DNA of 64,000 nt, from IMG/VR virus record IMGVR_UViG_3300045988_089740; one strand, given 5' to 3'. The DNA is from a virus. The translations under genes and the position numbers were made by a program. This document shows, one piece after another, positions 1 through 64,000 of this stretch; positions within the stretch are counted from its first letter, which is position 1, and every line of letters starts with the position of its first letter. The notes under the pieces are model-generated. The model did no database searches. It was given only the letters and a program-made list of their open reading frames with translations, and was not told the DNA's origin.

Positions 1-120
1 ATAAGATTCAGAGATTGCTATGATAATGAAAATATTGCTTATGATGTAAACAACGTAATTTGCTTATGCGAAAGATGTCACAAGATGGTACATGGAGGTG
101 GAAATTATATAAATGGCTAA
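1..120 (+). CDS. HNH endonuclease, C-terminal fragment (5' end outside window)
   Basis: Frame 1 open from base 1 to TAA 118-120; tail ...NVICLCERCHKMVHGG is an HNH-type Cys/His motif. Confidence 0.5.
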   Translation: MRFRDCYDNENIAYDVNNVICLCERCHKMVHGGGNYING

Positions 121-1009
121 AGTAAGCTGGATCAAAATTGAAACAGAGATGTTTAATAATGTTAAAATCGGTCATATCAGAAAGCTTCCAGAAGGAAACA
201 ACATAGTTCTTATTTGGGTTATGCTTCTGACGATGGCCGGAAGATGCAATGCTAATGGACTTATCTTTCTGACAGAAAACATTCCGTATAATGAAAAGCT
301 GCTGGCAGATGAACTTGGCTTTGATGAAAGTGTAATACAACTTGCATTGACTGCTTTGGAAAATTTTGGAATGATTACCAGAGATGGAAATATGCTTGCA
401 ATTCCAGGATGGGAAGAACATCAGAATATCGAAGGCATGGACAAGATCAGAGAACAGAATAGAATTAGGAAACAGAAACAGAGAGAACGGCAGAAACTTG
501 CAATTGAACAAGATATGTCACGTGACAGTTCACGTGACGTCACGCAACAGAATAAGATAAAGAATAAGAAAGAAGAATTAGATAAAGATAAAGATAATAA
601 TTTAATAGTATCTAAAGATACTATTCGTCAGACAGATGTCCGACGTGTTATTGAGGAATGGAACAAATTACAGGACGTTGGCATTGCTCCTATCAGGGAT
701 ATCAAACCAGCATCAAAGAGATGCCAGTTACTTAAAGGCCGAATAAGAGAGTATGGCATGGATGATCTCTTAAAGGCTATGGACAACATCCGCCACAGCG
801 ATTTCCTGAGAGGCGAAAACAAAAATGGATGGATGATTACTTTTGACTGGTTTGTAAAACCGAATAGTTTCTTAAAGGTTTTGGAGGGTAACTACAATGG
901 GGACAGGAAACATGGATCTGGTGCAAAAACTCAAAGAAAAGTCGAGCCACTTATCCCGTTCGGAACGCTCAGTGATGACGGAGACTCAGACACATTGCCG
1001 TTTATGTGA
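113..1009 (+). CDS. phage replisome organizer / DnaD-like replication protein
   Basis: N-terminus WIKIETEMFNN..GNNIVLIWVMLLTMAG fits replisome-organizer N-domain; ...FDWFVKPNSFLKVLEGNY fits DnaD-like C-domain; followed by DnaC-like loader. Confidence 0.7.
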   Translation: MAKVSWIKIETEMFNNVKIGHIRKLPEGNNIVLIWVMLLTMAGRCNANGLIFLTENIPYNEKLLADELGFDESVIQLALTALENFGMITRDGNMLAIPGWEEHQNIEGMDKIREQNRIRKQKQRERQKLAIEQDMSRDSSRDVTQQNKIKNKKEELDKDKDNNLIVSKDTIRQTDVRRVIEEWNKLQDVGIAPIRDIKPASKRCQLLKGRIREYGMDDLLKAMDNIRHSDFLRGENKNGWMITFDWFVKPNSFLKVLEGNYNGDRKHGSGAKTQRKVEPLIPFGTLSDDGDSDTLPFM

Positions 1010-1748
1010 TGATTCCGGATGGGTCTGGAGCCGTGATCAATATGGAGTTCCGTATTGCCAGGAGTGTTCCTGCGGTATCCGTAAAAAAACGATTCATAGA
1101 AATCAACTTAAATTTGCAGAGATTCCAGATATCTACAAGGACGCAATGTTTAATAACTTCCGGTCGGCAGTATACCAGCTGCCGGAGAGCCGGGAAACAA
1201 TAAAGCAAGCTGCAAAAGCTGTTCGATACTGGGTAGAAAATATCAATGACATGCAGAAACAGGGAATCGGACTGTATTTTTACTCTAGCACGAAAGGCTC
1301 TGGAAAAACCCGAATGGTATGCAGCCTGGCGAATGAACTGATTGAAAAGCATCAGAAACAGGTAAAATTTTCAACGTCTATGAAAATCCTTGACGAGATC
1401 AAGTCCACATGGGGGAAAAGATACAGTCCGGATAAAACGGAAGAACAGTTGATTGATGAACTTGCCAGAGCAGATATTCTAATCATTGATGATTTCGGCA
1501 CAGAAACCGAAAAGGACTGGGTAAATGAAAAATACTATGAAATTATCGACGGACGCTATACAAGCCGAAAAATCACGATTTTCACAAGTAATTACTGTAT
1601 TTCTCGGCTAAATTATGATGAACGTATCACCAACCGGATTCTGGAGCGGTCACTTGAAATCCCATTTCCGGAAGAATCTGTCCGGGAGCACATAGCGGAA
1701 ACAATGAAACAGCAAATGATAGCAGGTATCATGGGAGGGGCAAAATGA
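897..1748 (+). CDS. DnaC/IstB-like AAA+ helicase loader
   Basis: SD GGAGGG 883-888 8 nt before ATG 897 (alt. start ATG 975; 897 overlaps upstream gene by 113 nt); Walker A GSGKTR, Walker B ILIIDDFG; N-terminal Cys cluster. Confidence 0.8.
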   Translation: MGTGNMDLVQKLKEKSSHLSRSERSVMTETQTHCRLCDDSGWVWSRDQYGVPYCQECSCGIRKKTIHRNQLKFAEIPDIYKDAMFNNFRSAVYQLPESRETIKQAAKAVRYWVENINDMQKQGIGLYFYSSTKGSGKTRMVCSLANELIEKHQKQVKFSTSMKILDEIKSTWGKRYSPDKTEEQLIDELARADILIIDDFGTETEKDWVNEKYYEIIDGRYTSRKITIFTSNYCISRLNYDERITNRILERSLEIPFPEESVREHIAETMKQQMIAGIMGGAK

Positions 1749-2275
1749 ACAGCGTGGTGTTAAAAAGAAAATTCGCAGGGAAACCGGTAACTATGCCTTA
1801 TTCAGCTGCAAAGATTGAAAGAATGCAGCGGATGTTTGATGAGTCCAGAGAAAAAGTTCTGGCAGCTAGAAATGAAGAAATTGAAAAAGCGTATCAGAAA
1901 GGCAAGGAAGACGGGATCAGTAGAAGCGTGAGCGTTTTAAACAAAGTTGTAGAAAACGCAAGGGAAGAAGAAAGAGAGAAAAGCTACAACGCCGGTTTCG
2001 AACAAGGATTTACGGATGGACAGGACTGGGCGAATGTTGAGAACAGCGTAACATTGCTTTTGGCACTGCATAGAGCGTACGACTTTGAACCGGATCAGCT
2101 GATGAACGTAGTGGAAAAGAGTAACAAATATGTGCATCAGGCAAATGAAGGAAAACCAACTATCGGTACTCTTGCACGACAGTTGTACAATGAATGCCAG
2201 ATAAAGTTGTGCGAACACGAAGTGGAAATTTTAAGAAAGTACAGTTTGTTTGAAGAGGGTGATCCATATGATTAA
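1745..2275 (+). CDS. hypothetical protein
   Basis: ATGA overlap with loader stop; charged helical protein, no motif recognised. Confidence 0.5.
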   Translation: MNSVVLKRKFAGKPVTMPYSAAKIERMQRMFDESREKVLAARNEEIEKAYQKGKEDGISRSVSVLNKVVENAREEEREKSYNAGFEQGFTDGQDWANVENSVTLLLALHRAYDFEPDQLMNVVEKSNKYVHQANEGKPTIGTLARQLYNECQIKLCEHEVEILRKYSLFEEGDPYD

Positions 2276-2483
2276 GATAAGCGCAATGTACAAAGATTCC
2301 GGCGGAACAAATCCGTATCACCGATGTGAGGAATGTTTGAGGTACCGGTCTGGAAAACATCCGAGGTGCCTGAACTACAATGGAGATGTGGATTGGAAAC
2401 CAAACTACATTGCTTGCAAATTTTTCGCAGATGAAAAGAAAGATGAAATCAAAGGACAGATGGATATATTTGATTTGTTGTAA
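2268..2483 (+). CDS. small Cys-containing hypothetical protein
   Basis: SD GAGGGTG then ATG 2268; CEECLRY..HPRC cysteine pairs. Confidence 0.45.
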   Translation: MIKISAMYKDSGGTNPYHRCEECLRYRSGKHPRCLNYNGDVDWKPNYIACKFFADEKKDEIKGQMDIFDLL

Positions 2484-2604
2484 AATAAAGTAATTGATTG
2501 ACTAAAAAACGCTAGAATCCATTTTGAGTAAGCTTGCATAGAAATATATGCCTAAGATATTTTGAAAGGATTTTAGACCTTTTCAGCAAAGGAAGGAGTT
2601 TGGC

Positions 2605-2712
2605 ATGAACAAAGCGTTATTACTGGCATTGAACGAACACATATACCTTCAGGGACTAATCAGCAAAGAAATGAAAGAAAAAATTGATATTGAGATTCTT
2701 TCTGAAAATTAA
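2605..2712 (+). CDS. 35-aa ORF upstream of recombinase
   Basis: SD GGAAGGAG before ATG 2605; below ORF-track cut-off; MNKALLLALNEHIYLQGLISKEMKEKIDIEILSEN. Confidence 0.3.
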   Translation: MNKALLLALNEHIYLQGLISKEMKEKIDIEILSEN

Positions 2713-2792
2713 TTCAAAACTATTGAGCGGAGATGAGATAGAAGTTATAATAATCTTATCTCTGCTCTTCCAAACAGAAGGGAGAACGGGGC

Positions 2793-4517
2793 ATGAACGT
2801 TTATCGCACTAGAGAAATACTGAAGACTTGCAGTATTTTCGATCTAAAATTAAAGGTGGCGTTTTACGCAAGAGTAAGCACAGAATCAGAAGACCAACAA
2901 GTTTCCATCCATCACCAGGATGAATATTACAGAAACTTCATTGCTCAAAATAGAAACTGGGTATTTGTTGGGGCGTACATTGACAATGGAATATCGGGAA
3001 TACGAACTGAGAAAAGAGACGAATTTCAACGTATGATGGCAGACGCCAAAGCTGGGAAAATTGATATGATCGTAACGAAAGAAATTACCAGGTTTGCGAG
3101 AAATACCTTAGACAGCATAAAATATACAAGAGAATTACTGATGTATGGCGTATGCGTATGGTTTCAAAACGACAACATCAATACGATTGACGAAGATAGT
3201 GAATTAAGACTTACCATAATGTCCGGAATTGCCCAAGATGAATCAAGAAAACTCTCCAATCGAATAAAATTCGGACATGCGCAGTCAATAAAAAATGGGG
3301 TAGTCCTTGGATCCCGAATATACGGGTACATCAAGAAAGACGGAAAGCTTACGATCGACCCCAAAACAGCTCCGATGATAAAAGAAATATTCGAAAAGTA
3401 TTCTACGGGAGAATGGTCCACATCCGCCATTGAGAAATATCTATACAAAAAAGGATATCGAAATTACAAAGGCGGAAAACTCAGCCGAGATAATATCAAA
3501 AAGATAATCAAGAATCCGAAATACAAAGGCTATTATTGCGGCGGAAAAGTAAAAATTGTCGATATGTTCACTAAAAAGCAAGAGTTTTTGCCAGAGGACG
3601 AATGGACAATGTACAAAGATGACGGGAACCATGTTCCGCAGATTGTAGATGAATCCGTATGGGATAAGGCAAATGTCATTATGCAAACACGGAGCGATGC
3701 GATCAAATCCCACAGAACGTCTTTCAAACAAAATAATTTATTCACTGGATATATCTTTTGCGGTAATGATGGAGCACCGTACTGGATGAAGCAGCACACT
3801 ATAAGAGGGCGTGAAGATGCAAGATGGGTATGTAGCTATCGTATAAAAAACGGAGCGCAAAGCTGTAACTCTTTTGGGATACGTGAGAGAGAATTAAGGG
3901 TGATGCTTGCAGACCTTATCAATAAATCCGGGGATATCCAAACAGCTATTGAAAAATATATAAGCTTGGTTGAAAAGAACATAGACTTCAGCAACGATGG
4001 GGCTGAGATAAGCCGACTTAAAAACATGATTCTCCAGATAGAGAAAAAGAAAGACAAGCTTCTTGACCTGAATCTGGATGGAATCATAACAAACTCTGAA
4101 TACATTGAAAAAAGTGAAAAATTCAAGGATGAAATTGAAAGCATAAACAATAAACTTTCCGAACTGGAATCAAAAGAAGAAGCCAGCAAAGATTTTCATT
4201 TGAAATTAAAAGAAATCGGTATGATATTAAACGATCTACAAGGAGTTTGCCCAGAAGACATCACCAAAACGGTTCTGGGAGAATTTTTGGACAAAATATT
4301 AATAAATCCAAAGGGCCCACAGGAGTGCGAAATTTTGTTCTTTTTAAAGACCGGAGATGTAAAAAAAAAGTCAATAACCGAGCGGGATAAACCGGGCTGT
4401 TCTGAATATTTTTTTTTAAATAAGTTCTCAGAACGACACGCCGTATTTTACAGGAAAATCAACTATGTGGATGGATGCGAAAAGGAATTTAACTACACTT
4501 ACGCATTTGCAATCTAA
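2793..4517 (+). CDS. large serine recombinase (phage integrase type)
   Basis: Resolvase catalytic N-domain AFYARVSTESEDQ (catalytic Ser), recombinase domain, Cys zinc-ribbon (CGNDG..WVCSYR..SC), coiled coil; 574 aa. Confidence 0.9.
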   Translation: MNVYRTREILKTCSIFDLKLKVAFYARVSTESEDQQVSIHHQDEYYRNFIAQNRNWVFVGAYIDNGISGIRTEKRDEFQRMMADAKAGKIDMIVTKEITRFARNTLDSIKYTRELLMYGVCVWFQNDNINTIDEDSELRLTIMSGIAQDESRKLSNRIKFGHAQSIKNGVVLGSRIYGYIKKDGKLTIDPKTAPMIKEIFEKYSTGEWSTSAIEKYLYKKGYRNYKGGKLSRDNIKKIIKNPKYKGYYCGGKVKIVDMFTKKQEFLPEDEWTMYKDDGNHVPQIVDESVWDKANVIMQTRSDAIKSHRTSFKQNNLFTGYIFCGNDGAPYWMKQHTIRGREDARWVCSYRIKNGAQSCNSFGIRERELRVMLADLINKSGDIQTAIEKYISLVEKNIDFSNDGAEISRLKNMILQIEKKKDKLLDLNLDGIITNSEYIEKSEKFKDEIESINNKLSELESKEEASKDFHLKLKEIGMILNDLQGVCPEDITKTVLGEFLDKILINPKGPQECEILFFLKTGDVKKKSITERDKPGCSEYFFLNKFSERHAVFYRKINYVDGCEKEFNYTYAFAI

Positions 4518-4559
4518 ATAATATACAAAAGATGAACGGAAGAGCAGAGATGTAATTTT

Positions 4560-4642
4560 TTGACATTTAAGAGAATATCTGATAGTATGAAAACATACTA
4601 ATGACGACATCGGTTCCAATTCCCGGAACAGGATGTCTTTTT
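4560..4642 (+). promoter_or_regulatory. sigma-A-like promoter followed by leader terminator
   Basis: TTGACA 4560-4565, 17-nt spacer, TAGTAT 4583-4588; hairpin GACATC/GATGTC 4606-4637 (inner GTTCC/GGAAC) + U5 4638-4642, then SD and ATG 4665. Confidence 0.45.
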
Positions 4643-4664
4643 GTGTTTTTAAGGGGTGATAACC

Positions 4665-5333
4665 ATGAATCATACCGCATATGACGTAATGAGAGAATAT
4701 ATGATCGAGGGAGCAGAGCTGGACGGACCATACCAGTTCCCCATGATGCCACGGTATACCGGCAGACCTGGAACAGATACTGTCGACTTCAAAGACAGCT
4801 TTGACCGGCGGATAAAGAACTACAGGGACTTGACTGTCAATTTCTATATCCATGACAACGAATTTGAAAAAATCTGGAATTGTCCGGATAAATATATCGA
4901 GCATCTAAAATGCTTTAACAGTGTGATCGCACCGGATTTCAGCATGGCAGTTGGAGAAGGTGGTATGCCATTTGCTATGAACATCTGGCAGAAGTACCGC
5001 AATCATGCGATAGCGCATTATCTGCATATGAACGGAATTCGTGTGATTCCAAACGTGAACATACCACCGGAATACTGCTATGATTGGATTTTTGACGGAA
5101 TACCAAAAAAAAGCACGGTTGCCTGCTGCACCAATGGGCGAGTGAAGTCGAAAGCATCACGACTGGAATTTTGCAAGGGATTTCAAGAGATGGTCCGTAG
5201 ATTAGAACCACTGAGAGTTATCATCGTCGGACGGATGCCACAGGAACTGCAAACAGATATAGAAATTATCAACTTCAAAAGCAGAAACCAGAAGATCAAG
5301 GATAGGGAGGGAAAATATGGGATTCTCAACTGA
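4665..5333 (+). CDS. DUF4417-like phage protein
   Basis: SD AAGGGG then ATG 4665 (track ORF begins GTG 4656); NFYIHDNEFEKIWNCPDKY..VIAPDFSM..IWQKYRNHAIAHY resembles DUF4417 as I recall it; memory-based. Confidence 0.45.
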   Translation: MNHTAYDVMREYMIEGAELDGPYQFPMMPRYTGRPGTDTVDFKDSFDRRIKNYRDLTVNFYIHDNEFEKIWNCPDKYIEHLKCFNSVIAPDFSMAVGEGGMPFAMNIWQKYRNHAIAHYLHMNGIRVIPNVNIPPEYCYDWIFDGIPKKSTVACCTNGRVKSKASRLEFCKGFQEMVRRLEPLRVIIVGRMPQELQTDIEIINFKSRNQKIKDREGKYGILN

Positions 5334-5469
5334 GCGATCAGCGCACAATAAAGTTCGTAGGAAGAAAGATAAAACGGAACAGAAGGTAAAAGTTCGGAAA
5401 CAGCGGACCACATACAAAACGAAGAATACAGCAAGGAGAAAATCTGAGGGATTAAATAAATTAAATTGA
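5317..5469 (+). CDS. 50-aa highly basic protein
   Basis: Strong SD GGGAGGG before ATG 5317, overlaps end of upstream gene; MGFSTERSAHNKVRRKKDKTEQKVKVRKQRTTYKTKNTARRKSEGLNKLN. Confidence 0.35.
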   Translation: MGFSTERSAHNKVRRKKDKTEQKVKVRKQRTTYKTKNTARRKSEGLNKLN

Positions 5470-5910
5470 TTCGTGTTTTTTCATAGTCCCACGGAAGATG
5501 CTATGGATTAATATATGCAAGATAAACAAAATGGAAATCCGGAAAAGAAGTTATTTTTGAGCCGTTCCATTTTTGTGCCGGTTTTTCGGGACCTTTCTGA
5601 GTCTGAATATTGCGAATATTCAAGAGCCAGCAGAAATATTGTTCGTTTCACAACCAGTATGACCAATTCTGCAAAAGGCTGTGGATCACCTGCGGACCGG
5701 TGCCGGGGATTTTCCAGACGTCAATAACTGACGCTCTAATTTCGCCCACAACGACCACAAAACAAATAAGGCTATAACTTCTTCAACCGGAATCTAAACG
5801 TCCGTTTAAAAGCCAAATAGGACGGTTGTGCAGCACGCCCAAAACAGAACATATTTTCGTCACTGTTCGGACACTGCGTCCCAGATCGGCGCCAGCTGCA
5901 CAGAAGCACG

Positions 5911-5971
5911 ACAAAAAGAGCCGGAAACGGCTATATATAATCATAGTATCATCATGCTGGAATCCTGTCAA
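5911..5971 (-). promoter_or_regulatory. minus-strand promoter with immediate hairpin-U tract
   Basis: Minus strand TTGACA (5966-5971), 17 nt, TACTAT (5943-5948); hairpin AGCCG/CGGCT (5919-5932) then CUUUUU (5913-5918). Confidence 0.35.
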
Positions 5972-6204
5972 CTGTGAGTGTTGATTGATAGAAGCGCACA
6001 AAAACGGCTCAAAAATCCGGCAATGGTAAAAACATCAAGGAACGCCAAAAAGACGAAAAGCGACGAAAAAGCAAATCAACAACCGCATTTCTGGGCAAGC
6101 AAAAGTTAAGTTATCAAGGTACACGGCTTGTAGATAGATTTCACAAGCCTGATTCGCTCCACAGGCCGTGAACCTGGCGCCGGACTGGATACCGGAAGAG
6201 CAGC

Positions 6205-6232
6205 AGAAAAAGAGCAGTGTTTTTACTGCTCT
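6205..6232 (-). terminator. intrinsic terminator of minus-strand operon
   Basis: AGAGCAGT/ACTGCTCT 6211-6232; on minus strand followed by UUUU (6207-6210); overlaps stop of 6223-6615. Confidence 0.5.
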
Positions 6233-6615
6233 AAAAAATTAACATTAACTGACCGGGGCAAGTCCCGGAAAAACTCCGAAAAACCGCCGTCAGTGGTGTT
6301 GTACTGCCTGTCGGAAGTCGGGATGATCTGCCCGGCCTTCAGCTCCATGCAAGACAGCTGTAAAAAACCGGCTTGTTTCGTTGACCGGTGCAGGGTGTAC
6401 CGCATGACGGACACCGCCCCAGACTGACACCGCACCGGCGGAAGGTCGTACCAGATCAACGGCACAGAACCGGAAGCGACCGCATGAAAAACTTTCGCCG
6501 CTTCCTGGCGTGCTGCATTCTCTATCTTTTTGACTTCCGAAAAATCGCCGCTTTTTATAGCGGCGACGGTTTGTTTTTGCGTGGGTTTTCTAATTTCGAT
6601 TATTTTTTCACTCAT
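6223..6615 (-). CDS. hypothetical protein (accessory operon gene 6)
   Basis: ATGA start/stop overlap with upstream gene at 6615; no motif recognised. Confidence 0.55.
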   Translation of the reverse strand: MSEKIIEIRKPTQKQTVAAIKSGDFSEVKKIENAARQEAAKVFHAVASGSVPLIWYDLPPVRCQSGAVSVMRYTLHRSTKQAGFLQLSCMELKAGQIIPTSDRQYNTTDGGFSEFFRDLPRSVNVNFLEQ

Positions 6616-6845
6616 CAGCAGAACACCTCCCCGAACATATAAGAGCCATTATTTTTGAAACATTCGTTCCAGGCTGTAACAACTTCTTCAGCTTCTTTCC
6701 TGGATCCGCAAAGGTTAGCCGCTGCGATGCCTTTGATCGCCAATTTCGAAAGCAAGTTATCACTTTCAGAAACCTTGACGACATAAGCATAGTTTTTTTT
6801 GTTCTCTGTCACCTGTACGGCGATATAACTAATTTTCTTCTTCAT
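6615..6845 (-). CDS. hypothetical protein (accessory operon gene 5)
   Basis: SD GGGAAGAAAG upstream of ATG 6845; 76 aa, no motif recognised. Confidence 0.55.
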   Translation of the reverse strand: MKKKISYIAVQVTENKKNYAYVVKVSESDNLLSKLAIKGIAAANLCGSRKEAEEVVTAWNECFKNNGSYMFGEVFC

Positions 6846-6943
6846 ATTTTTTCTTTCTTCCCTGTACCCATGGGAGCGGGTATTTTTTTGCTAAATACAA
6901 AAAAAGTATTGACTATCTAAGGGGAAAATGCTATATTGTAATA

Positions 6944-7015
6944 GCTGGATGCTATTCGATTTTCGAATGCATTTTCTGGAGCGGTCTAACGTGCGTTGTT
7001 AGATCGCTTTTTTTT
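6944..7015 (+). ncRNA. candidate ~70-nt sRNA opposite the minus-strand operon
   Basis: Promoter TTGACT 6909-6914 /17 nt/ TGc-TATATT 6932-6937; 10-bp terminator GCGGTCTAAC/GTTAGATCGC 6981-7007 + U8; no SD or ORF. Confidence 0.4.
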
Positions 7016-7069
7016 ATCGGTCCGTTAATTTAACTTGACTTTTCCAGCTGCATGATGTATTATAGTTGT

Positions 7070-7217
7070 ATCAGCTAGCAACAGTTGCTGGTCCTTAACG
7101 TACCATGATTTCGTTGAGGGTCGTCTTGGTCTACGGCAAGGCGTTGAGTTGAAAAATATTATTATATATTTGCTAAAATGCAAAAAGCGGGAAGGCGTGA
7201 CAGATGTCACGCCTTTT
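7070..7217 (+). ncRNA. candidate ~145-nt sRNA opposite the minus-strand operon
   Basis: Promoter TTGACT 7035-7040 /17 nt/ TATTAT 7058-7063; ends at GGCGTGAC/GTCACGCC 7194-7213 + UUUU; no convincing ORF. Confidence 0.3.
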
Positions 7218-7219
7218 CA

Positions 7220-7576
7220 CTATTCTGAAAACCGCGGAACAAGAACCCCGTCTTTTGTTTTTCGGCTTCTGGTTACCTTATACCCGTTTTCTGATACAGT
7301 TTCGCGAATATATTCTGCTCCTTCTTCGTTCCACTCAATAACTTTATTCAATTTTTCAATATAGACTGCGTTGTTGTCTACCATTTCCGCACCGGTAGAA
7401 GCTTTTCCTTTCTGATATGCGGTGCTGATTGCCTGCATAACAAGTGCAAGCTGCGCGCCGGTTAATTCGTTAACCAGTTTTTCGGGAAGCTGGTTTTCTA
7501 CTTCGGAATATGTGCCTGCTCCCTTGAAACCTGTGTAAAGCTCCATTGCTCTGTTTAATTTTATACTGTGCTTCAT
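7220..7576 (-). CDS. hypothetical protein (accessory operon gene 4)
   Basis: SD GGAGGAAAAG then second ATG at 7576 (track start 7591); extended -10 TGGTATAAT upstream on minus strand. Confidence 0.55.
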   Translation of the reverse strand: MKHSIKLNRAMELYTGFKGAGTYSEVENQLPEKLVNELTGAQLALVMQAISTAYQKGKASTGAEMVDNNAVYIEKLNKVIEWNEEGAEYIRETVSENGYKVTRSRKTKDGVLVPRFSE

Positions 7577-7628
7577 TTTCTTTTCCTCCATTTTCTATTA
7601 TTATACCAGTTTCCCACCGGTATTTAAA

Positions 7629-7661
7629 GGGCGCTGCCGGGAATCGAACCCGGCCGGAACC
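7629..7661 (-). other. tRNA 3'-half-like element (T-arm + acceptor-like tail)
   Basis: Minus strand GGTTCCG-GCCGGG-TTCGATT-CCCGGC-AGCGCCC: 6-bp stem with canonical T-loop UUCGAUU; no matching 5' half. Confidence 0.35.
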
Positions 7662-7662
7662 A

Positions 7663-7872
7663 TTACGCCTGATTCAAACAATCATTGATTTTCTTTTTCA
7701 GATGTGGAAATGCTTCACAAATTTCCTGCACGCTGTCGGCGTAATAATCGCCCACTATTTTTCCAAAAATTGTAATATTTCCAGAATAAAAACAGCCAAG
7801 ATTATTAAACCAGATGTCAAGTCCTGTTGCCTGTTCCTTTTTGTCACCATACCACATGTCAATTTTAATCAT
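7663..7872 (-). CDS. hypothetical protein (accessory operon gene 3)
   Basis: SD AGGAGG then ATG 7872 (internal Met of track ORF 7663-7959); MIKIDMWYGDKKEQ... Confidence 0.5.
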   Translation of the reverse strand: MIKIDMWYGDKKEQATGLDIWFNNLGCFYSGNITIFGKIVGDYYADSVQEICEAFPHLKKKINDCLNQA

Positions 7873-7939
7873 TTTATTTTCCTCCTGATTTTGTTTTTTA
7901 AAGGCCGCCGGGGAAATGCTCCCCGGTACGCTTGCCGGC

Positions 7940-8896
7940 CTAATTGCATTTAACTTCAAGCGGCTTTATAATTCCGTTTCTCAATTCTTCCAGCGCGATT
8001 TTATTAACTTCATTTGTAAAATAATCCACCTCGTAAGAATCAATAATTTTGTTTTGAATGTTCATTCTTGCATAAAATTCTTGTGTATTATCTTCCCAGT
8101 ACCACACAAAATAAGTATGCAAGATGTAATTCTTATCATCATAGACACGTTTACAACGTCTTTTACTGCCGTTCATCAAGAAAATATCTTCTTGCGCGTT
8201 TAATGCGTCAAATTCTATATTAGAAAGATGATGTTCTATTTCTTTGTATGTCCAGATAACAGCACCGCCCCATGTATTTTTTTCGGTCGCAACTGCTCTT
8301 TTAGTTCTCAACCATGCTTGCATATCTTCCTCAGTTCTCCATGCATAGCTACTCATTCCAGCTTTAGAAGCAAAATATTGATAATCTCCGTTGTTTTCTG
8401 CTTTTCTATATGACAAATAATATTTATCATGTGTTTTTGTGGAAAACATTTCTTTATTATCGTTACACTCCCACAAATTAACTGTTGCAGTAAAATAAAT
8501 TCCACCATTTGCGCGAGCCCCAGCACTTCCCCAAGTCCAAAAAGTCTTGCTTGACATGCCTTTATATGCAAATTCGTTTTCTTTGTGATGGCTGAATGCA
8601 CCGCCTGAAGCGCTACCGCATAACTTACTATCGCAAATACTCAAATGCACTCCGGCGTTTTCACAAAGTTCTATATTTTCCCCGCTCTTCATTGTCGCGG
8701 TTGCTTTTGGAAAATATTCCCCGTATTCGTTTGTGTACTCTACTACATCATATTGTTGAATAACGTTTACAGAGCGTGATCTTTCAATCATTTCGATAAT
8801 GCGGTTAACTTTTTCTACATCTGATTCATCAATCACGTAATAGATGTCGAAAAGCTCGTTTTCTTTCTTTAATGTTTCAAGTGTATACTTTTTCAT
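7940..8896 (-). CDS. hypothetical protein, 318 aa (accessory operon gene 2)
   Basis: Long ORF with SD; W/Y-rich, no catalytic motif recognised. Confidence 0.6.
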   Translation of the reverse strand: MKKYTLETLKKENELFDIYYVIDESDVEKVNRIIEMIERSRSVNVIQQYDVVEYTNEYGEYFPKATATMKSGENIELCENAGVHLSICDSKLCGSASGGAFSHHKENEFAYKGMSSKTFWTWGSAGARANGGIYFTATVNLWECNDNKEMFSTKTHDKYYLSYRKAENNGDYQYFASKAGMSSYAWRTEEDMQAWLRTKRAVATEKNTWGGAVIWTYKEIEHHLSNIEFDALNAQEDIFLMNGSKRRCKRVYDDKNYILHTYFVWYWEDNTQEFYARMNIQNKIIDSYEVDYFTNEVNKIALEELRNGIIKPLEVKCN

Positions 8897-8984
8897 AGTT
8901 CATTTACCTCTCTTTTTATTTTTTTAAAGTCCGGCGGTTGCGTTGGGGCTACGGCTTGACCGCCGCCGGAAAGGTTAGAACTTT

Positions 8985-9296
8985 TTAGCAAGTTCTAATG
9001 AATCCGAAAGATACAGTATCTTCAAATCCAAAAGGCTGTTCTGCCTTATATGTTGTTTTACGAGTTAATATAATGTCGTAAAACAGTTCGTGTTCTTTGA
9101 TTGCTTCCGGCGTTTCTCGGTATAATTTCAGCGGCTGGATGGTACAAAATTCGTTTTCAACAGTTCCGCCGCTTAAAATGTCGATGCTTTCAACGTGCTG
9201 TGCTGAAAAATAATATCTTGCTATTTCTTCAAGATCGGCATTGATTTTTGTATAGAAATAATCGCCGTTAATTTCGTTTACTTTTATTTCAAACAT
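8985..9296 (-). CDS. hypothetical protein (accessory operon gene 1)
   Basis: SD GAGAGGGAA before ATG 9296; first gene downstream of divergent promoter region. Confidence 0.55.
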   Translation of the reverse strand: MFEIKVNEINGDYFYTKINADLEEIARYYFSAQHVESIDILSGGTVENEFCTIQPLKLYRETPEAIKEHELFYDIILTRKTTYKAEQPFGFEDTVSFGFIRTC

Positions 9297-9364
9297 ATTC
9301 CCTCTCTTTCTCCCGGATCAGCGTCCGGGGTGAATGTTTTTTGTTTTCCTTTGATGGTTATATA

Positions 9365-9479
9365 ATACACTAAAATTTAATGTATGTCTATTGACATTAT
9401 ACACTAAATTATGAAGTATATAAAAACAGTGCTTTGTGCATATTGTACATTGCGTTTTAGTGTATAAAAATGATATAAT
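9365..9479. promoter_or_regulatory. divergent promoter region with three TTTAGTGTAT boxes
   Basis: 10-mer TTTAGTGTAT at 9365-9374 (-), 9399-9408 (-), 9456-9465 (+), each fused to a -10-like hexamer (TATTAT, TATAAT, TATAAA); TATAAT 9474-9479. Confidence 0.45.
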
Positions 9480-9505
9480 AATCCATATAATAAGGAGGTA
9501 AGAAC

Positions 9506-9757
9506 ATGATTAAATATAAACGAAATATAATTGATATGATGACAAAAAAAGGGGTTACTACTTATATAATAAGGAAAAACAAGATATTTACGGAAAGCCA
9601 GTTGCAGCAACTCCGCAATGATCGCCTTGTGACACAGGAAACACTTGATAAATTATGTACTATATTAGAATGTCAGCCGGGTTATTTGCTGGAGTATTTG
9701 CCCGATGAAAATACAAAAGATTTTGAAGAAAAGGTATTGACATACATTAAAAATTGA
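9506..9757 (+). CDS. XRE/Cro-like HTH transcriptional regulator
   Basis: SD AAGGAGG; ...ESQLQQLRNDRLVTQETLDKLCTILECQPGYLLEY is a typical HTH_26/XRE C-terminal pattern. Confidence 0.6.
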   Translation: MIKYKRNIIDMMTKKGVTTYIIRKNKIFTESQLQQLRNDRLVTQETLDKLCTILECQPGYLLEYLPDENTKDFEEKVLTYIKN

Positions 9758-9825
9758 TGTATACTAAAGATAGTTAAAGAAGAACAGCACATAGCCCCCA
9801 GGACGGGGCGGATCAGGAGGAAAAA

Positions 9826-10071
9826 ATGATTAGAGTAAACGGATGGACCAATCACATGGAGAAAATCGGAAACAAGGAATACCATGTTTCTGTAGACAGC
9901 TATAAAAACTATCTTGTTAAGATTTACAACGGGGCGGAAATATTTCCATCCCAGACGGTTACCTTTGGGGATCTCGGCAAAGTAGAAAGCTTCCTGAATG
10001 AGGAAGCGAGAAAAAGCGGAAATGAAAGACGTTTCCGTGGTACATATGAATGGGGAGGAAGTAAGAAATGA
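9826..10071 (+). CDS. hypothetical protein
   Basis: SD AGGAGG then ATG 9826. Confidence 0.5.
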   Translation: MIRVNGWTNHMEKIGNKEYHVSVDSYKNYLVKIYNGAEIFPSQTVTFGDLGKVESFLNEEARKSGNERRFRGTYEWGGSKK

Positions 10072-10097
10072 AGAGAAGCTAAGAAATCAGAATCCTG

Positions 10098-10328
10098 ATG
10101 CAGGACTACTGCACCAGGGAAGAAGCAAAAAAGCACCTCGACAACGGCTCTATTGTGATTTCAAAAAGAGCCTTTAAAAAAGATTTCGAAAGCTATATGT
10201 CCGAATGGGACTATAGTGACGAGGAAGTTGAGGAAATCCGGGAAATGATCCGGACAGAAAAGCCGCTTCCGGACTGGGGAGTAGTTAAATATAACGGCAG
10301 TACTTACTTTATCGCTTACGTTTTGTAG
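10098..10328 (+). CDS. small acidic hypothetical protein
   Basis: ORF in operon context, weak SD; DYSDEEVEEIREMI acidic stretch. Confidence 0.4.
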   Translation: MQDYCTREEAKKHLDNGSIVISKRAFKKDFESYMSEWDYSDEEVEEIREMIRTEKPLPDWGVVKYNGSTYFIAYVL

Positions 10329-10408
10329 GTAACTGTTCACATGTGCATATTGAACTCCTTGAGGTTTGCGGCTAAAATAGTTGTATAAACTTCAAGGAGG
10401 AAAAACAC

Positions 10409-10660
10409 ATGAAAAACATTGACAAGATGAAGAACAGCATAATTGAGCAGATCAAAGGAATGGATCTGGAAGAATTTAAGGATTTCAATTATGCGATGCT
10501 TGGCGGCGAGGCAGTCCCGGACGGCTTGATAGATACATCAGAGCTTTTTGACTGCGAGCTTTGCCGCAAACACTTTAATTGCACCGGCACCGGCAACGGT
10601 GACTTTGACGAATGCAGTCGAAATTATGAAAAATACGCACTGTCAGAAACAGAAAGTTAA
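10409..10660 (+). CDS. small acidic Cys-containing hypothetical protein
   Basis: SD AAGGAGG then ATG 10409; CELCRKHFNC..C. Confidence 0.5.
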   Translation: MKNIDKMKNSIIEQIKGMDLEEFKDFNYAMLGGEAVPDGLIDTSELFDCELCRKHFNCTGTGNGDFDECSRNYEKYALSETES

Positions 10661-10861
10661 TAGTCCCATTGTGGAAAAGAAAAACCCCTGGAGATTATCC
10701 AAGGGCTTAAAATCTTTTTTTATGGCGGCTAACGAGGGGAGAACAGACCCGCCGCCGAAGTCTGTTAAATTATTCATAGCACACAAACGTTTGCTTTGTC
10801 AAGAAAAATATTTTTTGCTTTTGGCTTGACAGGTTTTTATAAAATGTGCTATCGTGTCACT

Positions 10862-10952
10862 AACGAGGAACTCAGGAGGGGCGAGCCAATCGGAAATTAA
10901 TAAAGATCATTCAGCCAGGTAACCGGATCAGACGCCGGAAACCTGGCTTTTT
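10862..10952 (+). ncRNA. candidate ~90-nt sRNA
   Basis: TTGACA 10826-10831 /18 nt/ TGc-TATCGT 10850-10855; terminator AGCCAGGT/ACCTGGCT 10913-10948 (inner CCGG/CCGG) + U4; contains AGGAGGGG but no start codon. Confidence 0.35.
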
Positions 10953-11187
10953 CTGTGTCAGAACACCCCTGTAATTATATTATATATAATCCCCTATTAA
11001 TTAATTCTATACAGTATCGTATAATAACATCTTTTAAGCCCCTCCTAGATTCTGAGTTTATTAATATATACTTAGATACACTATATTATAATATATATAG
11101 CTCTATAACACTGTATATTGAACTATAACGGATTATTTTATCAATAGGTCTTTTATTATACCTTGAGTAATAAAAATAAATTTATGC

Positions 11188-11360
11188 TTGCATTAACAGT
11201 TTATATGTGCTATTGTAAATGGCAGATAAGCAAATACATTTACGATTTTTAAACAAAGGACGATATAAAAACTGAAAAGCATTTACGGAACTTCCGGCAC
11301 TGATCGCAGCTGCTGGGTGTGTTCTTCGATTGCTGACCGGTTTATTATCGTCCTTTTTAT
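11188..11360 (+). promoter_or_regulatory. promoter plus ~135-nt structured leader upstream of terS-like gene
   Basis: TTGCAT 11188-11193 /17 nt/ TGc-TATTGT 11211-11216; long-range helix AAAGGACGATA 11255-11265 / TATCGTCCTTT 11346-11356 followed by UUAUUU. Confidence 0.35.
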
Positions 11361-11403
11361 TTCACTAAATTAATAGATTAACGTTGTAAAGTGAGGCGAT
11401 ACA

Positions 11404-11997
11404 GTGAAAGATAATACTATCAAAACGGAAAAGGAAACAGAAGTATATTTGAGCAATATTAATATATATGCTGATGAATATATTAACACAGTGTTATGTG
11501 TATCACCTGATAGTGAGAATTACAGAAAAGAAGTAGCTGATAGTTTTGTCGATATGATATTTTATATTGCTGATCACATACAGAAACCTAGCAACGATGA
11601 TATAGAATTATTAGATCATATGTTTAGCGTGTTTGTAAGGTTGTGCAGCAAGTATCATGTTTTACCGACTCTGGAAGTATTTAGCTTTCTGGTAGGGATT
11701 AACCGCTCAACGTTTAGCGATTGGATGCGCGGGGACTATAGAACCGCCACAGCACATAGCAACACGGTGAAAAAATGGTTCGATATTTGCAAAAACTGTA
11801 CGCTTAATAGATTGCATAACCAGCCCGGAACAAACGCAAACCTGATCTTCGTTGCGAAGGCTGCATACGGCATGGCAGAGACAGCACCAGTCCAGGCGGA
11901 TCATGTGCAAGGCATCCCGCAACAGTCAGCGCAGCAGATCGCGGACAAGTACAAGGACGCGCTGGAACTACCGGAGATGGAACGACCGAAACTGTGA
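11404..11997 (+). CDS. terS: terminase small subunit-like protein
   Basis: GTG start after SD GTGAGG; LEVFSFLVGINRSTFSDWMRG (HTH) ...GTNANLIFVAKAAYGMAE matches the usual TerS pattern in Firmicutes phages; by-eye call. Confidence 0.55.
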   Translation: MKDNTIKTEKETEVYLSNINIYADEYINTVLCVSPDSENYRKEVADSFVDMIFYIADHIQKPSNDDIELLDHMFSVFVRLCSKYHVLPTLEVFSFLVGINRSTFSDWMRGDYRTATAHSNTVKKWFDICKNCTLNRLHNQPGTNANLIFVAKAAYGMAETAPVQADHVQGIPQQSAQQIADKYKDALELPEMERPKL

Positions 11998-12159
11998 ACT
12001 ACCTCCCGGAAACGTCCACGAGGTGCGGACAAAAGGCGGTAGTTAGCACGAAAACAGCGATATTTATACAATGTGTATAGTTACAACACCAGTATTTGTG
12101 CATGTTGTATAGCGATCTATAAAGAAAACGAGAGTTTGTCGTATAGATGAAATGATGAG

Positions 12160-12349
12160 ACTATCACAGTGTCCTCTGACTACTGCCGAAGGCCGAACAA
12201 CGACAGCGTGATCCGGTGCAGCGGGTCCCATGGGGCGGCGGGCTGACCGGATAGCGTACGGGGGAGACGGGGACCCCCTTGGAGGGAAAGCCACCAGGAG
12301 CCGGGTGAGCCCCCAAAGCAAATGAAATAACAAAAAGGCCCTTTTCACA
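12160..12349. other. GC-rich (~65%) structured non-coding island
   Basis: Sharp GC jump versus ~40% surroundings; nested helices e.g. CCGGT-G-CAGC...GCTG-ACCGG; only RNA-like spurious ORFs. Confidence 0.35.
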
Positions 12350-12405
12350 TGGCAGAGATAGTGATTCGAACACGACAAGCCGTAAGCCTTAACGGTTTCT
12401 CTGCC
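12350..12405 (-). other. tRNA-like minihelix (acceptor stem + one hairpin + T-arm-like loop)
   Basis: Minus strand GGCAGAGA..CCGT-UAAGGCUU-ACGG..GUG-UUCGAAU-CAC..UCUCUGCC-A, then small hairpin and U-rich run. Confidence 0.35.
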
Positions 12406-12446
12406 AACACAAAATAAGGCAATACCAAGAAAGGCAGGTATATGAA

Positions 12447-12851
12447 ATGAAAATTGGATATATAAGAAAAGTAAGATTTGGAATTGACATTGATATTAAA
12501 CGTGAACTTTTGTTTTGCAAAGGGATATCTGAAATTTACACAGATTCCGAAAACAGTAGAGATGAATACCGCAAAATGATGTCAATTCTGTCTGATTCCG
12601 ATGAGTTATATATTTGGTCTATTGAAGAGCTTGGAGATGAGCAGGAATAAATTCTTGAACAATGGAGATCTATAACAAGCGGCATTGGAACAAATGTTAC
12701 AGTTATCAGTTGCCCTGCTATAAAAAGCAAAAGAGATGTGACATTAGAAGAGAAAATGGTGAGCGATATGGCGTTAAAGATTCTCTCGTATAACGCTGAA
12801 ACGTCAATTAAAGAGTTGAAAAAATTGGAGATATTTTATGACGAAGAATAG
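12447..12851 (+). pseudogene. degenerate small serine-recombinase (resolvase/invertase)-like gene with in-frame TAA
   Basis: MKIGYIRKVRF.. aligns to resolvase MxIGYxRVST but catalytic Ser is lost; TAA 12648-12650 is in frame with continuation ILEQWRSITSGIGTNVTVIS..; no HTH domain. Confidence 0.5.
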
Positions 12852-12990
12852 AGGTTGTCAAGGTGAATCCATCCGCATCCGGTTACCGTACCAATTGGAG
12901 CAAAGACTTATAGCCGAAAAGAACCGAACCGGTAAAAGCGTGTCACAGATCACCCGTGAAGCCTTGACACAGTATTTTCGGAAAAGGTAG
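12838..12990 (+). CDS. ribbon-helix-helix (CopG/Arc-like) protein, 50 aa
   Basis: ATG 12838; ..SIRIRLPYQLEQRLIAEKNRTGKSVSQITREALTQYF is a textbook RHH pattern; below ORF-track cut-off. Confidence 0.55.
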   Translation: MTKNRGCQGESIRIRLPYQLEQRLIAEKNRTGKSVSQITREALTQYFRKR

Positions 12991-13000
12991 GTAAAAGACG

Positions 13001-13429
13001 ATGCTTGAAAAAATTTTAAAAAAACAAAAAAGGTCTTCTGAATGCCATCCGCTTGAAAAGCCTTTAGCTCATGATCGGACGTACGAGTATCATCACAAGA
13101 AAGCTGTTCTGGAGGACGAAAGACTGTACGACACGGAATCGGCGAAAAAGGTTTTTACGGACAAAGCTAGTTTGGAATATATCGCACTCGGAAGAGCAGT
13201 GCAAAGAGCTTACTTCTTAACTCCGAACGGGAATTGGTTTTCAGCTGAAGAAAAAATCGAGACTGAAAGCGGAATCACTGATGTCGGCGATTATCGTATA
13301 CAGGTCACAAAAACCATTTACACATACAGTGATCTTCGGATAGAGCAAAAATGCAAGGTTAAAGACCTGATTGGAAGAAATGACTATGAGTTATACAAAG
13401 AATATTTTGGAGAGGTAAAAGAGGCATGA
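13001..13429 (+). CDS. hypothetical protein
   Basis: ORF with SD-like AAAGG; no motif. Confidence 0.5.
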   Translation: MLEKILKKQKRSSECHPLEKPLAHDRTYEYHHKKAVLEDERLYDTESAKKVFTDKASLEYIALGRAVQRAYFLTPNGNWFSAEEKIETESGITDVGDYRIQVTKTIYTYSDLRIEQKCKVKDLIGRNDYELYKEYFGEVKEA

Positions 13430-13686
13430 ATAAAGAAAAAGGAATCTATGAGCTGTTACCGTCAGAACCAGTTGATGTAGCAGCTATGCTGATAAAAGCA
13501 ACGGTTATTACAGACGCACCGGTATTCGCACTGTCCCCAATGCTTGAAGGCAAAATGGTTGCAATTCCGAAATACGATCCGGTTCAGCTTCAGGAAATCG
13601 CAGAGCATCTTCTGGTGTACTGCAATGCACAGGAAAGGGGATATGAAAATGTCTGTTGTGAAGATTGTAAATCCGAATCCGTATGA
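13426..13686 (+). CDS. hypothetical protein
   Basis: ATGA overlap with upstream stop. Confidence 0.5.
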   Translation: MNKEKGIYELLPSEPVDVAAMLIKATVITDAPVFALSPMLEGKMVAIPKYDPVQLQEIAEHLLVYCNAQERGYENVCCEDCKSESV

Positions 13687-14032
13687 CTGGAGGGGGACAC
13701 AGTACTTTATTGACGAACATAAAGTACCGAGGGTAAAATCGGTTGATTTTCATGTTTCGGTCGATGAAGTACCGACGTTTAACTTTGAAATGATGGGAAG
13801 ACCAGATATTGAAATGGAATGTCTAGCACAGATTAGTGTTAGTTCTCAATCAATTACTGATGCAATTTCAATTTTAAGACACGAACTGCTTCAACGTGGA
13901 GAAATATACCAAGGCTTCAAATCAAGCCTGAAATCGGCTCTGGAAATCTATTCTACATGTGGACTTCCATTTGAGCCTGAAGAAGAGACAGCAGAAAAGA
14001 TTCTTGATTTCATGATTGGAGAAAAACGATGA
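13643..14032 (+). CDS. hypothetical protein
   Basis: SD GAAAGGGG then ATG 13643 (internal Met of track ORF 13544-14032). Confidence 0.5.
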   Translation: MKMSVVKIVNPNPYDWRGTQYFIDEHKVPRVKSVDFHVSVDEVPTFNFEMMGRPDIEMECLAQISVSSQSITDAISILRHELLQRGEIYQGFKSSLKSALEIYSTCGLPFEPEEETAEKILDFMIGEKR

Positions 14033-14199
14033 GGACGATATTTACGATAATCGCACTTGTCATCAACATCCTGATGTTCGCTTCGGCAAGTTTTGAGATC
14101 GTGACAAATAACAACAAAGATAAATGGGAATCTGCCGCTTGTTCGATGATTTTTATTGGAACCGGAATAAGCGTGATTTTATTTTTAACATCCCTGTGA
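14029..14199 (+). CDS. 56-aa two-TM membrane protein
   Basis: ATGA overlap at 14029; MRTIFTIIALVINILMFASA...IFIGTGISVILFLTSL hydrophobic. Confidence 0.4.
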   Translation: MRTIFTIIALVINILMFASASFEIVTNNNKDKWESAACSMIFIGTGISVILFLTSL

Positions 14200-14209
14200 G
14201 GTGAAATAA

Positions 14210-14353
14210 ATGTTACTGGCATTTCCGATGGTTTTAATTCCGCTGATATTGGTCGAGTGGATTAAAATAATAAAAGCAAAGGTACAGCCCTCGCCGTGTG
14301 GACTTGGAGGAAGGTTCATCACAGACAGGACGAGGCATGAAATTCCTAGATAG
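14210..14353 (+). CDS. 47-aa membrane peptide
   Basis: SD GAGGTG then ATG 14210; MLLAFPMVLIPLILVEWIKII... Confidence 0.3.
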   Translation: MLLAFPMVLIPLILVEWIKIIKAKVQPSPCGLGGRFITDRTRHEIPR

Positions 14354-14514
14354 CCTGTATCAGTACGGATTTATGATAATGAAATAGATATCCAAAACCA
14401 AATTTCCTCCAAATGAGTTACGACTGATACAGGCGTTCCAGGATAAACATAAATATAGCAATGGTGTTTTTGAAGTATATCACGTGCGGCAGGGTTGAGC
14501 GACTGCCGCAACAT

Positions 14515-14586
14515 AGCGCATTGGCGAAGCGGTAACGCACCGGACTTTGACTCCGTTATGCGTGGGTTCGAATCCCACATGCGCCG
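14515..14586 (+). tRNA. tRNA-Gln (anticodon UUG)
   Basis: Cloverleaf by eye: acceptor 6 bp + A1-C72 mismatch, D stem GCG/CGC, anticodon stem CCGGA/TCCGT, loop CUUUGAC, T-arm GTGGG-TTCGAAT-CCCAC. Confidence 0.75.
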
Positions 14587-14802
14587 TTCTGCATCGAGTT
14601 TATATCTTTTTCTTGGTGCAGATTGGATTTTCTTTTTCCTTTTTTAACGAAATACCCTTTAACCACCTATCGCAACGGCGATGACTAAAGGAACAGTCAA
14701 ACGTTCCGGGTGGTTTTAACCTTTGTTGCGGCTGGTGGCCAAGAACTGCAACAGTAGTAAAAAGACAGATATCACATCGACCCTGTATCTTTTTGCTACT
14801 CA
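14587..14802 (+). ncRNA. structured inter-tRNA spacer
   Basis: No ORF; junction AACCACC 14661-14667 / GGTGGTT 14709-14715 enclosing hairpins ATCGC-AACG-GCGAT and GACT..AGTC; further GTTGC..GCAAC stem. Confidence 0.35.
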
Positions 14803-14876
14803 GGAAGCTTAGCTCAGTTGGTCAGAGTAACCGGCTCATAACCGGTCGGTCCTGGGTTCGAACCCCAGAGCTTCCA
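14803..14876 (+). tRNA. tRNA-Met or Ile2 (anticodon CAU), elongator type
   Basis: GGAAGCT/AGCTTCC acceptor, D GCTC/GAGT (C11-G24), anticodon stem ACCGG/CCGGT, loop CUCAUAA, T-arm CTGGG-TTCGAAC-CCCAG. Confidence 0.85.
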
Positions 14877-15410
14877 TTTCTCCCGAAGCTGTCCATCCGT
14901 TTTGTGGATAGAAAAAACTGCCGAATGTGTGTATGTGGGTTGTTTTTCAGAAGGTACGTAACGGCGTAGCCGGATTTGAAAAAGCAACTTCCCGTTCGGT
15001 TCTGTCTCTGAGTTGAATATGTCGCCAATGAGTGCACGTTGACGACAGGGAGTTTTCAAGAGGCATTTCAGGAATAATCCTCCGAAACAACTCCGTGGGA
15101 CTGGCACGGATGAAAACAGTCTAGTGGAAAGCATAACACGATAAACCTATTGCTAACCCGGGAATCCGGGTTATTCGGAATGTGCAAGTAACTGGGAACG
15201 ACCTGGTCGTAGACTAGGTCTTGATGGTTCGAATCCATCCGTTCCGCTTGTCTGGAGCCTGAAAGTTTGGCGTGGGAATAGCGCAGGGCAGCGCATGGGA
15301 ATGTAATTCCGAGTTCCGGACATGTTTGCTGCCTATCGGATTGTAAAGTGGTCTCCCTTAAAGTAGGCAATAAGTGAACGTGTTGAAATGGTTCTTCCAG
15401 ATATGTACAT
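14877..15410 (+). ncRNA. candidate large structured ncRNA between tRNAs (GOLLD/ROOL-like or novel)
   Basis: 534 nt without credible ORF, flanked by tRNAs, many hairpins (e.g. AACCCGG-GAAT-CCGGGTT 15155-15172, GGAAT-GTA-ATTCC, GAAC..GTTC); embeds a tRNA-like unit. Confidence 0.35.
15176..15247 (+). tRNA. aberrant tRNA-like gene (anticodon GUA if canonical register)
   Basis: 72 nt in canonical register: acceptor CGGAATG/CGTTCCG (one G-U), anticodon stem CCTGG/CTAGG, loop UCGUAGA (C33), perfect T-arm GATGG-TTCGAAT-CCATC, but D stem cannot pair. Confidence 0.4.
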
Positions 15411-15482
15411 CGCAGGATGGAGAAGCGGAATCTCGCAAGGTTCATACCCTTGAGAACGGCGGTTCAAATCCGTCTCCTGCAA
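15411..15482 (+). tRNA. tRNA-Met (CAU), initiator-like
   Basis: C1-A72 mismatch and A11-U24 pair (initiator hallmarks); D GAGA/TCTC, anticodon stem CAAGG/CCTTG, loop UUCAUAC, T-arm GGCGG-TTCAAAT-CCGTC. Confidence 0.75.
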
Positions 15483-15598
15483 TTAATCCGTCTATCGTTC
15501 AGCGGATTAAAGCAAATTCTCAATATACCTTCTTTCTATGAATGTGGAACTCAACCCAATTGCTCTTTCATTAGAACAATTGACCGTGACAGACGTCA

Positions 15599-15669
15599 TG
15601 GAATGTAGCTCAGTGGTAGAGCAGTGACTTACAAGTCATGTGTCGCAGGTTCGATTCCTGCCTTTCCGA
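15599..15669 (+). tRNA. aberrant tRNA (Val-like UAC) with 6-nt anticodon loop
   Basis: Good D arm GCTC-AGTGGTA-GAGC and T-arm GCAGG-TTCGATT-CCTGC; anticodon stem GTGAC/GTCAT leaves loop UUACAA (6 nt); acceptor has U1-G72 and U6-U67. Confidence 0.45.
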
Positions 15670-15732
15670 TTCCGGTAAATTGCCATTATCGGAAAGCATT
15701 TCCAAAATGCTCAAATTTACCTTCTGATTGGT

Positions 15733-15795
15733 TCCGGTGGTTCACGTTGGGTGACGATGCGTGGTTCAAGTCCACCCACCGGACTTTTTATTTTA
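15733..15795 (+). terminator. tRNA-like minihelix acting as terminator of the RNA locus
   Basis: TCCGGTG/CACCGGA 7-bp stem enclosing TCAC-GTTGG-GTGA hairpin and T-arm-like GTGG-TTCAAGT-CCAC, followed by CUUUUUAUUUU. Confidence 0.45.
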
Positions 15796-15845
15796 TAGAA
15801 AAAGGTTACTTGGTGATAGCTGTGAATGTTGGGAGGGTGTAAAAA

Positions 15846-16121
15846 ATGAAAATTCATGAAGTGATACGTCTGAGAAATGTATACGGTGGAGAAACGACTC
15901 TTAATGACCTTGTAAGTCTAATACAAGGAAATAGAATTCATAGATGCCCGAAATGCGGCGGAAGTGGAACTACTATCAAAAGAGTAAATCGTGCACAATA
16001 CTGGGAGTGTTGCGATGATTACAAAGAAGTGGAAGTCACTTGCGACCTATGCAACGGTGAAGGATACACTGAGAAAAGATACGAGCCTAGAATGGTGCAG
16101 GATGGATGGAAATGCGAATAG
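15846..16121 (+). CDS. DnaJ-type zinc-finger (CxxCxGxG x2) protein
   Basis: SD GGGAGGGTG; CPKCGGSG and CDLCNGEG motifs. Confidence 0.55.
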   Translation: MKIHEVIRLRNVYGGETTLNDLVSLIQGNRIHRCPKCGGSGTTIKRVNRAQYWECCDDYKEVEVTCDLCNGEGYTEKRYEPRMVQDGWKCE

Positions 16122-16273
16122 CAGGTAAAGAAATCAAAGATGAATGCTCCAAATGCGGAAATATCCTCGAATGCGAATTGTTCCGTCAGGGGCATGGAAT
16201 AAAACAGGAACGTGAGAATATAGCAAAGATGATCAAGTGCCAGATGAAGCACAGGGAGGAAAGAGAGAAATGA
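16112..16273 (+). CDS. 53-aa Cys-containing protein
   Basis: ATG 16112 overlapping upstream end; CSKCGNILEC; ATGA coupling to next gene at 16270. Confidence 0.35.
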   Translation: MRIAGKEIKDECSKCGNILECELFRQGHGIKQERENIAKMIKCQMKHREEREK

Positions 16274-16983
16274 ACGAATTGAAGGTATTAAATGAGCAGG
16301 AAGTGTTAGGAAAACAGTTTAAGGTTTACGGAACAGCAGAGGAACCACTGTTCCTGGCTAAAGATGTAGCGGAGTGGATTGAGTATGACACATCATCAGT
16401 GCATAAGATGCTTACCAATGTAGACGATGATGAAAAGGTTCGGAAGAATGTTCCGACCCTTGGAGGAACACAGGAATCATGGTGCCTTACCGAGAACGGA
16501 CTTTACGAAGTCCTGATGCAATCCAGAAAGCCGATCGCAAAGCAATTTAAGAAAGAAGTCAAAGAGATTTTGAAAACCATCCGTAAGCATGGCATATATG
16601 CTACAGACAATGTTATCGACAATATTCTCAATAATCCAGACTTTGGCATCGAACTTCTGACCAAACTGAAAGAGGAACGTGCTGCAAGAGTAGAAGCTGA
16701 GAGAAAGAACGCTATTCTGATGCACGTCAATAAGACGTATACCATTACTGAGATTGCTAAAGAACTGGGACTGAAATCAGCGATGCAGCTAAACCGGATT
16801 CTGGCAGAAAAGAAAATCCAGTATCAGGTGAACGGTACGTGGTTGATGTACTCCAACTACAGTGACTGCGGATATGAAGAAATCAAACAGGAAGTATTGG
16901 ATTCTGGAAAAGTAATCTACCACAGGCGAATCACACAGATGGGACGGGAGTTTATTCTTGATTTGTTTGAGAAAACAGCATAA
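16270..16983 (+). CDS. BRO-N / KilAC-type phage antirepressor
   Basis: FKVYGTAEEPLFLAKDVAEWIEY (Bro-N) and ITEIAKELGLKSAMQLNRILAEKKIQ..WLMY (KilAC-like); start at internal ATG 16270. Confidence 0.75.
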   Translation: MNELKVLNEQEVLGKQFKVYGTAEEPLFLAKDVAEWIEYDTSSVHKMLTNVDDDEKVRKNVPTLGGTQESWCLTENGLYEVLMQSRKPIAKQFKKEVKEILKTIRKHGIYATDNVIDNILNNPDFGIELLTKLKEERAARVEAERKNAILMHVNKTYTITEIAKELGLKSAMQLNRILAEKKIQYQVNGTWLMYSNYSDCGYEEIKQEVLDSGKVIYHRRITQMGREFILDLFEKTA

Positions 16984-17000
16984 TTAAAAGGAGAATCGCC

Positions 17001-17240
17001 ATGATTAAAAAACTCTGCAATCTATACATAAAACACAAGACAAAGAACCTCACAAGGATTCCACTGTTTACAATGACTTTTAACTGGCGGAAATTCCAGA
17101 AAGAAGGAAAAAAAGGCAGTTGCATAATGTGCACGATACATCCAGACATTGCAAAAGACCCAATCTTAAAAGAAAAACTCAGTGAATGTGTAGATCATAT
17201 CCGCAACAATTACGATATGGAAATATTTACCAAGATTTGA
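17001..17240 (+). CDS. hypothetical protein
   Basis: SD AAAGGAG then ATG. Confidence 0.5.
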   Translation: MIKKLCNLYIKHKTKNLTRIPLFTMTFNWRKFQKEGKKGSCIMCTIHPDIAKDPILKEKLSECVDHIRNNYDMEIFTKI

Positions 17241-17252
17241 GGGGAGGAAACC

Positions 17253-17591
17253 ATGAGGATTGAAGATATGAAGAACTGGACGGTAGATCAGCTGAAGAAA
17301 GAAGTTGTCCGACTATCTGAAGAATGTGAGAAAAGACAGCATGAAATTTTGGATTTACAAGAACACCAGATTGAGCTGGAAAGAGATTGTGATGTGATGA
17401 TGATGTATGGAGAACCTGAATTAATTAACGATGCGCAACCAGATAAAAAGGAGACAGATTTTGCTGCAAGCTTAAAAATGTATAAAGATCAGCATCAGTC
17501 TGACTGTATCACAATCAACCAGCTTCAGACCGCATTGGACGTAATGGTCGACCGATATGCAAATCTGAGAAAGATTCATGGGGTGAGTTGA
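17253..17591 (+). CDS. hypothetical coiled-coil protein
   Basis: SD GGGGAGG then ATG. Confidence 0.5.
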   Translation: MRIEDMKNWTVDQLKKEVVRLSEECEKRQHEILDLQEHQIELERDCDVMMMYGEPELINDAQPDKKETDFAASLKMYKDQHQSDCITINQLQTALDVMVDRYANLRKIHGVS

Positions 17592-17592
17592 T

Positions 17593-17754
17593 ATGGGCGT
17601 AGAAACAAAAAAGTTAGCCAGAACGAAGGGCGAGCCTGTCAAAGAAATTGCTGACTTTGCAAAAACACATCCGTACGAGTATATGAGAAAATGCTTAGAG
17701 CAATATCCGTATTGGGGAAACAAGGACAATGGTTTTAATCGACAGAAATTTTAA
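17593..17754 (+). CDS. 53-aa hypothetical protein
   Basis: ATG 2 nt after upstream stop; MGVETKKLARTKGEPVKEIADFAKTHPYEYMRK... Confidence 0.4.
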   Translation: MGVETKKLARTKGEPVKEIADFAKTHPYEYMRKCLEQYPYWGNKDNGFNRQKF

Positions 17755-17765
17755 GGAGATTTTAA

Positions 17766-17999
17766 ATGAGTATCAAATCAGCATTTGAATCTGAGGGAAT
17801 AGATTTCTCTCAGGTAATGAATCCACCGGAGCCGTGGGACGGACGGGCATTAATAAAGAACATCAATGGCAAACTGTGGTATTGTTGCCCTTTTTGCGAG
17901 AAGAAAGCACTTCTGATTAGCCCAGAGACAAAAATTCAGCATCTTAAATTGAAATGCAAGGGTAGCAACTGTAATAAAGAATTTGAGGTGAATGTATGA
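17766..17999 (+). CDS. zinc-ribbon protein (Cys-rich KTR-like)
   Basis: SD AAGGAG; CCPFCEKK...KCKGSNCNKEF, two CxxC-type pairs. Confidence 0.45.
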   Translation: MSIKSAFESEGIDFSQVMNPPEPWDGRALIKNINGKLWYCCPFCEKKALLISPETKIQHLKLKCKGSNCNKEFEVNV

Positions 18000-18517
18000 A
18001 AATTGTGGTTAAAAGGATTCCGATTGAGATCATCGAACTTGGAATAGAAACATATGCGCAGATTGATATCGAGGAAATTCTTCTTACATCTTATCCGCCA
18101 ATTACAAAGACCGTTTTAAAATTTTATACTGAGTACACTGCATTTGAATTCCAAAAGGAATATTCAGTAAAAATAAAAAATGATGATATGGTCATAAAAT
18201 GTTATATTGGAAGACTTTCAAATATTCTAATTCAAAAAGACGCAGGAGAAAGAACTGCTGTTGAATGGTATCCGGTTATATGCGATTCGGAGGTACATAA
18301 TGAAAATAATCCTTTGACTTGTTATATAAACCCACCTTATCCAGAAACAAAACTTGATAAAACTATAAAAAGAATCAATGAATCACAGAAATTTGATTCA
18401 GTATTCAAAATTGACTTTGATGAATTTTTTGAGCGACATACCAGAATGGAATTGGCACATATCGCACATGAAATTATCAATTATTTGGAGGAACCAGATG
18501 AATATAAAACGGATTAA
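17996..18517 (+). CDS. hypothetical protein
   Basis: ATGA overlap. Confidence 0.5.
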   Translation: MKIVVKRIPIEIIELGIETYAQIDIEEILLTSYPPITKTVLKFYTEYTAFEFQKEYSVKIKNDDMVIKCYIGRLSNILIQKDAGERTAVEWYPVICDSEVHNENNPLTCYINPPYPETKLDKTIKRINESQKFDSVFKIDFDEFFERHTRMELAHIAHEIINYLEEPDEYKTD

Positions 18518-18671
18518 ATGTATTTTAACAGGCGGATGTAGATTCCGGGATTCAGCTATTTCAGAGTGCGACGATAAAGAAAAGACCTGTACCATTACGG
18601 AAACTTGCTGCAAGTGTGGGAAGAAATATACAGCCGTATTTACTTACAAACAATTAGGGATTCCAGATTGA
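18498..18671 (+). CDS. 57-aa Cys-rich protein
   Basis: SD GGAGGAA then ATG 18498 (internal Met of track ORF). Confidence 0.4.
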   Translation: MNIKRIKCILTGGCRFRDSAISECDDKEKTCTITETCCKCGKKYTAVFTYKQLGIPD

Positions 18672-18680
18672 GGTGAATAT

Positions 18681-18992
18681 ATGAAATATGGTGTAGTGAA
18701 TTATCCCGTTAAGGTTATTGATGAAGAAATCATTAATGCACTGGCAGACATTGAAATACATCATGAAGAAGATAAACGAATTGTTTTGGTAGAATGCGTC
18801 ATGAATTACACTGATCTTCCGGAGGAATGCATTCTTGAAATTGGATATCTTAAAAGAAAATTCAAACTCATGCATACTGAATCTGTTGCATCAGAATCAG
18901 ATATTTATAAGTTGAAATTTATGTTCGAACGAGTAGAAGATATAAATAAAAAAGACGAGTGGTGGGATTCACTTAGAAGCATCGTGAGGTAA
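18681..18992 (+). CDS. hypothetical protein
   Basis: SD GAGGTG then ATG. Confidence 0.5.
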   Translation: MKYGVVNYPVKVIDEEIINALADIEIHHEEDKRIVLVECVMNYTDLPEECILEIGYLKRKFKLMHTESVASESDIYKLKFMFERVEDINKKDEWWDSLRSIVR

Positions 18993-18995
18993 TGT

Positions 18996-19280
18996 ATGAT
19001 ATGGAACGAAGAAATATCCTTTGATGGATTTCAAAAGAAGATTGATGAGTGGTACAAGGATAAAGACTTTGAACTGTGCGACCCACCTATCAGCGCTCAG
19101 TTTGCCTTAGACTTAATTTTCAAGACATTAGTAGATGATAGAGAAGATTATCCGTATCTCACAACTATGTCAGAAAACACAGAACAAACAAATAGCATCA
19201 TGCTTGATTTGATTCTTCGGAAATACAGTCGCAAATACAGAAAATACTTGAAATCAAAAAGAAAGATGGTAAGCAAATGA
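18996..19280 (+). CDS. hypothetical protein
   Basis: SD GTGAGG then ATG. Confidence 0.5.
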   Translation: MIWNEEISFDGFQKKIDEWYKDKDFELCDPPISAQFALDLIFKTLVDDREDYPYLTTMSENTEQTNSIMLDLILRKYSRKYRKYLKSKRKMVSK

Positions 19281-19366
19281 AAAAGATACCAACATTATTT
19301 GAGCGAGAATTCAAATACCACAATGTAAAATCAAGCGTTCAGATTTTGGCTTTGAATGGCCAGTAA
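19277..19366 (+). pseudogene. truncated remnant of a ligase-like (MKKIPTLFER...) gene
   Basis: 29-aa ORF MKKIPTLFEREFKYHNV...; a ...FGFEWPVKG segment continues in another frame, suggesting frameshift decay; family recalled from memory only. Confidence 0.25.
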
Positions 19367-19376
19367 AGGGGAATTT

Positions 19377-19541
19377 ATGAATCAAGTATTTATATTTCTA
19401 GTGATATGTGGAGCGGTAGTAGTATGGTTTCTGCTTTACAAATTATTTCAGCCACTAGGTAAATTATTGAATCACATTGGCAGAAATGCTATTGATGAGT
19501 TAAATAAAGACGAAAGTCAAAAAGAGGAGGACAAAAAATGA
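19377..19541 (+). CDS. small single-TM protein upstream of SPFH gene
   Basis: SD AAAGGGG then ATG 19377; MNQVFIFLVICGAVVVWFLLYKLF... Confidence 0.45.
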   Translation: MNQVFIFLVICGAVVVWFLLYKLFQPLGKLLNHIGRNAIDELNKDESQKEEDKK

Positions 19542-20491
19542 AGAAAGGACTTTTAGGTGGAATTGGATTAGCTGTTGCGATCATTGCAGGGCTTATATGC
19601 GTTGCGAAGTGTAGCGTAAGGGTTCCGGCTGGTTACATTGCAGTAGAGTACAAAATGAACGGAGGGATTTCCAAGAATGTACTTACACAGGGATGGCATT
19701 TGATTTCACCTACAGTAAAAACTTCACTGTATTCTGTTGGAATCGAACAGTCTTATCTTACATCTGAGGATAAAGGCGATTCTCCAAAAGACGAAAGTTT
19801 TAAGACGCCAACAGCAGATGGCAAATCTCTTTTAGTTGATTTGGAATTTTCGTACAAATTCGACCAAAACAGAGTAACCGATGTATTTACTCAGTTTAAA
19901 GGTCAATCCGGGGAATCCGTGAAAAATACCTTTATTAAACCCAAGATGAAAGCATGGACACAGGAAGTAACTGCAAAGTATCCAGTAACAGATGTTTTCG
20001 GTGATAAGCGTCAGGAACTGAATGAAGCACTTGACGAATATCTTAAACAGAAGTTTGAACCATACGGAATTATTATTGATACAGTAAACTTTACTTCTAT
20101 TTCCACCGATGATGAAACACAGGCTGCAATCCAAAAGAAAGTAAATGCACAGCAAGAGCTTGAATTGGCCAACATTGAAGCTAAAACAGCCAAAGTACAA
20201 GCCGATAAAGATAAAGAAGTTGCACTGATTGCTGCTGAACAGGAAAAAGAAAGAGCAGCTATTCAGGCAGAACAAGCCAAAATTGATGCAAAAGGCAAAG
20301 CTGAAGCTATTAAGATTAAAGCTGAAGCCGAAGCGGAAGCTAACAGAAAGATTGCAGAATCACTTACCCCTGAACTGATTGAAAAACAGAAGATTGATAA
20401 ATGGAATGGCGAGGTTCCGAAGATTCAGGGAAGCAACACTTCTACTATCGTAGACACAAGAGATATGACAGTTGATGAGAATGCTGAATAA
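19538..20491 (+). CDS. SPFH/band-7 (prohibitin-like) membrane protein
   Basis: N-terminal TM, GYIAVEYKMNGG..QGWHLISP core, long A/E/K-rich coiled-coil tail typical of SPFH proteins. Confidence 0.7.
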   Translation: MKKGLLGGIGLAVAIIAGLICVAKCSVRVPAGYIAVEYKMNGGISKNVLTQGWHLISPTVKTSLYSVGIEQSYLTSEDKGDSPKDESFKTPTADGKSLLVDLEFSYKFDQNRVTDVFTQFKGQSGESVKNTFIKPKMKAWTQEVTAKYPVTDVFGDKRQELNEALDEYLKQKFEPYGIIIDTVNFTSISTDDETQAAIQKKVNAQQELELANIEAKTAKVQADKDKEVALIAAEQEKERAAIQAEQAKIDAKGKAEAIKIKAEAEAEANRKIAESLTPELIEKQKIDKWNGEVPKIQGSNTSTIVDTRDMTVDENAE

Positions 20492-20518
20492 TAAATAAAT
20501 CAGTCAGAGAGCCACGTG

Positions 20519-20564
20519 AGAGCCAGACTAAATCCTAAAAGAAAGGAGGTCTGGCTCTATTTTT
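20519..20564 (+). terminator. hairpin-U tract abutting terL start, SD in loop
   Basis: AGAGCCAGAC/GTCTGGCTCT 20519-20558, loop carries AAAGGAG, then AUUUUU and ATG 20565. Confidence 0.4.
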
Positions 20565-22307
20565 ATGTCAAAAATTACAGAAGGCTCATTTGAATGGTAT
20601 CGGGCAGTCTTAAATCAAATCATCAGCGGAGATATGTCTGTTTACCAGAATCAGAAAGACTGCCTTGATCTGTTGTTAAACATGAACATTGATTTACCGT
20701 TTACGGAGAATCCGGAAGCACAGCAAATGGCAATAAAAGTAAGTAAGTATACTCATAACGTAGCCGCAAGACAAGCTGCACTGACGGGAAGCGGTAATTT
20801 TGATGATATCTACTGGCAGTGTTTGCTGTTGGAAGCACAGAACTATCAGGTTGACAGCGGACTCCTTTACCTTGAAAAGAACCGAATCCCGAAAGAACGA
20901 TTCTACGAACCACGAAGAAATGTGTTCTTACAACATAACATCATAGGGTCACTGCAAGACCTGATGGATGACAAATTAGATATATTTGCATTAAGCGTAC
21001 CTCCGGGTTGTGGCAAGAGTACTCTGGAAGATTTCTTTTTATCATTGGTAGGTGGATGGTTCCCGAATGACTTTAACCTGTCTTCAGCACACAGTAGCAT
21101 TTTGACACGTTCCCTTTATGATGGCGTTCTGGAAATTATCAATGATCCCGTGGAATACACGTGGCATGAAATATTCCCGAACGTAGAAATTCAAGGAACA
21201 AACGCAAAGGAAACTACAGTCAATCTCGAAAGAAACGGACGATTTAAGACATGGACATTTCGTTCTATTGATGGTTCTTTGACTGGTGCCACTAGATGCA
21301 ATAGATTTCTTACTGCCGATGACCTTGTGTCTGGTATTGAAGAAGCTTTGAATAAGAACCGACTTGATACCTTATGGACAAAAGTGGTAAATGACTTACG
21401 TTCCCGTAGACTTGAGGGATGCAAAGAGTTTTATATTGCCACCAGATGGTCAGTACATGACCCTATTGGAAAACTGCAACAACTGTATGCCGGAAACCCA
21501 CGGGCAAGGTTTATTGCAGTGCCAGCACTTGATGAAAATGGAAAGAGCAATTTTCTGTTTACGGTAAATGGATTCTCCGAGAAATATTTCAATGATGCTA
21601 AGGAATCCATGGATGAAATTTCTTACAACTGTCTTTATCAGCAACAACCGGTAGAACGTGAGGGATTATTATTACCGCCAGATAAATTAAAACGATTCTT
21701 TTTCAGTAAAGAAGACGTGCCGGATGGATGCGCGGATGAATACATCATCATTCCAGATAAAGATGCAGATGCAATATGGGCGGTATGCGATACAAAAGAT
21801 AAAGGAACTGACTTCGAATCATTACCGATTGCATACCAATACGGAGATAAATTTTTCTTTCCTGATGTGGTGTTTGATGACACTACAGACTATGACATTC
21901 TGGATAGAAAGACAGCAGATATTTTGATAAGACATAACCCACATAAGATTCGTTTCGAATCAAATAATGTCGGAAACCGCGTGGCACACAATATTCAGAA
22001 AATGATTACTGGAAAGTGCAGAGCTGAAATTGAGACAAAACCAACGTCGGCAAATAAAGAAACAAAGATTCTCGTAAATTCGGACTATATAGCAAAACAT
22101 TTTTATTTTCTGCATCCAAGTCAGTACAAAGCAAAGTCTGATTACGGATTATTTATGGCTAATGTAACTACGTACACTACTAGGGCAAAAGTACCACATG
22201 ATGATGGAATCGATTCTTTGGCTATGATGGCTGAGTACACACAAAATCCATTAGGCGGTAAAGCGACAGCAATGCAGAATCCATTATGGGGAGGGAGAAT
22301 GAGATGA
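20565..22307 (+). CDS. terL: terminase large subunit
   Basis: Walker A PPGCGKST, Walker B-like FLTADD, nuclease-domain pattern ATRWSVHDPIG; 580 aa, followed by portal. Confidence 0.85.
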   Translation: MSKITEGSFEWYRAVLNQIISGDMSVYQNQKDCLDLLLNMNIDLPFTENPEAQQMAIKVSKYTHNVAARQAALTGSGNFDDIYWQCLLLEAQNYQVDSGLLYLEKNRIPKERFYEPRRNVFLQHNIIGSLQDLMDDKLDIFALSVPPGCGKSTLEDFFLSLVGGWFPNDFNLSSAHSSILTRSLYDGVLEIINDPVEYTWHEIFPNVEIQGTNAKETTVNLERNGRFKTWTFRSIDGSLTGATRCNRFLTADDLVSGIEEALNKNRLDTLWTKVVNDLRSRRLEGCKEFYIATRWSVHDPIGKLQQLYAGNPRARFIAVPALDENGKSNFLFTVNGFSEKYFNDAKESMDEISYNCLYQQQPVEREGLLLPPDKLKRFFFSKEDVPDGCADEYIIIPDKDADAIWAVCDTKDKGTDFESLPIAYQYGDKFFFPDVVFDDTTDYDILDRKTADILIRHNPHKIRFESNNVGNRVAHNIQKMITGKCRAEIETKPTSANKETKILVNSDYIAKHFYFLHPSQYKAKSDYGLFMANVTTYTTRAKVPHDDGIDSLAMMAEYTQNPLGGKATAMQNPLWGGRMR

Positions 22308-22723
22308 ATACACGACAATATCTTGAGCAAGTGCAAGATTCTGATAGAAAAATACAGAATAAAATACAGGAAGAATACCGCTTAAGGCTTTTGGCAACCA
22401 GTATATCTTCTTTTTCAAATGGAGATAAAGTGCAGACTTCCGGCGGAAAAGACCGTGTTGGTGATGCTGTAACCAGAATTGTTGAATTGCAGCAGGAAAT
22501 AGCATCTGATGTCAAGGAACTGGCAGAATTGCAAATGAAAGTTTCCGGAGATATCAATGACATGGAAAACTCCATGTACTCATCCTTACTTCATAAGAGA
22601 TACATAGAATTTAAAAATCTGGTCACGGTCGCAGACGAGATGGGATATTCCGTACAGCATATCCGTTCCTGCCATGGAAAAGCCATTGAAGCTTTGCGGA
22701 AACAAAAGCATTTTGAAAGTTAA
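22304..22723 (+). CDS. putative late-gene regulator with sigma-70 region-4-like HTH
   Basis: ATGA overlap with terL; C-terminus YIEFKNLVTVADEMGYSVQHIRSCHGKAIEAL resembles sigma r4 / ArpU-RinA-like regulators. Confidence 0.45.
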   Translation: MNTRQYLEQVQDSDRKIQNKIQEEYRLRLLATSISSFSNGDKVQTSGGKDRVGDAVTRIVELQQEIASDVKELAELQMKVSGDINDMENSMYSSLLHKRYIEFKNLVTVADEMGYSVQHIRSCHGKAIEALRKQKHFES

Positions 22724-22731
22724 TATGTTTT

Positions 22732-22820
22732 AATATGGAATCATATGTTCTATGTATAATATAATGTAACCTGTAAAACGAGCATCGGAGAGTAATCCGG
22801 TGCTTTTTTAATGCCCAAAA
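22732..22820 (+). promoter_or_regulatory. late-operon cassette copy 1 (box, -10, hairpin, U6)
   Basis: AATATGGAATCATAT 22732-22746; TATAAT 22755-22760; hairpin GCATCGG/CCGGTGC 22782-22803; U6 22804-22809; AATGCCCAAAAAT. Confidence 0.55.
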
Positions 22821-22836
22821 ATGGGAGGTGTAGGCA

Positions 22837-24330
22837 GTGGGCAGAAATAAAATGAATTTCATTGACTTATGCCGGGGCGAATTTGGCCGCAAAATTGCCT
22901 ATACCGGTGTAAGCCAGATCACAACAGCAAATGTCATAAAAGTTATTTCTAATACAATCGGCATTCATAATAGAAACAGAACTTTGATCGATTACTTGTA
23001 CCGGTACTACAAAGGAGATCAGCCGATCCTTTATAGAGAGAAGTTGGTTCGTCCGGAAATTAATAACCGAGTGTGTGAAAATCATGCACTTGAAGTTGTT
23101 CGCTTTAAATCATCTCAGACATATGGAGAACCTATTCAGTATGTATGTAAAAAGAGCAGGGCTACAGAACGGGTGAATAAACAGGTCGATTTATTCAATG
23201 ATTACTTAAAAGAAGCAAATGCAGAAGCACGTAACATTGAACTTGGAACCTATCAGAGTGCCGTAGGAACTGCATATAAAGCTATTCTAAAAGAGGATGA
23301 TTGGACGAGCGACAGTGATATTTCTCCATTCAACATTTTTATACCATATCCTAGCGATTGCTATATTGTTTACTCTCGTAAGAACGGAAAGCCAATGCTC
23401 TCAGTGCAGATTCTTAAGGATGAAAACGAACAGCAGTATTATTTATGCTTTTCAGCAAAACAATATTTCGAGATTCAGAATGGACAGATTACAAAAACCG
23501 GCATCAATGGTTTTGGTGGCATCCCGGTAGTTGAGTACCCGAATAACCACGATCGTCTTTCTGATATCGAGATTGCGATAACCATGTTTGACACTATGAA
23601 CAACATGCAGTCAAACAGGATGGATGGCGTAGAACAGTTCGTGCAAGCCCTTATGAAGTTTAAGAACTGTGAGATTGATGAAAGCGAATTTTTGAAAATG
23701 ATCAAGCTCGGCGCTATCTCTGTAAAGGATACTGGAAATGGTTGCCAGTCAGATGTTGACCTGATGACCGCTGAACTGAATCAAACAGAAAGCCAAGTTG
23801 CAAAAGACGATATCTACAGCAACATGCTTATTGTTGAAGGTATGCCGGACAGGCAGCAACAATCTTCTGGCGATACCGGCCAAGCTGTATATCTCAGAAA
23901 TGGATGGGATTTTGCAGAACGTAGAGCAAAACTGGATGAACCATTTATCCGGGAAGCTGAGAAAGCAAGTGCCAGAATCATTCTGAATATCATCCGACAG
24001 ACCACAAAGGATATTTCAATCTCAACAAGAGATTTTGATGTAAAGATAACCAGAAACCCGACAGATAACATGCTTGTCAAAGCACAGGCTCTTGACTATC
24101 TGTTTAAGAATAAAATTCATCCGCTGATTGCACTGATTACTTGCGGATTATTTAGTGATCCACAAAAGGTATATGAAATGAGTTTGCCTTACTTGGGAAC
24201 TGTATATCCCGAACTGGCAGACCCGGACGCGGAAATGCAGAAAGCACAACAATTGATTGATAAAAACGGTAAGAATTCGGCTGAAATTGATTCAACGGTA
24301 AATTCTTCGGCTATCAATCAAAACTCGTAA
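22837..24330 (+). CDS. portal protein (SPP1 gp6-like)
   Basis: GTG start after GGGAGGTG (alt ATG 22852); LIDYLYRYYKGDQPIL..RPEINNRV..N.A..VVRFK pattern of SPP1-type portals; position after terL. Confidence 0.8.
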   Translation: MGRNKMNFIDLCRGEFGRKIAYTGVSQITTANVIKVISNTIGIHNRNRTLIDYLYRYYKGDQPILYREKLVRPEINNRVCENHALEVVRFKSSQTYGEPIQYVCKKSRATERVNKQVDLFNDYLKEANAEARNIELGTYQSAVGTAYKAILKEDDWTSDSDISPFNIFIPYPSDCYIVYSRKNGKPMLSVQILKDENEQQYYLCFSAKQYFEIQNGQITKTGINGFGGIPVVEYPNNHDRLSDIEIAITMFDTMNNMQSNRMDGVEQFVQALMKFKNCEIDESEFLKMIKLGAISVKDTGNGCQSDVDLMTAELNQTESQVAKDDIYSNMLIVEGMPDRQQQSSGDTGQAVYLRNGWDFAERRAKLDEPFIREAEKASARIILNIIRQTTKDISISTRDFDVKITRNPTDNMLVKAQALDYLFKNKIHPLIALITCGLFSDPQKVYEMSLPYLGTVYPELADPDAEMQKAQQLIDKNGKNSAEIDSTVNSSAINQNS

Positions 24331-24344
24331 ATTCAATTATCAAA

Positions 24345-24378
24345 GGAACCAAGGAATAACATCCAAGGTTCCTTTTTT
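24345..24378 (+). terminator. intrinsic terminator after portal
   Basis: GGAACC-AA-GG / CC-AA-GGTTCC hairpin then U6. Confidence 0.5.
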
Positions 24379-24486
24379 AATACAAAAAAAATAATGCAAC
24401 AGCCCGTGAGCGTAAATCGGGTACAGATCATGTGCGGAGCGAACCGTGTGAAAAAAGTGTGATGGTCTGAAAGAAAGGAGATTTCT

Positions 24487-25146
24487 ATGACAAGAGAACA
24501 GGCAAAACAGGTACTTATCGGCTTTGGAATCGAGGAACCGTCTGAAGATCAGGTGACTAAATATCTTGATTCTGTTGAAACAGAGACAAAAAAAGTGAAG
24601 GAAAAAAACACTTCTCTGAAAGAAAGAGCTGATAAAGCAGATTCCCTTCAAAAGGAACTGGATGATTTGAAAGCCCAGAATATGACGGATGCCGAAAGGC
24701 AGGAAGCAGAGCGACAGAAGGAAAAAGCAGAAAACGAAAAGAGGATTTCCGACCTGGAAAAAGCACTTGCTGAATCTAACAGGAAAGCACTTTCCAGTGA
24801 GATTACGTCTGCTTTCGCTAATGCGGGCCTTTCTACAGAAACGTATGCAAGCGCTATCAAAGCATTTGCGTCTATGCCAGCAGACAAATCTGAAGACGTA
24901 ATGAAGGAAGTCAAAACTTTTGTTGATGGAATTTCCGAAGCAAATAAAGCGGCTCTGGATAACGCAAAATCTGAATGGGAGAAAGCAGTTCTTAACGATA
25001 CTCCGAATCCAGGTGGCGGAAATTCAGACAAGGGACAGAAAAAAGATGATAACGATAGTCCAGCAGCTAAGTACGCAAAAGCTTACTCAGCACGCATGAA
25101 CCCCAAAACAGAACCGGCAGACGATAACGCACCGGTTAATTTTTAA
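24487..25146 (+). CDS. scaffolding protein (GP20-like)
   Basis: SD AAAGGAG; E/K-rich coiled coil, position between portal and capsid. Confidence 0.65.
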   Translation: MTREQAKQVLIGFGIEEPSEDQVTKYLDSVETETKKVKEKNTSLKERADKADSLQKELDDLKAQNMTDAERQEAERQKEKAENEKRISDLEKALAESNRKALSSEITSAFANAGLSTETYASAIKAFASMPADKSEDVMKEVKTFVDGISEANKAALDNAKSEWEKAVLNDTPNPGGGNSDKGQKKDDNDSPAAKYAKAYSARMNPKTEPADDNAPVNF

Positions 25147-25168
25147 GTAAGTAAAGGAGATTTAGATT

Positions 25169-25513
25169 ATGGCTTTTATGAAAACAAAACAGTATGAGTC
25201 AACTCCTAACATTCTCGAATCCGAGGTTGGGCTTGTACTGAAAACTTACACAGCAGACGCAACAAATGCAACGGCAGTAAATGATAAAAAAATCATCAAA
25301 GCAGGTTCCGTGTATCCGACAAATGGGACTGGTGCAAAAGGAATCGTATTTGAAGATGTTGATATGACAGATGATGCTAAAAGACCGATTTCCGTGATTG
25401 TAGCAGGACGTGTCCTTGAGAAAAGACTACCAGTTACAGTCGACGAAACTGCAAAAACAGAGCTTACCGCGCAGGGAATTGTTTTTGTAACCACAACAGA
25501 CCCAGTATTTTAA
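25169..25513 (+). CDS. capsid-associated (decoration-like) protein
   Basis: Small beta-rich protein between scaffold and major capsid genes; positional inference. Confidence 0.4.
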   Translation: MAFMKTKQYESTPNILESEVGLVLKTYTADATNATAVNDKKIIKAGSVYPTNGTGAKGIVFEDVDMTDDAKRPISVIVAGRVLEKRLPVTVDETAKTELTAQGIVFVTTTDPVF

Positions 25514-25528
25514 GGAGGTATAGCCAAT

Positions 25529-26563
25529 ATGCCATACAATGTATTAGAAGCTATCACAGCAGAAGAAAGATTGAATTTTGCTCAGAATTTTTCTGTGGCA
25601 AGACCTGGTATTCTCGATACCATTTTCCCGGATGTAAAGACACCGTTTTGGAAAGCCGAATATTACAGACTTATGGCTGGACAACGACTGCCGGAGGTAG
25701 CGTTCGTTCATGCACTCGATACTGAAGCAGAGATCGGCTCCAGACCAGGATTTGAGAAAGTTCTGACTGAAAAACTCTTTATCAAGAGGAAAATCAATCA
25801 GTCAGAGCGTCTCCAGGAAGCTATCGAAAATGGTGTTCCGGATGATGAAACTCTTACAAACTTTGTTTTTGACGATGCGACAAACCTGTTTGAAGGTGTT
25901 GTTGGAAGGGCAAACATCATGAAAGGCCAATTCCTTTCAACCGGTATGGTAAAAATTGATGAAAACAATGTGAAAATGAATATCGATTATGGCGTACCAA
26001 GTAATGCAAAGGTTGATCTTACCGACTGGTCCGCAGCAGACGCAGATATCATGGGCGATATTCAGAAGATGGTAACTGTAGCCGAGGATTCTGGATATGT
26101 AGTGACAAATGCAGTCACATCTCTGAAGATGATCAACTATATGAGAAACAACACAGCTATGCAGACGGCTGTTCTGGGAGCTGCGAATAAACGTCTCCTT
26201 ACCAGACAGGAGCTTGCAAATCTGCTCATGCAGGAGTACGGAATCACCATTGGTCGTTGCGATGAGAAATTCTGTTACAGAAAAGCAGACGGAACTCGGT
26301 CAACTGGAAGATACTTTAAGGAGGATGTATTTACTCTTTACGAAGCTGATGCAGGCGGTTCTTTCGGTACTGGACTTTGGGGACCAACACCGGAAGAGAA
26401 TGAATACAGACAGTTCATCCAGGAAGAGAACCGTTCTTTCGTTACTCTTTCCATGTGGGCTACACAGGATCCAGTTGCCGTATGGACAAAAGCATCCGGT
26501 ATGTTCATCCCGGTAGCACCGAAAGCCAACGGCGGTATCGTTATCGGTACAAAGGGGGAATAA
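25529..26563 (+). CDS. major capsid protein (protein E-like family)
   Basis: 344 aa, position and overall pattern of E-like capsid proteins; SD AAGGAGG. Confidence 0.75.
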   Translation: MPYNVLEAITAEERLNFAQNFSVARPGILDTIFPDVKTPFWKAEYYRLMAGQRLPEVAFVHALDTEAEIGSRPGFEKVLTEKLFIKRKINQSERLQEAIENGVPDDETLTNFVFDDATNLFEGVVGRANIMKGQFLSTGMVKIDENNVKMNIDYGVPSNAKVDLTDWSAADADIMGDIQKMVTVAEDSGYVVTNAVTSLKMINYMRNNTAMQTAVLGAANKRLLTRQELANLLMQEYGITIGRCDEKFCYRKADGTRSTGRYFKEDVFTLYEADAGGSFGTGLWGPTPEENEYRQFIQEENRSFVTLSMWATQDPVAVWTKASGMFIPVAPKANGGIVIGTKGE

Positions 26564-26751
26564 GCGGGCATAGCCTTGATGAAAACAGCCAGTCACCGTC
26601 TGTAGCTAGTGTTACACATAAGTATACAGAAAGCGAGCTGTCCAGTATGACAGTGGCTCAACTGAGACAGCTTGCAAGTGACAATGGTTATGCCCTGACT
26701 TCCACAAACAAGGCTGGTATCATATCAGAGATTATAGCACAGCAAGGGTAG
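26551..26751 (+). CDS. candidate -1 frameshift extension of capsid protein (HeH/Rho-N-like tail)
   Basis: Slippery A_AAG_GGG 26551-26557 in capsid frame; -1 frame open to TAG 26749-26751; ..MTVAQLRQLASDNGYALTSTNKAGIISEI resembles HeH/Rho-N motif; no SD or ATG for an independent gene before 26647. Confidence 0.4.
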   Translation, partial: KGGISGHSLDENSQSPSVASVTHKYTESELSSMTVAQLRQLASDNGYALTSTNKAGIISEIIAQQG

Positions 26752-26761
26752 GTGAAATGGC

Positions 26762-27085
26762 ATGGACGAACAGCTTACAAGTGATCTAGCAATGTATCTG
26801 GAAGGTGATGAACAGACTGCAAGGATGATTCCTTTGGCAGTCAAAAGAGCTATTCGGTCATTCCAGAAAAAACGCAATTATCCTGAGAGTTATACGGAAG
26901 AAAACATCAATAAAGATATGGACAAATGCTATGATTGTATTTTCGATTTGGCTCTTTATTTTCTTGTGAAACAGGGAGTTGAGTTTGAAACATCTCATTC
27001 GGAAAATTCTGTAAATGCAGGATGGAACTCCGAAACAGAGATATTTGTCAATCATGGCGTTTTTCCATTTGCCAGAGGAATCTGA
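26762..27085 (+). CDS. head-tail connector (gp6-like) protein
   Basis: ~107 aa directly after capsid gene; positional and size inference. Confidence 0.45.
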   Translation: MDEQLTSDLAMYLEGDEQTARMIPLAVKRAIRSFQKKRNYPESYTEENINKDMDKCYDCIFDLALYFLVKQGVEFETSHSENSVNAGWNSETEIFVNHGVFPFARGI

Positions 27086-27197
27086 CAAGAAAAGTCGGTT
27101 GAGAACGTGGCACATTTCCTCCCGTGTGCCGCAGGGATGTTCTATTATGAGGTGGGAAAGAACATATAGTACAAAATGGGAGTGAAGGAGAGCAGCG

Positions 27198-27509
27198 ATG
27201 GGATGTGAACAGAATTGCTTTAACGAACACCGCTTAGAAGAATTGGAAAAAGTTGTTCACGAAATGAAAGAGAAACATTCTAAACGTGACGGAATTTTTT
27301 TTGAACGTATCAATGCGCTTGAGACCAAAATCGTTCTTTACAACAATAATCTCGGACACATAAAAAAAACGGTAGATGAAATGAATGATAATTTAAAATC
27401 CCTTATGGAAGCCCCGGCAAAACGCTACGATACGATTGTTGTTTGCGTTATCACAGCAGTAATCGGGGCTATTGTAGGGTTTGCGTTAAGCGGTATTTTT
27501 CCGGTATAA
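27198..27509 (+). CDS. XhlA-like (haemolysin XhlA family) membrane protein
   Basis: N-terminal coiled coil (LEELEKVVHEMKEK..) and C-terminal TM IVVCVITAVIGAIVGFALSGIF, typical XhlA architecture. Confidence 0.5.
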   Translation: MGCEQNCFNEHRLEELEKVVHEMKEKHSKRDGIFFERINALETKIVLYNNNLGHIKKTVDEMNDNLKSLMEAPAKRYDTIVVCVITAVIGAIVGFALSGIFPV

Positions 27510-27547
27510 CAAGCAATTCCACTTGTAAGGGAGGATGGTGGAATTAT

Positions 27548-27802
27548 ATGAATTATACAGACTTTTCAGAAGATGAAAGAAAGTTTTATCTAAGTGAATC
27601 CGGGTTTGATTCCCGAGAAAAAGAGTTTTTCCGGTTGAGAGTTTATGAGGAAAAGACGTTGTTTGAAACAGCAGAGATTATGGGGTATAGTCCTAGAACC
27701 ATTGACCGTATAAACCGAAAAGTAAAAAAGAAGATTGTTAAAGTTGCCCCGATGTACTATCGGGGCTTTTCTTTGTATCATGGCGAAAACATGGCGAAAT
27801 AG
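27548..27802 (+). CDS. small sigma-70 region-4 / LuxR-type HTH protein
   Basis: SD GGGAGGATGGTGG; REKEFFRLRVYEEKTLFETAEIMGYSPRTIDRINRKVKKKI. Confidence 0.5.
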   Translation: MNYTDFSEDERKFYLSESGFDSREKEFFRLRVYEEKTLFETAEIMGYSPRTIDRINRKVKKKIVKVAPMYYRGFSLYHGENMAK

Positions 27803-27878
27803 TGTCGTTTAAATACTTAAGTTTCTCCCCTATAATATAAGTATAGAGAAAAGCTTACAGAGATGGGAGGAACACACT

Positions 27879-28379
27879 ATGGCATTTTATCCATATTATC
27901 CACAACCATTGAACCCATATCCACAAACACCGGTACAACCGTATCAAGATAGATTGGCACAGTTGCAGAACAACTACCAACAGGCAATGCCTTATGGACA
28001 GACACAAATACAACAACCGGTACAACAGATGCCACAGGTTGCCATGCTTCCGGGACAGATGGTTGATGGTATTGACACTGTAAAAGCAAAGGATGTGGAT
28101 ATGACCGGGAATCCTGTCTATTATCCAAAAACAGATGGTACAGAAATATATAAAAAGCAACTACAGGCAGACGGAAAAAGCAGAATTTTTGTTTACCGGA
28201 TTATTGATCCAGACGAACAGCAGCAACCAAAGCCCGAAGAAAAACCGATTGACATAGAAGCTATGTTTAATCAGCTGCGGAACGATGTTTGTTCTGAGAT
28301 TTCTGAAATAAAGAGCATGTTCCCAACGCAGATGCCGGGAACACCGGAACCCAAACAGAATGGAGGGAAACAGAGATGA
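27879..28379 (+). CDS. Gln/Pro/Tyr-rich low-complexity protein
   Basis: Promoter TTTAAA 27808-27813 /17/ TATAAT 27831-27836; MAFYPYYPQPLNPYPQTPVQPYQ... Confidence 0.55.
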   Translation: MAFYPYYPQPLNPYPQTPVQPYQDRLAQLQNNYQQAMPYGQTQIQQPVQQMPQVAMLPGQMVDGIDTVKAKDVDMTGNPVYYPKTDGTEIYKKQLQADGKSRIFVYRIIDPDEQQQPKPEEKPIDIEAMFNQLRNDVCSEISEIKSMFPTQMPGTPEPKQNGGKQR

Positions 28380-28621
28380 GCTTCAACCCAAACGCCATGA
28401 TGAAAATGCAAGTTGAAAGAATGATTTCTCAGAGGTTCGGAAGTGTTGATAACATGATGAACGATATGAGTAAATTTGCAGGAAATAATCCAACATTGAA
28501 AAATGCTTTGGATTTGTATAAAAAAGGTGACACAAACCAGTTACATCAAATACAGCAAAATGTATTTAATGAAAAACACTTATCACCAGACGGAATTATC
28601 CAGAAATTCCTTGGATTATAA
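28376..28621 (+). CDS. hypothetical protein, 81 aa
   Basis: ATGA coupling to upstream gene. Confidence 0.5.
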   Translation: MSFNPNAMMKMQVERMISQRFGSVDNMMNDMSKFAGNNPTLKNALDLYKKGDTNQLHQIQQNVFNEKHLSPDGIIQKFLGL

Positions 28622-28717
28622 CACTTCCCCATGATTGGGTGATTTAAAATCGCTACAATTTGGGATGACAGCCGCGGATGTCTCCTATTGTAAATAATAT
28701 TTAAGGAGACTAAAAAC

Positions 28718-29530
28718 ATGATGAATGGTTCTAATTACAGTCTTAGCGACATTGCAGCTGCTACAGGCTCTAATAACCGTGCCAATGACATGTGGGGCGG
28801 CGATGGTTTTTCACTTATTTGGCTCGTGCTGATCTTCGCAATCTTCGGATGGGGAGGTTTCGGCGGCTGGGGCGGTGGCTTCGGCGGTAATGGTGGAAAT
28901 GGTGCAAACGGTGCCGGTTTCCAAGGATGGGCTACACGTGCCGATATCAATGAGAGCTTTGCTCTTAACGATATCCAGAACGGTATCAGAGGTATTCAGC
29001 AGGGTATCTGCGACAGCACATATGCGCTCAACAATACCATGCAGAGCGGTTTCAACGGCATGAACGTTGGAATGCTTCAGGGCTTCAATGGCGTTCAGCA
29101 GGCAATCAATGCTGATACTGTAGCCGGTATGCAGAATACCAATGCATTACAGTCTCAGTTAGCAAACTGCTGTTGTGAAACCAGGGAAGCTATCCAGGGC
29201 ATCAACTACAACCTGGCTACCAACACTTGTGCTCTTCAGAACACAATGAACAACAACACCAGAGATCTTCTGGAAAATCAGAACAGCAACACGAGAGCAA
29301 TCCTTGATTTCCTGACAAATGATAAGATTGCAACATTACAGGCAGAGAACTCTGACCTGAAACGTGCTGCATCTCAGGATCGCCAGAGTGCACTGCTTAC
29401 AACTGCAATGGCTTCTCAGACACAGCAGCTCATTAATGCAATCAATCCGGCAGCTATCCCGGCATACGTTGTTCCGAATCCAAACACCTACTACGGTGGA
29501 TGCAACGGATACAGCAACGGTTGCTGCTAA
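28718..29530 (+). CDS. TM + Gly/Trp-rich, Asn/Gln-rich, Cys-terminated protein
   Basis: SD AAGGAG; FSLIWLVLIFAIFGW TM, WGGFGGWGGGFGGNGGNGANGAGFQGW, CCC motif, C-terminal GGCNGYSNGCC. Confidence 0.55.
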   Translation: MMNGSNYSLSDIAAATGSNNRANDMWGGDGFSLIWLVLIFAIFGWGGFGGWGGGFGGNGGNGANGAGFQGWATRADINESFALNDIQNGIRGIQQGICDSTYALNNTMQSGFNGMNVGMLQGFNGVQQAINADTVAGMQNTNALQSQLANCCCETREAIQGINYNLATNTCALQNTMNNNTRDLLENQNSNTRAILDFLTNDKIATLQAENSDLKRAASQDRQSALLTTAMASQTQQLINAINPAAIPAYVVPNPNTYYGGCNGYSNGCC

Positions 29531-29607
29531 GTAACTCACCCTTAGAGGTTGACTAATTCTAAGAGGTGGGTTGTGGCTCACCTCTTATTTGATTGAGAGG
29601 TAGAAGT

Positions 29608-30033
29608 ATGAGTTGTAAAAACGTTTGTAAGCTCTGCAATCGTCTTGTGATAAGCCAAGCTGTTGCATTTACTGGTGGTAATCTTGTGATTACACTTCCA
29701 GCAGGTAGTTATAACAATGGTGAAAAATATTGCATTGTGATTGCACAGAGCATACCAGAAACCACTACGATTAACGCTCCGGTGATGATTCAAATAGGAA
29801 CGGGAACAACCCTGTATCCATTACAGAATCGTTGCTGTGCACAGGTTACGGCTTGTGGCGTAAGAACCAGAACGAAGTACGCAACCAGAGTAGCCACAAA
29901 TGCAACCGGTGGAGTGTTCAAGATGTTAGGGAATCCGGCTTGTAGTCCGAGTAACAATTTGACAGCAATTAATGGTACAGCCCCAACAGCAGATACACCT
30001 GTTACACAGGCTGTTAGAAAGGGGGCACTGTAA
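29608..30033 (+). CDS. Cys-rich beta-type protein, 141 aa
   Basis: SD GAGAGG then ATG 29608; MSCKNVCKLCNR.. and RCCAQVTAC. Confidence 0.5.
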   Translation: MSCKNVCKLCNRLVISQAVAFTGGNLVITLPAGSYNNGEKYCIVIAQSIPETTTINAPVMIQIGTGTTLYPLQNRCCAQVTACGVRTRTKYATRVATNATGGVFKMLGNPACSPSNNLTAINGTAPTADTPVTQAVRKGAL

Positions 30034-30659
30034 TGCATAAAGTTGCAATGGAAATGGGAAAATGGGCTATGGAAAAAGCCAAGACACATGGCTTCGATAA
30101 TCTCAGTGCTCAAGACTGGGACGATCTGAAGGACTGCATGGAATCCGTAAAGTGTGCGATTTGTGCAGATAAAGATTACAGAATCGTAGAAGCTATGGAC
30201 GAATGCGAACAGGAAGAGAAGTATCTTGGACGCATGGGATATGACAGGTATCGTTACGCAAACGGCAGATTCGCCCCGAAAGGCAAAGGAAGTCGTATGG
30301 GATATAAACCATATCTGTACATGGAAGATGATGACTGGATGGACGAGTATCTGAACAATCCAGAGTTCGAACGTAATATATACCGCATGGGTTATCATCC
30401 AGACCGTAGTGATATGAGGATGGATGGAATGAACCATAAGCAGTCCAGATACGGTGAAACCTACGACAGATACAGTGAAAATCGCAGGCATTACCACGAT
30501 TCCAATGATACAGAATCCAAGAGAAAAATGGACGAGTCCATGAAAGAGTATACACAAGATGTCATCCGCACGATGTCTGAAATGTGGTCGGATGCAGACG
30601 CGAATCTCAAACAGCAGATAAGAACTGATCTGACCCGTCTGATACAGCAGATGAATTAA
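30033..30659 (+). CDS. Tyr/His/Asp-rich protein with three RMGY repeats
   Basis: TAATG overlap at 30033; LGRMGYDRY, GSRMGYKPY, IYRMGYHPD. Confidence 0.55.
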   Translation: MHKVAMEMGKWAMEKAKTHGFDNLSAQDWDDLKDCMESVKCAICADKDYRIVEAMDECEQEEKYLGRMGYDRYRYANGRFAPKGKGSRMGYKPYLYMEDDDWMDEYLNNPEFERNIYRMGYHPDRSDMRMDGMNHKQSRYGETYDRYSENRRHYHDSNDTESKRKMDESMKEYTQDVIRTMSEMWSDADANLKQQIRTDLTRLIQQMN

Positions 30660-30677
30660 CAAATAAGAATTAAATTT

Positions 30678-30711
30678 AGTCCTTGTTGCAGAAATGTGAC
30701 AGGGACTTTTT
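30678..30711 (+). terminator. intrinsic terminator
   Basis: AGTCCTTGT/ACAGGGACT 9-bp stem (one U-G) + U5. Confidence 0.55.
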
Positions 30712-30728
30712 AATTACGGAGATTGATT

Positions 30729-31055
30729 ATGGAGAAATGCAAAATAAATGTTCTTGGAACGGATTACAGAATTATTCCGAAAGAATTAAAAAATGCAGAT
30801 GTTGATGGTTATACAGACAATACATCAAAAGAAATTGTCATTAGAATAGACAATGCGAATAATGTTGGAGATTTTGATTTCTTACAGAAAAAACAGTTGA
30901 GGCATGAAATTATTCATGCATTCTTGTCGGAAAGCGGATTGCAGTGTAATTGGCAACATACAGAACAGTTCGGACATGACGAAACTACTGTTGACTGGTT
31001 TGCAATTCAATCTCCAAAGATTTTTGAAGTATTCAAAGAGCTTGATTTAATTTGA
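30729..31055 (+). CDS. small HExxH metallopeptidase-like protein
   Basis: RHEIIHAF motif; ATG 30729 after GGAG (track start TTG 30723). Confidence 0.45.
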   Translation: MEKCKINVLGTDYRIIPKELKNADVDGYTDNTSKEIVIRIDNANNVGDFDFLQKKQLRHEIIHAFLSESGLQCNWQHTEQFGHDETTVDWFAIQSPKIFEVFKELDLI

Positions 31056-31073
31056 AAAGGATGGTGATAAACC

Positions 31074-31460
31074 ATGCTAAGACAATTTTACATGAACGGG
31101 GACTTATGGCGAGTTCACTTTGTTTCGCCTCATGATAGTGTTTTGTTTGACCGTACAGGGCAGAGGACACTTGCGGTATCAGATTATTCTACAATGACAA
31201 TTTCGATCGCAAATAATTTGTACGGAGAACTTCTGAACCGTGTGTTTATCCATGAATTAGGGCATTGCGTGATGTTCAGTTACGGCCTATTGCCAGAACT
31301 TCACCGCATGGTTAAGAAACGGTATTGGGTGGATGCAGAGGAATTTGTGTGCAATATGCTTGCCGATTACGGATGCTTTGTAATTGGCGTTGCAAAAGAT
31401 GTTTTAGGAAACCGGTTCACATATGTAGCTCCTGTTGGGGCAGAAAGGATGATTGCATAG
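31074..31460 (+). CDS. small HExxH metallopeptidase-like protein
   Basis: FIHELGHCVMF motif; SD AAGGATGGTG. Confidence 0.45.
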   Translation: MLRQFYMNGDLWRVHFVSPHDSVLFDRTGQRTLAVSDYSTMTISIANNLYGELLNRVFIHELGHCVMFSYGLLPELHRMVKKRYWVDAEEFVCNMLADYGCFVIGVAKDVLGNRFTYVAPVGAERMIA

Positions 31461-31703
31461 ATGGCAAAAGCAGAAAACACAGTTATTTTTGATGGAATCA
31501 AGTACAATCCCGGTGATGAATTGCCAGATTTAGGCAGCTGGGTATGTACAGGGGCAAAAGGCATGGTTCGTGATTACGAAGGCCTGTCAAAGGACGTATC
31601 AAAGCTCCCACATTATGTACAGAGCGGTTCTTCGGCGTTGTGCCTTGATACTTCTGAATTATACGAATATCACAAACCTACCGACACATGGTACAAACTG
31701 TAA
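31461..31703 (+). CDS. hypothetical protein, 80 aa
   Basis: ATG directly after upstream stop. Confidence 0.5.
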   Translation: MAKAENTVIFDGIKYNPGDELPDLGSWVCTGAKGMVRDYEGLSKDVSKLPHYVQSGSSALCLDTSELYEYHKPTDTWYKL

Positions 31704-31714
31704 AGGAGAAACGC

Positions 31715-33337
31715 ATGGCATTAACAGCAAAAAAAGTATATGCAATTTTAAAACGCCAGATTTCTGATATGGAAGCAAAGTTAAACAGCCCTGTAAGGTA
31801 CAGAGGTACAGTCGCAACCGCTGATTTGCTTCCATTAAACCCGGATATCGGAGATATGTACAATATCGAGTCTAAATCTATTTACGGCGAAGCAGGAATG
31901 AATGTGGCATGGAACGGCGTAGTTTGGGACACTATGGGCGCTCCGATTGATATGTCGCTGTATTTCACAAAAGAAGAAGCAGAGGCGGTAATACAAAGAT
32001 TAGTTACGGAATATTTTGAAAAGAATCCGGTCAAGCCCGGAGCCACGGCAGAACAGGTACAGCAGATCGAGCAGAACAAGACAGACATTGCTTCACTGAA
32101 AACGGAAACTGGTTCACTAAAGGAAGATATATCCAACAAAATTACAAAGTTCTATGCATCGAATCAGGGTGAAACTCACATCACTGATTCCGACAATGGA
32201 AAGATTCAAGATATGATGCTGTATGGAAAGAGTGAGCAGAACCAATACAAAGGGATAAATTTACTTCCTACTGGCATTAGTTATGGGGAAATAATAGAAG
32301 TTTCGATTCCAAAAGGAACACGCATTTTTTGGGCTACAGACGGTACACCTGCTATAGGCGGTAATTTCAAGTTCTATAATGAAGATAAAACTCAAGTGAT
32401 GTGGTTCGGAGTTGATGCTGGCAAGACTGCAATGACAATGACAACATATATTGATGCTAAATATATGGAGTTCCTTATTAACGAAACCAGCTTAGTTAAA
32501 ATATGTTTAGGCATTGGAGATGATCCAGTATATGAACCCTACACAGGCGGTCAGCCGTCACCCTCTCCTGATTATCCACAGGAGATTAAGAGTGTGGTGA
32601 ATCCGACAGTGAAGGTGTCAAACGAAGATGGAACAAAATCTCAGACCGTCACTCTCCTAGATACATTGAATGCAATCCCTGTAAGTTCAGGTGGTAACGT
32701 CACAATCGATGGACAGCAGTATGTTGCGGATTATGTGGATGTGGAGCGTGGGAAAATAGTTAGAAACGTTGAAAATGTAACATTTAATGGCGCAGAGAAT
32801 GAAAACTGGGAACTGTGGAATGCGGACAAAGAAAAAATATGGTCATTTATGTTTGTAAATTCATTAAAAACATTTACAAACGAAAGTGTTTCAAAATGCA
32901 ACAGATTTGAGTTTAATGTTAATGAAAGCATTGATAGAACGTTTTGGCTATGTAATCCTAGTGGAATGCCATCATTACAGATTAAAAATAGAATAATTGG
33001 AAAAGACATAACTGCATTTAAATCGTGGTTATCAAACAATCCAATCAACGTAATTTATCCTTTGCGAATACCGATTGAAGAAGAACTTACAGCAGAACAT
33101 GCGCAAGCGTTGAAAGAACTTGCTACTTACTATCCAGTAACGAATATTTCAATTGGTTCAGAACAGCTTGACGGATATACAGTATTCAACTATCCGATTT
33201 CAATGAAAAACGGATGGGATTATGTTAAGAAACAGCTCAATGACAATCGTGATTACATCTATGACATGGATATACAATCAGCAGAAGCCTATGTCAACAG
33301 TGAATATGCAGTAGCATTAACAGAATTGGAGGTATGA
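31715..33337 (+). CDS. tail fibre / receptor-binding-like structural protein
   Basis: SD AAAGGAG then ATG 31715; coiled-coil segment then beta-rich C-terminus; followed by XkdX-like gene. Confidence 0.5.
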   Translation: MALTAKKVYAILKRQISDMEAKLNSPVRYRGTVATADLLPLNPDIGDMYNIESKSIYGEAGMNVAWNGVVWDTMGAPIDMSLYFTKEEAEAVIQRLVTEYFEKNPVKPGATAEQVQQIEQNKTDIASLKTETGSLKEDISNKITKFYASNQGETHITDSDNGKIQDMMLYGKSEQNQYKGINLLPTGISYGEIIEVSIPKGTRIFWATDGTPAIGGNFKFYNEDKTQVMWFGVDAGKTAMTMTTYIDAKYMEFLINETSLVKICLGIGDDPVYEPYTGGQPSPSPDYPQEIKSVVNPTVKVSNEDGTKSQTVTLLDTLNAIPVSSGGNVTIDGQQYVADYVDVERGKIVRNVENVTFNGAENENWELWNADKEKIWSFMFVNSLKTFTNESVSKCNRFEFNVNESIDRTFWLCNPSGMPSLQIKNRIIGKDITAFKSWLSNNPINVIYPLRIPIEEELTAEHAQALKELATYYPVTNISIGSEQLDGYTVFNYPISMKNGWDYVKKQLNDNRDYIYDMDIQSAEAYVNSEYAVALTELEV

Positions 33338-33339
33338 TT

Positions 33340-33504
33340 ATGTTATATAGAACATTACTGAAACTTAAAGAAAGAAATGGACTTACAGATGATTTAAAGA
33401 ATAAGATTGATATTTTCTTTGCAACTGGCAGGATTACCGAGGAACAGTATAATGAGCTGATGGATGTTAATAAGGAAGAAGAACCGAAAGCAGAAAATAA
33501 TTAA
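33340..33504 (+). CDS. XkdX-like small protein
   Basis: 54 aa; ..IDIFFATGRITEEQYNELM matches XkdX pattern (G.IT.E.Y..l); below ORF-track cut-off. Confidence 0.45.
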   Translation: MLYRTLLKLKERNGLTDDLKNKIDIFFATGRITEEQYNELMDVNKEEEPKAENN

Positions 33505-33796
33505 CTAAAGCAGATGGCTCTGGCAATAGCAATAGATATAAGGAAATCCCTGTATTTACAAGGGTTTACGGCTCATGGACTTTTGGGACGAAAGCTTTAG
33601 TGAATTAATTTTAAGCAAAAATCGAATAAAAGATACCCATTTCACATGGGGCGTGTTATAATAAACACAACACAATAAAAAGGGAGCTGAACTCCCACCT
33701 ACCAAGTAAAAAGTTCAGCTCCAAGCACCACGAAGGGTACGGGTATATTATAGCACAGTACCTTCCCTTTGTGAACCCAAAAGGAGGGTATTTTTT

Positions 33797-33943
33797 ATGA
33801 GAGAACAGTTTATTGACGGGTTCATGGCAGAGCTGAACGGAGAAGTGCCAGATGAATATTTGCGAAAAATCACAAAAGAAAAAGTTGAAAATATGAAGGT
33901 TTTAACAGATGCTGAAAAACAGTATATTTTAAGAAGTGAATAA
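33797..33943 (+). CDS. 48-aa hypothetical protein
   Basis: SD AAAGGAGGG then ATG 33797; preceded by TGtTATAAT promoter 33654-33662 and two leader hairpins. Confidence 0.4.
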   Translation: MREQFIDGFMAELNGEVPDEYLRKITKEKVENMKVLTDAEKQYILRSE

Positions 33944-33984
33944 AAAAAGAAGGGGAGTTTTCTCTCTCCCTTCTTTAGTACGGA

Positions 33985-34224
33985 TTACAGATACTCACCA
34001 GATTCAGCATCGGTGATCTCGATTGGATTCTCAATGTCGTAGGATTCCAGATCGTTACTATCAAACAGCTTGTAAACCAGGACTACCTCTTTTCCATCCT
34101 CACGTGTTGCAATTCCTGAAAGTGTTTGTGTATCAGGATCGTGTGTGAGCTGATGAGCAATAGTATACTTGATGCCTTTGATAGCTACAGTTTCATTGAG
34201 TAAATCGTTAAGCTGATTATTCAT
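33985..34224 (-). CDS. hypothetical protein, 79 aa
   Basis: Minus-strand SD AAAGGAGG then ATG 34224; lone reverse gene in late region. Confidence 0.5.
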   Translation of the reverse strand: MNNQLNDLLNETVAIKGIKYTIAHQLTHDPDTQTLSGIATREDGKEVVLVYKLFDSNDLESYDIENPIEITDAESGEYL

Positions 34225-34411
34225 ATAAAAACCTCCTTTTATAATATAGCTTAAATTATACATCATAGATTACCAACACACAATAAAAAAGCCCCCAGAA
34301 TCTGAGGAAAAACTGGGTACTGGAAGATTTGAAATCTGGGGCTATGCCGTTCCCAAATTTCTATATAAAAATAACACAAAAAAAATAATCTTGTCAATGG
34401 AGGAAGAATAT

Positions 34412-34804
34412 ATGAGAGGTAGAACACGGCAAAAACAGCCTATATGGATTTCAACAATAACAGAAAAAAACAATGGAATCGACAAAGCTCTTGTCTACTC
34501 AAATCCACAAAAGAAGGACATTTCAGTGTCAGCAACAGCAGGTACACCGGAAGAATTATCCGCCGGAATTGTTCCCGACTATGACCGATATATCACGGTT
34601 TTTGACCGAACATTTCAGCCAAAAGAGTGTGATGTTCTGTGGATTGATACTGTGCCGGAAGTTGGGAAAGATGGAACATTAGTTCTCGATGAAGACAACA
34701 GTCCAACGGTTCTTCCTGATTACAGACTTAAAAGAATCCTTGATACTCAAAAAGGGCAAGTTGCCAGATATGGCATAGCAAAGATAGGCGGAAATAATGA
34801 GTAG
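34412..34804 (+). CDS. head closure / head-tail adaptor-like protein
   Basis: SD GGAGG then ATG 34412 (track start TTG 34391); size and position before tail genes. Confidence 0.45.
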   Translation: MRGRTRQKQPIWISTITEKNNGIDKALVYSNPQKKDISVSATAGTPEELSAGIVPDYDRYITVFDRTFQPKECDVLWIDTVPEVGKDGTLVLDEDNSPTVLPDYRLKRILDTQKGQVARYGIAKIGGNNE

Positions 34805-35309
34805 GAAAACGATCCAGTGTAGTTTGAACCACGATTCTTTGCAGTCAGCGATTCAACGGTTAGAAGCATACCAGAAAGATATTCAAAGGAAGAACCAGAT
34901 TTTCATTGACAAATTGGCTCAAGAGGGGATACAGGTTATTCAAACTACGATGGAATCTGTTCCGGCTGAGGAAAAAGGTTCTTACTACACGGAAGTTATC
35001 AATAACGGACACGGTGATATTGTTGGCGCAGCAATCCGATTGTCTGGCGATAAAGTCCTTTTTCTTGAATTTAGCGCAGGCATTACTTACGGGACAGACA
35101 GTTATCCATTGCCGTCCGGTACGGACTATGGAGTTGGAACTTATCCGGAGCAGAAACATGCTTACGACCCGAATGGATGGTGGTACGTAGATGAAAGCGG
35201 TCAGAAACACCATTCTTATGGAAACAGATCTTATATGCCGATGTATCACGCAGAAGAAGCTATTATTATGCAGTTACGACATATCGCAAAAGAAGTGTTT
35301 GGAAGATAG
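34797..35309 (+). CDS. HK97 gp10-like tail-component protein
   Basis: Overlapping start; size/position inference. Confidence 0.4.
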   Translation: MSRKTIQCSLNHDSLQSAIQRLEAYQKDIQRKNQIFIDKLAQEGIQVIQTTMESVPAEEKGSYYTEVINNGHGDIVGAAIRLSGDKVLFLEFSAGITYGTDSYPLPSGTDYGVGTYPEQKHAYDPNGWWYVDESGQKHHSYGNRSYMPMYHAEEAIIMQLRHIAKEVFGR

Positions 35310-35314
35310 AACGG

Positions 35315-35345
35315 AGCCCGGGATTTTCCGGGCTTCTATTTTTTT
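35315..35345 (+). terminator. intrinsic terminator
   Basis: AGCCCGG/CCGGGCT + UCUAUUUUUUU. Confidence 0.55.
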
Positions 35346-35399
35346 ACCTTAAAACTAGATAAAAATAATCTAGTTTATTATACGATTTGCCTATGCAAA

Positions 35400-35480
35400 A
35401 ATATGGAATCATATGGCTTGTTTTTTGTACAATTAAGATGCGAAGCATCTACCGGAAAGGTAGGTGCTTTTTTCATGCCA
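35400..35480 (+). promoter_or_regulatory. late-operon cassette copy 2
   Basis: AATATGGAATCATAT 35400-35414; TACAAT 35428-35433; hairpin GCATCTACC/GGTAGGTGC 35445-35467; U6; CATGCCAAAAAAA. Confidence 0.55.
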
Positions 35481-35524
35481 AAAAAATAAATCATAAAAGA
35501 TAATTGAACAGGCAAGGTGATTAA

Positions 35525-35932
35525 ATGCCGGAAATATTAAAAAACCCAATATCCGAGATATATGAACGTTGGAATAAAGCTATCGCGCCTGTAGTTGGCA
35601 AGGGGAATTTCTCTATGGACAGAAGCCAAACCCTTGCGTCTGGAAAGAAAACCTATGCAAGGCTCTACATGTTGGGAAACGTTCTGACAGAAGGAGACCT
35701 TGAAGGCGATGAATGCGCTACGGTTCCAACTATCCAGATTGAGTGCTTTGCCACAGGTACGGCTCCGCTTGCAAAAGTATATCAGATTGACGAAAAAAGT
35801 CATCAGTCCATGATCGATATGGGATTTCGTAGAACCTACGGCCCCGAACTCATGGGGAACGCTGATGACAGTATTAAACGGCTTGTTAGCCGATACACAA
35901 GAATTTATGCCGGGCAGTTGCTCGGCGAGTGA
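35525..35932 (+). CDS. tail completion / tail terminator-like protein
   Basis: 135 aa upstream of major tail gene; positional inference. Confidence 0.4.
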   Translation: MPEILKNPISEIYERWNKAIAPVVGKGNFSMDRSQTLASGKKTYARLYMLGNVLTEGDLEGDECATVPTIQIECFATGTAPLAKVYQIDEKSHQSMIDMGFRRTYGPELMGNADDSIKRLVSRYTRIYAGQLLGE

Positions 35933-35947
35933 AAGGGGTGAGATAGA

Positions 35948-36241
35948 ATGGATCAGATCATGAACTATGTGAAACCGGAACTTCTGGTTGTAGCTGTAGT
36001 CCTGTATTTTGTAGGCGTATTTCTCAAACAGGCTGAAACCGTAGCTGACAAATACATTCCTGGAATCCTTGGACTTCTGGGTGTGGTTATTTGTGGAATC
36101 TATGTTTTCGCTACATCTACAGTCACAGGCGGTCAGGAAGTTGCAATGGCAATCTTTACCGCAATCACACAAGGTATTCTTGTTGCAGGGCTGAGCACTT
36201 ATGTGAATCAGGTCATTAAACAAGTAAGCAAAGAAGAGTAG
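35948..36241 (+). CDS. holin-like membrane protein (phi-LC3/LL-H holin type)
   Basis: NYVKPELLVVAVVLYFVGVFLKQ..IPGILGLLGVVICGIYV..AIFTAITQGILVAGLSTYVNQ matches this holin family as I recall it. Confidence 0.55.
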   Translation: MDQIMNYVKPELLVVAVVLYFVGVFLKQAETVADKYIPGILGLLGVVICGIYVFATSTVTGGQEVAMAIFTAITQGILVAGLSTYVNQVIKQVSKEE

Positions 36242-36346
36242 AAGGAGGTGATCCTTTTATCTCCCGGGCACAGGGTTACGTGTCAGAGCCATTACGGCTC
36301 TTTTTTATTGCAATAATTTATAGCCGAAAGGCGGAAAGGAGCCAAT

Positions 36347-36835
36347 ATGGCATCAGGAAATATCGCAGGAATCAGTACCGTTGGTGCTCTTACCGGTTAT
36401 GCAGTAGAAACGGTGGCGGGAACAAAACCGACAAAATTTAAACAGCTTCACAGAATAAACGCTTCTGATGAAATTAATATCGACGTTGAGACTATCGATG
36501 CATCTGCTCTCGAAGACGAAATCGAGAGAACTATCGCAGGTCGTGGTTCAACCGGCGGTACGTTTAATGTAACCGTAAACGTTACAGATGAAACAATCAA
36601 AGAGTGGGAAGACCTTATCTCCGCTTACAAAACAGCTCACGCGAGCGGTCTGTCTATGTGGTATGAGGAATATTACCCTGCACTTCAGAAAGCATTCTTC
36701 ACCAAAATCGAGCCGCCGACTATCATTCCAAAACCGGCAAGAGACCAGAACGGTCTTCTTACTGTTGACATGTCCCTGACTATCAATGAGTATGTCGGCC
36801 CAGACACAGCAATCAAGCCAACTGAAGGCGAATAA
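36347..36835 (+). CDS. major tail protein
   Basis: 162 aa, upstream of chaperone pair and tape measure. Confidence 0.6.
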   Translation: MASGNIAGISTVGALTGYAVETVAGTKPTKFKQLHRINASDEINIDVETIDASALEDEIERTIAGRGSTGGTFNVTVNVTDETIKEWEDLISAYKTAHASGLSMWYEEYYPALQKAFFTKIEPPTIIPKPARDQNGLLTVDMSLTINEYVGPDTAIKPTEGE

Positions 36836-36868
36836 CAAATATATCTAAAACTGGGAGGAAAAGATATC

Positions 36869-37345
36869 ATGTATAAACTTTTAAAGATTGGTAGCAAAGA
36901 GTATAAACTGGAATACGGCATTGAAGCATCTTTGTATGATGATTGTGTCAAGAGTGTAATGAACACACTTCTGGCAACAAGCGGTGGTGTGGACAAAACG
37001 CCGGAAGAAATGATTTCCGGCATGGCAAATATTCCGAGCACAGCATTAACCGTGTTTTATGCAGGACTTCTTCAGTATCATGGCGACAACCCGGATGCAG
37101 ACGGTTCTGTTCCGACTCTTGCAACTGCGAAGAAACTTGCAGCACAATTTATTCAGGAACATAAGGACGATGAGCAGGGTAACTTTTACGGTATCTTTAC
37201 CATGTGTCTTGACCAGATGGAGGAAGACGGTTTTTTCAAACTGACCGGTCTGGAGACGTTCATGGGCGATCTGAACGTAGCAGCCAAACCGAAGAAAACT
37301 CCGAAGAAGCCGACAGATCACCAGAAAAAAGCTACAGCGAAATAA
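36869..37345 (+). CDS. tail assembly chaperone (gpG-like)
   Basis: Position before tape measure; basic C-terminus. Confidence 0.6.
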   Translation: MYKLLKIGSKEYKLEYGIEASLYDDCVKSVMNTLLATSGGVDKTPEEMISGMANIPSTALTVFYAGLLQYHGDNPDADGSVPTLATAKKLAAQFIQEHKDDEQGNFYGIFTMCLDQMEEDGFFKLTGLETFMGDLNVAAKPKKTPKKPTDHQKKATAK

Positions 37346-37743
37346 TCTGGACAGAGTTATATCCGGCGGCAGTTCGCATCGGAATGAGCCGGAAAGAATT
37401 TCTCAGAAGTACCATACGTGACCTTCAAGTAAGGATACGTGAGTACGAGAAAGGTAAACGTGATGAAATAGAAACTCAGGTAAAACTGATTGAATATCAG
37501 TCATGGCTTTCCGGCTTATATGTGAAATCTGCGGTATCAAGTGCACTTTCTGGCAAAGCAAAATATCCAGATAAACCAATCACAGAAAAAACAAAGAAAC
37601 CACAGCTTGAAGAAAAAACAGATGTTCCGAAACGGTCTGAAGCTGAATTGAAGCAGGAAGAACGTTACTACGAACTTCTGATAAAAAAGGCAAATGCGAA
37701 TATCGCTGAGATAGGAAGTGAAGAGGGCAGACAGGATGAATAA
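37329..37743 (+). CDS. -1 frameshift extension of tail chaperone (gpGT-like)
   Basis: A6 run CAG_AAA_AAA_GCT 37322-37333; -1 frame open from upstream of slip site through 37743; internal ATG 37384. Confidence 0.5.
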
Positions 37744-37791
37744 AAAGTCTTGTCTGCCCTTATTTTTTTTTGATTAAAAGGAGGTGTTTTT

Positions 37792-40700
37792 ATGGCTGAT
37801 AATACCATTGATACCCTTGATATACAAATAAATAGTAGTACCAGGAACGCTACAAAAGCATTGGGAAATCTGGCTAAAAAGTTAAAGGATGTTGACACAG
37901 CACTGGGAAACGTCAATACCGGCGGGCTTAGAAACTATGCTCGTGAAATCGGAAGAGTATCAGCGGCTTTACAGACATTAAGCAGGACAAATGTTAGTGT
38001 GCCTAATTTGTCTGGATTAACCGGACAACTTCGTAGTTTATCGAAAGTTAATTTTTCGGAATTGGAAACAAGTGCAAAAAGCTTTCAAGAATTAGCTGTA
38101 GGATTGGGCTCTTTGAAAAATGTTTCTAGTGTTTCTATACCTAAAATAGATGCTAAAAACATCAATTCTGTGATTAATGTTATAAATAAGTTTCAAACAA
38201 TTGATACTGCAAAAATTCAACCATCCATAAATGCTATTAAAGAAATATCAAGAAGCATGTCGTTGCTGGGTAATTTGAATTTCAAAGAAAATGGTCTGAT
38301 AAATGCGGCAAATGCATTAAGACGTTTATCACAATCAGACATTAAAAACTTTGATACAGACAAATTAATTTCCATATTCAGAAGTCTTCAGGCTTTTTCA
38401 ACGCTTCCAGATATTTCATCAGGCATAAACAGATTGGTTTCATCTCTTGCAAAATTAGTGGCCGCAGGAGATAAATCGAATCAAGCGGCTAAAGGATTAG
38501 AATTACTTGGAATAAAATTAAACGGAGTCATAAGAAATATTTCATACGCAGGCGAAGTCTCTGATTCCATTAATTCGTTGATACAAGCCCTTGCAAAATT
38601 GGCATCAGCAGGAAATAAAACAGGCCAGACGGCATCGCAGTTAGCAAATCTTGCAGTAGAATTAAAGAAGTTTTTTGCAGCTATGAAAAACGCACCACAA
38701 ATCAGTCAGAGCACTGTGCGCGTTATAGTTGCACTGGGACAGTTAGCGGCGGCTGGTGGTAAGGCTAGTGCATCAATGAATTCTGTATCCAGATCCCTTG
38801 AAGGACTTTCTATGATAAGTTCTAGTTTATCAAGCGCCATGAGCTCACTTGCTAATATGGCAAAATCGGGATTTGGTACTTTAACATCATCTATTTCAGG
38901 GCTGGTAAATAAGGGAAAAGAATTAAAAAGTACATCATTCAATATCAGCTCTTTGCTTAAAACCGTTCTTGGCTTCAAAGCGGCTTCGGCCGTGATGAGC
39001 AAATTCAGCGAAGCCATGGGTGGAAAAGGAATCCTTGAGATCGGTTCCGATATCGCTGAGGTCGAGAACGTTGTAGACGTTGCTTTTGGAAGCATGGCAG
39101 ATCAGGCATACAAGTTTGCGTCCACGGCGACGAAACAGTTCGGACTGTCGGAACTGGCAGCAAAGAACTATTCCGGAACCATGATGGCAATGCTGAATGC
39201 TTCTGGTGTAGCACAGGAATCCGCTGCGAAGATGTCAACAACTCTTGCAGGATTAGCCGGAGATTTGGCATCTTTTTATAACATTGATACTGATACCGCC
39301 TTCTACAAAATAAGGGCGGGCATTTCAGGTGAAATCGAGCCTTTAAAACAGCTCGGAATAAATCTTTCGATCGCAAATTTACAAGAGTATGCGTTGTCAC
39401 AAGGAATTACGACAGCCTATAATTCCATGACGCAGGCTCAAAAAACGATGCTGCGCTATAACTACATCATGTCAGTTACAAGTGCGCAGCAGGGGGACTT
39501 CGCCAGGACCGCCGGATCTTGGGCCAATCAAGTACGTCTCCTTACTTTGAACATCCAGTCCCTTGCATCCGCCATAGGGCAGGGCTTAATCGCAGCGGTT
39601 CTTCCGGGAATCAAAGCTCTTAATGCCCTGATGTCCAAACTTATGCAGGCAGCAGAAACATTCAGAAACTTTATGTATGTTTTAATGGGTAAAAAAATCA
39701 AAGGATCTACCAGCGGAGTTGTGAATGATCTTGCCGGACTTGATAACGCAGCAACAGATCTTAGCAATATGGAAAATGCCGGAGATGACGCAGCATCCGG
39801 ACTTGATAACGCCACTTCATCAGCAAAAGCATTAAAGAAAGCCCTTTCAGTACTTCCTTTTGATGAATTAAATCAGCTTACTGATAATTCGAGTAGTTCT
39901 GGATCAACGCCGAGTACCGGAACAAAGAAAACCAGTACCGGTGCAACACCTGACCTTGGGCTTGGTGGCATCACGGATCAGATTGATGATGCGCTGAACA
40001 AAGAAGAAACCCCTATCAATAAATGGGCTGAAAAAATCCGCAAAGCTTTTCTTAACCATGACTGGAAAGGACTTGGAAAGACCATTGCAGATATGCTTAA
40101 TATCGGAATCCGGAAGATTTATGATGTTATAAGTTGGAAAAATGTTGGCCCTAAAATCACGGCTTTCACAGACGCTTTTACAGAAACATTTAACAGTCTT
40201 GTTGATAATATTGACTGGAACCTGATGGGACGCACTTTGGGGGCTGGTCTTAACACCATCGTTAACACTATGAACCAGCTCCTTGATGGAATTGATTGGT
40301 ATAACTTAGGAGCCAAATTTGGAACCGGAATTACAGGACTTGTAAAAGAAGTAAATTGGACTAATCTTGGAAACCTTATTGGAAATTCATTTATGAAAGC
40401 CTGGGACATGTTCGCTGGCTTGGTAAATCATCTGCCCTATGCAGATATCGGAAAAGCATTTGCTGATTTATTAAATGGAGTTTTCGAAAAAATTAACTTC
40501 ACAAACATAGCACACGTATTAGCTACTGGTTTAAACGGTGCGTTTGATTCTCTTAAATCATTTACTGTAAATTTCAAATGGGATGATCTTGTCGATAACA
40601 TTACTGGCGGCATCACCACATTCATGCAGCAATTTAAGTGGAAAGAAAACGGTCAGAAGCTTGAGGAATTTATAGATAACCTTTTGACATCCCTTGTCGA

Positions 40701-42633
40701 CATTGCGAACGGTGTAGATTGGGAAGCTTTTGGACATAATATAGGTGTTTTCCTTAGCGAAATAGACTGGTCGAAACACTTGTCACAAATCACAACAGTT
40801 ATCAGCGAGGTTCTGGGCGGAATTTGGAATGGTCTTGGTACCACATCGGCAGGAACTTTTATTCAGGCTATAGCAACATTTGCCATTGGTATGAAATTAA
40901 TGCCATTTGTCGATGGAATCGTAAAATTTTTCACAGGTGATACTGTAATTGGTTTGCTGTATTCAGCTGTTCGGAACATGTTAGGCCCAGCATTGGCTTC
41001 AGCAGCATCTACTACGATTCCAGCGTTTGGCTCATCACTCGCAGCTCTTGTAGGAACCGGTGGCGGAATAGCTATTGCTGCCGCAGGAGCAGTAATTCTT
41101 ACCAAAAAACTTGTAGGGTTGTTTGAAACTATGCAAGGTGGAAATGGAATGTCTACTCAGTACGGCGGTTATCTGCATGACTATGCTGCAAAACTGAATG
41201 AATTAACCACAATCACAAATGATCAATCAGAAGCCCTGTGGAAAATGATTGAAAAAGATGAAGAGCTTGGTAAATCTCATGATGAAATGTATTCTGATAT
41301 GATTGAAAAGCTTAAAGAATACGGAGTTTCGACAGAACAAGCCAGAAGTGCTCTTGAACAATATGGTGCACAGGCTGGCGTTTCTGCTGAGTTTATCGAT
41401 AGTATGACAGATAAGATTCAGGCATTAGGAAACGGCTTTTCTGAAAGTACGGGCCAGATTGATATGTCTTCTCTTAGTGCAAAAGAAGCTATTAGCACGC
41501 TTTCTGACACTTTGTACCTTTTAAGCTTAAAAGGTGATGAATTTAGTGGTACATATATCGGCGTAAGAGATCAGTTACAGAACACCGGAGGAAGCGTGCA
41601 AAGTGCAAACGAAGCGTTAAAAATAGTATACAATGCATTACAAAATGCAGGAGTACCTCTCGATGATTTGAATAAAAAATTATCGAAAGATTTTCCAAAC
41701 GCTACCGGAGCTGTTACTACTGCGGTTAAAAATAATATTGTTGGTGCGCAACAAAAAATTTCCTCAACTATGATGACAGCAAGTGTTGATACAAAAAATG
41801 CAACAAATAAAATGGTAAGCACTACTACAAGCGATCTCGCTGAAATCCAGAAGCAAGCAGATGGCTATATGAAAGGTGTTGACACCAGCACGACAACTCA
41901 CTGGGGAAATTCTTCCCGTGAAGTAACCAAAAATGTCCGTCAGATGAAGATTGATGCAAGTACAGAGCTTGGCAGAATGGACGAAACCGTCCGCAGCCAC
42001 TTTGGAAGCCAGTACAGGATTGCCTTAAGTAAATGGCAAGATCTTGGAAGAGATATTTCTTCCTACATCCGCGGAACTATGAACACAAGTATTGGAAGTG
42101 GAATTAATACTGTAGTTGATACGATTAAAAGAAATTTCAGTGATATGTACAGTGTTGGCCAGAATGCTATGCAGAATCTCCGAAACGGCATGGAGTCAAT
42201 CAACATCAGAACTCCACATATTTCCATGGATTACACTGATTGGCAAGAGGGACGGACCCACAAGTGGCGGTACAATTCGAGAGTTGACTGGTATGCCAAA
42301 GGCGGTCTTTTCAATGCAGCATCCGTGATCGGTGTCGGTGAAGCCGGAAAGGAAGCAGTCCTTCCGCTGACCAACAAACAGGCCATGAAGAGCATTGCTG
42401 ACAGCATTACCGGAAACATGCCGGAAGGAAGCGTTGGACTGAGCAAGGAAGAAATGACACAGGCAGTGACACAGGGTGTTGCCATGGCAATGATGAACAT
42501 GAACACCGGCGGAAGCACATCTCCGCAGTACATTTCCAACACGATCAATCTGGACGGCCGGGCGTTTGCGAAAGCTATCACAAAAGCCCAGCAGGACAAC
42601 AACCGGCGTAAAAATCCGAGTCCGGCATGGTAG
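37792..42633 (+). CDS. tape measure protein
   Basis: 1613 aa, helical/Ala-Ser-rich with hydrophobic central segments, after chaperone pair. Confidence 0.9.
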   Translation: MADNTIDTLDIQINSSTRNATKALGNLAKKLKDVDTALGNVNTGGLRNYAREIGRVSAALQTLSRTNVSVPNLSGLTGQLRSLSKVNFSELETSAKSFQELAVGLGSLKNVSSVSIPKIDAKNINSVINVINKFQTIDTAKIQPSINAIKEISRSMSLLGNLNFKENGLINAANALRRLSQSDIKNFDTDKLISIFRSLQAFSTLPDISSGINRLVSSLAKLVAAGDKSNQAAKGLELLGIKLNGVIRNISYAGEVSDSINSLIQALAKLASAGNKTGQTASQLANLAVELKKFFAAMKNAPQISQSTVRVIVALGQLAAAGGKASASMNSVSRSLEGLSMISSSLSSAMSSLANMAKSGFGTLTSSISGLVNKGKELKSTSFNISSLLKTVLGFKAASAVMSKFSEAMGGKGILEIGSDIAEVENVVDVAFGSMADQAYKFASTATKQFGLSELAAKNYSGTMMAMLNASGVAQESAAKMSTTLAGLAGDLASFYNIDTDTAFYKIRAGISGEIEPLKQLGINLSIANLQEYALSQGITTAYNSMTQAQKTMLRYNYIMSVTSAQQGDFARTAGSWANQVRLLTLNIQSLASAIGQGLIAAVLPGIKALNALMSKLMQAAETFRNFMYVLMGKKIKGSTSGVVNDLAGLDNAATDLSNMENAGDDAASGLDNATSSAKALKKALSVLPFDELNQLTDNSSSSGSTPSTGTKKTSTGATPDLGLGGITDQIDDALNKEETPINKWAEKIRKAFLNHDWKGLGKTIADMLNIGIRKIYDVISWKNVGPKITAFTDAFTETFNSLVDNIDWNLMGRTLGAGLNTIVNTMNQLLDGIDWYNLGAKFGTGITGLVKEVNWTNLGNLIGNSFMKAWDMFAGLVNHLPYADIGKAFADLLNGVFEKINFTNIAHVLATGLNGAFDSLKSFTVNFKWDDLVDNITGGITTFMQQFKWKENGQKLEEFIDNLLTSLVDIANGVDWEAFGHNIGVFLSEIDWSKHLSQITTVISEVLGGIWNGLGTTSAGTFIQAIATFAIGMKLMPFVDGIVKFFTGDTVIGLLYSAVRNMLGPALASAASTTIPAFGSSLAALVGTGGGIAIAAAGAVILTKKLVGLFETMQGGNGMSTQYGGYLHDYAAKLNELTTITNDQSEALWKMIEKDEELGKSHDEMYSDMIEKLKEYGVSTEQARSALEQYGAQAGVSAEFIDSMTDKIQALGNGFSESTGQIDMSSLSAKEAISTLSDTLYLLSLKGDEFSGTYIGVRDQLQNTGGSVQSANEALKIVYNALQNAGVPLDDLNKKLSKDFPNATGAVTTAVKNNIVGAQQKISSTMMTASVDTKNATNKMVSTTTSDLAEIQKQADGYMKGVDTSTTTHWGNSSREVTKNVRQMKIDASTELGRMDETVRSHFGSQYRIALSKWQDLGRDISSYIRGTMNTSIGSGINTVVDTIKRNFSDMYSVGQNAMQNLRNGMESINIRTPHISMDYTDWQEGRTHKWRYNSRVDWYAKGGLFNAASVIGVGEAGKEAVLPLTNKQAMKSIADSITGNMPEGSVGLSKEEMTQAVTQGVAMAMMNMNTGGSTSPQYISNTINLDGRAFAKAITKAQQDNNRRKNPSPAW

Positions 42634-42640
42634 AAAATCA

Positions 42641-42809
42641 TTGCTATTCCTGCTAGATTGCGGTATAATGAATGAGTAACAAGTAGCACCTATATCTTGT
42701 TATATTGTGCGAAAAACAAAATATTGAGCAGACTTTTAAGATGATATTTACTTGGGTTGAAACAATGACCCGTTTCCCGTGATACCGTCTTGGAGTCTGC
42801 TCTTTTTTT
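42641..42809 (+). promoter_or_regulatory. promoter plus ~130-nt leader closed by terminator helix
   Basis: TTGCTA 42641-42646 /17/ TATAAT 42664-42669; GAGCAGACT 42726-42734 / AGTCTGCTC 42794-42802 + U7. Confidence 0.4.
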
Positions 42810-42833
42810 GTTTTATAGAAGGGAATGAAGCAA

Positions 42834-43043
42834 ATGAAGCCATATGGATTAGTTGACAGAAATATTATACTCAACAATAGTCTATCGTTGGAAGCAAAAG
42901 GAATATACGGCATATTGATGAGCCTTGATGGAACAGACTTTGAACTGGATGAAATCTGCGAATATGTTTCAGAGAGCAAATCAGTTGTCGAAAAAGCTTT
43001 AAACGAATTGGTAAATCATGGATTTATTTCATTCGAAAAATAA
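42834..43043 (+). CDS. small winged-helix DNA-binding protein
   Basis: LSLEAKGIYGILMSL..ELDEICEYVSESKSVVEKALNELVNHGFI; second ATG has better SD spacing. Confidence 0.45.
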   Translation: MKPYGLVDRNIILNNSLSLEAKGIYGILMSLDGTDFELDEICEYVSESKSVVEKALNELVNHGFISFEK

Positions 43044-43055
43044 TACGGTAAAACC

Positions 43056-43107
43056 AACAGGCTTACCCGACGGGGGACAAGCGGAAATGCCTTGCCGCCT
43101 GCCTGTT
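43056..43107 (+). repeat. hairpin repeat X1 flanking HNH gene
   Basis: AACAGGC/GCCTGTT stem; shares AGGCT...CCTGCCT frame and loop words with X2. Confidence 0.4.
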
Positions 43108-43158
43108 GATTTACATACATTTCAAGGCATCTTATATACGAAAGGCAGGTATTTTTCT

Positions 43159-43524
43159 ATGGCAAAATCTTTTAATTACCGTAAATATTACAAAGACTAT
43201 TATGGGATTGATTTCGACAGTAGCTATGTAATCCACCATATTGACTTTGACAGAAGCAACAATGATATTAATAATTTAATTTTATTACCTTCGAAGTTAC
43301 ATAGCCGATATCACTTTTTGTTAACTGGATTTAATCCTGATAAAAACAATAAAGGAATTGCAAGTCTTGATTTTAAAATCGTCTCAGAATGCGGGAGCAT
43401 CCCTATGTTTGGAATAAACATGATGAAAAATTTGTGTGAAACAATGGTAGAAATTGATAAATGGGTAAGAATAAAATCCGACATGGATAAAGAAAAATAC
43501 AATAAAGAAAAGTACGGTATTTAA
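43159..43524 (+). CDS. HNH endonuclease
   Basis: VIHHIDFDRSNNDINNLILLPSKLHSRYH = HNH motif; internal ATG 43159. Confidence 0.7.
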   Translation: MAKSFNYRKYYKDYYGIDFDSSYVIHHIDFDRSNNDINNLILLPSKLHSRYHFLLTGFNPDKNNKGIASLDFKIVSECGSIPMFGINMMKNLCETMVEIDKWVRIKSDMDKEKYNKEKYGI

Positions 43525-43538
43525 TATTTAGTTAAATT

Positions 43539-43597
43539 CAGTAGGCTAGGTTGGCCGCCGAAAAGTGTAAACCTTGATGCACCTGCCTACTGTTTTT
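43539..43597 (+). repeat. hairpin repeat X2 flanking HNH gene (terminator-like)
   Basis: CAGTAGGC/GCCTACTG stem + U5. Confidence 0.4.
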
Positions 43598-43657
43598 ATA
43601 AATCAAGGATTCTGGCATATTATGGAGATGCCAACGACCAACAAGGAGGTTATCATT

Positions 43658-44635
43658 ATGAACAAAGAGTTTAATTATCCAAGAGATTTTAAAGGAGTAT
43701 GGATCCCGAAACAGGTTTTTCTTGATGAAAGATTAAATGCGATTGAAAAATTGATTCTGGCAGAAGTCGACAGTCTTGATGTAGAAGGAAGCGAAGGATG
43801 CTTTGCGAGCAATGAATATTTAGCAAATTTCTGTCAATGCAGTGTAACAAAAGTTTCTACTTCTGTTTCCAAGTTAATAAAGCTTGGATATCTTTATGTG
43901 CTTAAAAATGACGGAAGAAAAAGGTACTTAAAGAGTAGGCTTTCAAATTTTGAAAGCCAGGAATTTAAAAACAGTAATTCAGACACGCCAAATATGAAAC
44001 ATAGTAATAATAGTTATGAATACAGTGTAGATGATATAGATAAAGACTTTATTTTATCAAATAAAGAGAAAAAGACTTTACCAAAGAATGGTAAAGGTTC
44101 AAAGACTTCTGCTCCTAATAATATTAATATACTAGATATAAATAATATACCCTCACGGACAACTGAGCAGAAGGAAGTGTACCGCAAGCAAAAACAGAAA
44201 AATCGTTCTGAGAAATACCGGGACGAAGATGTACCACAGATTCTGTATAATGAGTTTGATTCACTGTATGGTGAACAGGAGAATATTCTGGAAGATCATG
44301 ACATCTGTCTGACCATGGCAGTTATCGCTTATTACTTCAAGCAGTACCGGGAGCACATGGGCGAACAGCATATAATGATTTCAACCAAATACGCAAATCA
44401 GTTCATGGGAGTTATCATTGGCGATGATTCGCCACTTCTGAAAGCGGACGTGGAAGAAAAAGATGAACTCCGGTTCTATCAGGACATGATAGACGAGTTT
44501 TTTAAATCAGACCTTGGTCAGCGAAATGGAAAAGACTTCGATCGTCATATCTGGCTGTTCTTCACTGAAGAGAATCAGAGAATCTTGTGTGAACGGGTAA
44601 AGCAGAAATGGGATAACCAAGAATACATTGACTAA
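43658..44635 (+). CDS. wHTH (DnaD/replisome-organizer N-like) domain protein
   Basis: SD AAGGAGG then ATG 43658; FKGVWIPKQVFLDERLNAIEKLILAEVDSL...SKLIKLGYLYV. Confidence 0.45.
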   Translation: MNKEFNYPRDFKGVWIPKQVFLDERLNAIEKLILAEVDSLDVEGSEGCFASNEYLANFCQCSVTKVSTSVSKLIKLGYLYVLKNDGRKRYLKSRLSNFESQEFKNSNSDTPNMKHSNNSYEYSVDDIDKDFILSNKEKKTLPKNGKGSKTSAPNNINILDINNIPSRTTEQKEVYRKQKQKNRSEKYRDEDVPQILYNEFDSLYGEQENILEDHDICLTMAVIAYYFKQYREHMGEQHIMISTKYANQFMGVIIGDDSPLLKADVEEKDELRFYQDMIDEFFKSDLGQRNGKDFDRHIWLFFTEENQRILCERVKQKWDNQEYID

Positions 44636-44746
44636 ATCAATCCAAAATCCGTTTGAAATACCGTAGGTGATAATTTCCTCACGCAAACGATTCAAATTGA
44701 TTCTGGCTTAAAATAATACAGTAATTAATTAGAAAGTGAGAAAGAA

Positions 44747-45601
44747 ATGAGTAGACTTGGAAAAGAAATGCCGGCAGAATATTCTGATCAGTTTGATGAA
44801 CTGAGACAAAACCGGTGCGAAACAAGCTTTTACAAATACGGCACTGCAAAAGATAATTTCGGCGAGAAATTGGTAAATGCCATAGAATCTCATGATATGT
44901 GCATCAAAAAATATCTTAAAACCGGCAACACGGAGTATCTTTGCGATGCTGCAAATTATCTGATGTTCGAATTTATGTACCCACAAAAAGACGGTGCTTA
45001 TTTCAAGGCTACTGATAGTGGTGAAAGTGCCGGATGCGCTCTGATGGACGATGCAGTTAATGACATCAAAGGCGATCTGGTTGGAAATGGATATACAATC
45101 CGCACCTATAATAACTACGGTCAAAAGGTCATGACCACGGTCGGCGACAAGATCAATGTTCAAGGGAATCCGATTGAGACAACTTCTTACAACAGTGATG
45201 GAACTGTGATCAGCGGATATGAGCTGTCATCCGTGATCACGATCAATATTGATGGCAATGAAATCCAGAGCTGCGGCGACACCTGCATATTTGAGCAAGA
45301 TGGTCTGGAACCGGACGTGGATTTTGAGCAGACTGATATTTACAGTCAATCTACAGGAAAGCTTTCTGACAATACTTACGTTGCCGGGATCGTAAATCAG
45401 TACAAGAATTATTTTGGAAAATCCAGAGTTGTTGTGATTAAATCTCAGCTGGGGCAGCCTATTACAGCATATTCTGGTGACGAAGTATACTGGAAGATTC
45501 CGAAGAAGTTGCCGAAAATGACAAAACTCATGATTGACGGGAAAGCCCTTTACATCCACCGGGCGAACTTTCAGATCATTGACACAGCCTTGCTCAAATA
45601 A
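44747..45601 (+). CDS. hypothetical protein, 284 aa
   Basis: ORF with weak SD; N-terminal helical segment ..TGNTEYLCDAANYLMFEF, beta-rich C-terminus. Confidence 0.5.
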   Translation: MSRLGKEMPAEYSDQFDELRQNRCETSFYKYGTAKDNFGEKLVNAIESHDMCIKKYLKTGNTEYLCDAANYLMFEFMYPQKDGAYFKATDSGESAGCALMDDAVNDIKGDLVGNGYTIRTYNNYGQKVMTTVGDKINVQGNPIETTSYNSDGTVISGYELSSVITINIDGNEIQSCGDTCIFEQDGLEPDVDFEQTDIYSQSTGKLSDNTYVAGIVNQYKNYFGKSRVVVIKSQLGQPITAYSGDEVYWKIPKKLPKMTKLMIDGKALYIHRANFQIIDTALLK

Positions 45602-45764
45602 AACGGCTTAAATACGGGCACGATTTTTTTAAACGATAAAACTCCACAGAAACACAAAAAATGGATTCTGCATGATTTTGCCTAATCAATTACTGCGATT
45701 CTCATTGTAGTTTCTCTTTATCAGATGTATAATTGGATTATCAATTAAAGGGAGGAAAAAGAAA

Positions 45765-46652
45765 ATGAAAAAGTGGAAAAAGTTTACAGTGATTTTGCTG
45801 GCAATGATTATGGCACTTGCCATGGCGGTTCCGGCATCGGCGGCAACAGTTAAAATTAACAAAACAAAGGTGACGATTTGCACAGGACAGACATTGCAGC
45901 TGAAGATGGTCGGAACGAAAGCGAAGCCAAAATGGTCTAGTAATTCAAGAAATGCAGTTGTGAACAGTACTGGGAAAGTTACCGCAAAGGCCCGGGGAAA
46001 AGCCACGATTACTGCTAAAATCGGGAAAAAGAGTTATAGATGCATGATAATAATAGAATCACCCAAAATTAGCAGCACAAGTGTTTCACTGTACAAAGGA
46101 AAAACGGCGCAGCTTAAAATGCTGAATACGAAACAGAAATACAGATGGACATCTTCAAACGCCAAAGTTGCGACAGTTTCGTCAACCGGTAAGATTAGAG
46201 GAAAAAGTGCCGGGACTGCTTATGTTTCCGCCAGAAGTGCGTCTGGTAAAACATTTAAGTGCAAAGTCACGGTCAAGAACACACCTAGCAAACTTAAAAT
46301 GCTTTTACCAAACCAAAAAGAGTGTGGAGATGCAGATTTCTTTATTGAATATAATTCTCAAAGAAGTACAAATGGTAAAACCGTACTTATGCAGTTATAT
46401 AAACAATTCCCGATGGGGTATATTAACTTTTCGGCCAGTAATGTCGATCGTGGCTTAACGACATATATCTATATTGATGGAAAACTTTGGGATCAGAACA
46501 GAGGTACTTCTGTTAGCGGCGGGGGATCATTGGATGACATTTATATAAAACCTGGAACACATGTTGTTGAAATGGTGCAATTTGCGAATAATAATCGTTA
46601 TGGAAAAGTGAAGTCGTATCGTAGAGCGATGTACAAAGTGATTTACAAATAA
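45765..46652 (+). CDS. secreted protein with three Big_2-like Ig repeats
   Basis: Signal peptide MKKWKKFTVILLAMIMALAMAVPASA; repeats ..L.L....KPKWSSSN..VA.V...GK..AK..G.A.I.A. Confidence 0.65.
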   Translation: MKKWKKFTVILLAMIMALAMAVPASAATVKINKTKVTICTGQTLQLKMVGTKAKPKWSSNSRNAVVNSTGKVTAKARGKATITAKIGKKSYRCMIIIESPKISSTSVSLYKGKTAQLKMLNTKQKYRWTSSNAKVATVSSTGKIRGKSAGTAYVSARSASGKTFKCKVTVKNTPSKLKMLLPNQKECGDADFFIEYNSQRSTNGKTVLMQLYKQFPMGYINFSASNVDRGLTTYIYIDGKLWDQNRGTSVSGGGSLDDIYIKPGTHVVEMVQFANNNRYGKVKSYRRAMYKVIYK

Positions 46653-46712
46653 AGCTATGGACCGGGGAGAAATCTCCGGTTCTTTCTTTTTTGCTTGAAT
46701 GCCATATGTAAA

Positions 46713-46800
46713 AATATGGAATCATATTATATTAAAAACGTATAATGAATAATCATAAAGCGTCTATCTTTTGATAGGCGCTTTTTTCATGTACAAAAAT
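46713..46800 (+). promoter_or_regulatory. late-operon cassette copy 3
   Basis: AATATGGAATCATAT 46713-46727; TATAAT 46741-46746; hairpin GCGTCTATC/GATAGGCGC 46760-46781; U6; CATGTACAAAAAT. Confidence 0.55.
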
Positions 46801-46815
46801 GAGGTGATTATTCAT

Positions 46816-47181
46816 ATGGCAGACGTTTTTATAAAAATCAATGGTGCAGCGATGCCTTGCCCATCTTCTTTTACCTGGGGGCTGCAAGATATTTCAGCAT
46901 CAGAATCTGGACGTACTGATGATACGATCATGCATAAAAACCGCGTTGGCCAGAAACGGAAACTGGCTGTTGGATGGAATGCACCGGATTGGGATACTGC
47001 TTGCAAGATCGTACAGGCTGTAAACCCAGAGTATTTTTCCGTTGAATATCCTGATCTTTTATCTGGAAATAAACATGAAGTAAGAACTTTTTATGTCGGT
47101 GACCGGTCTGCCCCGTTCAAATATTGGTGGGTAGGAAATCAGCGGATGGAAGGTTTGCAGTTTGATTTGATTGAAAAGTAG
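46816..47181 (+). CDS. small distal-tail (Dit-like) protein
   Basis: SD GAGGTG then ATG 46816; first gene after tape measure/moron block, before Tal. Confidence 0.4.
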   Translation: MADVFIKINGAAMPCPSSFTWGLQDISASESGRTDDTIMHKNRVGQKRKLAVGWNAPDWDTACKIVQAVNPEYFSVEYPDLLSGNKHEVRTFYVGDRSAPFKYWWVGNQRMEGLQFDLIEK

Positions 47182-47192
47182 GAGGTGAGAAT

Positions 47193-50100
47193 TTGAGGTA
47201 TGTTTCCAGCAGATTTAAAACTGAACAGAATAACGACAATAGGAACTATCTGAAATATGCGGATATCACATTGACAGATGGAACGGTTCTCAATCTTACC
47301 AATACGGATTTTTGGTCAAATGGAATGAAATTTGAAGATTCAGTATCCGATGATAGCGCTTTTACAATTGGATCTGCGAATATAAACACAGTAAATCTGT
47401 CAATTAATAACTTTGATGAAAAGTATACGGATTACGATTTCACAAATGCAGAAGTGATCTGTTATGTTGGACTTGAAGTGGAACCAACATCCGGAACTGA
47501 AAAAGAAATAGAAAAAATCCGAATTTGCACCATGACCGTGGTTGATACACCATATCAGGATACTACGATCATTGAACTAACATGCGAGGATAATATGCGA
47601 AAATTTGATCGTGATTATTCTGAGAGTAAGCTCAAGTATCCGGCGACACGTCGGCAAATAATCCAAGACGCATGTAATGTATGTGGAGTAACACTGGATA
47701 CATTATCGTTCGATCAAGATTCTTATCAAATCGTAACAAGGCCGGATGATGATGCATTAACTTTTCGTCAGGTGTTAGCATGGGTATGCCAGATCGGATG
47801 TCAGTATGCCAGATGCGATAGATATGGCAGACTGACTATAAAATGGTACGATACGGAAATTGTTGATGCGAATAGAATTGAAATTAATTCTACGAGCAAA
47901 TTTACCCCAAATTTAGATGATGTGGTTATAACTGGCGTAAGGGTAACAGAATATATTGAGGCTACATCCGATGATAAAACCGCAAGTTCATACTTGTATG
48001 GAAATGAAGGATACGTCCTGGAAATCAGCGAAAATAAACTGATCCCACAGGGAACCGGTGAGACTGTAGCTGCAATGATCGGCGAAAAATGCGTTGGAAT
48101 GTCGTTTCGCCCATTTGAAACGCAGTGCTTAACAGACATATCTATTGAAGCCGGGGACGCTGTTTTAATAACGGACAGAAAAGGTAATAAATATAAAAGC
48201 TTTTTAACGAATGTTGTACTACAACCCGGAGTATTCGAACAAATTTCTTGCAATGCTGAGAGCGCAGCTAGAAACAGTTCAAAACAATATTCTTTGATTA
48301 CGCAAACAGTTGTTGATGCTAGAAAGTCAGTGCAAAAGGAAAAAGCGCAACGAGAGCTTGCACTTGAAGAATTTGAGAAAAGGCTTGACAAATCATCAGG
48401 GGTTTTTACCACTATCGAAACTCAAGAGGACGGGAGTAAAATTTTTTATTTGCATGATAAGCCCAAATTAAGTGAATCGCAGGGAATATGGCGGATGACG
48501 GCGGAAGCCTGGGGCGTATCAAACGACGGCGGAAATACCTGGAACGGCGGAATGACTGTTGATGGAGACGCTATAGTTCGTATTTTGGAAGCGGTTGGAG
48601 TTAACGCAAATTGGATCAATGCCGGAGCCATTACCGTAAAAGACGCAGAAGGGAATCTTCTATTCTCTGTTGACATGGATACAAAATCGGTATATATCAG
48701 CGGAAATGTGCAGATTGGCGGCGGAAAAACATTTGACGATACATTGAAAGAGTTTGCTGCATCTGCAAAAAATATGACCATTCAGCTGAGCAATGAATAT
48801 CAGGGCATTCCTGTTAATTCTGATGGGAATTATATCAACTTTCCAGAATGCTCAACTCAGGTTACGGTGATGTACGGCGCACAGGATATCACGGAGAACT
48901 GTTCGTACACTATAACCGAATCTCAGAATATCTCGGGATCCTGGGACGAAGTTGAACACACGTATACAGTTGAAAGCTTAACTGCCGACAGTGGCTGGAT
49001 TGATATAAGAGCTACTTATCTTGAGAACCTGTCAGTATCGAAACGATTCACGATAGCTAAGCAGTATGCCGGAGAACAGGGTACAGCCGGAAGAACATAT
49101 TTTATAAATGCCGATGCTGACATTTTGCTGATGGGGGCTGACAAGAAGATCACTCCGAATGTTCTGAACTTGAGGCCTTACTATAGAGATGGTCAGGAAG
49201 ATGCTAAAAACTTTTATGCCTGGTGGACTATCGAAAAAAGCGTTGATAACGGCTCTTCCTGGGAAGATATAAGCACATACAGCACCTCGATGAAGCTGAT
49301 CCAGATTCAGCTGAACGCGCTGTCTCTTGAAGCACATGACATGATAAGGGCCAGCGCTTATGCCGATAAAGAAAAAACTATACTATGTGATCAGCAGACG
49401 TTCCCGGTAGCACTTGACGTTTCTGCTCTGTCTCAGAAAGATATTGTAGAAATTCTGTCTAATAACGGAGCTTGGAAAGGACTATACTATCTGAACAATG
49501 AGCTGTATGTTTCTTTCAATGCGGCGCTCGGAGGAATACTGACACTCGGTGGACAGAACAACGGGAACGGGCTTCTGATCCTTCTTGACGACGAAGGGTC
49601 GGAGATAGGCCGGATGTCGTCCGGAGGAATGTCATTTCGAAATTCTGATAACAACATAGTCATAAGAATTAATAAGAGCGGAATGTTCTTCTATGATTCG
49701 ACCGGTCAAAAAAGAAAAGTGCTTACTGACAGTTCCGGCATCACTATGTATACGGATTATACAGACGCAAACAACTGGAAAGCCATAAAAATCGGTAAGT
49801 ACGGAATTTATGCAGCAGAAAAGAGCGGCGGAGCGGAAGATCTCTGGATGGAGGGTGATACCAGCCACCAATGGGATGGATATATTCTAAGATTTTTAAA
49901 TGGTGCAGTTCGTTTAAATGCAAATGCAGTATATACAGACGGTTGTTCGATGGGAAAGAACCTGACTACTTCGGGAACTCTTTCAGTATCTGGTGACACT
50001 GGCCTTAAAGGAGATGCTTACGTAGCTGGAAACTTTTCGTTCAGAGACTATAAAGAAGAAGAAGCCAATACAAGCACAAGAAGAAGACCCGTATCATCGG

Positions 50101-50561
50101 CAAGCGCCGCATTGAACAGGGTAGCTTATCTGTCATCGGCAACACGATCAAATAAAGCCGCATTGACGGTATCGGCCCAGTGGGGTTCGAGTAACTATAC
50201 TACAAACACTTTATATAACGATTCTGCTTCCGATATCCGATTAAAAGAGAATGTTTTAGACTGCGAAATTAATGCTCTTGATGCGGTCTGCAAAATGCCG
50301 GTATGCTCATTCGACTGGAAAGAAACTGGCGTCCATCAGCCGCTCGGACTTGTTGCAGATGATATTGAAAAAATAGATCCGTTACTGGCACTAGGCGGTG
50401 GTGAGAACGAAGACGGAAGCATGAATGTTAAGCAGATTGACAGGCTTCTTCTGACCGAATATGCAATTAAAGCAATCCAGGAACTGTCAGCTACAGTAAA
50501 AGAGCAGAGCTGCAAGATTAGAAAATTGGAGGGAAAATTGGATGGAATTAAAGGGAATTGA
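47193..50561 (+). CDS. tail-associated lysin/fibre (Tal-like) with C-terminal S74 intramolecular chaperone domain
   Basis: TTG start after GGAGGTG; 1122 aa; C-terminus SDIRLKENV..DAV..MPV..F.WKE....LGLVADDIEKI matches peptidase S74 auto-cleaving chaperone. Confidence 0.7.
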   Translation: MRYVSSRFKTEQNNDNRNYLKYADITLTDGTVLNLTNTDFWSNGMKFEDSVSDDSAFTIGSANINTVNLSINNFDEKYTDYDFTNAEVICYVGLEVEPTSGTEKEIEKIRICTMTVVDTPYQDTTIIELTCEDNMRKFDRDYSESKLKYPATRRQIIQDACNVCGVTLDTLSFDQDSYQIVTRPDDDALTFRQVLAWVCQIGCQYARCDRYGRLTIKWYDTEIVDANRIEINSTSKFTPNLDDVVITGVRVTEYIEATSDDKTASSYLYGNEGYVLEISENKLIPQGTGETVAAMIGEKCVGMSFRPFETQCLTDISIEAGDAVLITDRKGNKYKSFLTNVVLQPGVFEQISCNAESAARNSSKQYSLITQTVVDARKSVQKEKAQRELALEEFEKRLDKSSGVFTTIETQEDGSKIFYLHDKPKLSESQGIWRMTAEAWGVSNDGGNTWNGGMTVDGDAIVRILEAVGVNANWINAGAITVKDAEGNLLFSVDMDTKSVYISGNVQIGGGKTFDDTLKEFAASAKNMTIQLSNEYQGIPVNSDGNYINFPECSTQVTVMYGAQDITENCSYTITESQNISGSWDEVEHTYTVESLTADSGWIDIRATYLENLSVSKRFTIAKQYAGEQGTAGRTYFINADADILLMGADKKITPNVLNLRPYYRDGQEDAKNFYAWWTIEKSVDNGSSWEDISTYSTSMKLIQIQLNALSLEAHDMIRASAYADKEKTILCDQQTFPVALDVSALSQKDIVEILSNNGAWKGLYYLNNELYVSFNAALGGILTLGGQNNGNGLLILLDDEGSEIGRMSSGGMSFRNSDNNIVIRINKSGMFFYDSTGQKRKVLTDSSGITMYTDYTDANNWKAIKIGKYGIYAAEKSGGAEDLWMEGDTSHQWDGYILRFLNGAVRLNANAVYTDGCSMGKNLTTSGTLSVSGDTGLKGDAYVAGNFSFRDYKEEEANTSTRRRPVSSASAALNRVAYLSSATRSNKAALTVSAQWGSSNYTTNTLYNDSASDIRLKENVLDCEINALDAVCKMPVCSFDWKETGVHQPLGLVADDIEKIDPLLALGGGENEDGSMNVKQIDRLLLTEYAIKAIQELSATVKEQSCKIRKLEGKLDGIKGN

Positions 50562-52182
50562 CGTATCATCTAATCAGGGGAAACCGGACTGGGCGAAAGT
50601 GGCTAAATCCGGCATTAAATTCGCCATTTTAAGAATCCATCAGAAAACAGGTGTTGACAGCTCATTCGAGTACAACTACAAGGGATGCAAGAGCAACGGA
50701 ATTCTTGTCGGTGGATACAAATATTCTTACGCTCTGACACCGGCACAGGCGATTGACGAAGCAGAAGATGTGATTGCCGCACTGAACGGGCGGGGACTGG
50801 ACTTCCCAGTGTTCTATGACCTCGAGTGGTCTAATCAACGAAAGCTCGGCAAACAGGCAGTTGAAAACATTGCGGTCGCATTTCTGACAAGGATGAAAAA
50901 AGCCGGTTATAAGGTCGGCATCTACTGCAATCTGGACTGGTATAATAACGTTCTGACTGATGCACTCAGAAAGTATGAGTGCTGGATTGCTCATTACCCA
51001 GACCCCGACAATGGGACAATGCAAACAAGAGTAAAACCAAAAGCAGGAATTGGCTGGCAGTATTCCAGCAAAGGAAAAGTATCCGGTATCAGCGGAAATG
51101 TCGATATGGATGTGTTCTACAAAGACTATAGAGGAACGACACAGAAAGGAGAAACAACAGTGGTTAAAACAAAATTACAGAAATTTCTTGAACTTGGTGA
51201 TTATTATGCTTCAAACGGCGGATATCTAGAAAAGAAGAGCGATGCTTATCTGGATGATTTCAAAAAGAACGCCGGTTATAACAACTACACCAGATTTGCC
51301 CGTGATGTAAATTCCTGGGGGCAGCCGGGTTGCCAGGCTCAGCCATGGTGTGCAGAGTACCAGTTCTGGAAGCTGGTGAATGTTCTGGGAATCACAAGAA
51401 CATTGCAGATTATGGGCGGTGGATTCTATAACTGCAAGAGCATCACAAATCACGCCAAAAGCAATGGAACATGGCACAAATCACCAAAAGTAGGTGCGTT
51501 GATTATATTTCGTAACGGTTCCCATGTTGGCTCTGTCCGCAGTTTCAATGGTAGTGCCGTATATACTAACGAGGGAAATACTTCCAGTGCTGCCGGTGTG
51601 GTTGCAAATGGCGGAGCTGTACGCAACAAATCCTACGCTATCAACGATTCTGCAATCGACGGATATGTTTGGATTGACTGGGGAAGCGAGGGACAGACTG
51701 CGACTTGGAAAGCAACCGGTACAGCTACTTCCACAGCAGACGATTTATATGTCCGTGAAAGCCCGAACGGATATGTTCTCGGAAAAATTAACAAAGGAAA
51801 CCGTGTTGAGATCAATGGAGAAAAGTCCGGTGCATGGACTAAGATCAAGGTCGCTGGAATCGGAATCGGCTGGGCTGCTACGAAGTATCTTGCTGTTGAT
51901 GGGGCAAAAAATGTGGCTGCAACTGCAACAACAATCGCCAAAAAGCAAGACAAGAACCAGAGGTTGTACACTGGACAGGTTACGGCTTCCAGCCTGAACG
52001 TCCGCACATGGGCTGGAGCAGAGTATCCGAACATCAAAAAATATCCGACATTGAACAAAGGAAACAAGGTTGATGTTATGAACTTCACTCAGAAAGCAAG
52101 TGACGGTAACTCTTGGTACTACATCCGCATTGCTGGAAAGTACTTTGGATTCGTTTCCGCAAAATATATCAAAAAGGTATAA
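50542..52182 (+). CDS. endolysin: GH25 muramidase + CHAP + two SH3 domains
   Basis: GIDVSSNQG..FAILRI..DLEW (GH25); QPWCAEY..GSHVGSV (CHAP Cys/His); two SH3-like C-terminal repeats. Confidence 0.8.
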   Translation: MELKGIDVSSNQGKPDWAKVAKSGIKFAILRIHQKTGVDSSFEYNYKGCKSNGILVGGYKYSYALTPAQAIDEAEDVIAALNGRGLDFPVFYDLEWSNQRKLGKQAVENIAVAFLTRMKKAGYKVGIYCNLDWYNNVLTDALRKYECWIAHYPDPDNGTMQTRVKPKAGIGWQYSSKGKVSGISGNVDMDVFYKDYRGTTQKGETTVVKTKLQKFLELGDYYASNGGYLEKKSDAYLDDFKKNAGYNNYTRFARDVNSWGQPGCQAQPWCAEYQFWKLVNVLGITRTLQIMGGGFYNCKSITNHAKSNGTWHKSPKVGALIIFRNGSHVGSVRSFNGSAVYTNEGNTSSAAGVVANGGAVRNKSYAINDSAIDGYVWIDWGSEGQTATWKATGTATSTADDLYVRESPNGYVLGKINKGNRVEINGEKSGAWTKIKVAGIGIGWAATKYLAVDGAKNVAATATTIAKKQDKNQRLYTGQVTASSLNVRTWAGAEYPNIKKYPTLNKGNKVDVMNFTQKASDGNSWYYIRIAGKYFGFVSAKYIKKV

Positions 52183-52189
52183 GATTTAA

Positions 52190-52220
52190 GCCCCTTGGAG
52201 TTAATCCTTGGGGCTTTTTT
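52190..52220 (+). terminator. intrinsic terminator after endolysin
   Basis: GCCCC-TT-GG / CC-TT-GGGGC hairpin + U6. Confidence 0.55.
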
Positions 52221-52460
52221 CCTTTAAACCAAATTTATGTTCTGATTGATTTTTCCTTCAGAACAAGGTATACTATCAACAGCCGCACAGGGGTTGAACT
52301 TATGATGTAAAGTTTCCTGTGTGGCTAGCACAAGTTGATAGTGCAGATTGATTCCACCGTGCATGAACGGAAGAGTTGTATGTCCCAATTCGGGGGCTGT
52401 TAGCAGCGGCACGAGTGGACAGTCAGGAAAAGAGTTGGGCCTAAAAACCCGACTCTTTTC

Positions 52461-53162
52461 TTATTCTTCGAGATATTCTTGATATATCTGTTCTATTTCT
52501 CTTTTTCGATTCTGGGATATTGAAACGATATCACCGGAAATCATTTTGATGTCAGATTCAATGTTTGCGATGTAATCCATGTTTACGATATAACTGCGGT
52601 GGCACCGTACAAAACGCCGATCCAGAACTTTTTCTATCTCATGCAGACGCCGGTAAAAGCCATACTGATGCCTGTCCGTGCAATGGATGATGCACATTTG
52701 ACCACGGCTTTCTATATATTCGATGTTTCGGAAGAAAACCCTGTGGAAATCACCTTTGAATTTTACAGTAAGCATCCGTTCTTTCAATCTTCCGAGCGTA
52801 GTATCAATTACGGAAAACATCCTTCCATCTTCATGTCCTTTGATAACATACTGTGTTGCTCGAACATCAAAAGCATCACGCATGTAGCCGGCATGAGCTG
52901 TCCAGAACATCAGACTTCCGGAATAACCAGAGCCACGTAACTTATATGCTACATCAACACCACTTTCACCATCTTTTAAAATGATGTCCAACACGATCAA
53001 GTCAAACCATTCACCGTCTTTCACATCATCCACAAGAGGGACACCAGAAGTGTATTCTGAAATCTGATACGAACGGTCGCCCTTTTTCTTCAAAAATGAC
53101 TCAGCCCTTGTCTTGAAATAATCAATATCAAGCTGGTTATCGTCAAGTATCGCTATTCGCAT
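52461..53162 (-). CDS. LytTR-family response regulator (orphan)
   Basis: REC domain MRIAILDDN..DLIVLDIIL; LytTR domain FFRNIEYIESRGQMCIIH..FVRCHRSYIVNMDYI; no kinase gene nearby. Confidence 0.8.
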   Translation of the reverse strand: MRIAILDDNQLDIDYFKTRAESFLKKKGDRSYQISEYTSGVPLVDDVKDGEWFDLIVLDIILKDGESGVDVAYKLRGSGYSGSLMFWTAHAGYMRDAFDVRATQYVIKGHEDGRMFSVIDTTLGRLKERMLTVKFKGDFHRVFFRNIEYIESRGQMCIIHCTDRHQYGFYRRLHEIEKVLDRRFVRCHRSYIVNMDYIANIESDIKMISGDIVSISQNRKREIEQIYQEYLEE

Positions 53163-53404
53163 TTATATCACACCCTTTTTATTATGCGAAAACCCACTAT
53201 TTATTCAATTTACCAATTTTTACGGTGAAATGTTGTATAATTTACAATGCAGATAGTATTTATACAGATATTATACTACAGCAGTTTAATACTGTAAATG
53301 GGCTGAATTGCCGGAAATTTACCAAAGCTGCTCTCCTGTGATAAAAAAAGTGCTTAAATATCCGGCAGTCAGTCCATAAATAAAAGATATGAGAAAATTA
53401 TATT

Positions 53405-54235
53405 TTACTTCTGATATGATATTAAATCTGTAGTATATTCACCTTCATATTCAGCCAACGGTCTGATTGTTAATGCGAAATCTACTTTTGATATTTCAGA
53501 AATCTCGTTCATTGAAAGGAAATCGTCAGTTGGAGTTAAGGTTATAATTGTTTTACAATTATTCAGCAAATATTTGTTGCACAGTTCATAATTCACATCG
53601 GAAGTTGTAAAGTCATTATAAGTTTCAGAAACTACATCGTAAACAAAATACTGACCAGTTGTATTCGTGATGCAAAACGTGAAACTGTTCTCTTTTGATG
53701 ATACAAAATCAACGCTAATACCATCTTTATCATATATGTTTTGAACGTTACTTAACACAGGTGAAGATGTTTCCGTGGCTCCAGTTACATCAACATGCAC
53801 CTGACCACTATCGAAAGCTTTAAAGCTTTTTGAATTATCATAAGCCCACAGCAAAATATCGAAGCTGCTCAATTCATCCATTTGATAATCTTTATAAAAA
53901 TTGGTTTTTTCCCAAGCACTGGTAAGTTCTATAGTAGAATTTGCTTTTTTACCTGGTGCAACATCGGCAGAATTAAGACCATATTGGTCACCACCAGCCA
54001 TGATGCCGTTTATGGCATATGCGTAAGGTGCAATACCTAAATTCAGATCAGAATTGTTTTCGATATACAAACCAATGGTTCCTTTTGATGGCGACTCTGT
54101 TAAGCCTTTTGTTTCGACGTGTACTCCGTTTTCATCATATAAAACAAAGTCTTCTGCAAACGTCGGGATAGAAGTGGATGAAACCAAAATGCTTGTGACA
54201 CCAAGTGCCACTAATAATTTTAAATGCTTTTTCAT
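53405..54235 (-). CDS. secreted hypothetical protein
   Basis: Signal peptide MKKHLKLLVALGVTSILVSSTSIPTFA; beta-rich. Confidence 0.6.
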   Translation of the reverse strand: MKKHLKLLVALGVTSILVSSTSIPTFAEDFVLYDENGVHVETKGLTESPSKGTIGLYIENNSDLNLGIAPYAYAINGIMAGGDQYGLNSADVAPGKKANSTIELTSAWEKTNFYKDYQMDELSSFDILLWAYDNSKSFKAFDSGQVHVDVTGATETSSPVLSNVQNIYDKDGISVDFVSSKENSFTFCITNTTGQYFVYDVVSETYNDFTTSDVNYELCNKYLLNNCKTIITLTPTDDFLSMNEISEISKVDFALTIRPLAEYEGEYTTDLISYQK

Positions 54236-54325
54236 AGTAAATCCTCCTTAGTAAAATTTGTATATATTATATCATTTAAAGCACAAGTAGCATAGTGAAA
54301 TATAATAAAATTCGAGGTGTTATCA

Positions 54326-54706
54326 ATGAAAACATTCAAACAAATTCTAGCCATTATCGGAATTATATTATACGTCAATTACATCATCAGTTCACCGGTA
54401 TGCGTAGAAGAATATGCAAACAGAGGTACTAGCATTTGTTCCGAACAACATATGCACAGACAACCAACAGTCAAAAGAAATGTCACGAAACAGATGCAGC
54501 ATATTCCTATGCTTGTATTTTATTTTGCTCCAAAGAGGAATGATTTTACCTTTGCTATCACGAATAATTTCTATGCAATTGTAAATATTCCGGTATACCA
54601 TTGGCAATTACCTCGTGGAAATATCATTTCATCCCACTTATTCCGTTTTATTAGACATATTATAGGATATAATGCAAACATAAGTTTGTGGTATGCCATC
54701 TGCTAA
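54326..54706 (+). CDS. hypothetical membrane-anchored protein
   Basis: SD GAGGTG then ATG 54326; N-terminal TM; odd composition, AT-rich region. Confidence 0.35.
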   Translation: MKTFKQILAIIGIILYVNYIISSPVCVEEYANRGTSICSEQHMHRQPTVKRNVTKQMQHIPMLVFYFAPKRNDFTFAITNNFYAIVNIPVYHWQLPRGNIISSHLFRFIRHIIGYNANISLWYAIC

Positions 54707-54757
54707 TCGAACATATACTTTAATGTAGACAGTAGTTTGCAAACGGAGAGGGTTTTT

Positions 54758-54874
54758 ATGGATTATAAGAAAGAGATTATTGAAATGATACAAAAAATAC
54801 ATAATGAATCAATAATAAAGTTTATTTATGGATGCGTAAAAAGAGCATATGACGAAGAAAGGGCAGGAAGATAA
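54758..54874 (+). CDS. 38-aa hypothetical protein
   Basis: SD GGAGAGGG then ATG 54758; convergent with repressor gene, shared hairpin. Confidence 0.35.
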   Translation: MDYKKEIIEMIQKIHNESIIKFIYGCVKRAYDEERAGR

Positions 54875-54890
54875 TTCCCGCCCTTGCATC

Positions 54891-55259
54891 TTAAAAAACA
54901 AATTTTTCAAAAAAATCACACAGCAAATCTTTTTTATCGGGTGGCAGATTATCGTATTCAAGAATAATTCTTTTGAAACGAGGGTCTGACTGCTCGATTT
55001 TTGTAATCACATCTCCGAATTCAATATCAGGATCGTGATTCTCTTTCATATCTGTTAAATCTGACATTCCTATACGGAAATAATCTGCTAAAGCCCTAAT
55101 CTTTCCAGTACCTGGCATAGAATTACCTTTGCACCACATATTAAATGTAGACGTGTTTGCACCAATAGCTTCAGCAACTTCTTTTTGCTGTTTTCCACTT
55201 TTCAAAATATACCTATTAAGGTTGTTTGAAAATATCCTCTTTTGTTCTTCGTCTGTCAT
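54891..55259 (-). CDS. cI-like XRE-family repressor
   Basis: HTH_3 pattern NLNRYILKSGKQQKEVAEAIGANTSTFNMWCKG; divergent from cro-like gene. Confidence 0.8.
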   Translation of the reverse strand: MTDEEQKRIFSNNLNRYILKSGKQQKEVAEAIGANTSTFNMWCKGNSMPGTGKIRALADYFRIGMSDLTDMKENHDPDIEFGDVITKIEQSDPRFKRIILEYDNLPPDKKDLLCDFFEKFVF

Positions 55260-55307
55260 AATTCTATTATCCTCCTCATACCTAGTATTTTACACCATAA
55301 TTAAATT

Positions 55308-55374
55308 AAATTCAATAGCAAATTCAATTAATTTGAATTTTGGTGTTGACAATTCAATTTGATTGAATTATAAT
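55308..55374. promoter_or_regulatory. lysis-lysogeny switch: operators and PR-like promoter
   Basis: AAATTCAA-N5-TTGAATTT 55320-55340; AATTCAA-N5-TTGAATT 55351-55369 between TTGACA 55346-55351 and TATAAT 55369-55374; half-site 55308-55316. Confidence 0.65.
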
Positions 55375-55405
55375 AAGTCCATGAGTTAAGAAAGGAGATG
55401 AGCAA

Positions 55406-55609
55406 ATGCCAAAAATTTCGTTAGAAGCAGTTCGTGTTAATGCTGGATACAATCAGAAAGAATGGGCTGAAATATTCGGTATTTCCAATGTCACAGTGGT
55501 TAACTGGGAGAAAGGAAAAACTGAACCTACATTATCTCAGCTCAGAAAAATGAGTGAACTTTCTGGAATCCCTATGGATTTTATTTTTGTGCCTAATAAA
55601 TTCAATTAA
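55406..55609 (+). CDS. Cro-like XRE HTH protein
   Basis: GYNQKEWAEIFGISNVTVVNWEKGKTEP. Confidence 0.75.
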   Translation: MPKISLEAVRVNAGYNQKEWAEIFGISNVTVVNWEKGKTEPTLSQLRKMSELSGIPMDFIFVPNKFN

Positions 55610-55617
55610 ATTGAATT
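55598..55617. promoter_or_regulatory. fourth operator between cro and antirepressor gene
   Basis: AAATTCAA-TTAAA-TTGAATT overlapping cro stop codon. Confidence 0.5.
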
Positions 55618-55630
55618 AGAAAGGAGCAGT

Positions 55631-56353
55631 ATGAACGAATTACATATTTTCAATTCAGAGGAGTTCGGAGATATTCGAACAGTAACAATTGACAATGAAC
55701 CTTGGTTTGTTGGAAAGGATGTAGCAACAGCATTGGGATATAAAAATACCGCTGATGCTATTGGAAAGCATATAGATACTGACGATAAGCTGACATCGCA
55801 AATCGCGATTGCAGGTCAGAGAAGAGACGTAGTAGTAATCAACGAATCCGGATTATACGCTTTAATCCTCGGGAGCAAGCTTGAATCAGCTAAGAGATTC
55901 AAACGTTGGGTAACAAGTGAGGTTCTTCCAGCAATCCGTAAGACAGGTTCTTATCAGAAACCAATGACCACAGCAGAGCAGATTCAGTTGTTGGCACAGG
56001 GAAACATCGAGCTTAAAGAAAAGATTGATGCTGTCAATGATGACTTGCAGGAGTTCAAAAGAGACATGCCTTTACTTGCACTGGAATGTCAGAAAATCAC
56101 AAAGGCAAAGAACCAGAAAGTAGTTCCGATACTGGGTGGAAAGAATGCACCGGCATACAAAGATAATTCATTGCGTCAGCTCGTGTACAGTGATATTGAC
56201 GCGCAGCTTCGCAGGGAATTTGGCGTGAATACCTACAAGGCAATCAAGAGAAACCAGTGCGATATGGCAATAAAAATCATAAACGAATATGAGCTGCCGA
56301 TGTATTTGAAAGATCGCATTGATGATGCGAATGCTCAGAGTAGTTTCTTATGA
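55631..56353 (+). CDS. BRO-N / ORF6C-type antirepressor-like protein
   Basis: FGDIRTVTIDNEPWFVGKDVATALGY (Bro-N); C-terminal ORF6C-like segment. Confidence 0.7.
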   Translation: MNELHIFNSEEFGDIRTVTIDNEPWFVGKDVATALGYKNTADAIGKHIDTDDKLTSQIAIAGQRRDVVVINESGLYALILGSKLESAKRFKRWVTSEVLPAIRKTGSYQKPMTTAEQIQLLAQGNIELKEKIDAVNDDLQEFKRDMPLLALECQKITKAKNQKVVPILGGKNAPAYKDNSLRQLVYSDIDAQLRREFGVNTYKAIKRNQCDMAIKIINEYELPMYLKDRIDDANAQSSFL

Positions 56354-56368
56354 GAAAGAGAGAAGATT

Positions 56369-56740
56369 ATGAAAAGTATTGAAAGTTATATGTTTTATGG
56401 CGATAACGCAGAAGTATTTCGACCACTTATCGGATTTAAAATCGAGGACATAGAATTCACAAATACGAATGAAGAAAAAGAACCGGTAATTATTCTTGGT
56501 TGTGTCAATGAACACCATGTAAGAATAGATCTCCTGCTTCAGGAAGATGGAGTATTTATTTCCGAACCATATGCGGTTAATGAAGATCTCAGTGCTATTC
56601 GTTCAGAAAATCCTTCTGTGAGCAGAAAGAAAGCAACGCACACGGGAAAAATTGGAGAGAAAACAATTTCCGAATGCGTTGCAAGTGGAATTAATTCTGC
56701 TGTTCAGAACTCCATTCGTGATATTGACGAAGAAGATTAA
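56369..56740 (+). CDS. hypothetical protein
   Basis: ORF in early operon. Confidence 0.5.
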   Translation: MKSIESYMFYGDNAEVFRPLIGFKIEDIEFTNTNEEKEPVIILGCVNEHHVRIDLLLQEDGVFISEPYAVNEDLSAIRSENPSVSRKKATHTGKIGEKTISECVASGINSAVQNSIRDIDEED

Positions 56741-56759
56741 TTGTAAAGGAGCGAATTTT

Positions 56760-56879
56760 ATGAGTAAAAAAAAGAAAAAGAAAAAGGCTTCTAAGATGGT
56801 ACGAACATCAAAGAAACCTATTTCCTTAACATGTTTGATTAATAAGAAACCTATTTGCCAGATGGATATTTTTCGTTGA
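56760..56879 (+). CDS. 39-aa Lys-rich ORF
   Basis: SD AAGGAG then ATG 56760; poly-Lys from A-run; overlaps convergent gene end. Confidence 0.3.
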   Translation: MSKKKKKKKASKMVRTSKKPISLTCLINKKPICQMDIFR

Positions 56880-57039
56880 ATGCTTCTAACGCAGATTCAT
56901 AAGCGTTCATGTATTCTTCGAAATAATCGACAGTGACATGGACTTTGCCTGAATCAATTTGAGCTTGACGTTTTAAATGGCACGCGTCAATGCAAACTGC
57001 AACGGCTAAATCATGTGCACGTTTTTCATTATCGGTCAT
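56851..57039 (-). CDS. hypothetical protein, 62 aa
   Basis: Minus-strand SD GGGAGGTG then ATG 57039. Confidence 0.5.
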   Translation of the reverse strand: MTDNEKRAHDLAVAVCIDACHLKRQAQIDSGKVHVTVDYFEEYMNAYESALEAFNEKYPSGK

Positions 57040-57128
57040 TTTTACACCTCCCTTCGGAGAATATTATATCACATCGCAAAAAGGAAATGGCAAACTAAAA
57101 AAAGAAACAATCAGGAGGTAAAAATCAG

Positions 57129-57305
57129 ATGATTAAATGCGAAAAAGGAAACGTATCAATCAACGGTGCGGGAAATGAAGTTATCCATGATCTTTCGGAA
57201 ATCGTATCTCGTACCTACAGTTCCTTTTCCAAAGCGTTCGGAGAGGAAAAAACAAAACAGATGATTTTTAAGGCGGTAAACGCCGGGATGGGAGCGAACA
57301 AATGA
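57129..57305 (+). CDS. 58-aa hypothetical protein
   Basis: SD AGGAGG then ATG 57129; ATGA coupling to next gene. Confidence 0.4.
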   Translation: MIKCEKGNVSINGAGNEVIHDLSEIVSRTYSSFSKAFGEEKTKQMIFKAVNAGMGANK

Positions 57306-57604
57306 CAAAAGCAGAGAAATTTAACCTTTATGCTGATACCTTATACGGAATGTGCCGGAAAGCACAGGACGCAGTTCCAGAAGCGCTTGTGTGTTTTGAA
57401 TGTAAGGTTTTCAGCAGTGAAAAGTTGGGGACATATCGTGCAATATGCGTCGGTATCAAAACGTCTGGTGGAAGCAGAAAATATTACGATGTGTGCGAAG
57501 CATTACATGATATGGAGGAAAACTTTGAATCCGTAAAGACAATACTGAACAACCTGTTACTTGATGCTCCGTGTCCGTACTGCGAAAAGGAGAAAGAAAA
57601 TTGA
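57302..57604 (+). CDS. hypothetical Cys-containing protein
   Basis: ORF track; CFECKV..CPYC. Confidence 0.5.
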   Translation: MTKAEKFNLYADTLYGMCRKAQDAVPEALVCFECKVFSSEKLGTYRAICVGIKTSGGSRKYYDVCEALHDMEENFESVKTILNNLLLDAPCPYCEKEKEN

Positions 57605-57765
57605 TGGCTGTAGAAAAAGAAAGCTCCGTGGATTTTATCCCGGAGACCGTTGAAGAAGAATATGCCATGCTGGCAGGCAGATTGAAAGCTGTTGAAGCTT
57701 ATCTTGATGCTTCAGATAGCGATTACGTAGACAAAAACGTTCTGGCTGCCATGTTAGGCATTTAA
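57604..57765 (+). CDS. 53-aa acidic protein
   Basis: ATG 57604 overlapping upstream stop. Confidence 0.4.
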   Translation: MAVEKESSVDFIPETVEEEYAMLAGRLKAVEAYLDASDSDYVDKNVLAAMLGI

Positions 57766-57899
57766 GTTGTAAGCAGCCCCGGCGGTGCAGGAACACCAAC
57801 CGGAGCACGTATCTAACTTAGCTTGAGTAAGTTAAATACAGGTTGATTATATCACACCTTCCTGTATTTGACAAATAAAAACACAGGAGGGCATTTTTA

Positions 57900-58046
57900 A
57901 TGTCTAAAATCACTAAGGAAACTGGCAAAACACTTGCTTCTGAGATCATCAAAGATCTTGAGAAGGAAGCAAGGAACAAAGATCTGGCAATCATTGCTCT
58001 GCTGACTACAGTGCTGGCAATGGGATTGCTGGGGAAAGGAAAATAA
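57900..58046 (+). CDS. 48-aa C-terminal-TM protein
   Basis: SD AGGAGGG then ATG 57900. Confidence 0.4.
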   Translation: MSKITKETGKTLASEIIKDLEKEARNKDLAIIALLTTVLAMGLLGKGK

Positions 58047-58297
58047 TGAGAACTTACTTAGAGGGGCTTGCAGTGTTCGGAGTTTCTGGTCTGGCTATCG
58101 TGTTCTTTGCCGTATGCTGGGCTGTGACTGATTTAGACGCACTCACAATTCTGGCGTTGGATTACATCTTAATGAGTACAGTCGGGATGGCGGTGATGCT
58201 AAAAATCAATGACTTCGTACATGACATTAAAAGGAAGGAAAAAGAAAACAAAAATGCAAGATTTAAACAGAGCAACACTGACCGGATTCGTAACTGA
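58046..58297 (+). CDS. small two-TM membrane protein
   Basis: TAATG overlap; hydrophobic. Confidence 0.5.
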   Translation: MRTYLEGLAVFGVSGLAIVFFAVCWAVTDLDALTILALDYILMSTVGMAVMLKINDFVHDIKRKEKENKNARFKQSNTDRIRN

Positions 58298-58877
58298 TTC
58301 GGCAGAAGTCAAATTTAAGCCAAGAAAGGGAAAGAGCTTTTTAGTCGTCAGAAGTGACCGCTTCAGTGGAACACCAGACGATATCATTGTTGAGATCCCG
58401 AACAGACTCAAAGGTACGTTCCGGGAATGGAATTGGATAAAGGTTTCGGGAAGAATCCGTTCTAAATGGGTCAGAGCAGACCACCAAGAGAAAAAGTATA
58501 TGTATCTGGAAGCATATGATGTCAGCACGGAAGGAACGCTTCTTGTGAATACAGTAGAAATGACTGCGAATATTTGCAAGAAGCCGGTGCTGAGAGAAAC
58601 GCCGTTAGGAAAAACAATCTGCGAAGTTTGCGTGGCAATCAATGGATACAGACGTTCAGAATATATCTCCTGTATTTCTTGGAGAGACTTGGCGGTGAAA
58701 GCTTCTGAATGGAAAGTAGGGACAAAAGTTAGATTAAAGGGACGTATGCAGAGCCGTGACTATTGGAAGAAGCAGTCAGATGGTTCTTATGTTAGAAAAA
58801 CAGCATACGAAGTTTCAGTAATAGAGATGGAGGAAATCAAAGATGAAAAAGGTAACTTTGAAAAAACTGAGCGTTGA
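58254..58877 (+). CDS. tandem OB-fold ssDNA-binding-like protein
   Basis: MQDLNRATLTGFV..(SSB-like start) and a second ..NTVEMTANICKKPVLRETP.. OB-like repeat. Confidence 0.5.
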   Translation: MQDLNRATLTGFVTDSAEVKFKPRKGKSFLVVRSDRFSGTPDDIIVEIPNRLKGTFREWNWIKVSGRIRSKWVRADHQEKKYMYLEAYDVSTEGTLLVNTVEMTANICKKPVLRETPLGKTICEVCVAINGYRRSEYISCISWRDLAVKASEWKVGTKVRLKGRMQSRDYWKKQSDGSYVRKTAYEVSVIEMEEIKDEKGNFEKTER

Positions 58878-60837
58878 AAATTATAAGAAATTTGAAGCAA
58901 AAGAATTTGATTTCACAGGAAGAACAGAAGTTTCCGGAAGAAACAGACAGGGTAAAACTTCTCTGATGGACGCATATTTTGATGTTCTGACCGGGAAGCT
59001 GGCAGATGGAACGCTTCCGAACAATATCCGCCGGAAGGTTGACGGTGAAGAAGTTGACGATCCAGTGGTGAGAGAACTGGTTATTGACGTTGACGGAACA
59101 GAATATGTTATCCAGAAAAAGACAAAGAAAGGAAAATCATCAAATACGGTTGAATATTACGTCAACGGAATTAAGCGGAACAAAACAGAGTATATGGAGA
59201 TTCTTAAAAGGATTGCCGATCCTGATACGATTGCTATGTGCAGCAACGCCAGAGTGTTTTTGAATGAAATCCAGAAAGCAACAGCAAAAGCAAGGGAAAC
59301 ACTGGGAGGAATAGCAGGATTCAGTGAAACACAGTTCAGAGCAGAGCATCCGGAATATGAATGGATAAAGAATGAAGGTGTGGAAGGAGATTCTATTGAA
59401 GAGATCTTAAAGGCCCGCAGAAGAGAACTGAGAAAAGCTAAGTCAGATGTTTATGATATCGCAAAGCAGATCAGAAAAGAGCAGGGCCGACAGGTTGAGT
59501 GTGATGAAACACTTCCGGCGCAGAGGGACGAACTTCTTGATCTGTTGAAAGAAAACGAGAAGCAGGAAAAAGCACTCTGCGATGCTTCAAAGGAATACGA
59601 CCGGATTTCTATTGAACTGGCAGGGCTGAAGCGTTCACGTGACGCACTGGTTGAGAAAGCTGGTAAAACAGTCAGAGAAAAACACGACAGAATAACTTCC
59701 TTATTATATATGCTGAAATCCGACAAGAAAAACGCCGAGAACAAATTAAGGCTTGCTGAAATGGATCTGGAACACGCCAACAAAGGAATTGAACGCCACA
59801 AAGCAGCATTGGCACAGGCTAAAAAGAAATATACGGAAGCGTTAAAAGAGAAGTGGGACGGCGATACCGAACTTACTGCAATCCGTGGAGCAGAGTTTGA
59901 TCTGGCAGCAGCTATTTGCCCGACATGCGGACAGGCACTTCCAGAAGAACAGGTAGAAACTGCGAAACGCAAGTTTGAGTTTAATAAGCAGTCCAGAATT
60001 GCTAAAAAGTTAGAAGAGAAAGAGCAGTTCGAGAAAAATAAACGCACCAAGTTGGAACGGATCACTGAGGACGGCAACGAAGCTTCCGAGGGACTGAAAA
60101 CGGCGAATAAAACTAAGAAAGAAGCAGAAGCAGCTATTGAAGATACAAAGAAAAAGCTTGCATCTCTGGCACTTGAAATCGCAGAAACGGAAAAGGAAGC
60201 AGAGAAACCGATTCCAGAACCGGATATGTCTGGCGATGAAGAATACAAGGCAGTTTGCGACAAAATCTCAGCACTGGAAGAAAGTCTCAATGGCATCGGA
60301 AACGGTGAAAATGACAGGATTTTATTAAGCAACAACAGTCATTCTCTGGAAGTAAAACTCAGAGATGTTGAAGCAAAGATTAAGACTCAGACCGCAAGGC
60401 TTGAGGAAAAAGCCAACAACCTTGAAGCGTTGCAGGAAGAACAGAAAAAGTTTTCACAGAAGCAGGCGAACATTCAGCAGAAAGTAGATCAGCTGACCGA
60501 GTATTCCATTGAGAAGAATAAGGCACTGGCAGCAGTGATTAATCCGCACTTCAAACATTTTCAGTTCCAGTTCCTTGATTACACGCAGGATGGAGAACCG
60601 TTGGAAACTTGCCGGATGATCTGCAACGGTATTGATTATGCAAACGGCCTGAACCATAGCGACCGGATTCTTTGCGACATTGACCTTGTGATGGGATTGC
60701 AGGAGATGAACGACTTACGACTTCCGGTTTGGGTTGATGATACCGAAAGCGTAAATTCGGACAGGATTCCAGGTTTAGATACACAGATGATCCTGTTGAA
60801 AGTTTCGGACGGGGAGTTAAGTGTGAAAAATATTTAA
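58843..60837 (+). CDS. Rad50/SbcC-like AAA ATPase
   Basis: Walker A GRNRQGKTS, long coiled coil with CPTCGQ zinc-hook-like motif, C-terminal LPVWVDDTES Walker B-like. Confidence 0.75.
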   Translation: MKKVTLKKLSVENYKKFEAKEFDFTGRTEVSGRNRQGKTSLMDAYFDVLTGKLADGTLPNNIRRKVDGEEVDDPVVRELVIDVDGTEYVIQKKTKKGKSSNTVEYYVNGIKRNKTEYMEILKRIADPDTIAMCSNARVFLNEIQKATAKARETLGGIAGFSETQFRAEHPEYEWIKNEGVEGDSIEEILKARRRELRKAKSDVYDIAKQIRKEQGRQVECDETLPAQRDELLDLLKENEKQEKALCDASKEYDRISIELAGLKRSRDALVEKAGKTVREKHDRITSLLYMLKSDKKNAENKLRLAEMDLEHANKGIERHKAALAQAKKKYTEALKEKWDGDTELTAIRGAEFDLAAAICPTCGQALPEEQVETAKRKFEFNKQSRIAKKLEEKEQFEKNKRTKLERITEDGNEASEGLKTANKTKKEAEAAIEDTKKKLASLALEIAETEKEAEKPIPEPDMSGDEEYKAVCDKISALEESLNGIGNGENDRILLSNNSHSLEVKLRDVEAKIKTQTARLEEKANNLEALQEEQKKFSQKQANIQQKVDQLTEYSIEKNKALAAVINPHFKHFQFQFLDYTQDGEPLETCRMICNGIDYANGLNHSDRILCDIDLVMGLQEMNDLRLPVWVDDTESVNSDRIPGLDTQMILLKVSDGELSVKNI

Positions 60838-61058
60838 AAATAATTCGAACAGATTTGCAAAGGAAGAGCTTCGATAGGCGTAGCGGTGGAGGAGCTTAGC
60901 TAGGAACGGCAGCGGAATAGAAGCGCATTGATGAGAATCGCAATGGAAAATCAGAGAACGGCTGTGGAAGGGCAGGGCGAGGTGTAGCAATGTAACGGCA
61001 TAGAATCGAACAGCTAGGAAAAGCACCAAATACTATAAAAAAAGAGAGGTAAAAGAAA
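60838..61058 (+). repeat. purine-rich degenerate repeat tract (left)
   Basis: Strongly G+A-biased on + strand by eye; recurring words GCTAGGAA, AACGGC, CGCAATGGAA, GGCGAGG shared with right tract. Confidence 0.5.
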
Positions 61059-61655
61059 ATGAAAGAATTAAAGGTAAGATTAACATTTTTAGAGGAAATT
61101 TTAGGGACAGCAAGCGCAGACCCGGAAATTCATGAAAAGTTTATTGCTTCAAATGCACCAGATGCACCAACAAGAAAAGAAGAGGTGGAAGCTATTGGAG
61201 TAGAAGAAGTTGTGGAGAAATCCATGACAGTATTTCCGAGAGACAACGGAGTTCCAATTTACTGGGATTATCAGATCAAAGGCTTCTTCAAAGATGCTTG
61301 TGGTATGCTCAGAAAAGTCACCGGTTCAAAATCATCTAAAATCAAGGCTTATAAGAAAGAAATTGATGGTCTGATTTTTGTTGAAGAAAGAAAAATTCCG
61401 ATTCATTTTGACGGCGAAATGGGAACTTGTCAGAGACCATTAAGAGGGCAGACAGCACAGGGTGAAAGAATTGCATTGGCAAACAGTGAAAGCATTCCAG
61501 CTGGAAGTCATATTGAATTTACGATTAAATGTTTATGCGATAGTCATGAAGCTGTAGTAAGAGAATGGCTTGATTACGGGGAATTGAGAGGCATCGGACA
61601 GTGGAGAAATTCAGGCAAAGGTCGCTTCAAGTGGGAAGAGTTGAAAGTGAAATGA
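61059..61655 (+). CDS. hypothetical protein, 198 aa (recombination module)
   Basis: SD AGAGAGG; beta-rich, Gly loop GIGQWRNSGKGRF; no family recognised. Confidence 0.55.
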   Translation: MKELKVRLTFLEEILGTASADPEIHEKFIASNAPDAPTRKEEVEAIGVEEVVEKSMTVFPRDNGVPIYWDYQIKGFFKDACGMLRKVTGSKSSKIKAYKKEIDGLIFVEERKIPIHFDGEMGTCQRPLRGQTAQGERIALANSESIPAGSHIEFTIKCLCDSHEAVVREWLDYGELRGIGQWRNSGKGRFKWEELKVK

Positions 61656-62080
61656 TATGAAATGGAAAAGCATAGCCAAGACCTGATTGGAAAAGAGAAA
61701 ATAAACATAGCAAACGGAATAACAGTGCCGCAAGGCGCTTTACGAAGGTACTGAGTAGAGAAGAATTGAAGAGCTATGGAGAGGCTGAGCTACGAGGAGC
61801 AACGGAAGCGGGGCTGCGAATCGAATTGCAATGGAACAGCGCAGCTTGAATATGCGCTGCATTGAATAGAGAAGAATTTCAAAACATCGCAAAGGAATGG
61901 CAAAGAAAAGTATCGCAAAGGTAAGGCGAGGAAATGAAAAGCAAAGGCTAGGAACAGAATTGAGAAGATTGGCTAAGGCATTGCCTTGTGAGGAGGAGCG
62001 AAGCACAGAAACGCTATGGAAAAGTGTGGCAAAGCAACGAAAAGTGATAAAAATAAAATATTTCAAAAAGGAGAATTAAA
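61656..62080 (+). repeat. purine-rich degenerate repeat tract (right)
   Basis: Same word set as left tract (GCTAGGAA, ATTGCAATGGAA, ATCGCAAAGG x2, GGCGAGG). Confidence 0.5.
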
Positions 62081-63025
62081 ATGGCAAACAAAACACAGGT
62101 AGCAACAGTAGGAGAACAGCAGGCGGCAGTTGTGATTAACAATCAGTTTATTGACGGATTGACAAAACAGCTTGAAGAAAAATGTAAATATGGTCTTTCT
62201 TTTCCAAAAGACTACAATCTCAGCAATGCACTTATGGGAGCGTATTTGGTGCTCAAAGAAACAAAAGACAGGAATAACAAACCAATTCTGGAATCTTGTA
62301 GCCAGATTAGCATTGCAAACAGTCTTATGAACATGGCGACACTGGGACTTTCAGTGCAGAAGAAACAGGGATATTTCATCGCTTACAGCGGTCAGTGTCA
62401 GTTTCAGAGATCATATTTCGGAAACATGACGATTGCCAGAAGATACGGAATGAAAGATATTCACGCGGAGATCATCTACCAGGGAGATAAATTCAAATAT
62501 CATATTGAAGATGGAAATAAGGTTTTGGATTCTCACGAACAGGATTTTATGAACATTGATAATGAAAAAATCCTTGGAGCGTACGCAGTTGTGCTGATGG
62601 AAGATGGAACAAAGCATCTGGAAGTAATGAATATCAAACAGATTAAACAAGCTTGGTCGCAGGGGTTCGGATACAAGGAAAATGGGAATGGCACACACCA
62701 GAAATTCACCGATCAGATGGCAAAGAAAACCGTTGTCAATCGTGCCTTAAAGCAGATCATCAACACTCATGGTGATGTTTTTGTACAGGAAGCAGACAAT
62801 GATACAGAAACAGTTTCAAAAGATGACGCTTTTGCAGCTGATGTTGCATATGATATCGAAACACATGCTAACACCGAAGAATTTATCCCAGAGCCAATGC
62901 CAATCGAAGAACAGCCGAAGCATCCAACGGTTGCAGAAACCGTCCAGACGGTAGAGAAAGAACCGGTCCCGGCAGCAGGTAAAGAACCAGAGATTCCAGA
63001 TTTTATGAAGCAGGAGGAAATGTGA
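62081..63025 (+). CDS. recT: RecT-family single-strand annealing protein
   Basis: ..LGLSVQKKQGYFIAYSGQCQFQRSYFG..AYAVV..KFTDQMAKKTVVNRALK pattern of RecT. Confidence 0.8.
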   Translation: MANKTQVATVGEQQAAVVINNQFIDGLTKQLEEKCKYGLSFPKDYNLSNALMGAYLVLKETKDRNNKPILESCSQISIANSLMNMATLGLSVQKKQGYFIAYSGQCQFQRSYFGNMTIARRYGMKDIHAEIIYQGDKFKYHIEDGNKVLDSHEQDFMNIDNEKILGAYAVVLMEDGTKHLEVMNIKQIKQAWSQGFGYKENGNGTHQKFTDQMAKKTVVNRALKQIINTHGDVFVQEADNDTETVSKDDAFAADVAYDIETHANTEEFIPEPMPIEEQPKHPTVAETVQTVEKEPVPAAGKEPEIPDFMKQEEM

Positions 63026-63026
63026 T

Positions 63027-63221
63027 ATGAAAAATATGGATATCCGCCAGGAAATTATTGAAAGACGTCTGAGGTCATATGAGGTTGCTGCTCAGATGAA
63101 TATTTCTGCAGCTAGCTTCTGCCGGTGGTTGCAAACTGATCTGACACCGGAAAGACGAAAACGAATCAGAACAGCAATTCAAGAACTTAGTAGTAAATAT
63201 CCAGTTAAGGAGGAAATGTGA
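63027..63221 (+). CDS. small HTH-like protein
   Basis: SYEVAAQMNISAASFCRWL. Confidence 0.45.
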   Translation: MKNMDIRQEIIERRLRSYEVAAQMNISAASFCRWLQTDLTPERRKRIRTAIQELSSKYPVKEEM

Positions 63222-63222
63222 T

Positions 63223-63384
63223 ATGAGTTTACATGATGTATTTACAGTATTGTGTGTGATTGCTTATATCGTTTTTGTTGCATTAGCGATATACGCCGCT
63301 AAGAAGAAAAACAGTTTACCGATGCTGGTCGCGCTGGTAATTTCCAGTTTCTTTAACTTGATGGTTTCGCTTACAGCAAAATAA
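63223..63384 (+). CDS. 53-aa two-TM membrane protein
   Basis: ATG 63223; below ORF-track cut-off. Confidence 0.4.
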   Translation: MSLHDVFTVLCVIAYIVFVALAIYAAKKKNSLPMLVALVISSFFNLMVSLTAK

Positions 63385-63397
63385 GGAGGTGCTAAAA

Positions 63398-64000
63398 ATG
63401 AGCAATAGTGAAATTTTAAAGAAAGCAAAGGAACTGGTTGAACTTCTGGAAAAACAGGAAAAATCTGGCAAGGTGGGATTATTCGAACTGAAGCCAGGAG
63501 ATATCTTCCAGACTACCGGAAAGCGTAAATACAAAGTTCTGGAACAGTACACAGAGCATACCAAGATCATTTCTCTTGGATTTGTGAAAGATAATGTGAA
63601 ATTTGATGATGGTACAACTGACTATAATAAATCATCCTTGAAGAAACTCTGTGATACTGAAATTCTGAAAGATTTTGAAGAAGAGTTTGGAGAAGAGAAT
63701 ATCGAAACTGACATATCAGATCTGATTAATGTAGATGGACAGAAAATCGGAGAAACGGAATGCAAAGTTCGACCGTTGACATTTGATGAAGCGCGTAAAT
63801 ACACAGAACTGATGCCAAATGATGAATTGGATGATTCCTATTGGACTTGCTCCGCATGGAGCACAGTGGAAAGAGGATGGAAATATGCGCTGGCCGTTGT
63901 TTCGCCTTCCGGCTACTTCTACATCAATTACTTCAACTGCAGTGGCGGTGTTCGCCCAGTTTGTATCTTAAAATCCAATCTCTTTGTATCTAAAACGGAG
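63398..64000 (+). CDS. DUF6273-like protein (3' end outside window)
   Basis: SD AAGGAGG then ATG 63398, frame open to window end; ..SYWTCSAWS..GGVRPVCILK resembles DUF6273 C-terminal pattern (memory-based). Confidence 0.45.
   Translation, partial: MSNSEILKKAKELVELLEKQEKSGKVGLFELKPGDIFQTTGKRKYKVLEQYTEHTKIISLGFVKDNVKFDDGTTDYNKSSLKKLCDTEILKDFEEEFGEENIETDISDLINVDGQKIGETECKVRPLTFDEARKYTELMPNDELDDSYWTCSAWSTVERGWKYALAVVSPSGYFYINYFNCSGGVRPVCILKSNLFVSKTE

Follow-up and report, generated by a model that had tools for sequence, protein, structure and literature searches.

The closest described counterparts of the locus analysed here come from phages, spores and regulatory systems. The morons of lambdoid phages, such as HK97 gp15, are single genes that form autonomous promoter-gene-terminator units amid morphogenesis genes. 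The exosporium filament BclA consists of a collagen-like stalk and a C1q/TNF-like BclA_C knob. In ECF sigma/anti-sigma pairs, UviA-UviB and TcdR-TcdE, a sigma-type protein stands beside a single-pass membrane protein and upstream of its presumed targets. The present locus belongs to a 64,000-nucleotide stretch of viral DNA (hereafter the window; IMG/VR record IMGVR_UViG_3300045988_089740) and echoes each of these systems. Like a moron, it lies as an autonomous unit among morphogenesis genes, varies in presence among close relatives and includes a membrane protein. Unlike a moron, it is a conserved six-to-nine-gene operon that brings a regulator and operator repeats of its own and, since virulent phages carry it too, cannot be taken simply for a lysogenic-conversion element. 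Its genes and signals are the following:

27198..27509, + strand: P1, XhlA-like bitopic membrane protein (phrog_937 'hemolysin', 8.4e-14)
27548..27802, + strand: P2, sigma-70 region-4-type HTH protein, 84 aa (PF04545, 1.5e-5; TIGR02937, 4.3e-8)
27746..27766, + strand: terminator-like hairpin inside the 3' end of P2 (9-bp stem, 6 G-C pairs, T-run)
27779..27799, + strand: CATGGCGAAA as an exact direct repeat, two copies with starts 11 bp apart; the second copy stops 9 nt before the -35-like hexamer
27808..27836, + strand: promoter-like site TTTAAA-17-TATAAT (10/12 matches)
27879..28379, + strand: P3, 166 aa (phrog_21718, 7e-17; 657 homologue clusters)
28376..28621, + strand: P4, helical, 81 aa; an ATGA overlap couples its translation to P3
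28718..29530, + strand: P5, 270 aa (phrog_16490, 4.6e-67)
29560..29587, + strand: hairpin/terminator-like element between P5 and P6 (12-bp stem)
29608..30033, + strand: P6, predicted stand-alone beta-sandwich, 141 aa (4,547 clusters)
30033..30659, + strand: P7, 208 aa (family in 31/36 loci, iterative HMMs)
30678..30707, + strand: strong terminator-like hairpin (13-bp stem and T-run) closing the P3-P7 unit
30723..31055, + strand: P8, small HExxH (HEIIH) metallopeptidase-like protein, 110 aa (phrog_1233, 1.8e-20)
31074..31460, + strand: P9, small HExxH (HELGH) metallopeptidase-like protein, 128 aa (phrog_1233, 6.2e-8)

The open reading frames of unusual composition that an earlier note had pointed out between 27198 and 30659 are all present on the + strand with their motifs. 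Shine-Dalgarno sites precede all cassette frames which, together with hundreds to thousands of homologue clusters for P3, P5 and P6, indicates that they are genes and not chance frames. The five frames from P3 to P7 had been described as coupled; translational coupling holds for P3/P4 (4-nt overlap) and P6/P7 (1-nt overlap), whereas P4 and P5 are separated by 96 nt, and P5 and P6 by 77 nt that include a hairpin. In relatives, the P5-P6 gap can be occupied by a homing-endonuclease-like gene. The Pfam, PDB, defence and NCBIfam sets contained no family that would explain P3 to P7. The labels 'connector' and 'head closure' given to the flanking genes at 26762 and 34391 found no support in Pfam or PHROG, although both genes lie where such roles would place them. 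Downstream of the cassette there is a fibre-like gene at 31688, and the phage also carries a 1,613-aa tape measure protein and, elsewhere, a canonical holin and endolysin.

P2 to P7, with P1 upstream and, in this lineage, P8 and P9 downstream, constitute one self-contained accessory operon, a cassette that thousands of gut phages carry at varying genomic places. The P2-P3-P4-P5-P6-P7 set is shared by 36 loci of diverse gut Clostridia phages (many Clostridia hosts, C. perfringens included) and takes three different genomic positions: about 9 loci have it after the endolysin or holin, about 8 between portal/MuF and scaffold/MCP, i.e. inside the head-gene block, and in the present genome it comes after the 26762 gene. 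Iterative HMMs retrieved P5 from all 36 loci, P3 from 35, P7 from 31 and P2 from 26, in constant gene order. At this locus, to which the count applies, P5-P11 or P3-P11 are absent from 4 of 64 MCP-relatives; P1 is retained and the homologue of the next tail-side gene (34391) comes directly after the upstream genes, with an identical junction in two of the four that come from different samples. The operon can be absent without loss of its flanking genes. Recurrence at three positions and absence from these relatives mark the cassette as accessory and not as core virion machinery, in line with the earlier view of a cassette embedded in a morphogenesis region, with a regulator, promoter-like site and terminators of its own.

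The separate promoter proposed for the cassette is of sigma-A type. Sites of this kind are no more frequent across the region than in shuffled sequences (21 versus 22.2), but this one is made credible by its context, namely the hairpin and the CATGGCGAAA repeats just upstream and the presence at the equivalent place in three distant modules (L012, L020, L031) of three 11-bp-spaced repeats of a different sequence. Judging from their placement, the CATGGCGAAA repeats are a candidate operator for P2. Terminator-like sites, for their part, are in excess (14 in the region versus 5.5 +/- 2.1 in shuffles), and the cassette is oriented like the late genes.

P2, announced as a sigma-r4 HTH gene and matching such families, most likely starts at ATG 27548, preceded by a GGAGG ribosome-binding site, rather than at TTG 27443. 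In 26 of the 36 loci a homologue precedes P3, and among named families P2 is best matched by region 4 of SigF/SigG-type sigma factors. With 84 aa and no region 2, it cannot be a sigma factor, which sets it apart from ECF factors, UviA and TcdR; we presume that it activates the P3-P7 promoter. P1, whose XhlA-like character was also recognized correctly, has an N-terminal coiled coil and a C-terminal transmembrane segment (residues 79-97; KD19 maximum of 2.7 at residue 79). It has no match to Pfam XhlA at E<=1 and a weak one to the PHROG 'bacteriocin production or immunity' family (E 0.062). P1 travels with P2 in its own lineage and in Dulem virus 35, their homologues are adjacent in L003, and at least 12 loci have a bitopic protein of 93-145 aa, or an XhlA-like one, directly upstream of P2. 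For these membrane proteins neither an anti-sigma nor a holin family gave a match, a further difference from ECF sigma/anti-sigma pairs.

P5 is the hub of the cassette. Its homologues form at least 7,980 clusters, reach crAss-like, Bacteroides and methanogen (archaeal) viruses, and occur in every one of the 36 loci. A short acidic tail is followed by a Trp/Gly-flanked hydrophobic segment (WGGFGGWGGGFGGNGGNG, residues 31-45), a Gly/aromatic linker, an all-helical region by secondary structure (residues 86-242) and a Pro-rich C-terminus finishing in the GGCNGYSNGCC Cys cluster; alignments show conservation of C98, CCC151-153, C171 and a terminal Cys, and NTxxL motifs recur at residues 140, 169, 180 and 191. 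The hydrophobic stretch is kept in every homologue, including the crAss-like, Bacteroides and archaeal ones. Its flanks hold no basic residues and, in the absence of a positive-inside signal, they do not allow a topology to be called; the segment may insert post-translationally, as do segments of virion proteins. Structure modelling, recommended for all cassette proteins, gave a low-confidence P5 (pLDDT 43). The helical rod with its recurrent NTxxL motifs recalls trimeric autotransporter stalks with their Asn-at-d layers and, as it is followed by a beta-sandwich, trimeric knob fibres such as reovirus sigma-1 or the Sf6-type needle. It differs from these coiled coils in its weak hydrophobic periodicity, in having the knob encoded by a separate gene and in an N-terminus of lipid type rather than a capsid-binding tail. 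With the spanins Rz/Rz1 and the class III holin T of T4, P5 shares an N-proximal hydrophobic helix, a Cys-bearing helical domain and a Pro-rich C-terminus, and in the crAss-like cr109_1 its homologue comes after a holin and a LysB/FtsL-like gene. However, spanin and holin PHROGs do not match P5 in sequence, the cassette lacks a lipoprotein partner, most hosts are monoderm or archaeal, and the window phage already has its canonical lysis genes. In the archaeal virus vir335, the P5 homologue lies ahead of two proteins, one secreted and one multi-TM. From these neighbours, the transmembrane segment of P1 and the bitopic proteins near P2, we infer an association of the module with membranes or lysis, although the end of a late operon is a common insertion site and adjacency to lysis genes may mean nothing more.

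P6 starts at ATG 29608, since its homologues begin with MSCKN/MACKN. It has both the N-terminal CX3CX2C (C3, C7, C10) and the RCCAQVTAC motif previously reported, with five further conserved Cys in addition to the N-terminal cluster. It stands alone in nearly all of 380 clusters formed at 50 % identity, and its AF2 model is a beta-sandwich with a core pLDDT of about 80. It is the region's most conserved gene (mean identity 93.8 % versus 83.3 % for MCP). In C. perfringens phage CPD1, the homologues of P5 and P6 are CPD1_039 and CPD1_040. The small sandwich, its flexible Cys-rich N-terminal arm and the conserved Cys of its body resemble Ena appendages (DUF3992 jellyroll with an N-terminal Cys connector), but P6 has no match to Pfam DUF3992 and no Foldseek hit to Ena structures in the PDB. 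It also fails to match BclA_C or BclA_C-like proteins. Nevertheless, about half of the related modules have a BclA_C-like protein instead of P6 in the slot after P5 (sub-threshold, full-length matches to Pfam BclA_C in 4 of 14 members, best 4.4e-7). This stand-in is the one real echo behind the exosporium resemblance proposed earlier and recalls the stalk-and-knob logic of BclA; the P5 stalk, however, is helical where that of BclA is collagen-like, stalk and knob are encoded as two polypeptides, and hosts include non-sporulators. Fifteen related modules also contain PX, a Cys/His/Asp peptidase-like gene without match in Pfam or the PDB.

The remaining proteins are of low complexity or helical. 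P3, correctly singled out as Q/P/Y-rich (Q 26 %, P 18 % and Y 11 % over its first 62 aa), combines this N-terminal third with a conserved central domain of ~60 aa and a charged coiled-coil tail. The 81-aa P4, or an analogue of equal size, follows P3 in the compared loci. P7 has the expected three RMGY repeats (residues 67, 88 and 118) in a low-complexity centre between helical ends, but that centre is Arg/Tyr/Asp/Met-rich, and His, supposedly abundant, makes up only 2.9 % of the protein. P8 has homologues in L029 and L031, whereas P9 homologues follow P7 in L004, L005, L011 and L015; P9 also weakly matches the 'PolyVal metallopeptidase' of Bacteroides phage C3_41T2LP.

The product of the cassette is probably a cysteine-rich fibre with a lipid-inserting end. 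As a tentative and so far only possible reading, we favour a late-made, membrane-inserting stalk-and-knob complex that would act at the cytoplasmic membrane rather than in the virion. P2 would turn the operon on late in infection. P5 would supply the stalk, a long and probably oligomeric helical rod tied together by the CCC knot and the C-terminal Cys cluster, whose Trp/Gly-flanked N-proximal segment would enter a lipid bilayer. P6 would cap its Cys-rich end, a place that a BclA-C/C1q-like trimeric knob would take in other phages. P3, P4 and P7 may be adaptors or assembly factors, and the HExxH proteins may process one component. P3, P4, P6 and P7 have no signal peptides, so they would reach an extracytoplasmic P5 only after a membrane lesion. 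The weakest steps are that the bilayer would be the cytoplasmic membrane of the infected cell, that the complex would work when infection ends or afterwards, whether in egress, in disrupting membranes or in exclusion, and that the bitopic protein beside P2 (P1 here) might gate P2 in an anti-sigma-like manner. According to one published account, lysogeny is not known for crAss-like phages (PMC8375218); as they carry P5 homologues, this points to a role in the lytic cycle.

The best-surviving alternative, in our view unlikely, is an accessory fibre of the virion, with P6-capped P5 trimers on the head or neck near the fibre-like gene at 31688, Cys clusters that cross-link after release and the hydrophobic segment buried in the particle or trimer. 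The earlier statement that these proteins do not resemble virion proteins is indeed unsafe: the P6 model is weakly similar to phage fibre C-terminal domains in BFVD (T7-type, hyaluronidase, collagen-like; E 1e-3 to 1e-2), and crAss-like records annotate P5 homologues as 'outer capsid protein/viral fiber' or 'spike protein'. The fibre reading is also favoured by the best PDB match of P6, a phage baseplate/tail-fibre chain (weak, E 0.1), and by the alternative knob, which matches BclA_C. The Cys clusters, moreover, are better suited to an oxidised product outside the cell, for instance a virion, than to a cytoplasmic one, and about 8 loci are within the head module. Yet the same module accompanies differing capsid and tail genes and occupies non-structural positions (CPD1, C3_41T2LP), no generic docking site is apparent, and a dedicated regulator, promoter and terminators, together with cassette-free relatives, count against a virion fibre. 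The Trp-flanked helix resembles a bilayer-spanning segment, and the much higher conservation of P6 than of MCP runs contrary to the usual pattern in receptor-binding tips.

Improbable, in turn, is that the proteins are packaged into the head, as MuF-linked cargo is, and exit together with the DNA, the fusion-peptide-like segment of P5 entering the target's cytoplasmic membrane and aiding genome entry, a step that bacterial and archaeal hosts share. Such a role would fit the about 8 modules directly after portal and MuF genes, the HEFGHC peptidase motif at the MuF C-terminus of L031 (compare HELGHC in P9), the 'PolyVal metallopeptidase' that closes the Bacteroides-phage version, the lack of basic flanks as in post-translationally inserting segments, and a spread of P5 across domains, as expected for a target common to all hosts. 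A folded beta-sandwich and a Cys-knotted rod would nonetheless be poor passengers of a tail tube, the tape measure protein is already there, and the cassette is dispensable in relatives and carries its own regulator.

Lysogenic conversion, by which a prophage would give the host spore cross-linkable coat or exosporium proteins, appears very improbable. The Cys-, Tyr- and Gly-rich compositions, the BclA_C-like slot protein, the SigF/SigG-type matches of P2 and the many Clostridia hosts speak for it, but P5 homologues occur in virulent crAss-like phages and in Bacteroides uniformis, Methanomassiliicoccales and Butyrivibrio viruses, whose hosts do not sporulate, which makes a spore-coat role unlikely; P6 matches neither BclA_C nor Ena, and the cassette has late-gene orientation and a sigma-A-type promoter-like site. 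A bacteriocin-like toxin, with a Gly-rich membrane-active P5 released through holin-like P1 and sigma-like P2 after the model of UviA/UviB or TcdR/TcdE, can be regarded as hardly credible: it would account for the Gly/Trp-rich hydrophobic region, the weak P1 match, the PX gene and the pairing of regulator and membrane protein, but transporter and immunity genes are absent, P5 is 270 aa long with a long conserved helical domain, its very strong conservation and its spread over phyla and domains are the reverse of what narrow-spectrum bacteriocins show, P2 comprises region 4 alone, and PX has no match in Pfam or the PDB.

The membrane-inserting stalk-and-knob complex remains our tentative preference, and the P2-P7 cassette is a mobile operon whose product, on this reading, may act at the cytoplasmic membrane.

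Our comparative analyses show that the unit running from P2 to P7 is a mobile, dispensable, and self-contained operon, constantly associated with a gene for a region 4 (r4) HTH protein and with a small membrane protein. P5 is its universal member, and the slot that follows P5 holds either a beta-sandwich or a BclA_C-like partner, hereafter the knob. The genes concerned are the following:

27198–27509, + strand, P1, XhlA-like gene
27548–27802, + strand, P2, sigma-region-4 HTH gene
27879–28379, + strand, P3, cassette gene of odd composition
28376–28621, + strand, P4, cassette gene of odd composition
28718–29530, + strand, P5, cassette gene of odd composition
29608–30033, + strand, P6, cassette gene of odd composition (the knob in the window)
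30033–30659, + strand, P7, cassette gene of odd composition
30723–31055, + strand, P8, small HExxH protein
31074–31460, + strand, P9, small HExxH protein
31688–33337, P11, fibre-like gene

Related contigs suggest that the window comes from a tailed phage whose genome measures roughly 77–80 kb, and an uncultured Ruminococcus MAG gave the closest genome match. The window encodes a terminase (20565), portal (22837), MCP (25529), holin (35948), tape measure protein of 1,613 aa (37792), and endolysin (50542). Mosaicism is heavy in the late region: the holin (35948–36241) sits among tail genes, and between the tape measure and distal tail genes lie those for an HNH endonuclease and a replication-initiator-like protein (43018–43524 and 43574–44635). 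An SPFH/Band-7 protein (19538–20491; PF01145, 7.3e-21) is encoded directly 5' of the large terminase, an unusual position for a membrane-scaffold-type protein, and a tRNA cluster at 14514–15669 comprises tRNA-Gln(ttg), two tRNA-Met(cat), and a further, odd prediction whose anticodon has two bases. Between the MCP and the 26762 gene, a short ORF (26600–26751) ending in SMTVAQLRQLASDNGYALTSTNKAGIISEIIAQQG looks by eye like a Rho-N/HeH-type helical domain. The names "connector" and "head closure", which the earlier note had given to the genes at 26762 and 34391, found no support in Pfam or PHROG.

All the ORFs named in that note exist on the + strand, each with a Shine-Dalgarno site, and they are real genes; P5 has at least 7,980 and P6 4,547 homologue clusters at 90 % identity, and P3 has 657, all "hypothetical" and with a Pfam domain only in a few chimeric members. 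The coupling proposed for the five cassette ORFs is confined to overlaps at P3/P4 and P6/P7, whereas 96 and 77 nt separate the genes at the remaining junctions. In P3, a head rich in Q, P, and Y (26 %, 18 %, and 11 % of the first 62 residues, respectively) precedes a conserved central domain of ~60 aa and a coiled-coil tail; P4 has 81 aa. The ends of P7 are helical and its center is R/Y/G/S/D-rich; its three RMGY repeats (residues 67, 88, and 118) are present as announced, but the protein is Asp/Met/Arg/Tyr-rich, and His, named as characteristic in that note, makes up only 2.9 %. PADLOC and NCBIfam searches returned nothing for P3–P7, the NCBIfam match being to the HTH only; PADLOC anti-phage defense models gave only coiled-coil noise against the cassette (E ≥ 1.5e-3), and profile searches of the PDB with the P3, P5, and PX families (PX being an extra protein of other modules) yielded no match.

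The module was traced by iterative HMM searching through 36 diverse loci, drawn from the window, from phage records, and from contigs of MAGs (among them Oscillospiraceae, Ruminococcus, Acutalibacteraceae, and Faecousia); P5 was recovered in 36/36, P3 in 35/36, P7 in 31/36, and P2 in 26/36. The gene order is always P2-(PX)-P3-P4-P5-knob-P7, sometimes followed by a P8/P9-type HExxH protein. PX (~125–135 aa, with invariant Cys and His) occurs in 15 loci, has no family match, and is missing from the window. The module occupies three kinds of genomic position: after the endolysin or holin (L001, L002, L006, L009, L013, L016, L021, L026, and L027), in the interval between portal/MuF and scaffold/MCP (Dulem virus 35, Bajarodcaudo virus 2, L017, L020, L024, L028, L030, and L031), and, in the lineage of the window, after the 26762 gene. 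P5 homologues are encoded by the cultured Clostridium perfringens phages CPD1, XP41-N3, 17DYC, HMD-PC1, PMQ04, and CPQ4, CPD1 holding most of the module (as CPD1_036–043), and by Butyrivibrio phage Ceridwen. In a chicken-gut Ruminococcus MAG (L029, 1588–3240), a thioredoxin-reductase/AhpF-like gene of 550 aa stands just 5' of the Cys-rich module, perhaps as a host gene bordering the prophage, perhaps through a functional link to the module.

Dispensability was seen in 64 relatives with 85–99 % MCP identity and enough downstream sequence: 60 carry the full module and four lack it within the 21 kb covered of their contigs. Two of them, from different samples (L123 and L124), retain the 26762 gene and P1-P2-P3-P4 and continue directly into the 34391 homologue, having lost P11 along with P5–P9; another (L196) keeps P3 alone. 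In the fourth (L190), the beginning of P2 passes into a gene for a tyrosine recombinase, and the 34391 homologue comes next. The cassette is therefore an insert, and morphogenesis genes can indeed run straight through this region, as the earlier note had expected. The recombinase ORF (11922–13064, 380 aa) occupies exactly the place of P3–P11, and a site-specific recombinase may be involved in cassette loss or exchange.

Mean identity to the window among 44 more distant lineage members:
portal, 78.6 %
MCP, 83.3 %
26762 gene ("connector"), 67.5 %
P1, 64.7 %
P2, 78.7 %
P3, 78.1 %
P4, 84.3 %
P5, 86.5 %
P6, 93.8 %
P7, 88.6 %
P9, 88.8 %

Strong constraint and recent block exchange both plausibly explain the conservation of P4–P9; in some lineage members, the same P6 accompanies a P4/P5 pair that has diverged (30/43 % identity). 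Some relatives, exemplified by L075, carry a Cys-rich homing-endonuclease-like gene of 279 aa in the P5|P6 gap (9066–9905) and an antisense TnpB-like gene in the P7|P9 gap (11270–12406, − strand), both insertions falling in gaps with a hairpin or terminator. P11 keeps its N-terminal ~150 aa while its C-terminal part is swapped among relatives, with 549 aa in the window versus 755 aa in L075 (13196–15463), and with an SGNH-hydrolase in the version of L058 (12984–13877).

The signals surrounding the unit are those of a separately regulated block. A terminator-like hairpin lies within the 3' end of P2 (27746–27766), another hairpin between P5 and P6 (29560–29587), and a terminator with a 13-bp stem after P7 (30678–30707); terminator-like sites are enriched between 26.5 and 34.5 kb (14 observed vs 5.5 ± 2.1 expected). 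The separate promoter previously proposed at 27808–27836 corresponds to a promoter-like site (TTTAAA-17-TATAAT), although such sites, scanned with a sigma-A-type consensus only, are not enriched in the same region. Two exact copies of CATGGCGAAA, 11 bp apart, end 9 nt 5' of the −35-like hexamer, and three distant modules (L012, L020, and L031) have three 11-bp-spaced repeats of other sequences in the equivalent place. Such a pattern would be expected of an operator co-evolving with the adjacent HTH protein.

P2, whose start is best placed at ATG 27548, is the region 4 HTH protein formerly announced (PF04545, 1.5e-5, above its cut-off; TIGR02937 positions 116–163, 4.3e-8). With 84 aa and region 4 (−35 recognition) alone aligning, region 2 (core binding, −10 recognition) being missing, it is not a sigma factor but an r4-type HTH protein. 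The protein 5'-adjacent to P2 homologues is usually a bitopic membrane protein of 93–145 aa, of two kinds. The first has the motif VPYIVYE..ARxERhIKRL, then a TM segment, W.QYDY, and an acidic Gly/Asn/Asp tail of GNDGDIYNG type; found in L003, L006, L008, L010, L013, L014, L016, L026, and L027, where its pairing with the HTH gene is without exception, it has no PHROG function and may have an anti-sigma-factor-like role. The second kind is XhlA-like, as in P1, which matches phrog_937 "hemolysin" (8.4e-14) and phrog_1193 (8.6e-5), with no Pfam XhlA match at E ≤ 1. Its N-terminal coiled coil, giving only weak, coiled-coil-type matches, and single C-terminal TM segment (KD19 maximum 2.7 at residues 79–97) agree with the architecture of XhlA. 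By contrast with the PBSX-type haemolysin-like lysis operon (xhlA-xhlB-xlyA), P1 has no adjoining holin and endolysin; these (35948–36241 and 50542–52182) are both distant, and the next gene encodes the HTH protein.

P5 has a hydrophobic stretch at residues 31–45, WGGFGGWGGGFGGNGGNG, a CCC motif at 151–153, and a terminal ..GGCNGYSNGCC. Across the family, an invariant FGWGG directly follows the hydrophobic helix, and C98, CCC151–153, C171, a Pro-rich PAYVVPNP segment, and the terminal Cys are also kept. In P5 itself, NTxxL motifs occur at residues 140, 169, 180, and 191, and hydrophobic periodicity is weak, near 3.6–3.67. Of the AlphaFold models, that of P5 (AF2) was unusable (pLDDT 43, low-confidence, with residues 86–242 all-helical), whereas that of P6 gave a beta-sandwich without significant PDB match. 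No inspected P5 homologue has basic residues beside the hydrophobic helix, whose flanks are Trp, Gly, or Phe, unlike the genuine bitopic proteins adjoining P2, which have clear KR flanks; for this reason the segment looks like either a bilayer-matched helix devoid of topology signal or a post-translationally inserting peptide. A type IV prepilin-like reading of "G|FSLIW..." fails because the motif is not kept in homologues, as does a double-glycine leader with a C39-like peptidase, PX having no family match and being missing from the window. Apparent fusions of P5 with an SGNH-hydrolase (P0168 and P0170), whose second part is a gene 3 kb downstream in L058, and longer P6 matches, with P6 joined to unrelated genes, look like deletions or assembly chimeras.

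P6 is best started at ATG 29608, since homologues begin MSCKN/MACKN. It contains C3-x3-C7-x2-C10, located in a low-confidence N-terminal arm of the model, and RCCAQVTAC; the beta-sandwich has strands from residue 12 to 105 (pLDDT about 80 in the core and 62.6 overall). Foldseek retrieved nothing significant from the PDB, the best hit being a phage baseplate/tail-fibre chain (E 0.1), and BFVD returned family members and, weakly, phage-fibre C-terminal domains. A profile search of 1.84 billion representatives found 380 clusters, nearly all stand-alone from the Cys-rich N-terminus, the few longer members being chimeras. In its Cys-rich N-terminal arm followed by a beta-sandwich, P6 recalls the Ena endospore appendage pilins (DUF3992), a relationship we reject as P6 had no Pfam match, no PDB sequence match at E ≤ 10, and no Ena chain in Foldseek. 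Loci that lack a P6 homologue have in its place a 135–157-aa protein ending in ..NANLIxxRVA/C. Pfam BclA_C (PF18573, C1q/TNF-like) matched 4 of 14 of these alternative knobs over the full length, the best at 4.4e-7 yet below the gathering score (for the single member with a score given, 23.5 bits vs a 38-bit cut-off); their family profile had no match among PDB sequences. The window P6 does not match BclA_C at E ≤ 1, and hhalign found no homology between the two kinds of knob (probability 0.1 %).

Downstream, P8 carries HEIIH at residue 61 and P9 HELGH at residue 60; phrog_1233 matches both (1.8e-20 and 6.2e-8), and Pfam only weakly (Peptidase_M78, 0.17; DUF6782, 0.21). A MuF-type head protein of L031 (4371–6341) bears a C-terminal HEFGHC metallopeptidase motif resembling HELGHC of P9, a likeness that putatively links the small cassette HExxH proteins to MuF-associated "polyvalent" cargo.

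Beyond phages of Clostridia, P5 homologues occur in many crAss-like phages, Bacteroides uniformis phage C3_41T2LP, and Methanomassiliicoccales viruses (local HMM E-values 9.4e-33, 1.7e-37, and 2.3e-10, respectively). All share the Gly/Trp-flanked hydrophobic helix and central CCC, and the crAss-like and Bacteroides versions also the terminal Cys cluster. In cr109_1, the homologue directly follows a holin and a LysB/FtsL-like gene; in C3_41T2LP, it precedes look-alike small proteins and a "PolyVal metallopeptidase". The whole module does not extend to these viruses: homology is demonstrable only for P5 and, weakly, for the HExxH peptidase, and the other neighboring genes resemble their counterparts merely in size and composition. 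The spore coat or exosporium role suggested by the earlier note from composition is unlikely, because P5 has spread into virulent phages and non-sporulating hosts, with members in crAss-like, Bacteroides, Methanomassiliicoccales, and Butyrivibrio viruses. This distribution speaks against a function in the spore coat or in lysogenic conversion and for one independent of host envelope type.

As to its kind, we class the module among accessory units of the moron type, its putative payload being a stalk and knob. It resembles morons in having its own promoter-like site and terminators within a late operon, in being present or absent among close relatives, and in occurring at other genomic positions. 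As a system, it is undescribed: literature searches turned up neither an account of the cassette genes nor virion proteomics of a carrier phage; described families cover the HTH, XhlA-like, and HExxH proteins alone. P2 would activate the unit late; P5 would form an oligomeric, Cys-knotted helical rod with one lipid-inserting end, its Cys-rich C-terminal end capped by P6; P3, P4, and P7 would be adaptors, and the HExxH proteins would process a component. We rank first a location of this putative complex at the infected-cell membrane (egress, membrane disruption, or exclusion) because of the bilayer-type helix, the membrane-protein neighbors, the recurrent lysis-gene neighborhood, the separate regulation, and the dispensability. 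Readings as a virion fibre or as ejected proteins retain substantial weight, given the fibre-tip-like fold of P6, the Cys chemistry, the positions in head modules, and the MuF and peptidase links. For a two-component spanin with P5 as i-spanin, an N-proximal hydrophobic segment and a helical Cys-bearing domain are present in P5, but no basic flanks that would assign its topology; a partner outer-membrane lipoprotein and a diderm host would be expected, whereas the inspected translations of P3, P4, P6, and P7 have no signal peptide or lipobox and the related genomes are Clostridia MAGs.

In a bolder reading, to which we give rather low probability, P5 and its partners would represent an unrecognized class of viral membrane-active apparatus, carried on a self-regulated mobile operon: a helical rod tied by Cys knots, whose insertion segment, flanked by Gly/Trp, would resemble a fusion peptide, together with a beta-sandwich cap able to detach. 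Its target would be the cytoplasmic membrane, the barrier common to all hosts, which would account for the spread among gut viruses of Clostridia, Bacteroidota, and methanogenic archaea; it could act in entry or egress.

Viral genes crossing host phyla and domains are rare, and that P5 does so argues for a host-independent function. P5 and P6 are among the commonest unannotated gene families of gut phages and surpass the capsid protein of these phages in conservation. The compactness and self-regulation of the unit and the existence of cultured carriers (C. perfringens phages CPD1 and 17DYC, Butyrivibrio phage Ceridwen, and Bacteroides phage C3_41T2LP) make its function directly testable by deletion and proteomics. 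Whatever the role of the cassette, establishing it would give thousands of "hypothetical" genes an annotation in one step.

Follow-up and report, generated by a model that had tools for sequence, protein, structure and literature searches.

The stretch of DNA analysed here, referred to below as the window, is 64,000 nucleotides long and comes from the IMG/VR virus record IMGVR_UViG_3300045988_089740. It carries exactly three late-operon control cassettes, at about 22723-22809, 35391-35473 and 46704-46787, all on the + strand. Each cassette has three (A/C)TAT(G/T) pentamers at 10-bp phasing, with the invariant 14-mer ATATGGAATCATAT among them, and these are followed in the 3' direction by 13 nt, a TAYAAT -10 element, 10-16 nt, a hairpin of 8-9 bp, a T6 run directly adjoining it, an SD sequence and a start codon. 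The pentamers lie at about -50, -40 and -30 (overall about -50 to -26), with the sigma-A-type -10 at a fixed distance from them, and the hairpin plus U6 ends about 40-45 nt past the -10. A pattern search for three phased pentamers, 13 nt and TANAAT returned matches with 0 mismatches at 22724, 35392 and 46705 on the + strand, where 0.16 matches are expected by chance even if 3 mismatches are allowed. The 14-mer was found as an exact match at 22733, 35401 and 46714 only in a search of the window. A preliminary description of the third cassette had called it copy 3 of 3, and the pattern search agrees, returning three and only three full cassettes. Each cassette heads one late block, namely the portal/head genes (copy 1), the tail genes (copy 2) and the tail-tip and endolysin genes (copy 3). 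Rfam gave no gathering-score match at the window cassettes or in nine related loci, only sub-threshold noise up to E 10, and blastn of the cassette against GenBank phages gave no match.

The first cassette starts directly after the stop codon of ltr (22304-22723, + strand), at a distance of 1 nt, which encodes a 139-aa late transcriptional regulator of the DUF1492/LtrB family and is preceded by terL (20565-22307). Its pentamers, at 22723, 22733 and 22743 on the + strand, are followed by an overlapping pair of TATAAT hexamers (22755-60 and 22760-65), a hairpin formed by GCATCGGA (22782-89) and TCCGGTGC (22796-22803) around the loop GAGTAA, and T6 at 22804-09; the portal gene (22837-24330, + strand) comes next. 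The second cassette, also on the + strand, has pentamers at 35391, 35401 and 35411, a TACAAT -10 at 35428-33, and a hairpin of GCATCTACC (35445-53), loop GGAAA and GGTAGGTGC (35459-67) with T6 at 35468-73. Beyond it lies the tail module, from the ORF at 35525 onward on the + strand and including the tape-measure gene (37792-42633). In the third cassette the putative Ltr-binding boxes are the pentamers ATATG (46704-08), ATATG (46714-18) and ATATT (46724-28), again on the + strand at 10-bp spacing. Here the 14-mer occupies 46714-46727, and the stretch ATATGGAATC (46714-23) begins 5 nt after the first ATATG and is followed by ATATT. The -10 TATAAT (46741-46746), 13 nt after the 14-mer and 12 nt after ATATT, is followed by a second -10-like hexamer, AATAAT (46748-46753), and GAATAATCATAAA lies between TATAAT and the hairpin stem. 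The stem is formed by GCGTCTATC (46760-46768) and GATAGGCGC (46773-46781) around the loop TTTT (46769-72) and can be extended by AAA/UUU pairing of 46757-59 with 46782-84; T6 (46782-87) is then followed by CATG. The SD sequence GAGGTG (46801-06) and an ATG at 46816 belong to the DUF6711/phrog_1194 gene (46816-47181, + strand), beyond which lie the genes for a 1122-aa tail protein and the endolysin, in line with the earlier placement of this copy before baseplate and lysin genes.

Copy 3 is preceded by an inserted island (42634-46658, + strand) between the tape-measure and DUF6711 genes. The island contains an HNH ORF, an HTH_36 replication-initiator-like gene, a DUF5052 gene and a Big_2 gene; two int-alpA RNA motifs flank the HNH ORF. 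Past the end of the Big_2-domain gene at 46652 comes a clean intrinsic terminator (46659-46692, + strand; stem 46659-46682, then TTTCTTTTTT; -15.6 kcal/mol), which closes the island upstream of copy 3 and lies outside the cassette. In distant phages, whose DUF6711 proteins are 46-62% identical, the DUF6711 gene directly follows the tape-measure gene, without island or cassette. Two closer relatives (L331 and L339) carry other insertions at the island site, and these also come with a cassette bearing the box of their own lineage. Since the insertion and the cassette occur together and neither is found in the distant phages, copy 3 would restart late transcription after inserted cargo. The proposal that this copy restarts the late module after a 4-kb island thus agrees with an insertion of about 4 kb preceding it and with uninterrupted relatives lacking the cassette, and the comparison supports the view that copy 3 re-starts transcription of the predicted tail-tip and endolysin genes.

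The Ltr ORF matches PF07374 (DUF1492) at 27.1 bits (cut-off 21.5) and phrog_36 'transcriptional regulator' at 7.7e-18, scores 23 bits with Sigma70_r4, just below the cut-off of 24.1, and has 4290 relatives at E<=1e-3. An AlphaFold2 model (mean pLDDT 88) consists of a long N-terminal helical hairpin and a C-terminal HTH resembling sigma region 4. The best Foldseek matches of the C-terminal domain in the PDB are -35-binding region-4 domains of ECF sigma factors, over about 46-76 columns with target-normalised TM-scores of 0.6-0.8, none of which reaches an E value of 0.001. Q proteins were sought in the same searches: Ltr had no Pfam or PHROG match to them, and no Q structure was among the Foldseek PDB top 50. 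DUF1492 corresponds to the LtrB family within the Ltr superfamily of late regulators, whose members bind direct repeats just 3' of their own gene and switch on the late operon; both the binding of the repeats and the requirement of Ltr for late transcription have been demonstrated in other family members (PMC3753634). We assign the 5' half of the cassette to a known kind of element, a predicted Ltr-dependent (DUF1492/LtrB) late promoter.

The boxes vary among relatives. Next to an Ltr of 71% identity they read ATATG/ATATA/ATATG, next to one of 45% identity GACAC/AGCAC/AACAC (RRCAC type), and next to one of 41% identity GATAC/TATAC/GATAC, and the 10-bp phasing, the -10 and the hairpin with its T-run are retained in all three cases. 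A scan with GATAC-type boxes found 122 instances at at least four distinct cassette sites and up to three loci per contig, and 119 of the 122 have a perfect hairpin with a T-run. In the GATAC lineage the boxes differ from ATATG at all cassette sites together, as expected if one Ltr reads all of them. The corresponding search with RRCAC-type boxes returned one copy per contig, within flanks too short for the expected copies 2 and 3. In the Ruminococcus phage NatCom_28775 (PV036440.1, Ca. Heliusvirales), whose Ltr is 32% identical, no ATATGGAATCATAT-type box was found in 12.4 kb around ltr. As far as these comparisons of sequence go, box specificity follows the cognate Ltr, the boxes changing in step with Ltr divergence.

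The 3' half of the cassette was compared with ordinary terminators. The three hairpins have predicted folding energies of -15.2, -16.4 and -16.6 kcal/mol on the + strand, which equals the stability of ordinary terminators elsewhere in this genome (-14 to -18 kcal/mol). On the - strand the fold is weaker (-9.6 to -11.5 kcal/mol), because each U.G wobble becomes an A.C mismatch there. Z-scores of the leaders range from -3.2 to -6.2. All three hairpins, each with T6 directly adjacent, were detected by a terminator scan whose criteria, applied to the transcribed strand, were a G+C-containing stem of at least 5 bp, a loop spanning 3-8 nt and a gap of 0-2 nt between the stem and the U-run. We conclude that the 3' half of the cassette is a predicted leader hairpin that is intrinsic-terminator-like and possesses every sequence property of an intrinsic terminator.

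The preliminary description had noted, in the apical stem, CUAUC/GAUAG in copy 3 versus CUACC/GGUAG in copy 2, and had taken this as evidence that the RNA structure, and not only the DNA sequence, is under selection. The difference is real, being a compensatory exchange of U-A (copy 3) versus C-G (copy 2). A second compensatory difference between the same copies lies at stem position 3 (G-C versus A-U), and the U.G wobble at stem position 4 is kept in all three copies. An exact-pattern scan of IMG/VR found more than 117 loci in contigs of human-gut phages, which often carry two or three cassettes each. Instances were also defined without regard to the hairpin, by the box, 13 nt and the -10 alone; this gave 172 instances with 50 distinct downstream sequences, and all 172 have a perfect hairpin and T-run. 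Within each paralogue type, pairing is kept at every stem substitution, and the changes comprise four transitions that yield G.U and, in the copy-3 type, one double change in which C-G is replaced by U-A. Meanwhile, the loop varies freely in sequence and length (GAGTAA, GGAAA, TTTT, TTCG, TAAAAT and others), and the spacer between box and -10 is fixed in length and variable in sequence among relatives.

A wider alignment of homologous cassettes, suggested earlier as the way to check the compensatory pattern, was built without reference to the hairpin, anchored on the T-run, from 30 distinct leaders of two box lineages together with the ltr-adjacent leaders of L119 and L122. RNAalifold predicted the hairpin de novo from this alignment, with compensatory double changes at nine of the 11 pairs. 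Paired cells amounted to 95.8%, compared with 77.3% in shuffles, and the covariation score was 0.671, compared with 0.310 in shuffles and 0.09-0.20 in slid controls. An earlier count on 45 hairpins pointed in the same direction and is not relied on, since that set had been preselected for perfect stems. The compensatory pattern thus persists and is much strengthened in the wider alignment. The wobbles are always G.U on the + strand and never A.C, which shows that the constraint acts on the + strand RNA. Taken together, the nine covarying pairs and the strand-specific G.U wobbles uphold the earlier view that RNA structure is selected beyond the DNA sequence, and the comparative pattern shows that pairing in the predicted + strand RNA hairpin is under selection.

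The order of promoter and then terminator-like hairpin extends beyond these lineages. Among 77 Clostridia prophage ltr loci, gathered via the Ltr protein alone, a hairpin with a U-run lies within 30 nt of the -10 in 42 (55%), versus 9% of control TATAAT sites in the same loci. The best -10 at these loci lies within a few bases of the ltr stop, and by our count TG occupies the extended -10 position in about 44 of the 75 loci to which a -10 was assigned; extended -10 promoters do not need a -35 element. In Streptococcus phage Javan630 and Gardnerella phage vB_Gva_AB1, ltr is followed by three repeats, a -10, 23-27 nt, a hairpin, U5-6, (C/T)ATGCCC and an SD sequence. The rinA-terS region of 80alpha contains TGGCAGT repeats, -10-like hexamers and, after about 70 nt, a 9-bp hairpin with T6, followed by terS. 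In phi55 (LtrC family), four AAATGAC repeats at 10-bp spacing precede TATAAT; in its ltrC-terS region the published '28 bp upstream of terS' could not be reconciled with the annotated ORFs. A second -10-like hexamer (TAnnnT) occurs 0-3 nt past the -10 in nearly all cassette types inspected.

Several other readings of the leader were tried and rejected. A loading site of the N/nut type (a conserved boxB loop plus a boxA-like element) was dropped because the loops differ freely in sequence and length, and GGA loops of the CsrA type for lack of loop conservation. When a mini-ORF is read from the AUG of CAUGCC, neither its frame nor its stops prove conserved. An upstream anti-terminator pairing of GAUGC with GCAUC is present in copy 2 only, and a helix closing the leader onto the SD sequence has a different register in each copy, as read by eye. 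An N4-like DNA-hairpin promoter or cruciform was rejected on the grounds that the G.T wobbles are on the + strand only, with A.C mismatches on the other strand. Finally, a sigma-A promoter 3' of the hairpin has a weak candidate, ATGCCA-18-GATAAT, in copy 2 only, and this is not conserved.

We tentatively favour, as quite possible, the reading that the hairpin is a real intrinsic terminator gating the late operon and that polymerase initiated with Ltr passes it, a reading which includes a weaker, local and non-processive form of passage. Such a gate would stop polymerases arriving from upstream, that is, from the early operon (copy 1), the head operon (copy 2) and the island (copy 3). It would also stop basal firing of the bare -10 promoter, so that the tail and endolysin genes would be silent without Ltr; this silencing would matter because the endolysin lies downstream. 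A polymerase initiating with Ltr at the adjacent boxes would get through the hairpin, and the three copies would re-prime late transcription at module boundaries. Passage would most likely occur by promoter-coupled antitermination, functionally like that of lambda Q at PR'/tR'. Terminator hairpins form at the RNA exit channel, and the beta-flap tip located there is where a sigma-4-like domain docks; a sigma-4-like Ltr could ride on the flap at this site. The read-through transcript would begin with a stable stem-loop, possibly protecting its 5' end.

Several observations bear on this gate. According to the terminator scan, the copy 1 hairpin is the only + strand terminator-like site between terL/ltr and the portal gene, and in many relatives no terminator apart from that of copy 2 separates the head and tail modules. 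At copies 2 and 3 of the window a separate upstream terminator is present and the hairpin is still kept, with compensatory change, suggesting a role beyond insulation. Bypass is favoured because the hairpin is kept beside upstream terminators and because a strong hairpin would otherwise waste most late transcripts. In published reporter constructs there was no read-through from an upstream promoter to terS without RinA/Ltr (PMC3152322; PMC3753634), which suggests a working terminator within the ltr-terS region. In the same studies Ltr was the sole phage protein needed for terS expression, the terminator was assigned by the authors 'between ltr and the terS promoter', and Ltr was interpreted as a promoter activator (PMC3152322; PMC3753634). 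Ten early ORFs of the window, scanned against PHROG, yielded no antiterminator candidate. Against the gate, the published late 5' end of 80alpha falls downstream of the terminator-like hairpin, and Ltr resembles Q proteins neither in sequence nor in fold. That cassettes re-prime transcription after terminators speaks against antitermination that is fully processive, as with Q, and the second -10-like hexamer, 0-3 nt past the -10, is unlike the positions of lambdoid sigma-dependent pauses. Moreover, Ltr-dependent expression would equally result if a strong late promoter were followed by a terminator that leaks in part.

This last point leads to the main rival, which we regard as rather doubtful: the hairpin would be a leaky attenuator or insulator that also stabilises the 5' end, terminating a fixed fraction of all polymerases without factor-dependent bypass. 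A strong Ltr-activated promoter would then out-produce the loss, and the 5' stem-loop of the read-through transcript would slow decay of the RNase J1/RppH type. A start about 7 nt past the -10 would indeed leave 3-9 nt before the stem in the three window copies, where a terminal stabiliser calls for a hairpin no more than about 4 nt from the 5' end, and 5'-proximal stem-loops stabilise mRNA in Bacillus, as in the aprE and ermC leaders. Booster promoters after each module also suit a non-processive system, and no special factor is demanded by the sequence. However, at -15 to -17 kcal/mol and followed by a perfect U6, the hairpin should stop most transcripts, a heavy cost incurred three times, and the U-run is retained in 172 of 172 and 119 of 122 instances although a stabiliser needs none. 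The hairpin is also not at the 5' end in many Clostridia loci, where it lies 14-29 nt past the -10, and the distance is 23-27 nt in Javan630 and the Gardnerella phage and about 70 nt in 80alpha. Read-through from an induced upstream promoter was not detectable without Ltr, which argues for an efficient terminator (PMC3753634).

The hairpin might instead merely end the preceding transcription unit, with the late start within or just after it. The mapped late 5' ends of phi11/80alpha and phi55, which depend on RinA/LtrC, lie 23-28 bp upstream of terS (PMC3152322; PMC3753634) and hence past the 80alpha hairpin, and in copy 1 a position 23 bp before the start codon falls just past the U-tract. We nevertheless consider this reading unlikely: no -10-like sequence is present in or after the hairpin (GGTGCTTTTTTCATGCC), the SD sequence follows the U-run by 2-3 nt in some relatives and leaves no room for a start site, the sole conserved -10 lies before the hairpin, at a constant spacing from the boxes, and copies 2 and 3 keep the hairpin despite their separate upstream terminators. 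Recognition of the RNA itself, either as a nut-like protein site (stem base, U6 and CAUGCC) or through a terminated leader of about 40 nt acting as an sRNA, appears very unlikely. The stem base (GCAU/GUGC with the U.G wobble) and T6-(C/A/T)ATGCC do recur in distant phages, including those of Streptococcus and Gardnerella, and short terminated PR' transcripts can act as sRNAs, the terminated PR' leader StxS being a functional one (PMC7547250). But the loops are not conserved at all, CATGCC is missing from L001, L119 and most Clostridia loci, and its spread is partly an artefact of a search pattern that required CATGCC; the early genes scanned include no candidate RNA-binding partner, and Rfam holds no matching family. 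That the hairpins are ordinary operon-end terminators copied along with the promoter, with no special function, seems hardly credible. Terminator-like hairpins are common in the window, but the comparative data disfavour this account, in that two lineages with different boxes both conserve promoter and hairpin as a unit, and this unit is found again 3' of ltr genes six times as often as at control sites.

Late promoters dependent on Ltr have been described for Gram-positive siphophages by Ferrer in 2011 and Quiles-Puchalt in 2013. The cassettes resemble those of RinA, ArpU, LtrA, LtrB/DUF1492 and LtrC in that the late genes are closely preceded by the gene of a small basic regulator with a sigma-region-4-like C-terminus, and in having helically phased direct repeats immediately past the ltr stop codon, specificity residing in the repeats and the C-terminal region (here read from sequence comparison), and a terminator, here predicted, somewhere between ltr and the first late gene. 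In contrast to the known Ltr promoters, which are single and upstream of terS, there are three cassettes here, the first before the portal gene, and terL is upstream of ltr. Likewise, the published placement has the terminator between ltr and the promoter, whereas the predicted terminator of the window lies downstream of the -10, inside the leader. Compared with the known Ltr promoters, what is new in the predicted architecture is that the cassette is multiplied, that it appears to re-start transcription after inserted cargo, and that the late leader contains a strongly selected intrinsic-terminator-like hairpin.

Resemblances to other systems are partial. As in the lambda Q/PR'/qut/tR' module, the late promoter directly follows the regulator gene and carries (here putatively) the DNA site of the regulator, an intrinsic terminator (here predicted) lies close downstream, a second -10-like hexamer is near the start, and the late lysis genes are beyond the terminator; without its regulator, lambda makes nothing more than a short leader. 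Unlike Q, to which it is dissimilar in sequence and predicted fold, Ltr is here only proposed to act by antitermination. The -10-like hexamer found here, 0-3 nt past the -10, is nearer to the -10 than the pause elements of lambda, 82 and 21 and falls outside the +1 to +15 region, and the presence of several cassettes per genome, each after a terminator, would be needless in a fully processive system such as that of Q. The Ogr promoters of P2 offer a parallel in that several late operons are each headed by the same activator-responsive promoter. However, the zinc-finger protein Ogr recognises a dyad at -55 and makes contact with the alpha subunit, and P2 late promoters are without a leader terminator. 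The aprE and ermC stabilisers share a stable stem-loop a few nt from the predicted 5' end with a strong SD sequence closely after it, but they have no obligatory U-tract, and relatives of the cassette often have their hairpin 15-70 nt away from the predicted start.

A broader possibility, which we put forward as speculative and somewhat doubtful, is that Ltr-superfamily late activators of Gram-positive phages may be promoter-loaded antiterminators or terminator-bypass factors. Ltr would then attach to phased repeats at a -10 promoter that is largely self-sufficient, and polymerase starting there would ignore an intrinsic terminator lying within the first ~45 nt of the late leader. A literature search found no paper describing a terminator inside an Ltr-dependent leader, or Ltr as an antiterminator. 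If the possibility were true, Ltr would be a functional analogue of lambda Q derived from a sigma-4 fold, and it would explain the puzzle that in phi11/80alpha over 155 bp and a terminator separate the RinA sites from the mapped late 5' end downstream of them.

Ltr proteins control packaging and lysis, and hence transduction and satellite mobilisation, in very many temperate phages of Firmicutes and relatives, and the prevailing description of Ltr is that of a plain activator of a single promoter. The window and several hundred related cassettes suggest that the Ltr-responsive unit is a promoter plus a predicted leader terminator. This unit can apparently multiply to re-prime late transcription after cargo, and its boxes appear to co-evolve with the regulator, in one lineage at several genome sites. 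A terminator downstream of the promoter makes the action of Ltr from sites far from the mapped 5' end directly testable. Meanwhile, the cassette may serve as a practical marker for the starts of late operons and for the module boundaries at which cargo is inserted in uncultured gut phages.

In the described Ltr phages, the Ltr cassette lies ahead of terS/terL, whereas in the window the first cassette (three phased boxes that are putative Ltr sites, a -10, a leader hairpin and T6) lies ahead of the portal gene. The large terminase gene (20565-22307) is upstream of ltr, which encodes a DUF1492/LtrB-family late regulator, and overlaps its start; since the cassette follows ltr and precedes the portal gene, the terminase gene is outside the first cassette. 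The order of elements in the window cassettes is identical to that of the rinA-terS region of 80alpha (L367, 224-410), in which TGGCAGT repeats are followed by TAAAAT/TATTAT, about 70 nt, and a hairpin (GGGTTGGCT/AGCCAATCC) with T6. The published late 5' end is located about 20 nt past the hairpin and T6, and terS comes next.

Each cassette copy in the window also carries a second -10-like hexamer (TAnnnT), at 22766-22775, 35434-35439 and 46748-46753. This hexamer was found 0-3 nt past the -10 in almost all cassette types inspected in the window and the related loci, and in Clostridia prophages it falls within a conserved block, TATAAT-RG-TATYRTG-AAAA. A pause element, an alternative -10 and a start region are candidate roles for it. 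Directly 3' of the hairpin, the motif U5-6-(C/A/T)AUGCC(C) recurs in phages of Clostridia, Streptococcus and Gardnerella, with sites at 22804-22816 and 35468-35479 in the window and in two further loci (L365, 1225-1262; L366, 1226-1275). The phages sharing this motif differ in their boxes and stems, and it is missing from other cassettes (L001 and L119). L119 belongs to a relative whose Ltr is 71% identical to that of the window, and it contains a full-length ROOL RNA (4267-4843, 371 bits) set within an array of tRNAs; the counterpart position in the window has tRNAs only, and a four-gene tRNA cluster is found in its early region (14515-15669).

Upstream of the third cassette, the island inserted between the tape-measure and DUF6711 genes encodes an HNH-endonuclease-like ORF of 168 aa (43018-43524) with an int-alpA RNA motif at either end. 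The two Rfam matches, at 43055-43127 (42.6 bits) and 43539-43608 (55.2 bits), exceed the gathering score of 35.8, and the first overlaps the 5' part of the ORF. The ORF that follows encodes an HTH_36 replication-initiator-like protein. Possibly, the island is a small element of a mobile or satellite-like kind.

Elsewhere in the window, two Ant-type anti-repressor genes are present (16237-16983 and 55631-56353), and the endolysin ORF starts 20 nt inside the end of the ORF for a 1122-aa tail protein, so that the genes overlap (50542-50561). Past the endolysin gene, transcription switches to the opposite strand at 52.4-54.3 kb, and this region is a candidate module for lysogeny or cargo.

Within the head module, which lies between cassettes 1 and 2, there are internal terminator-like hairpins without Ltr boxes (27510-27878, 29560-29597 and 30678-30717), and sequences at 27663 and 27808 in the first intergenic stretch resemble consensus sigma-A promoters. 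Late transcription has to pass these hairpins or else begin anew there.
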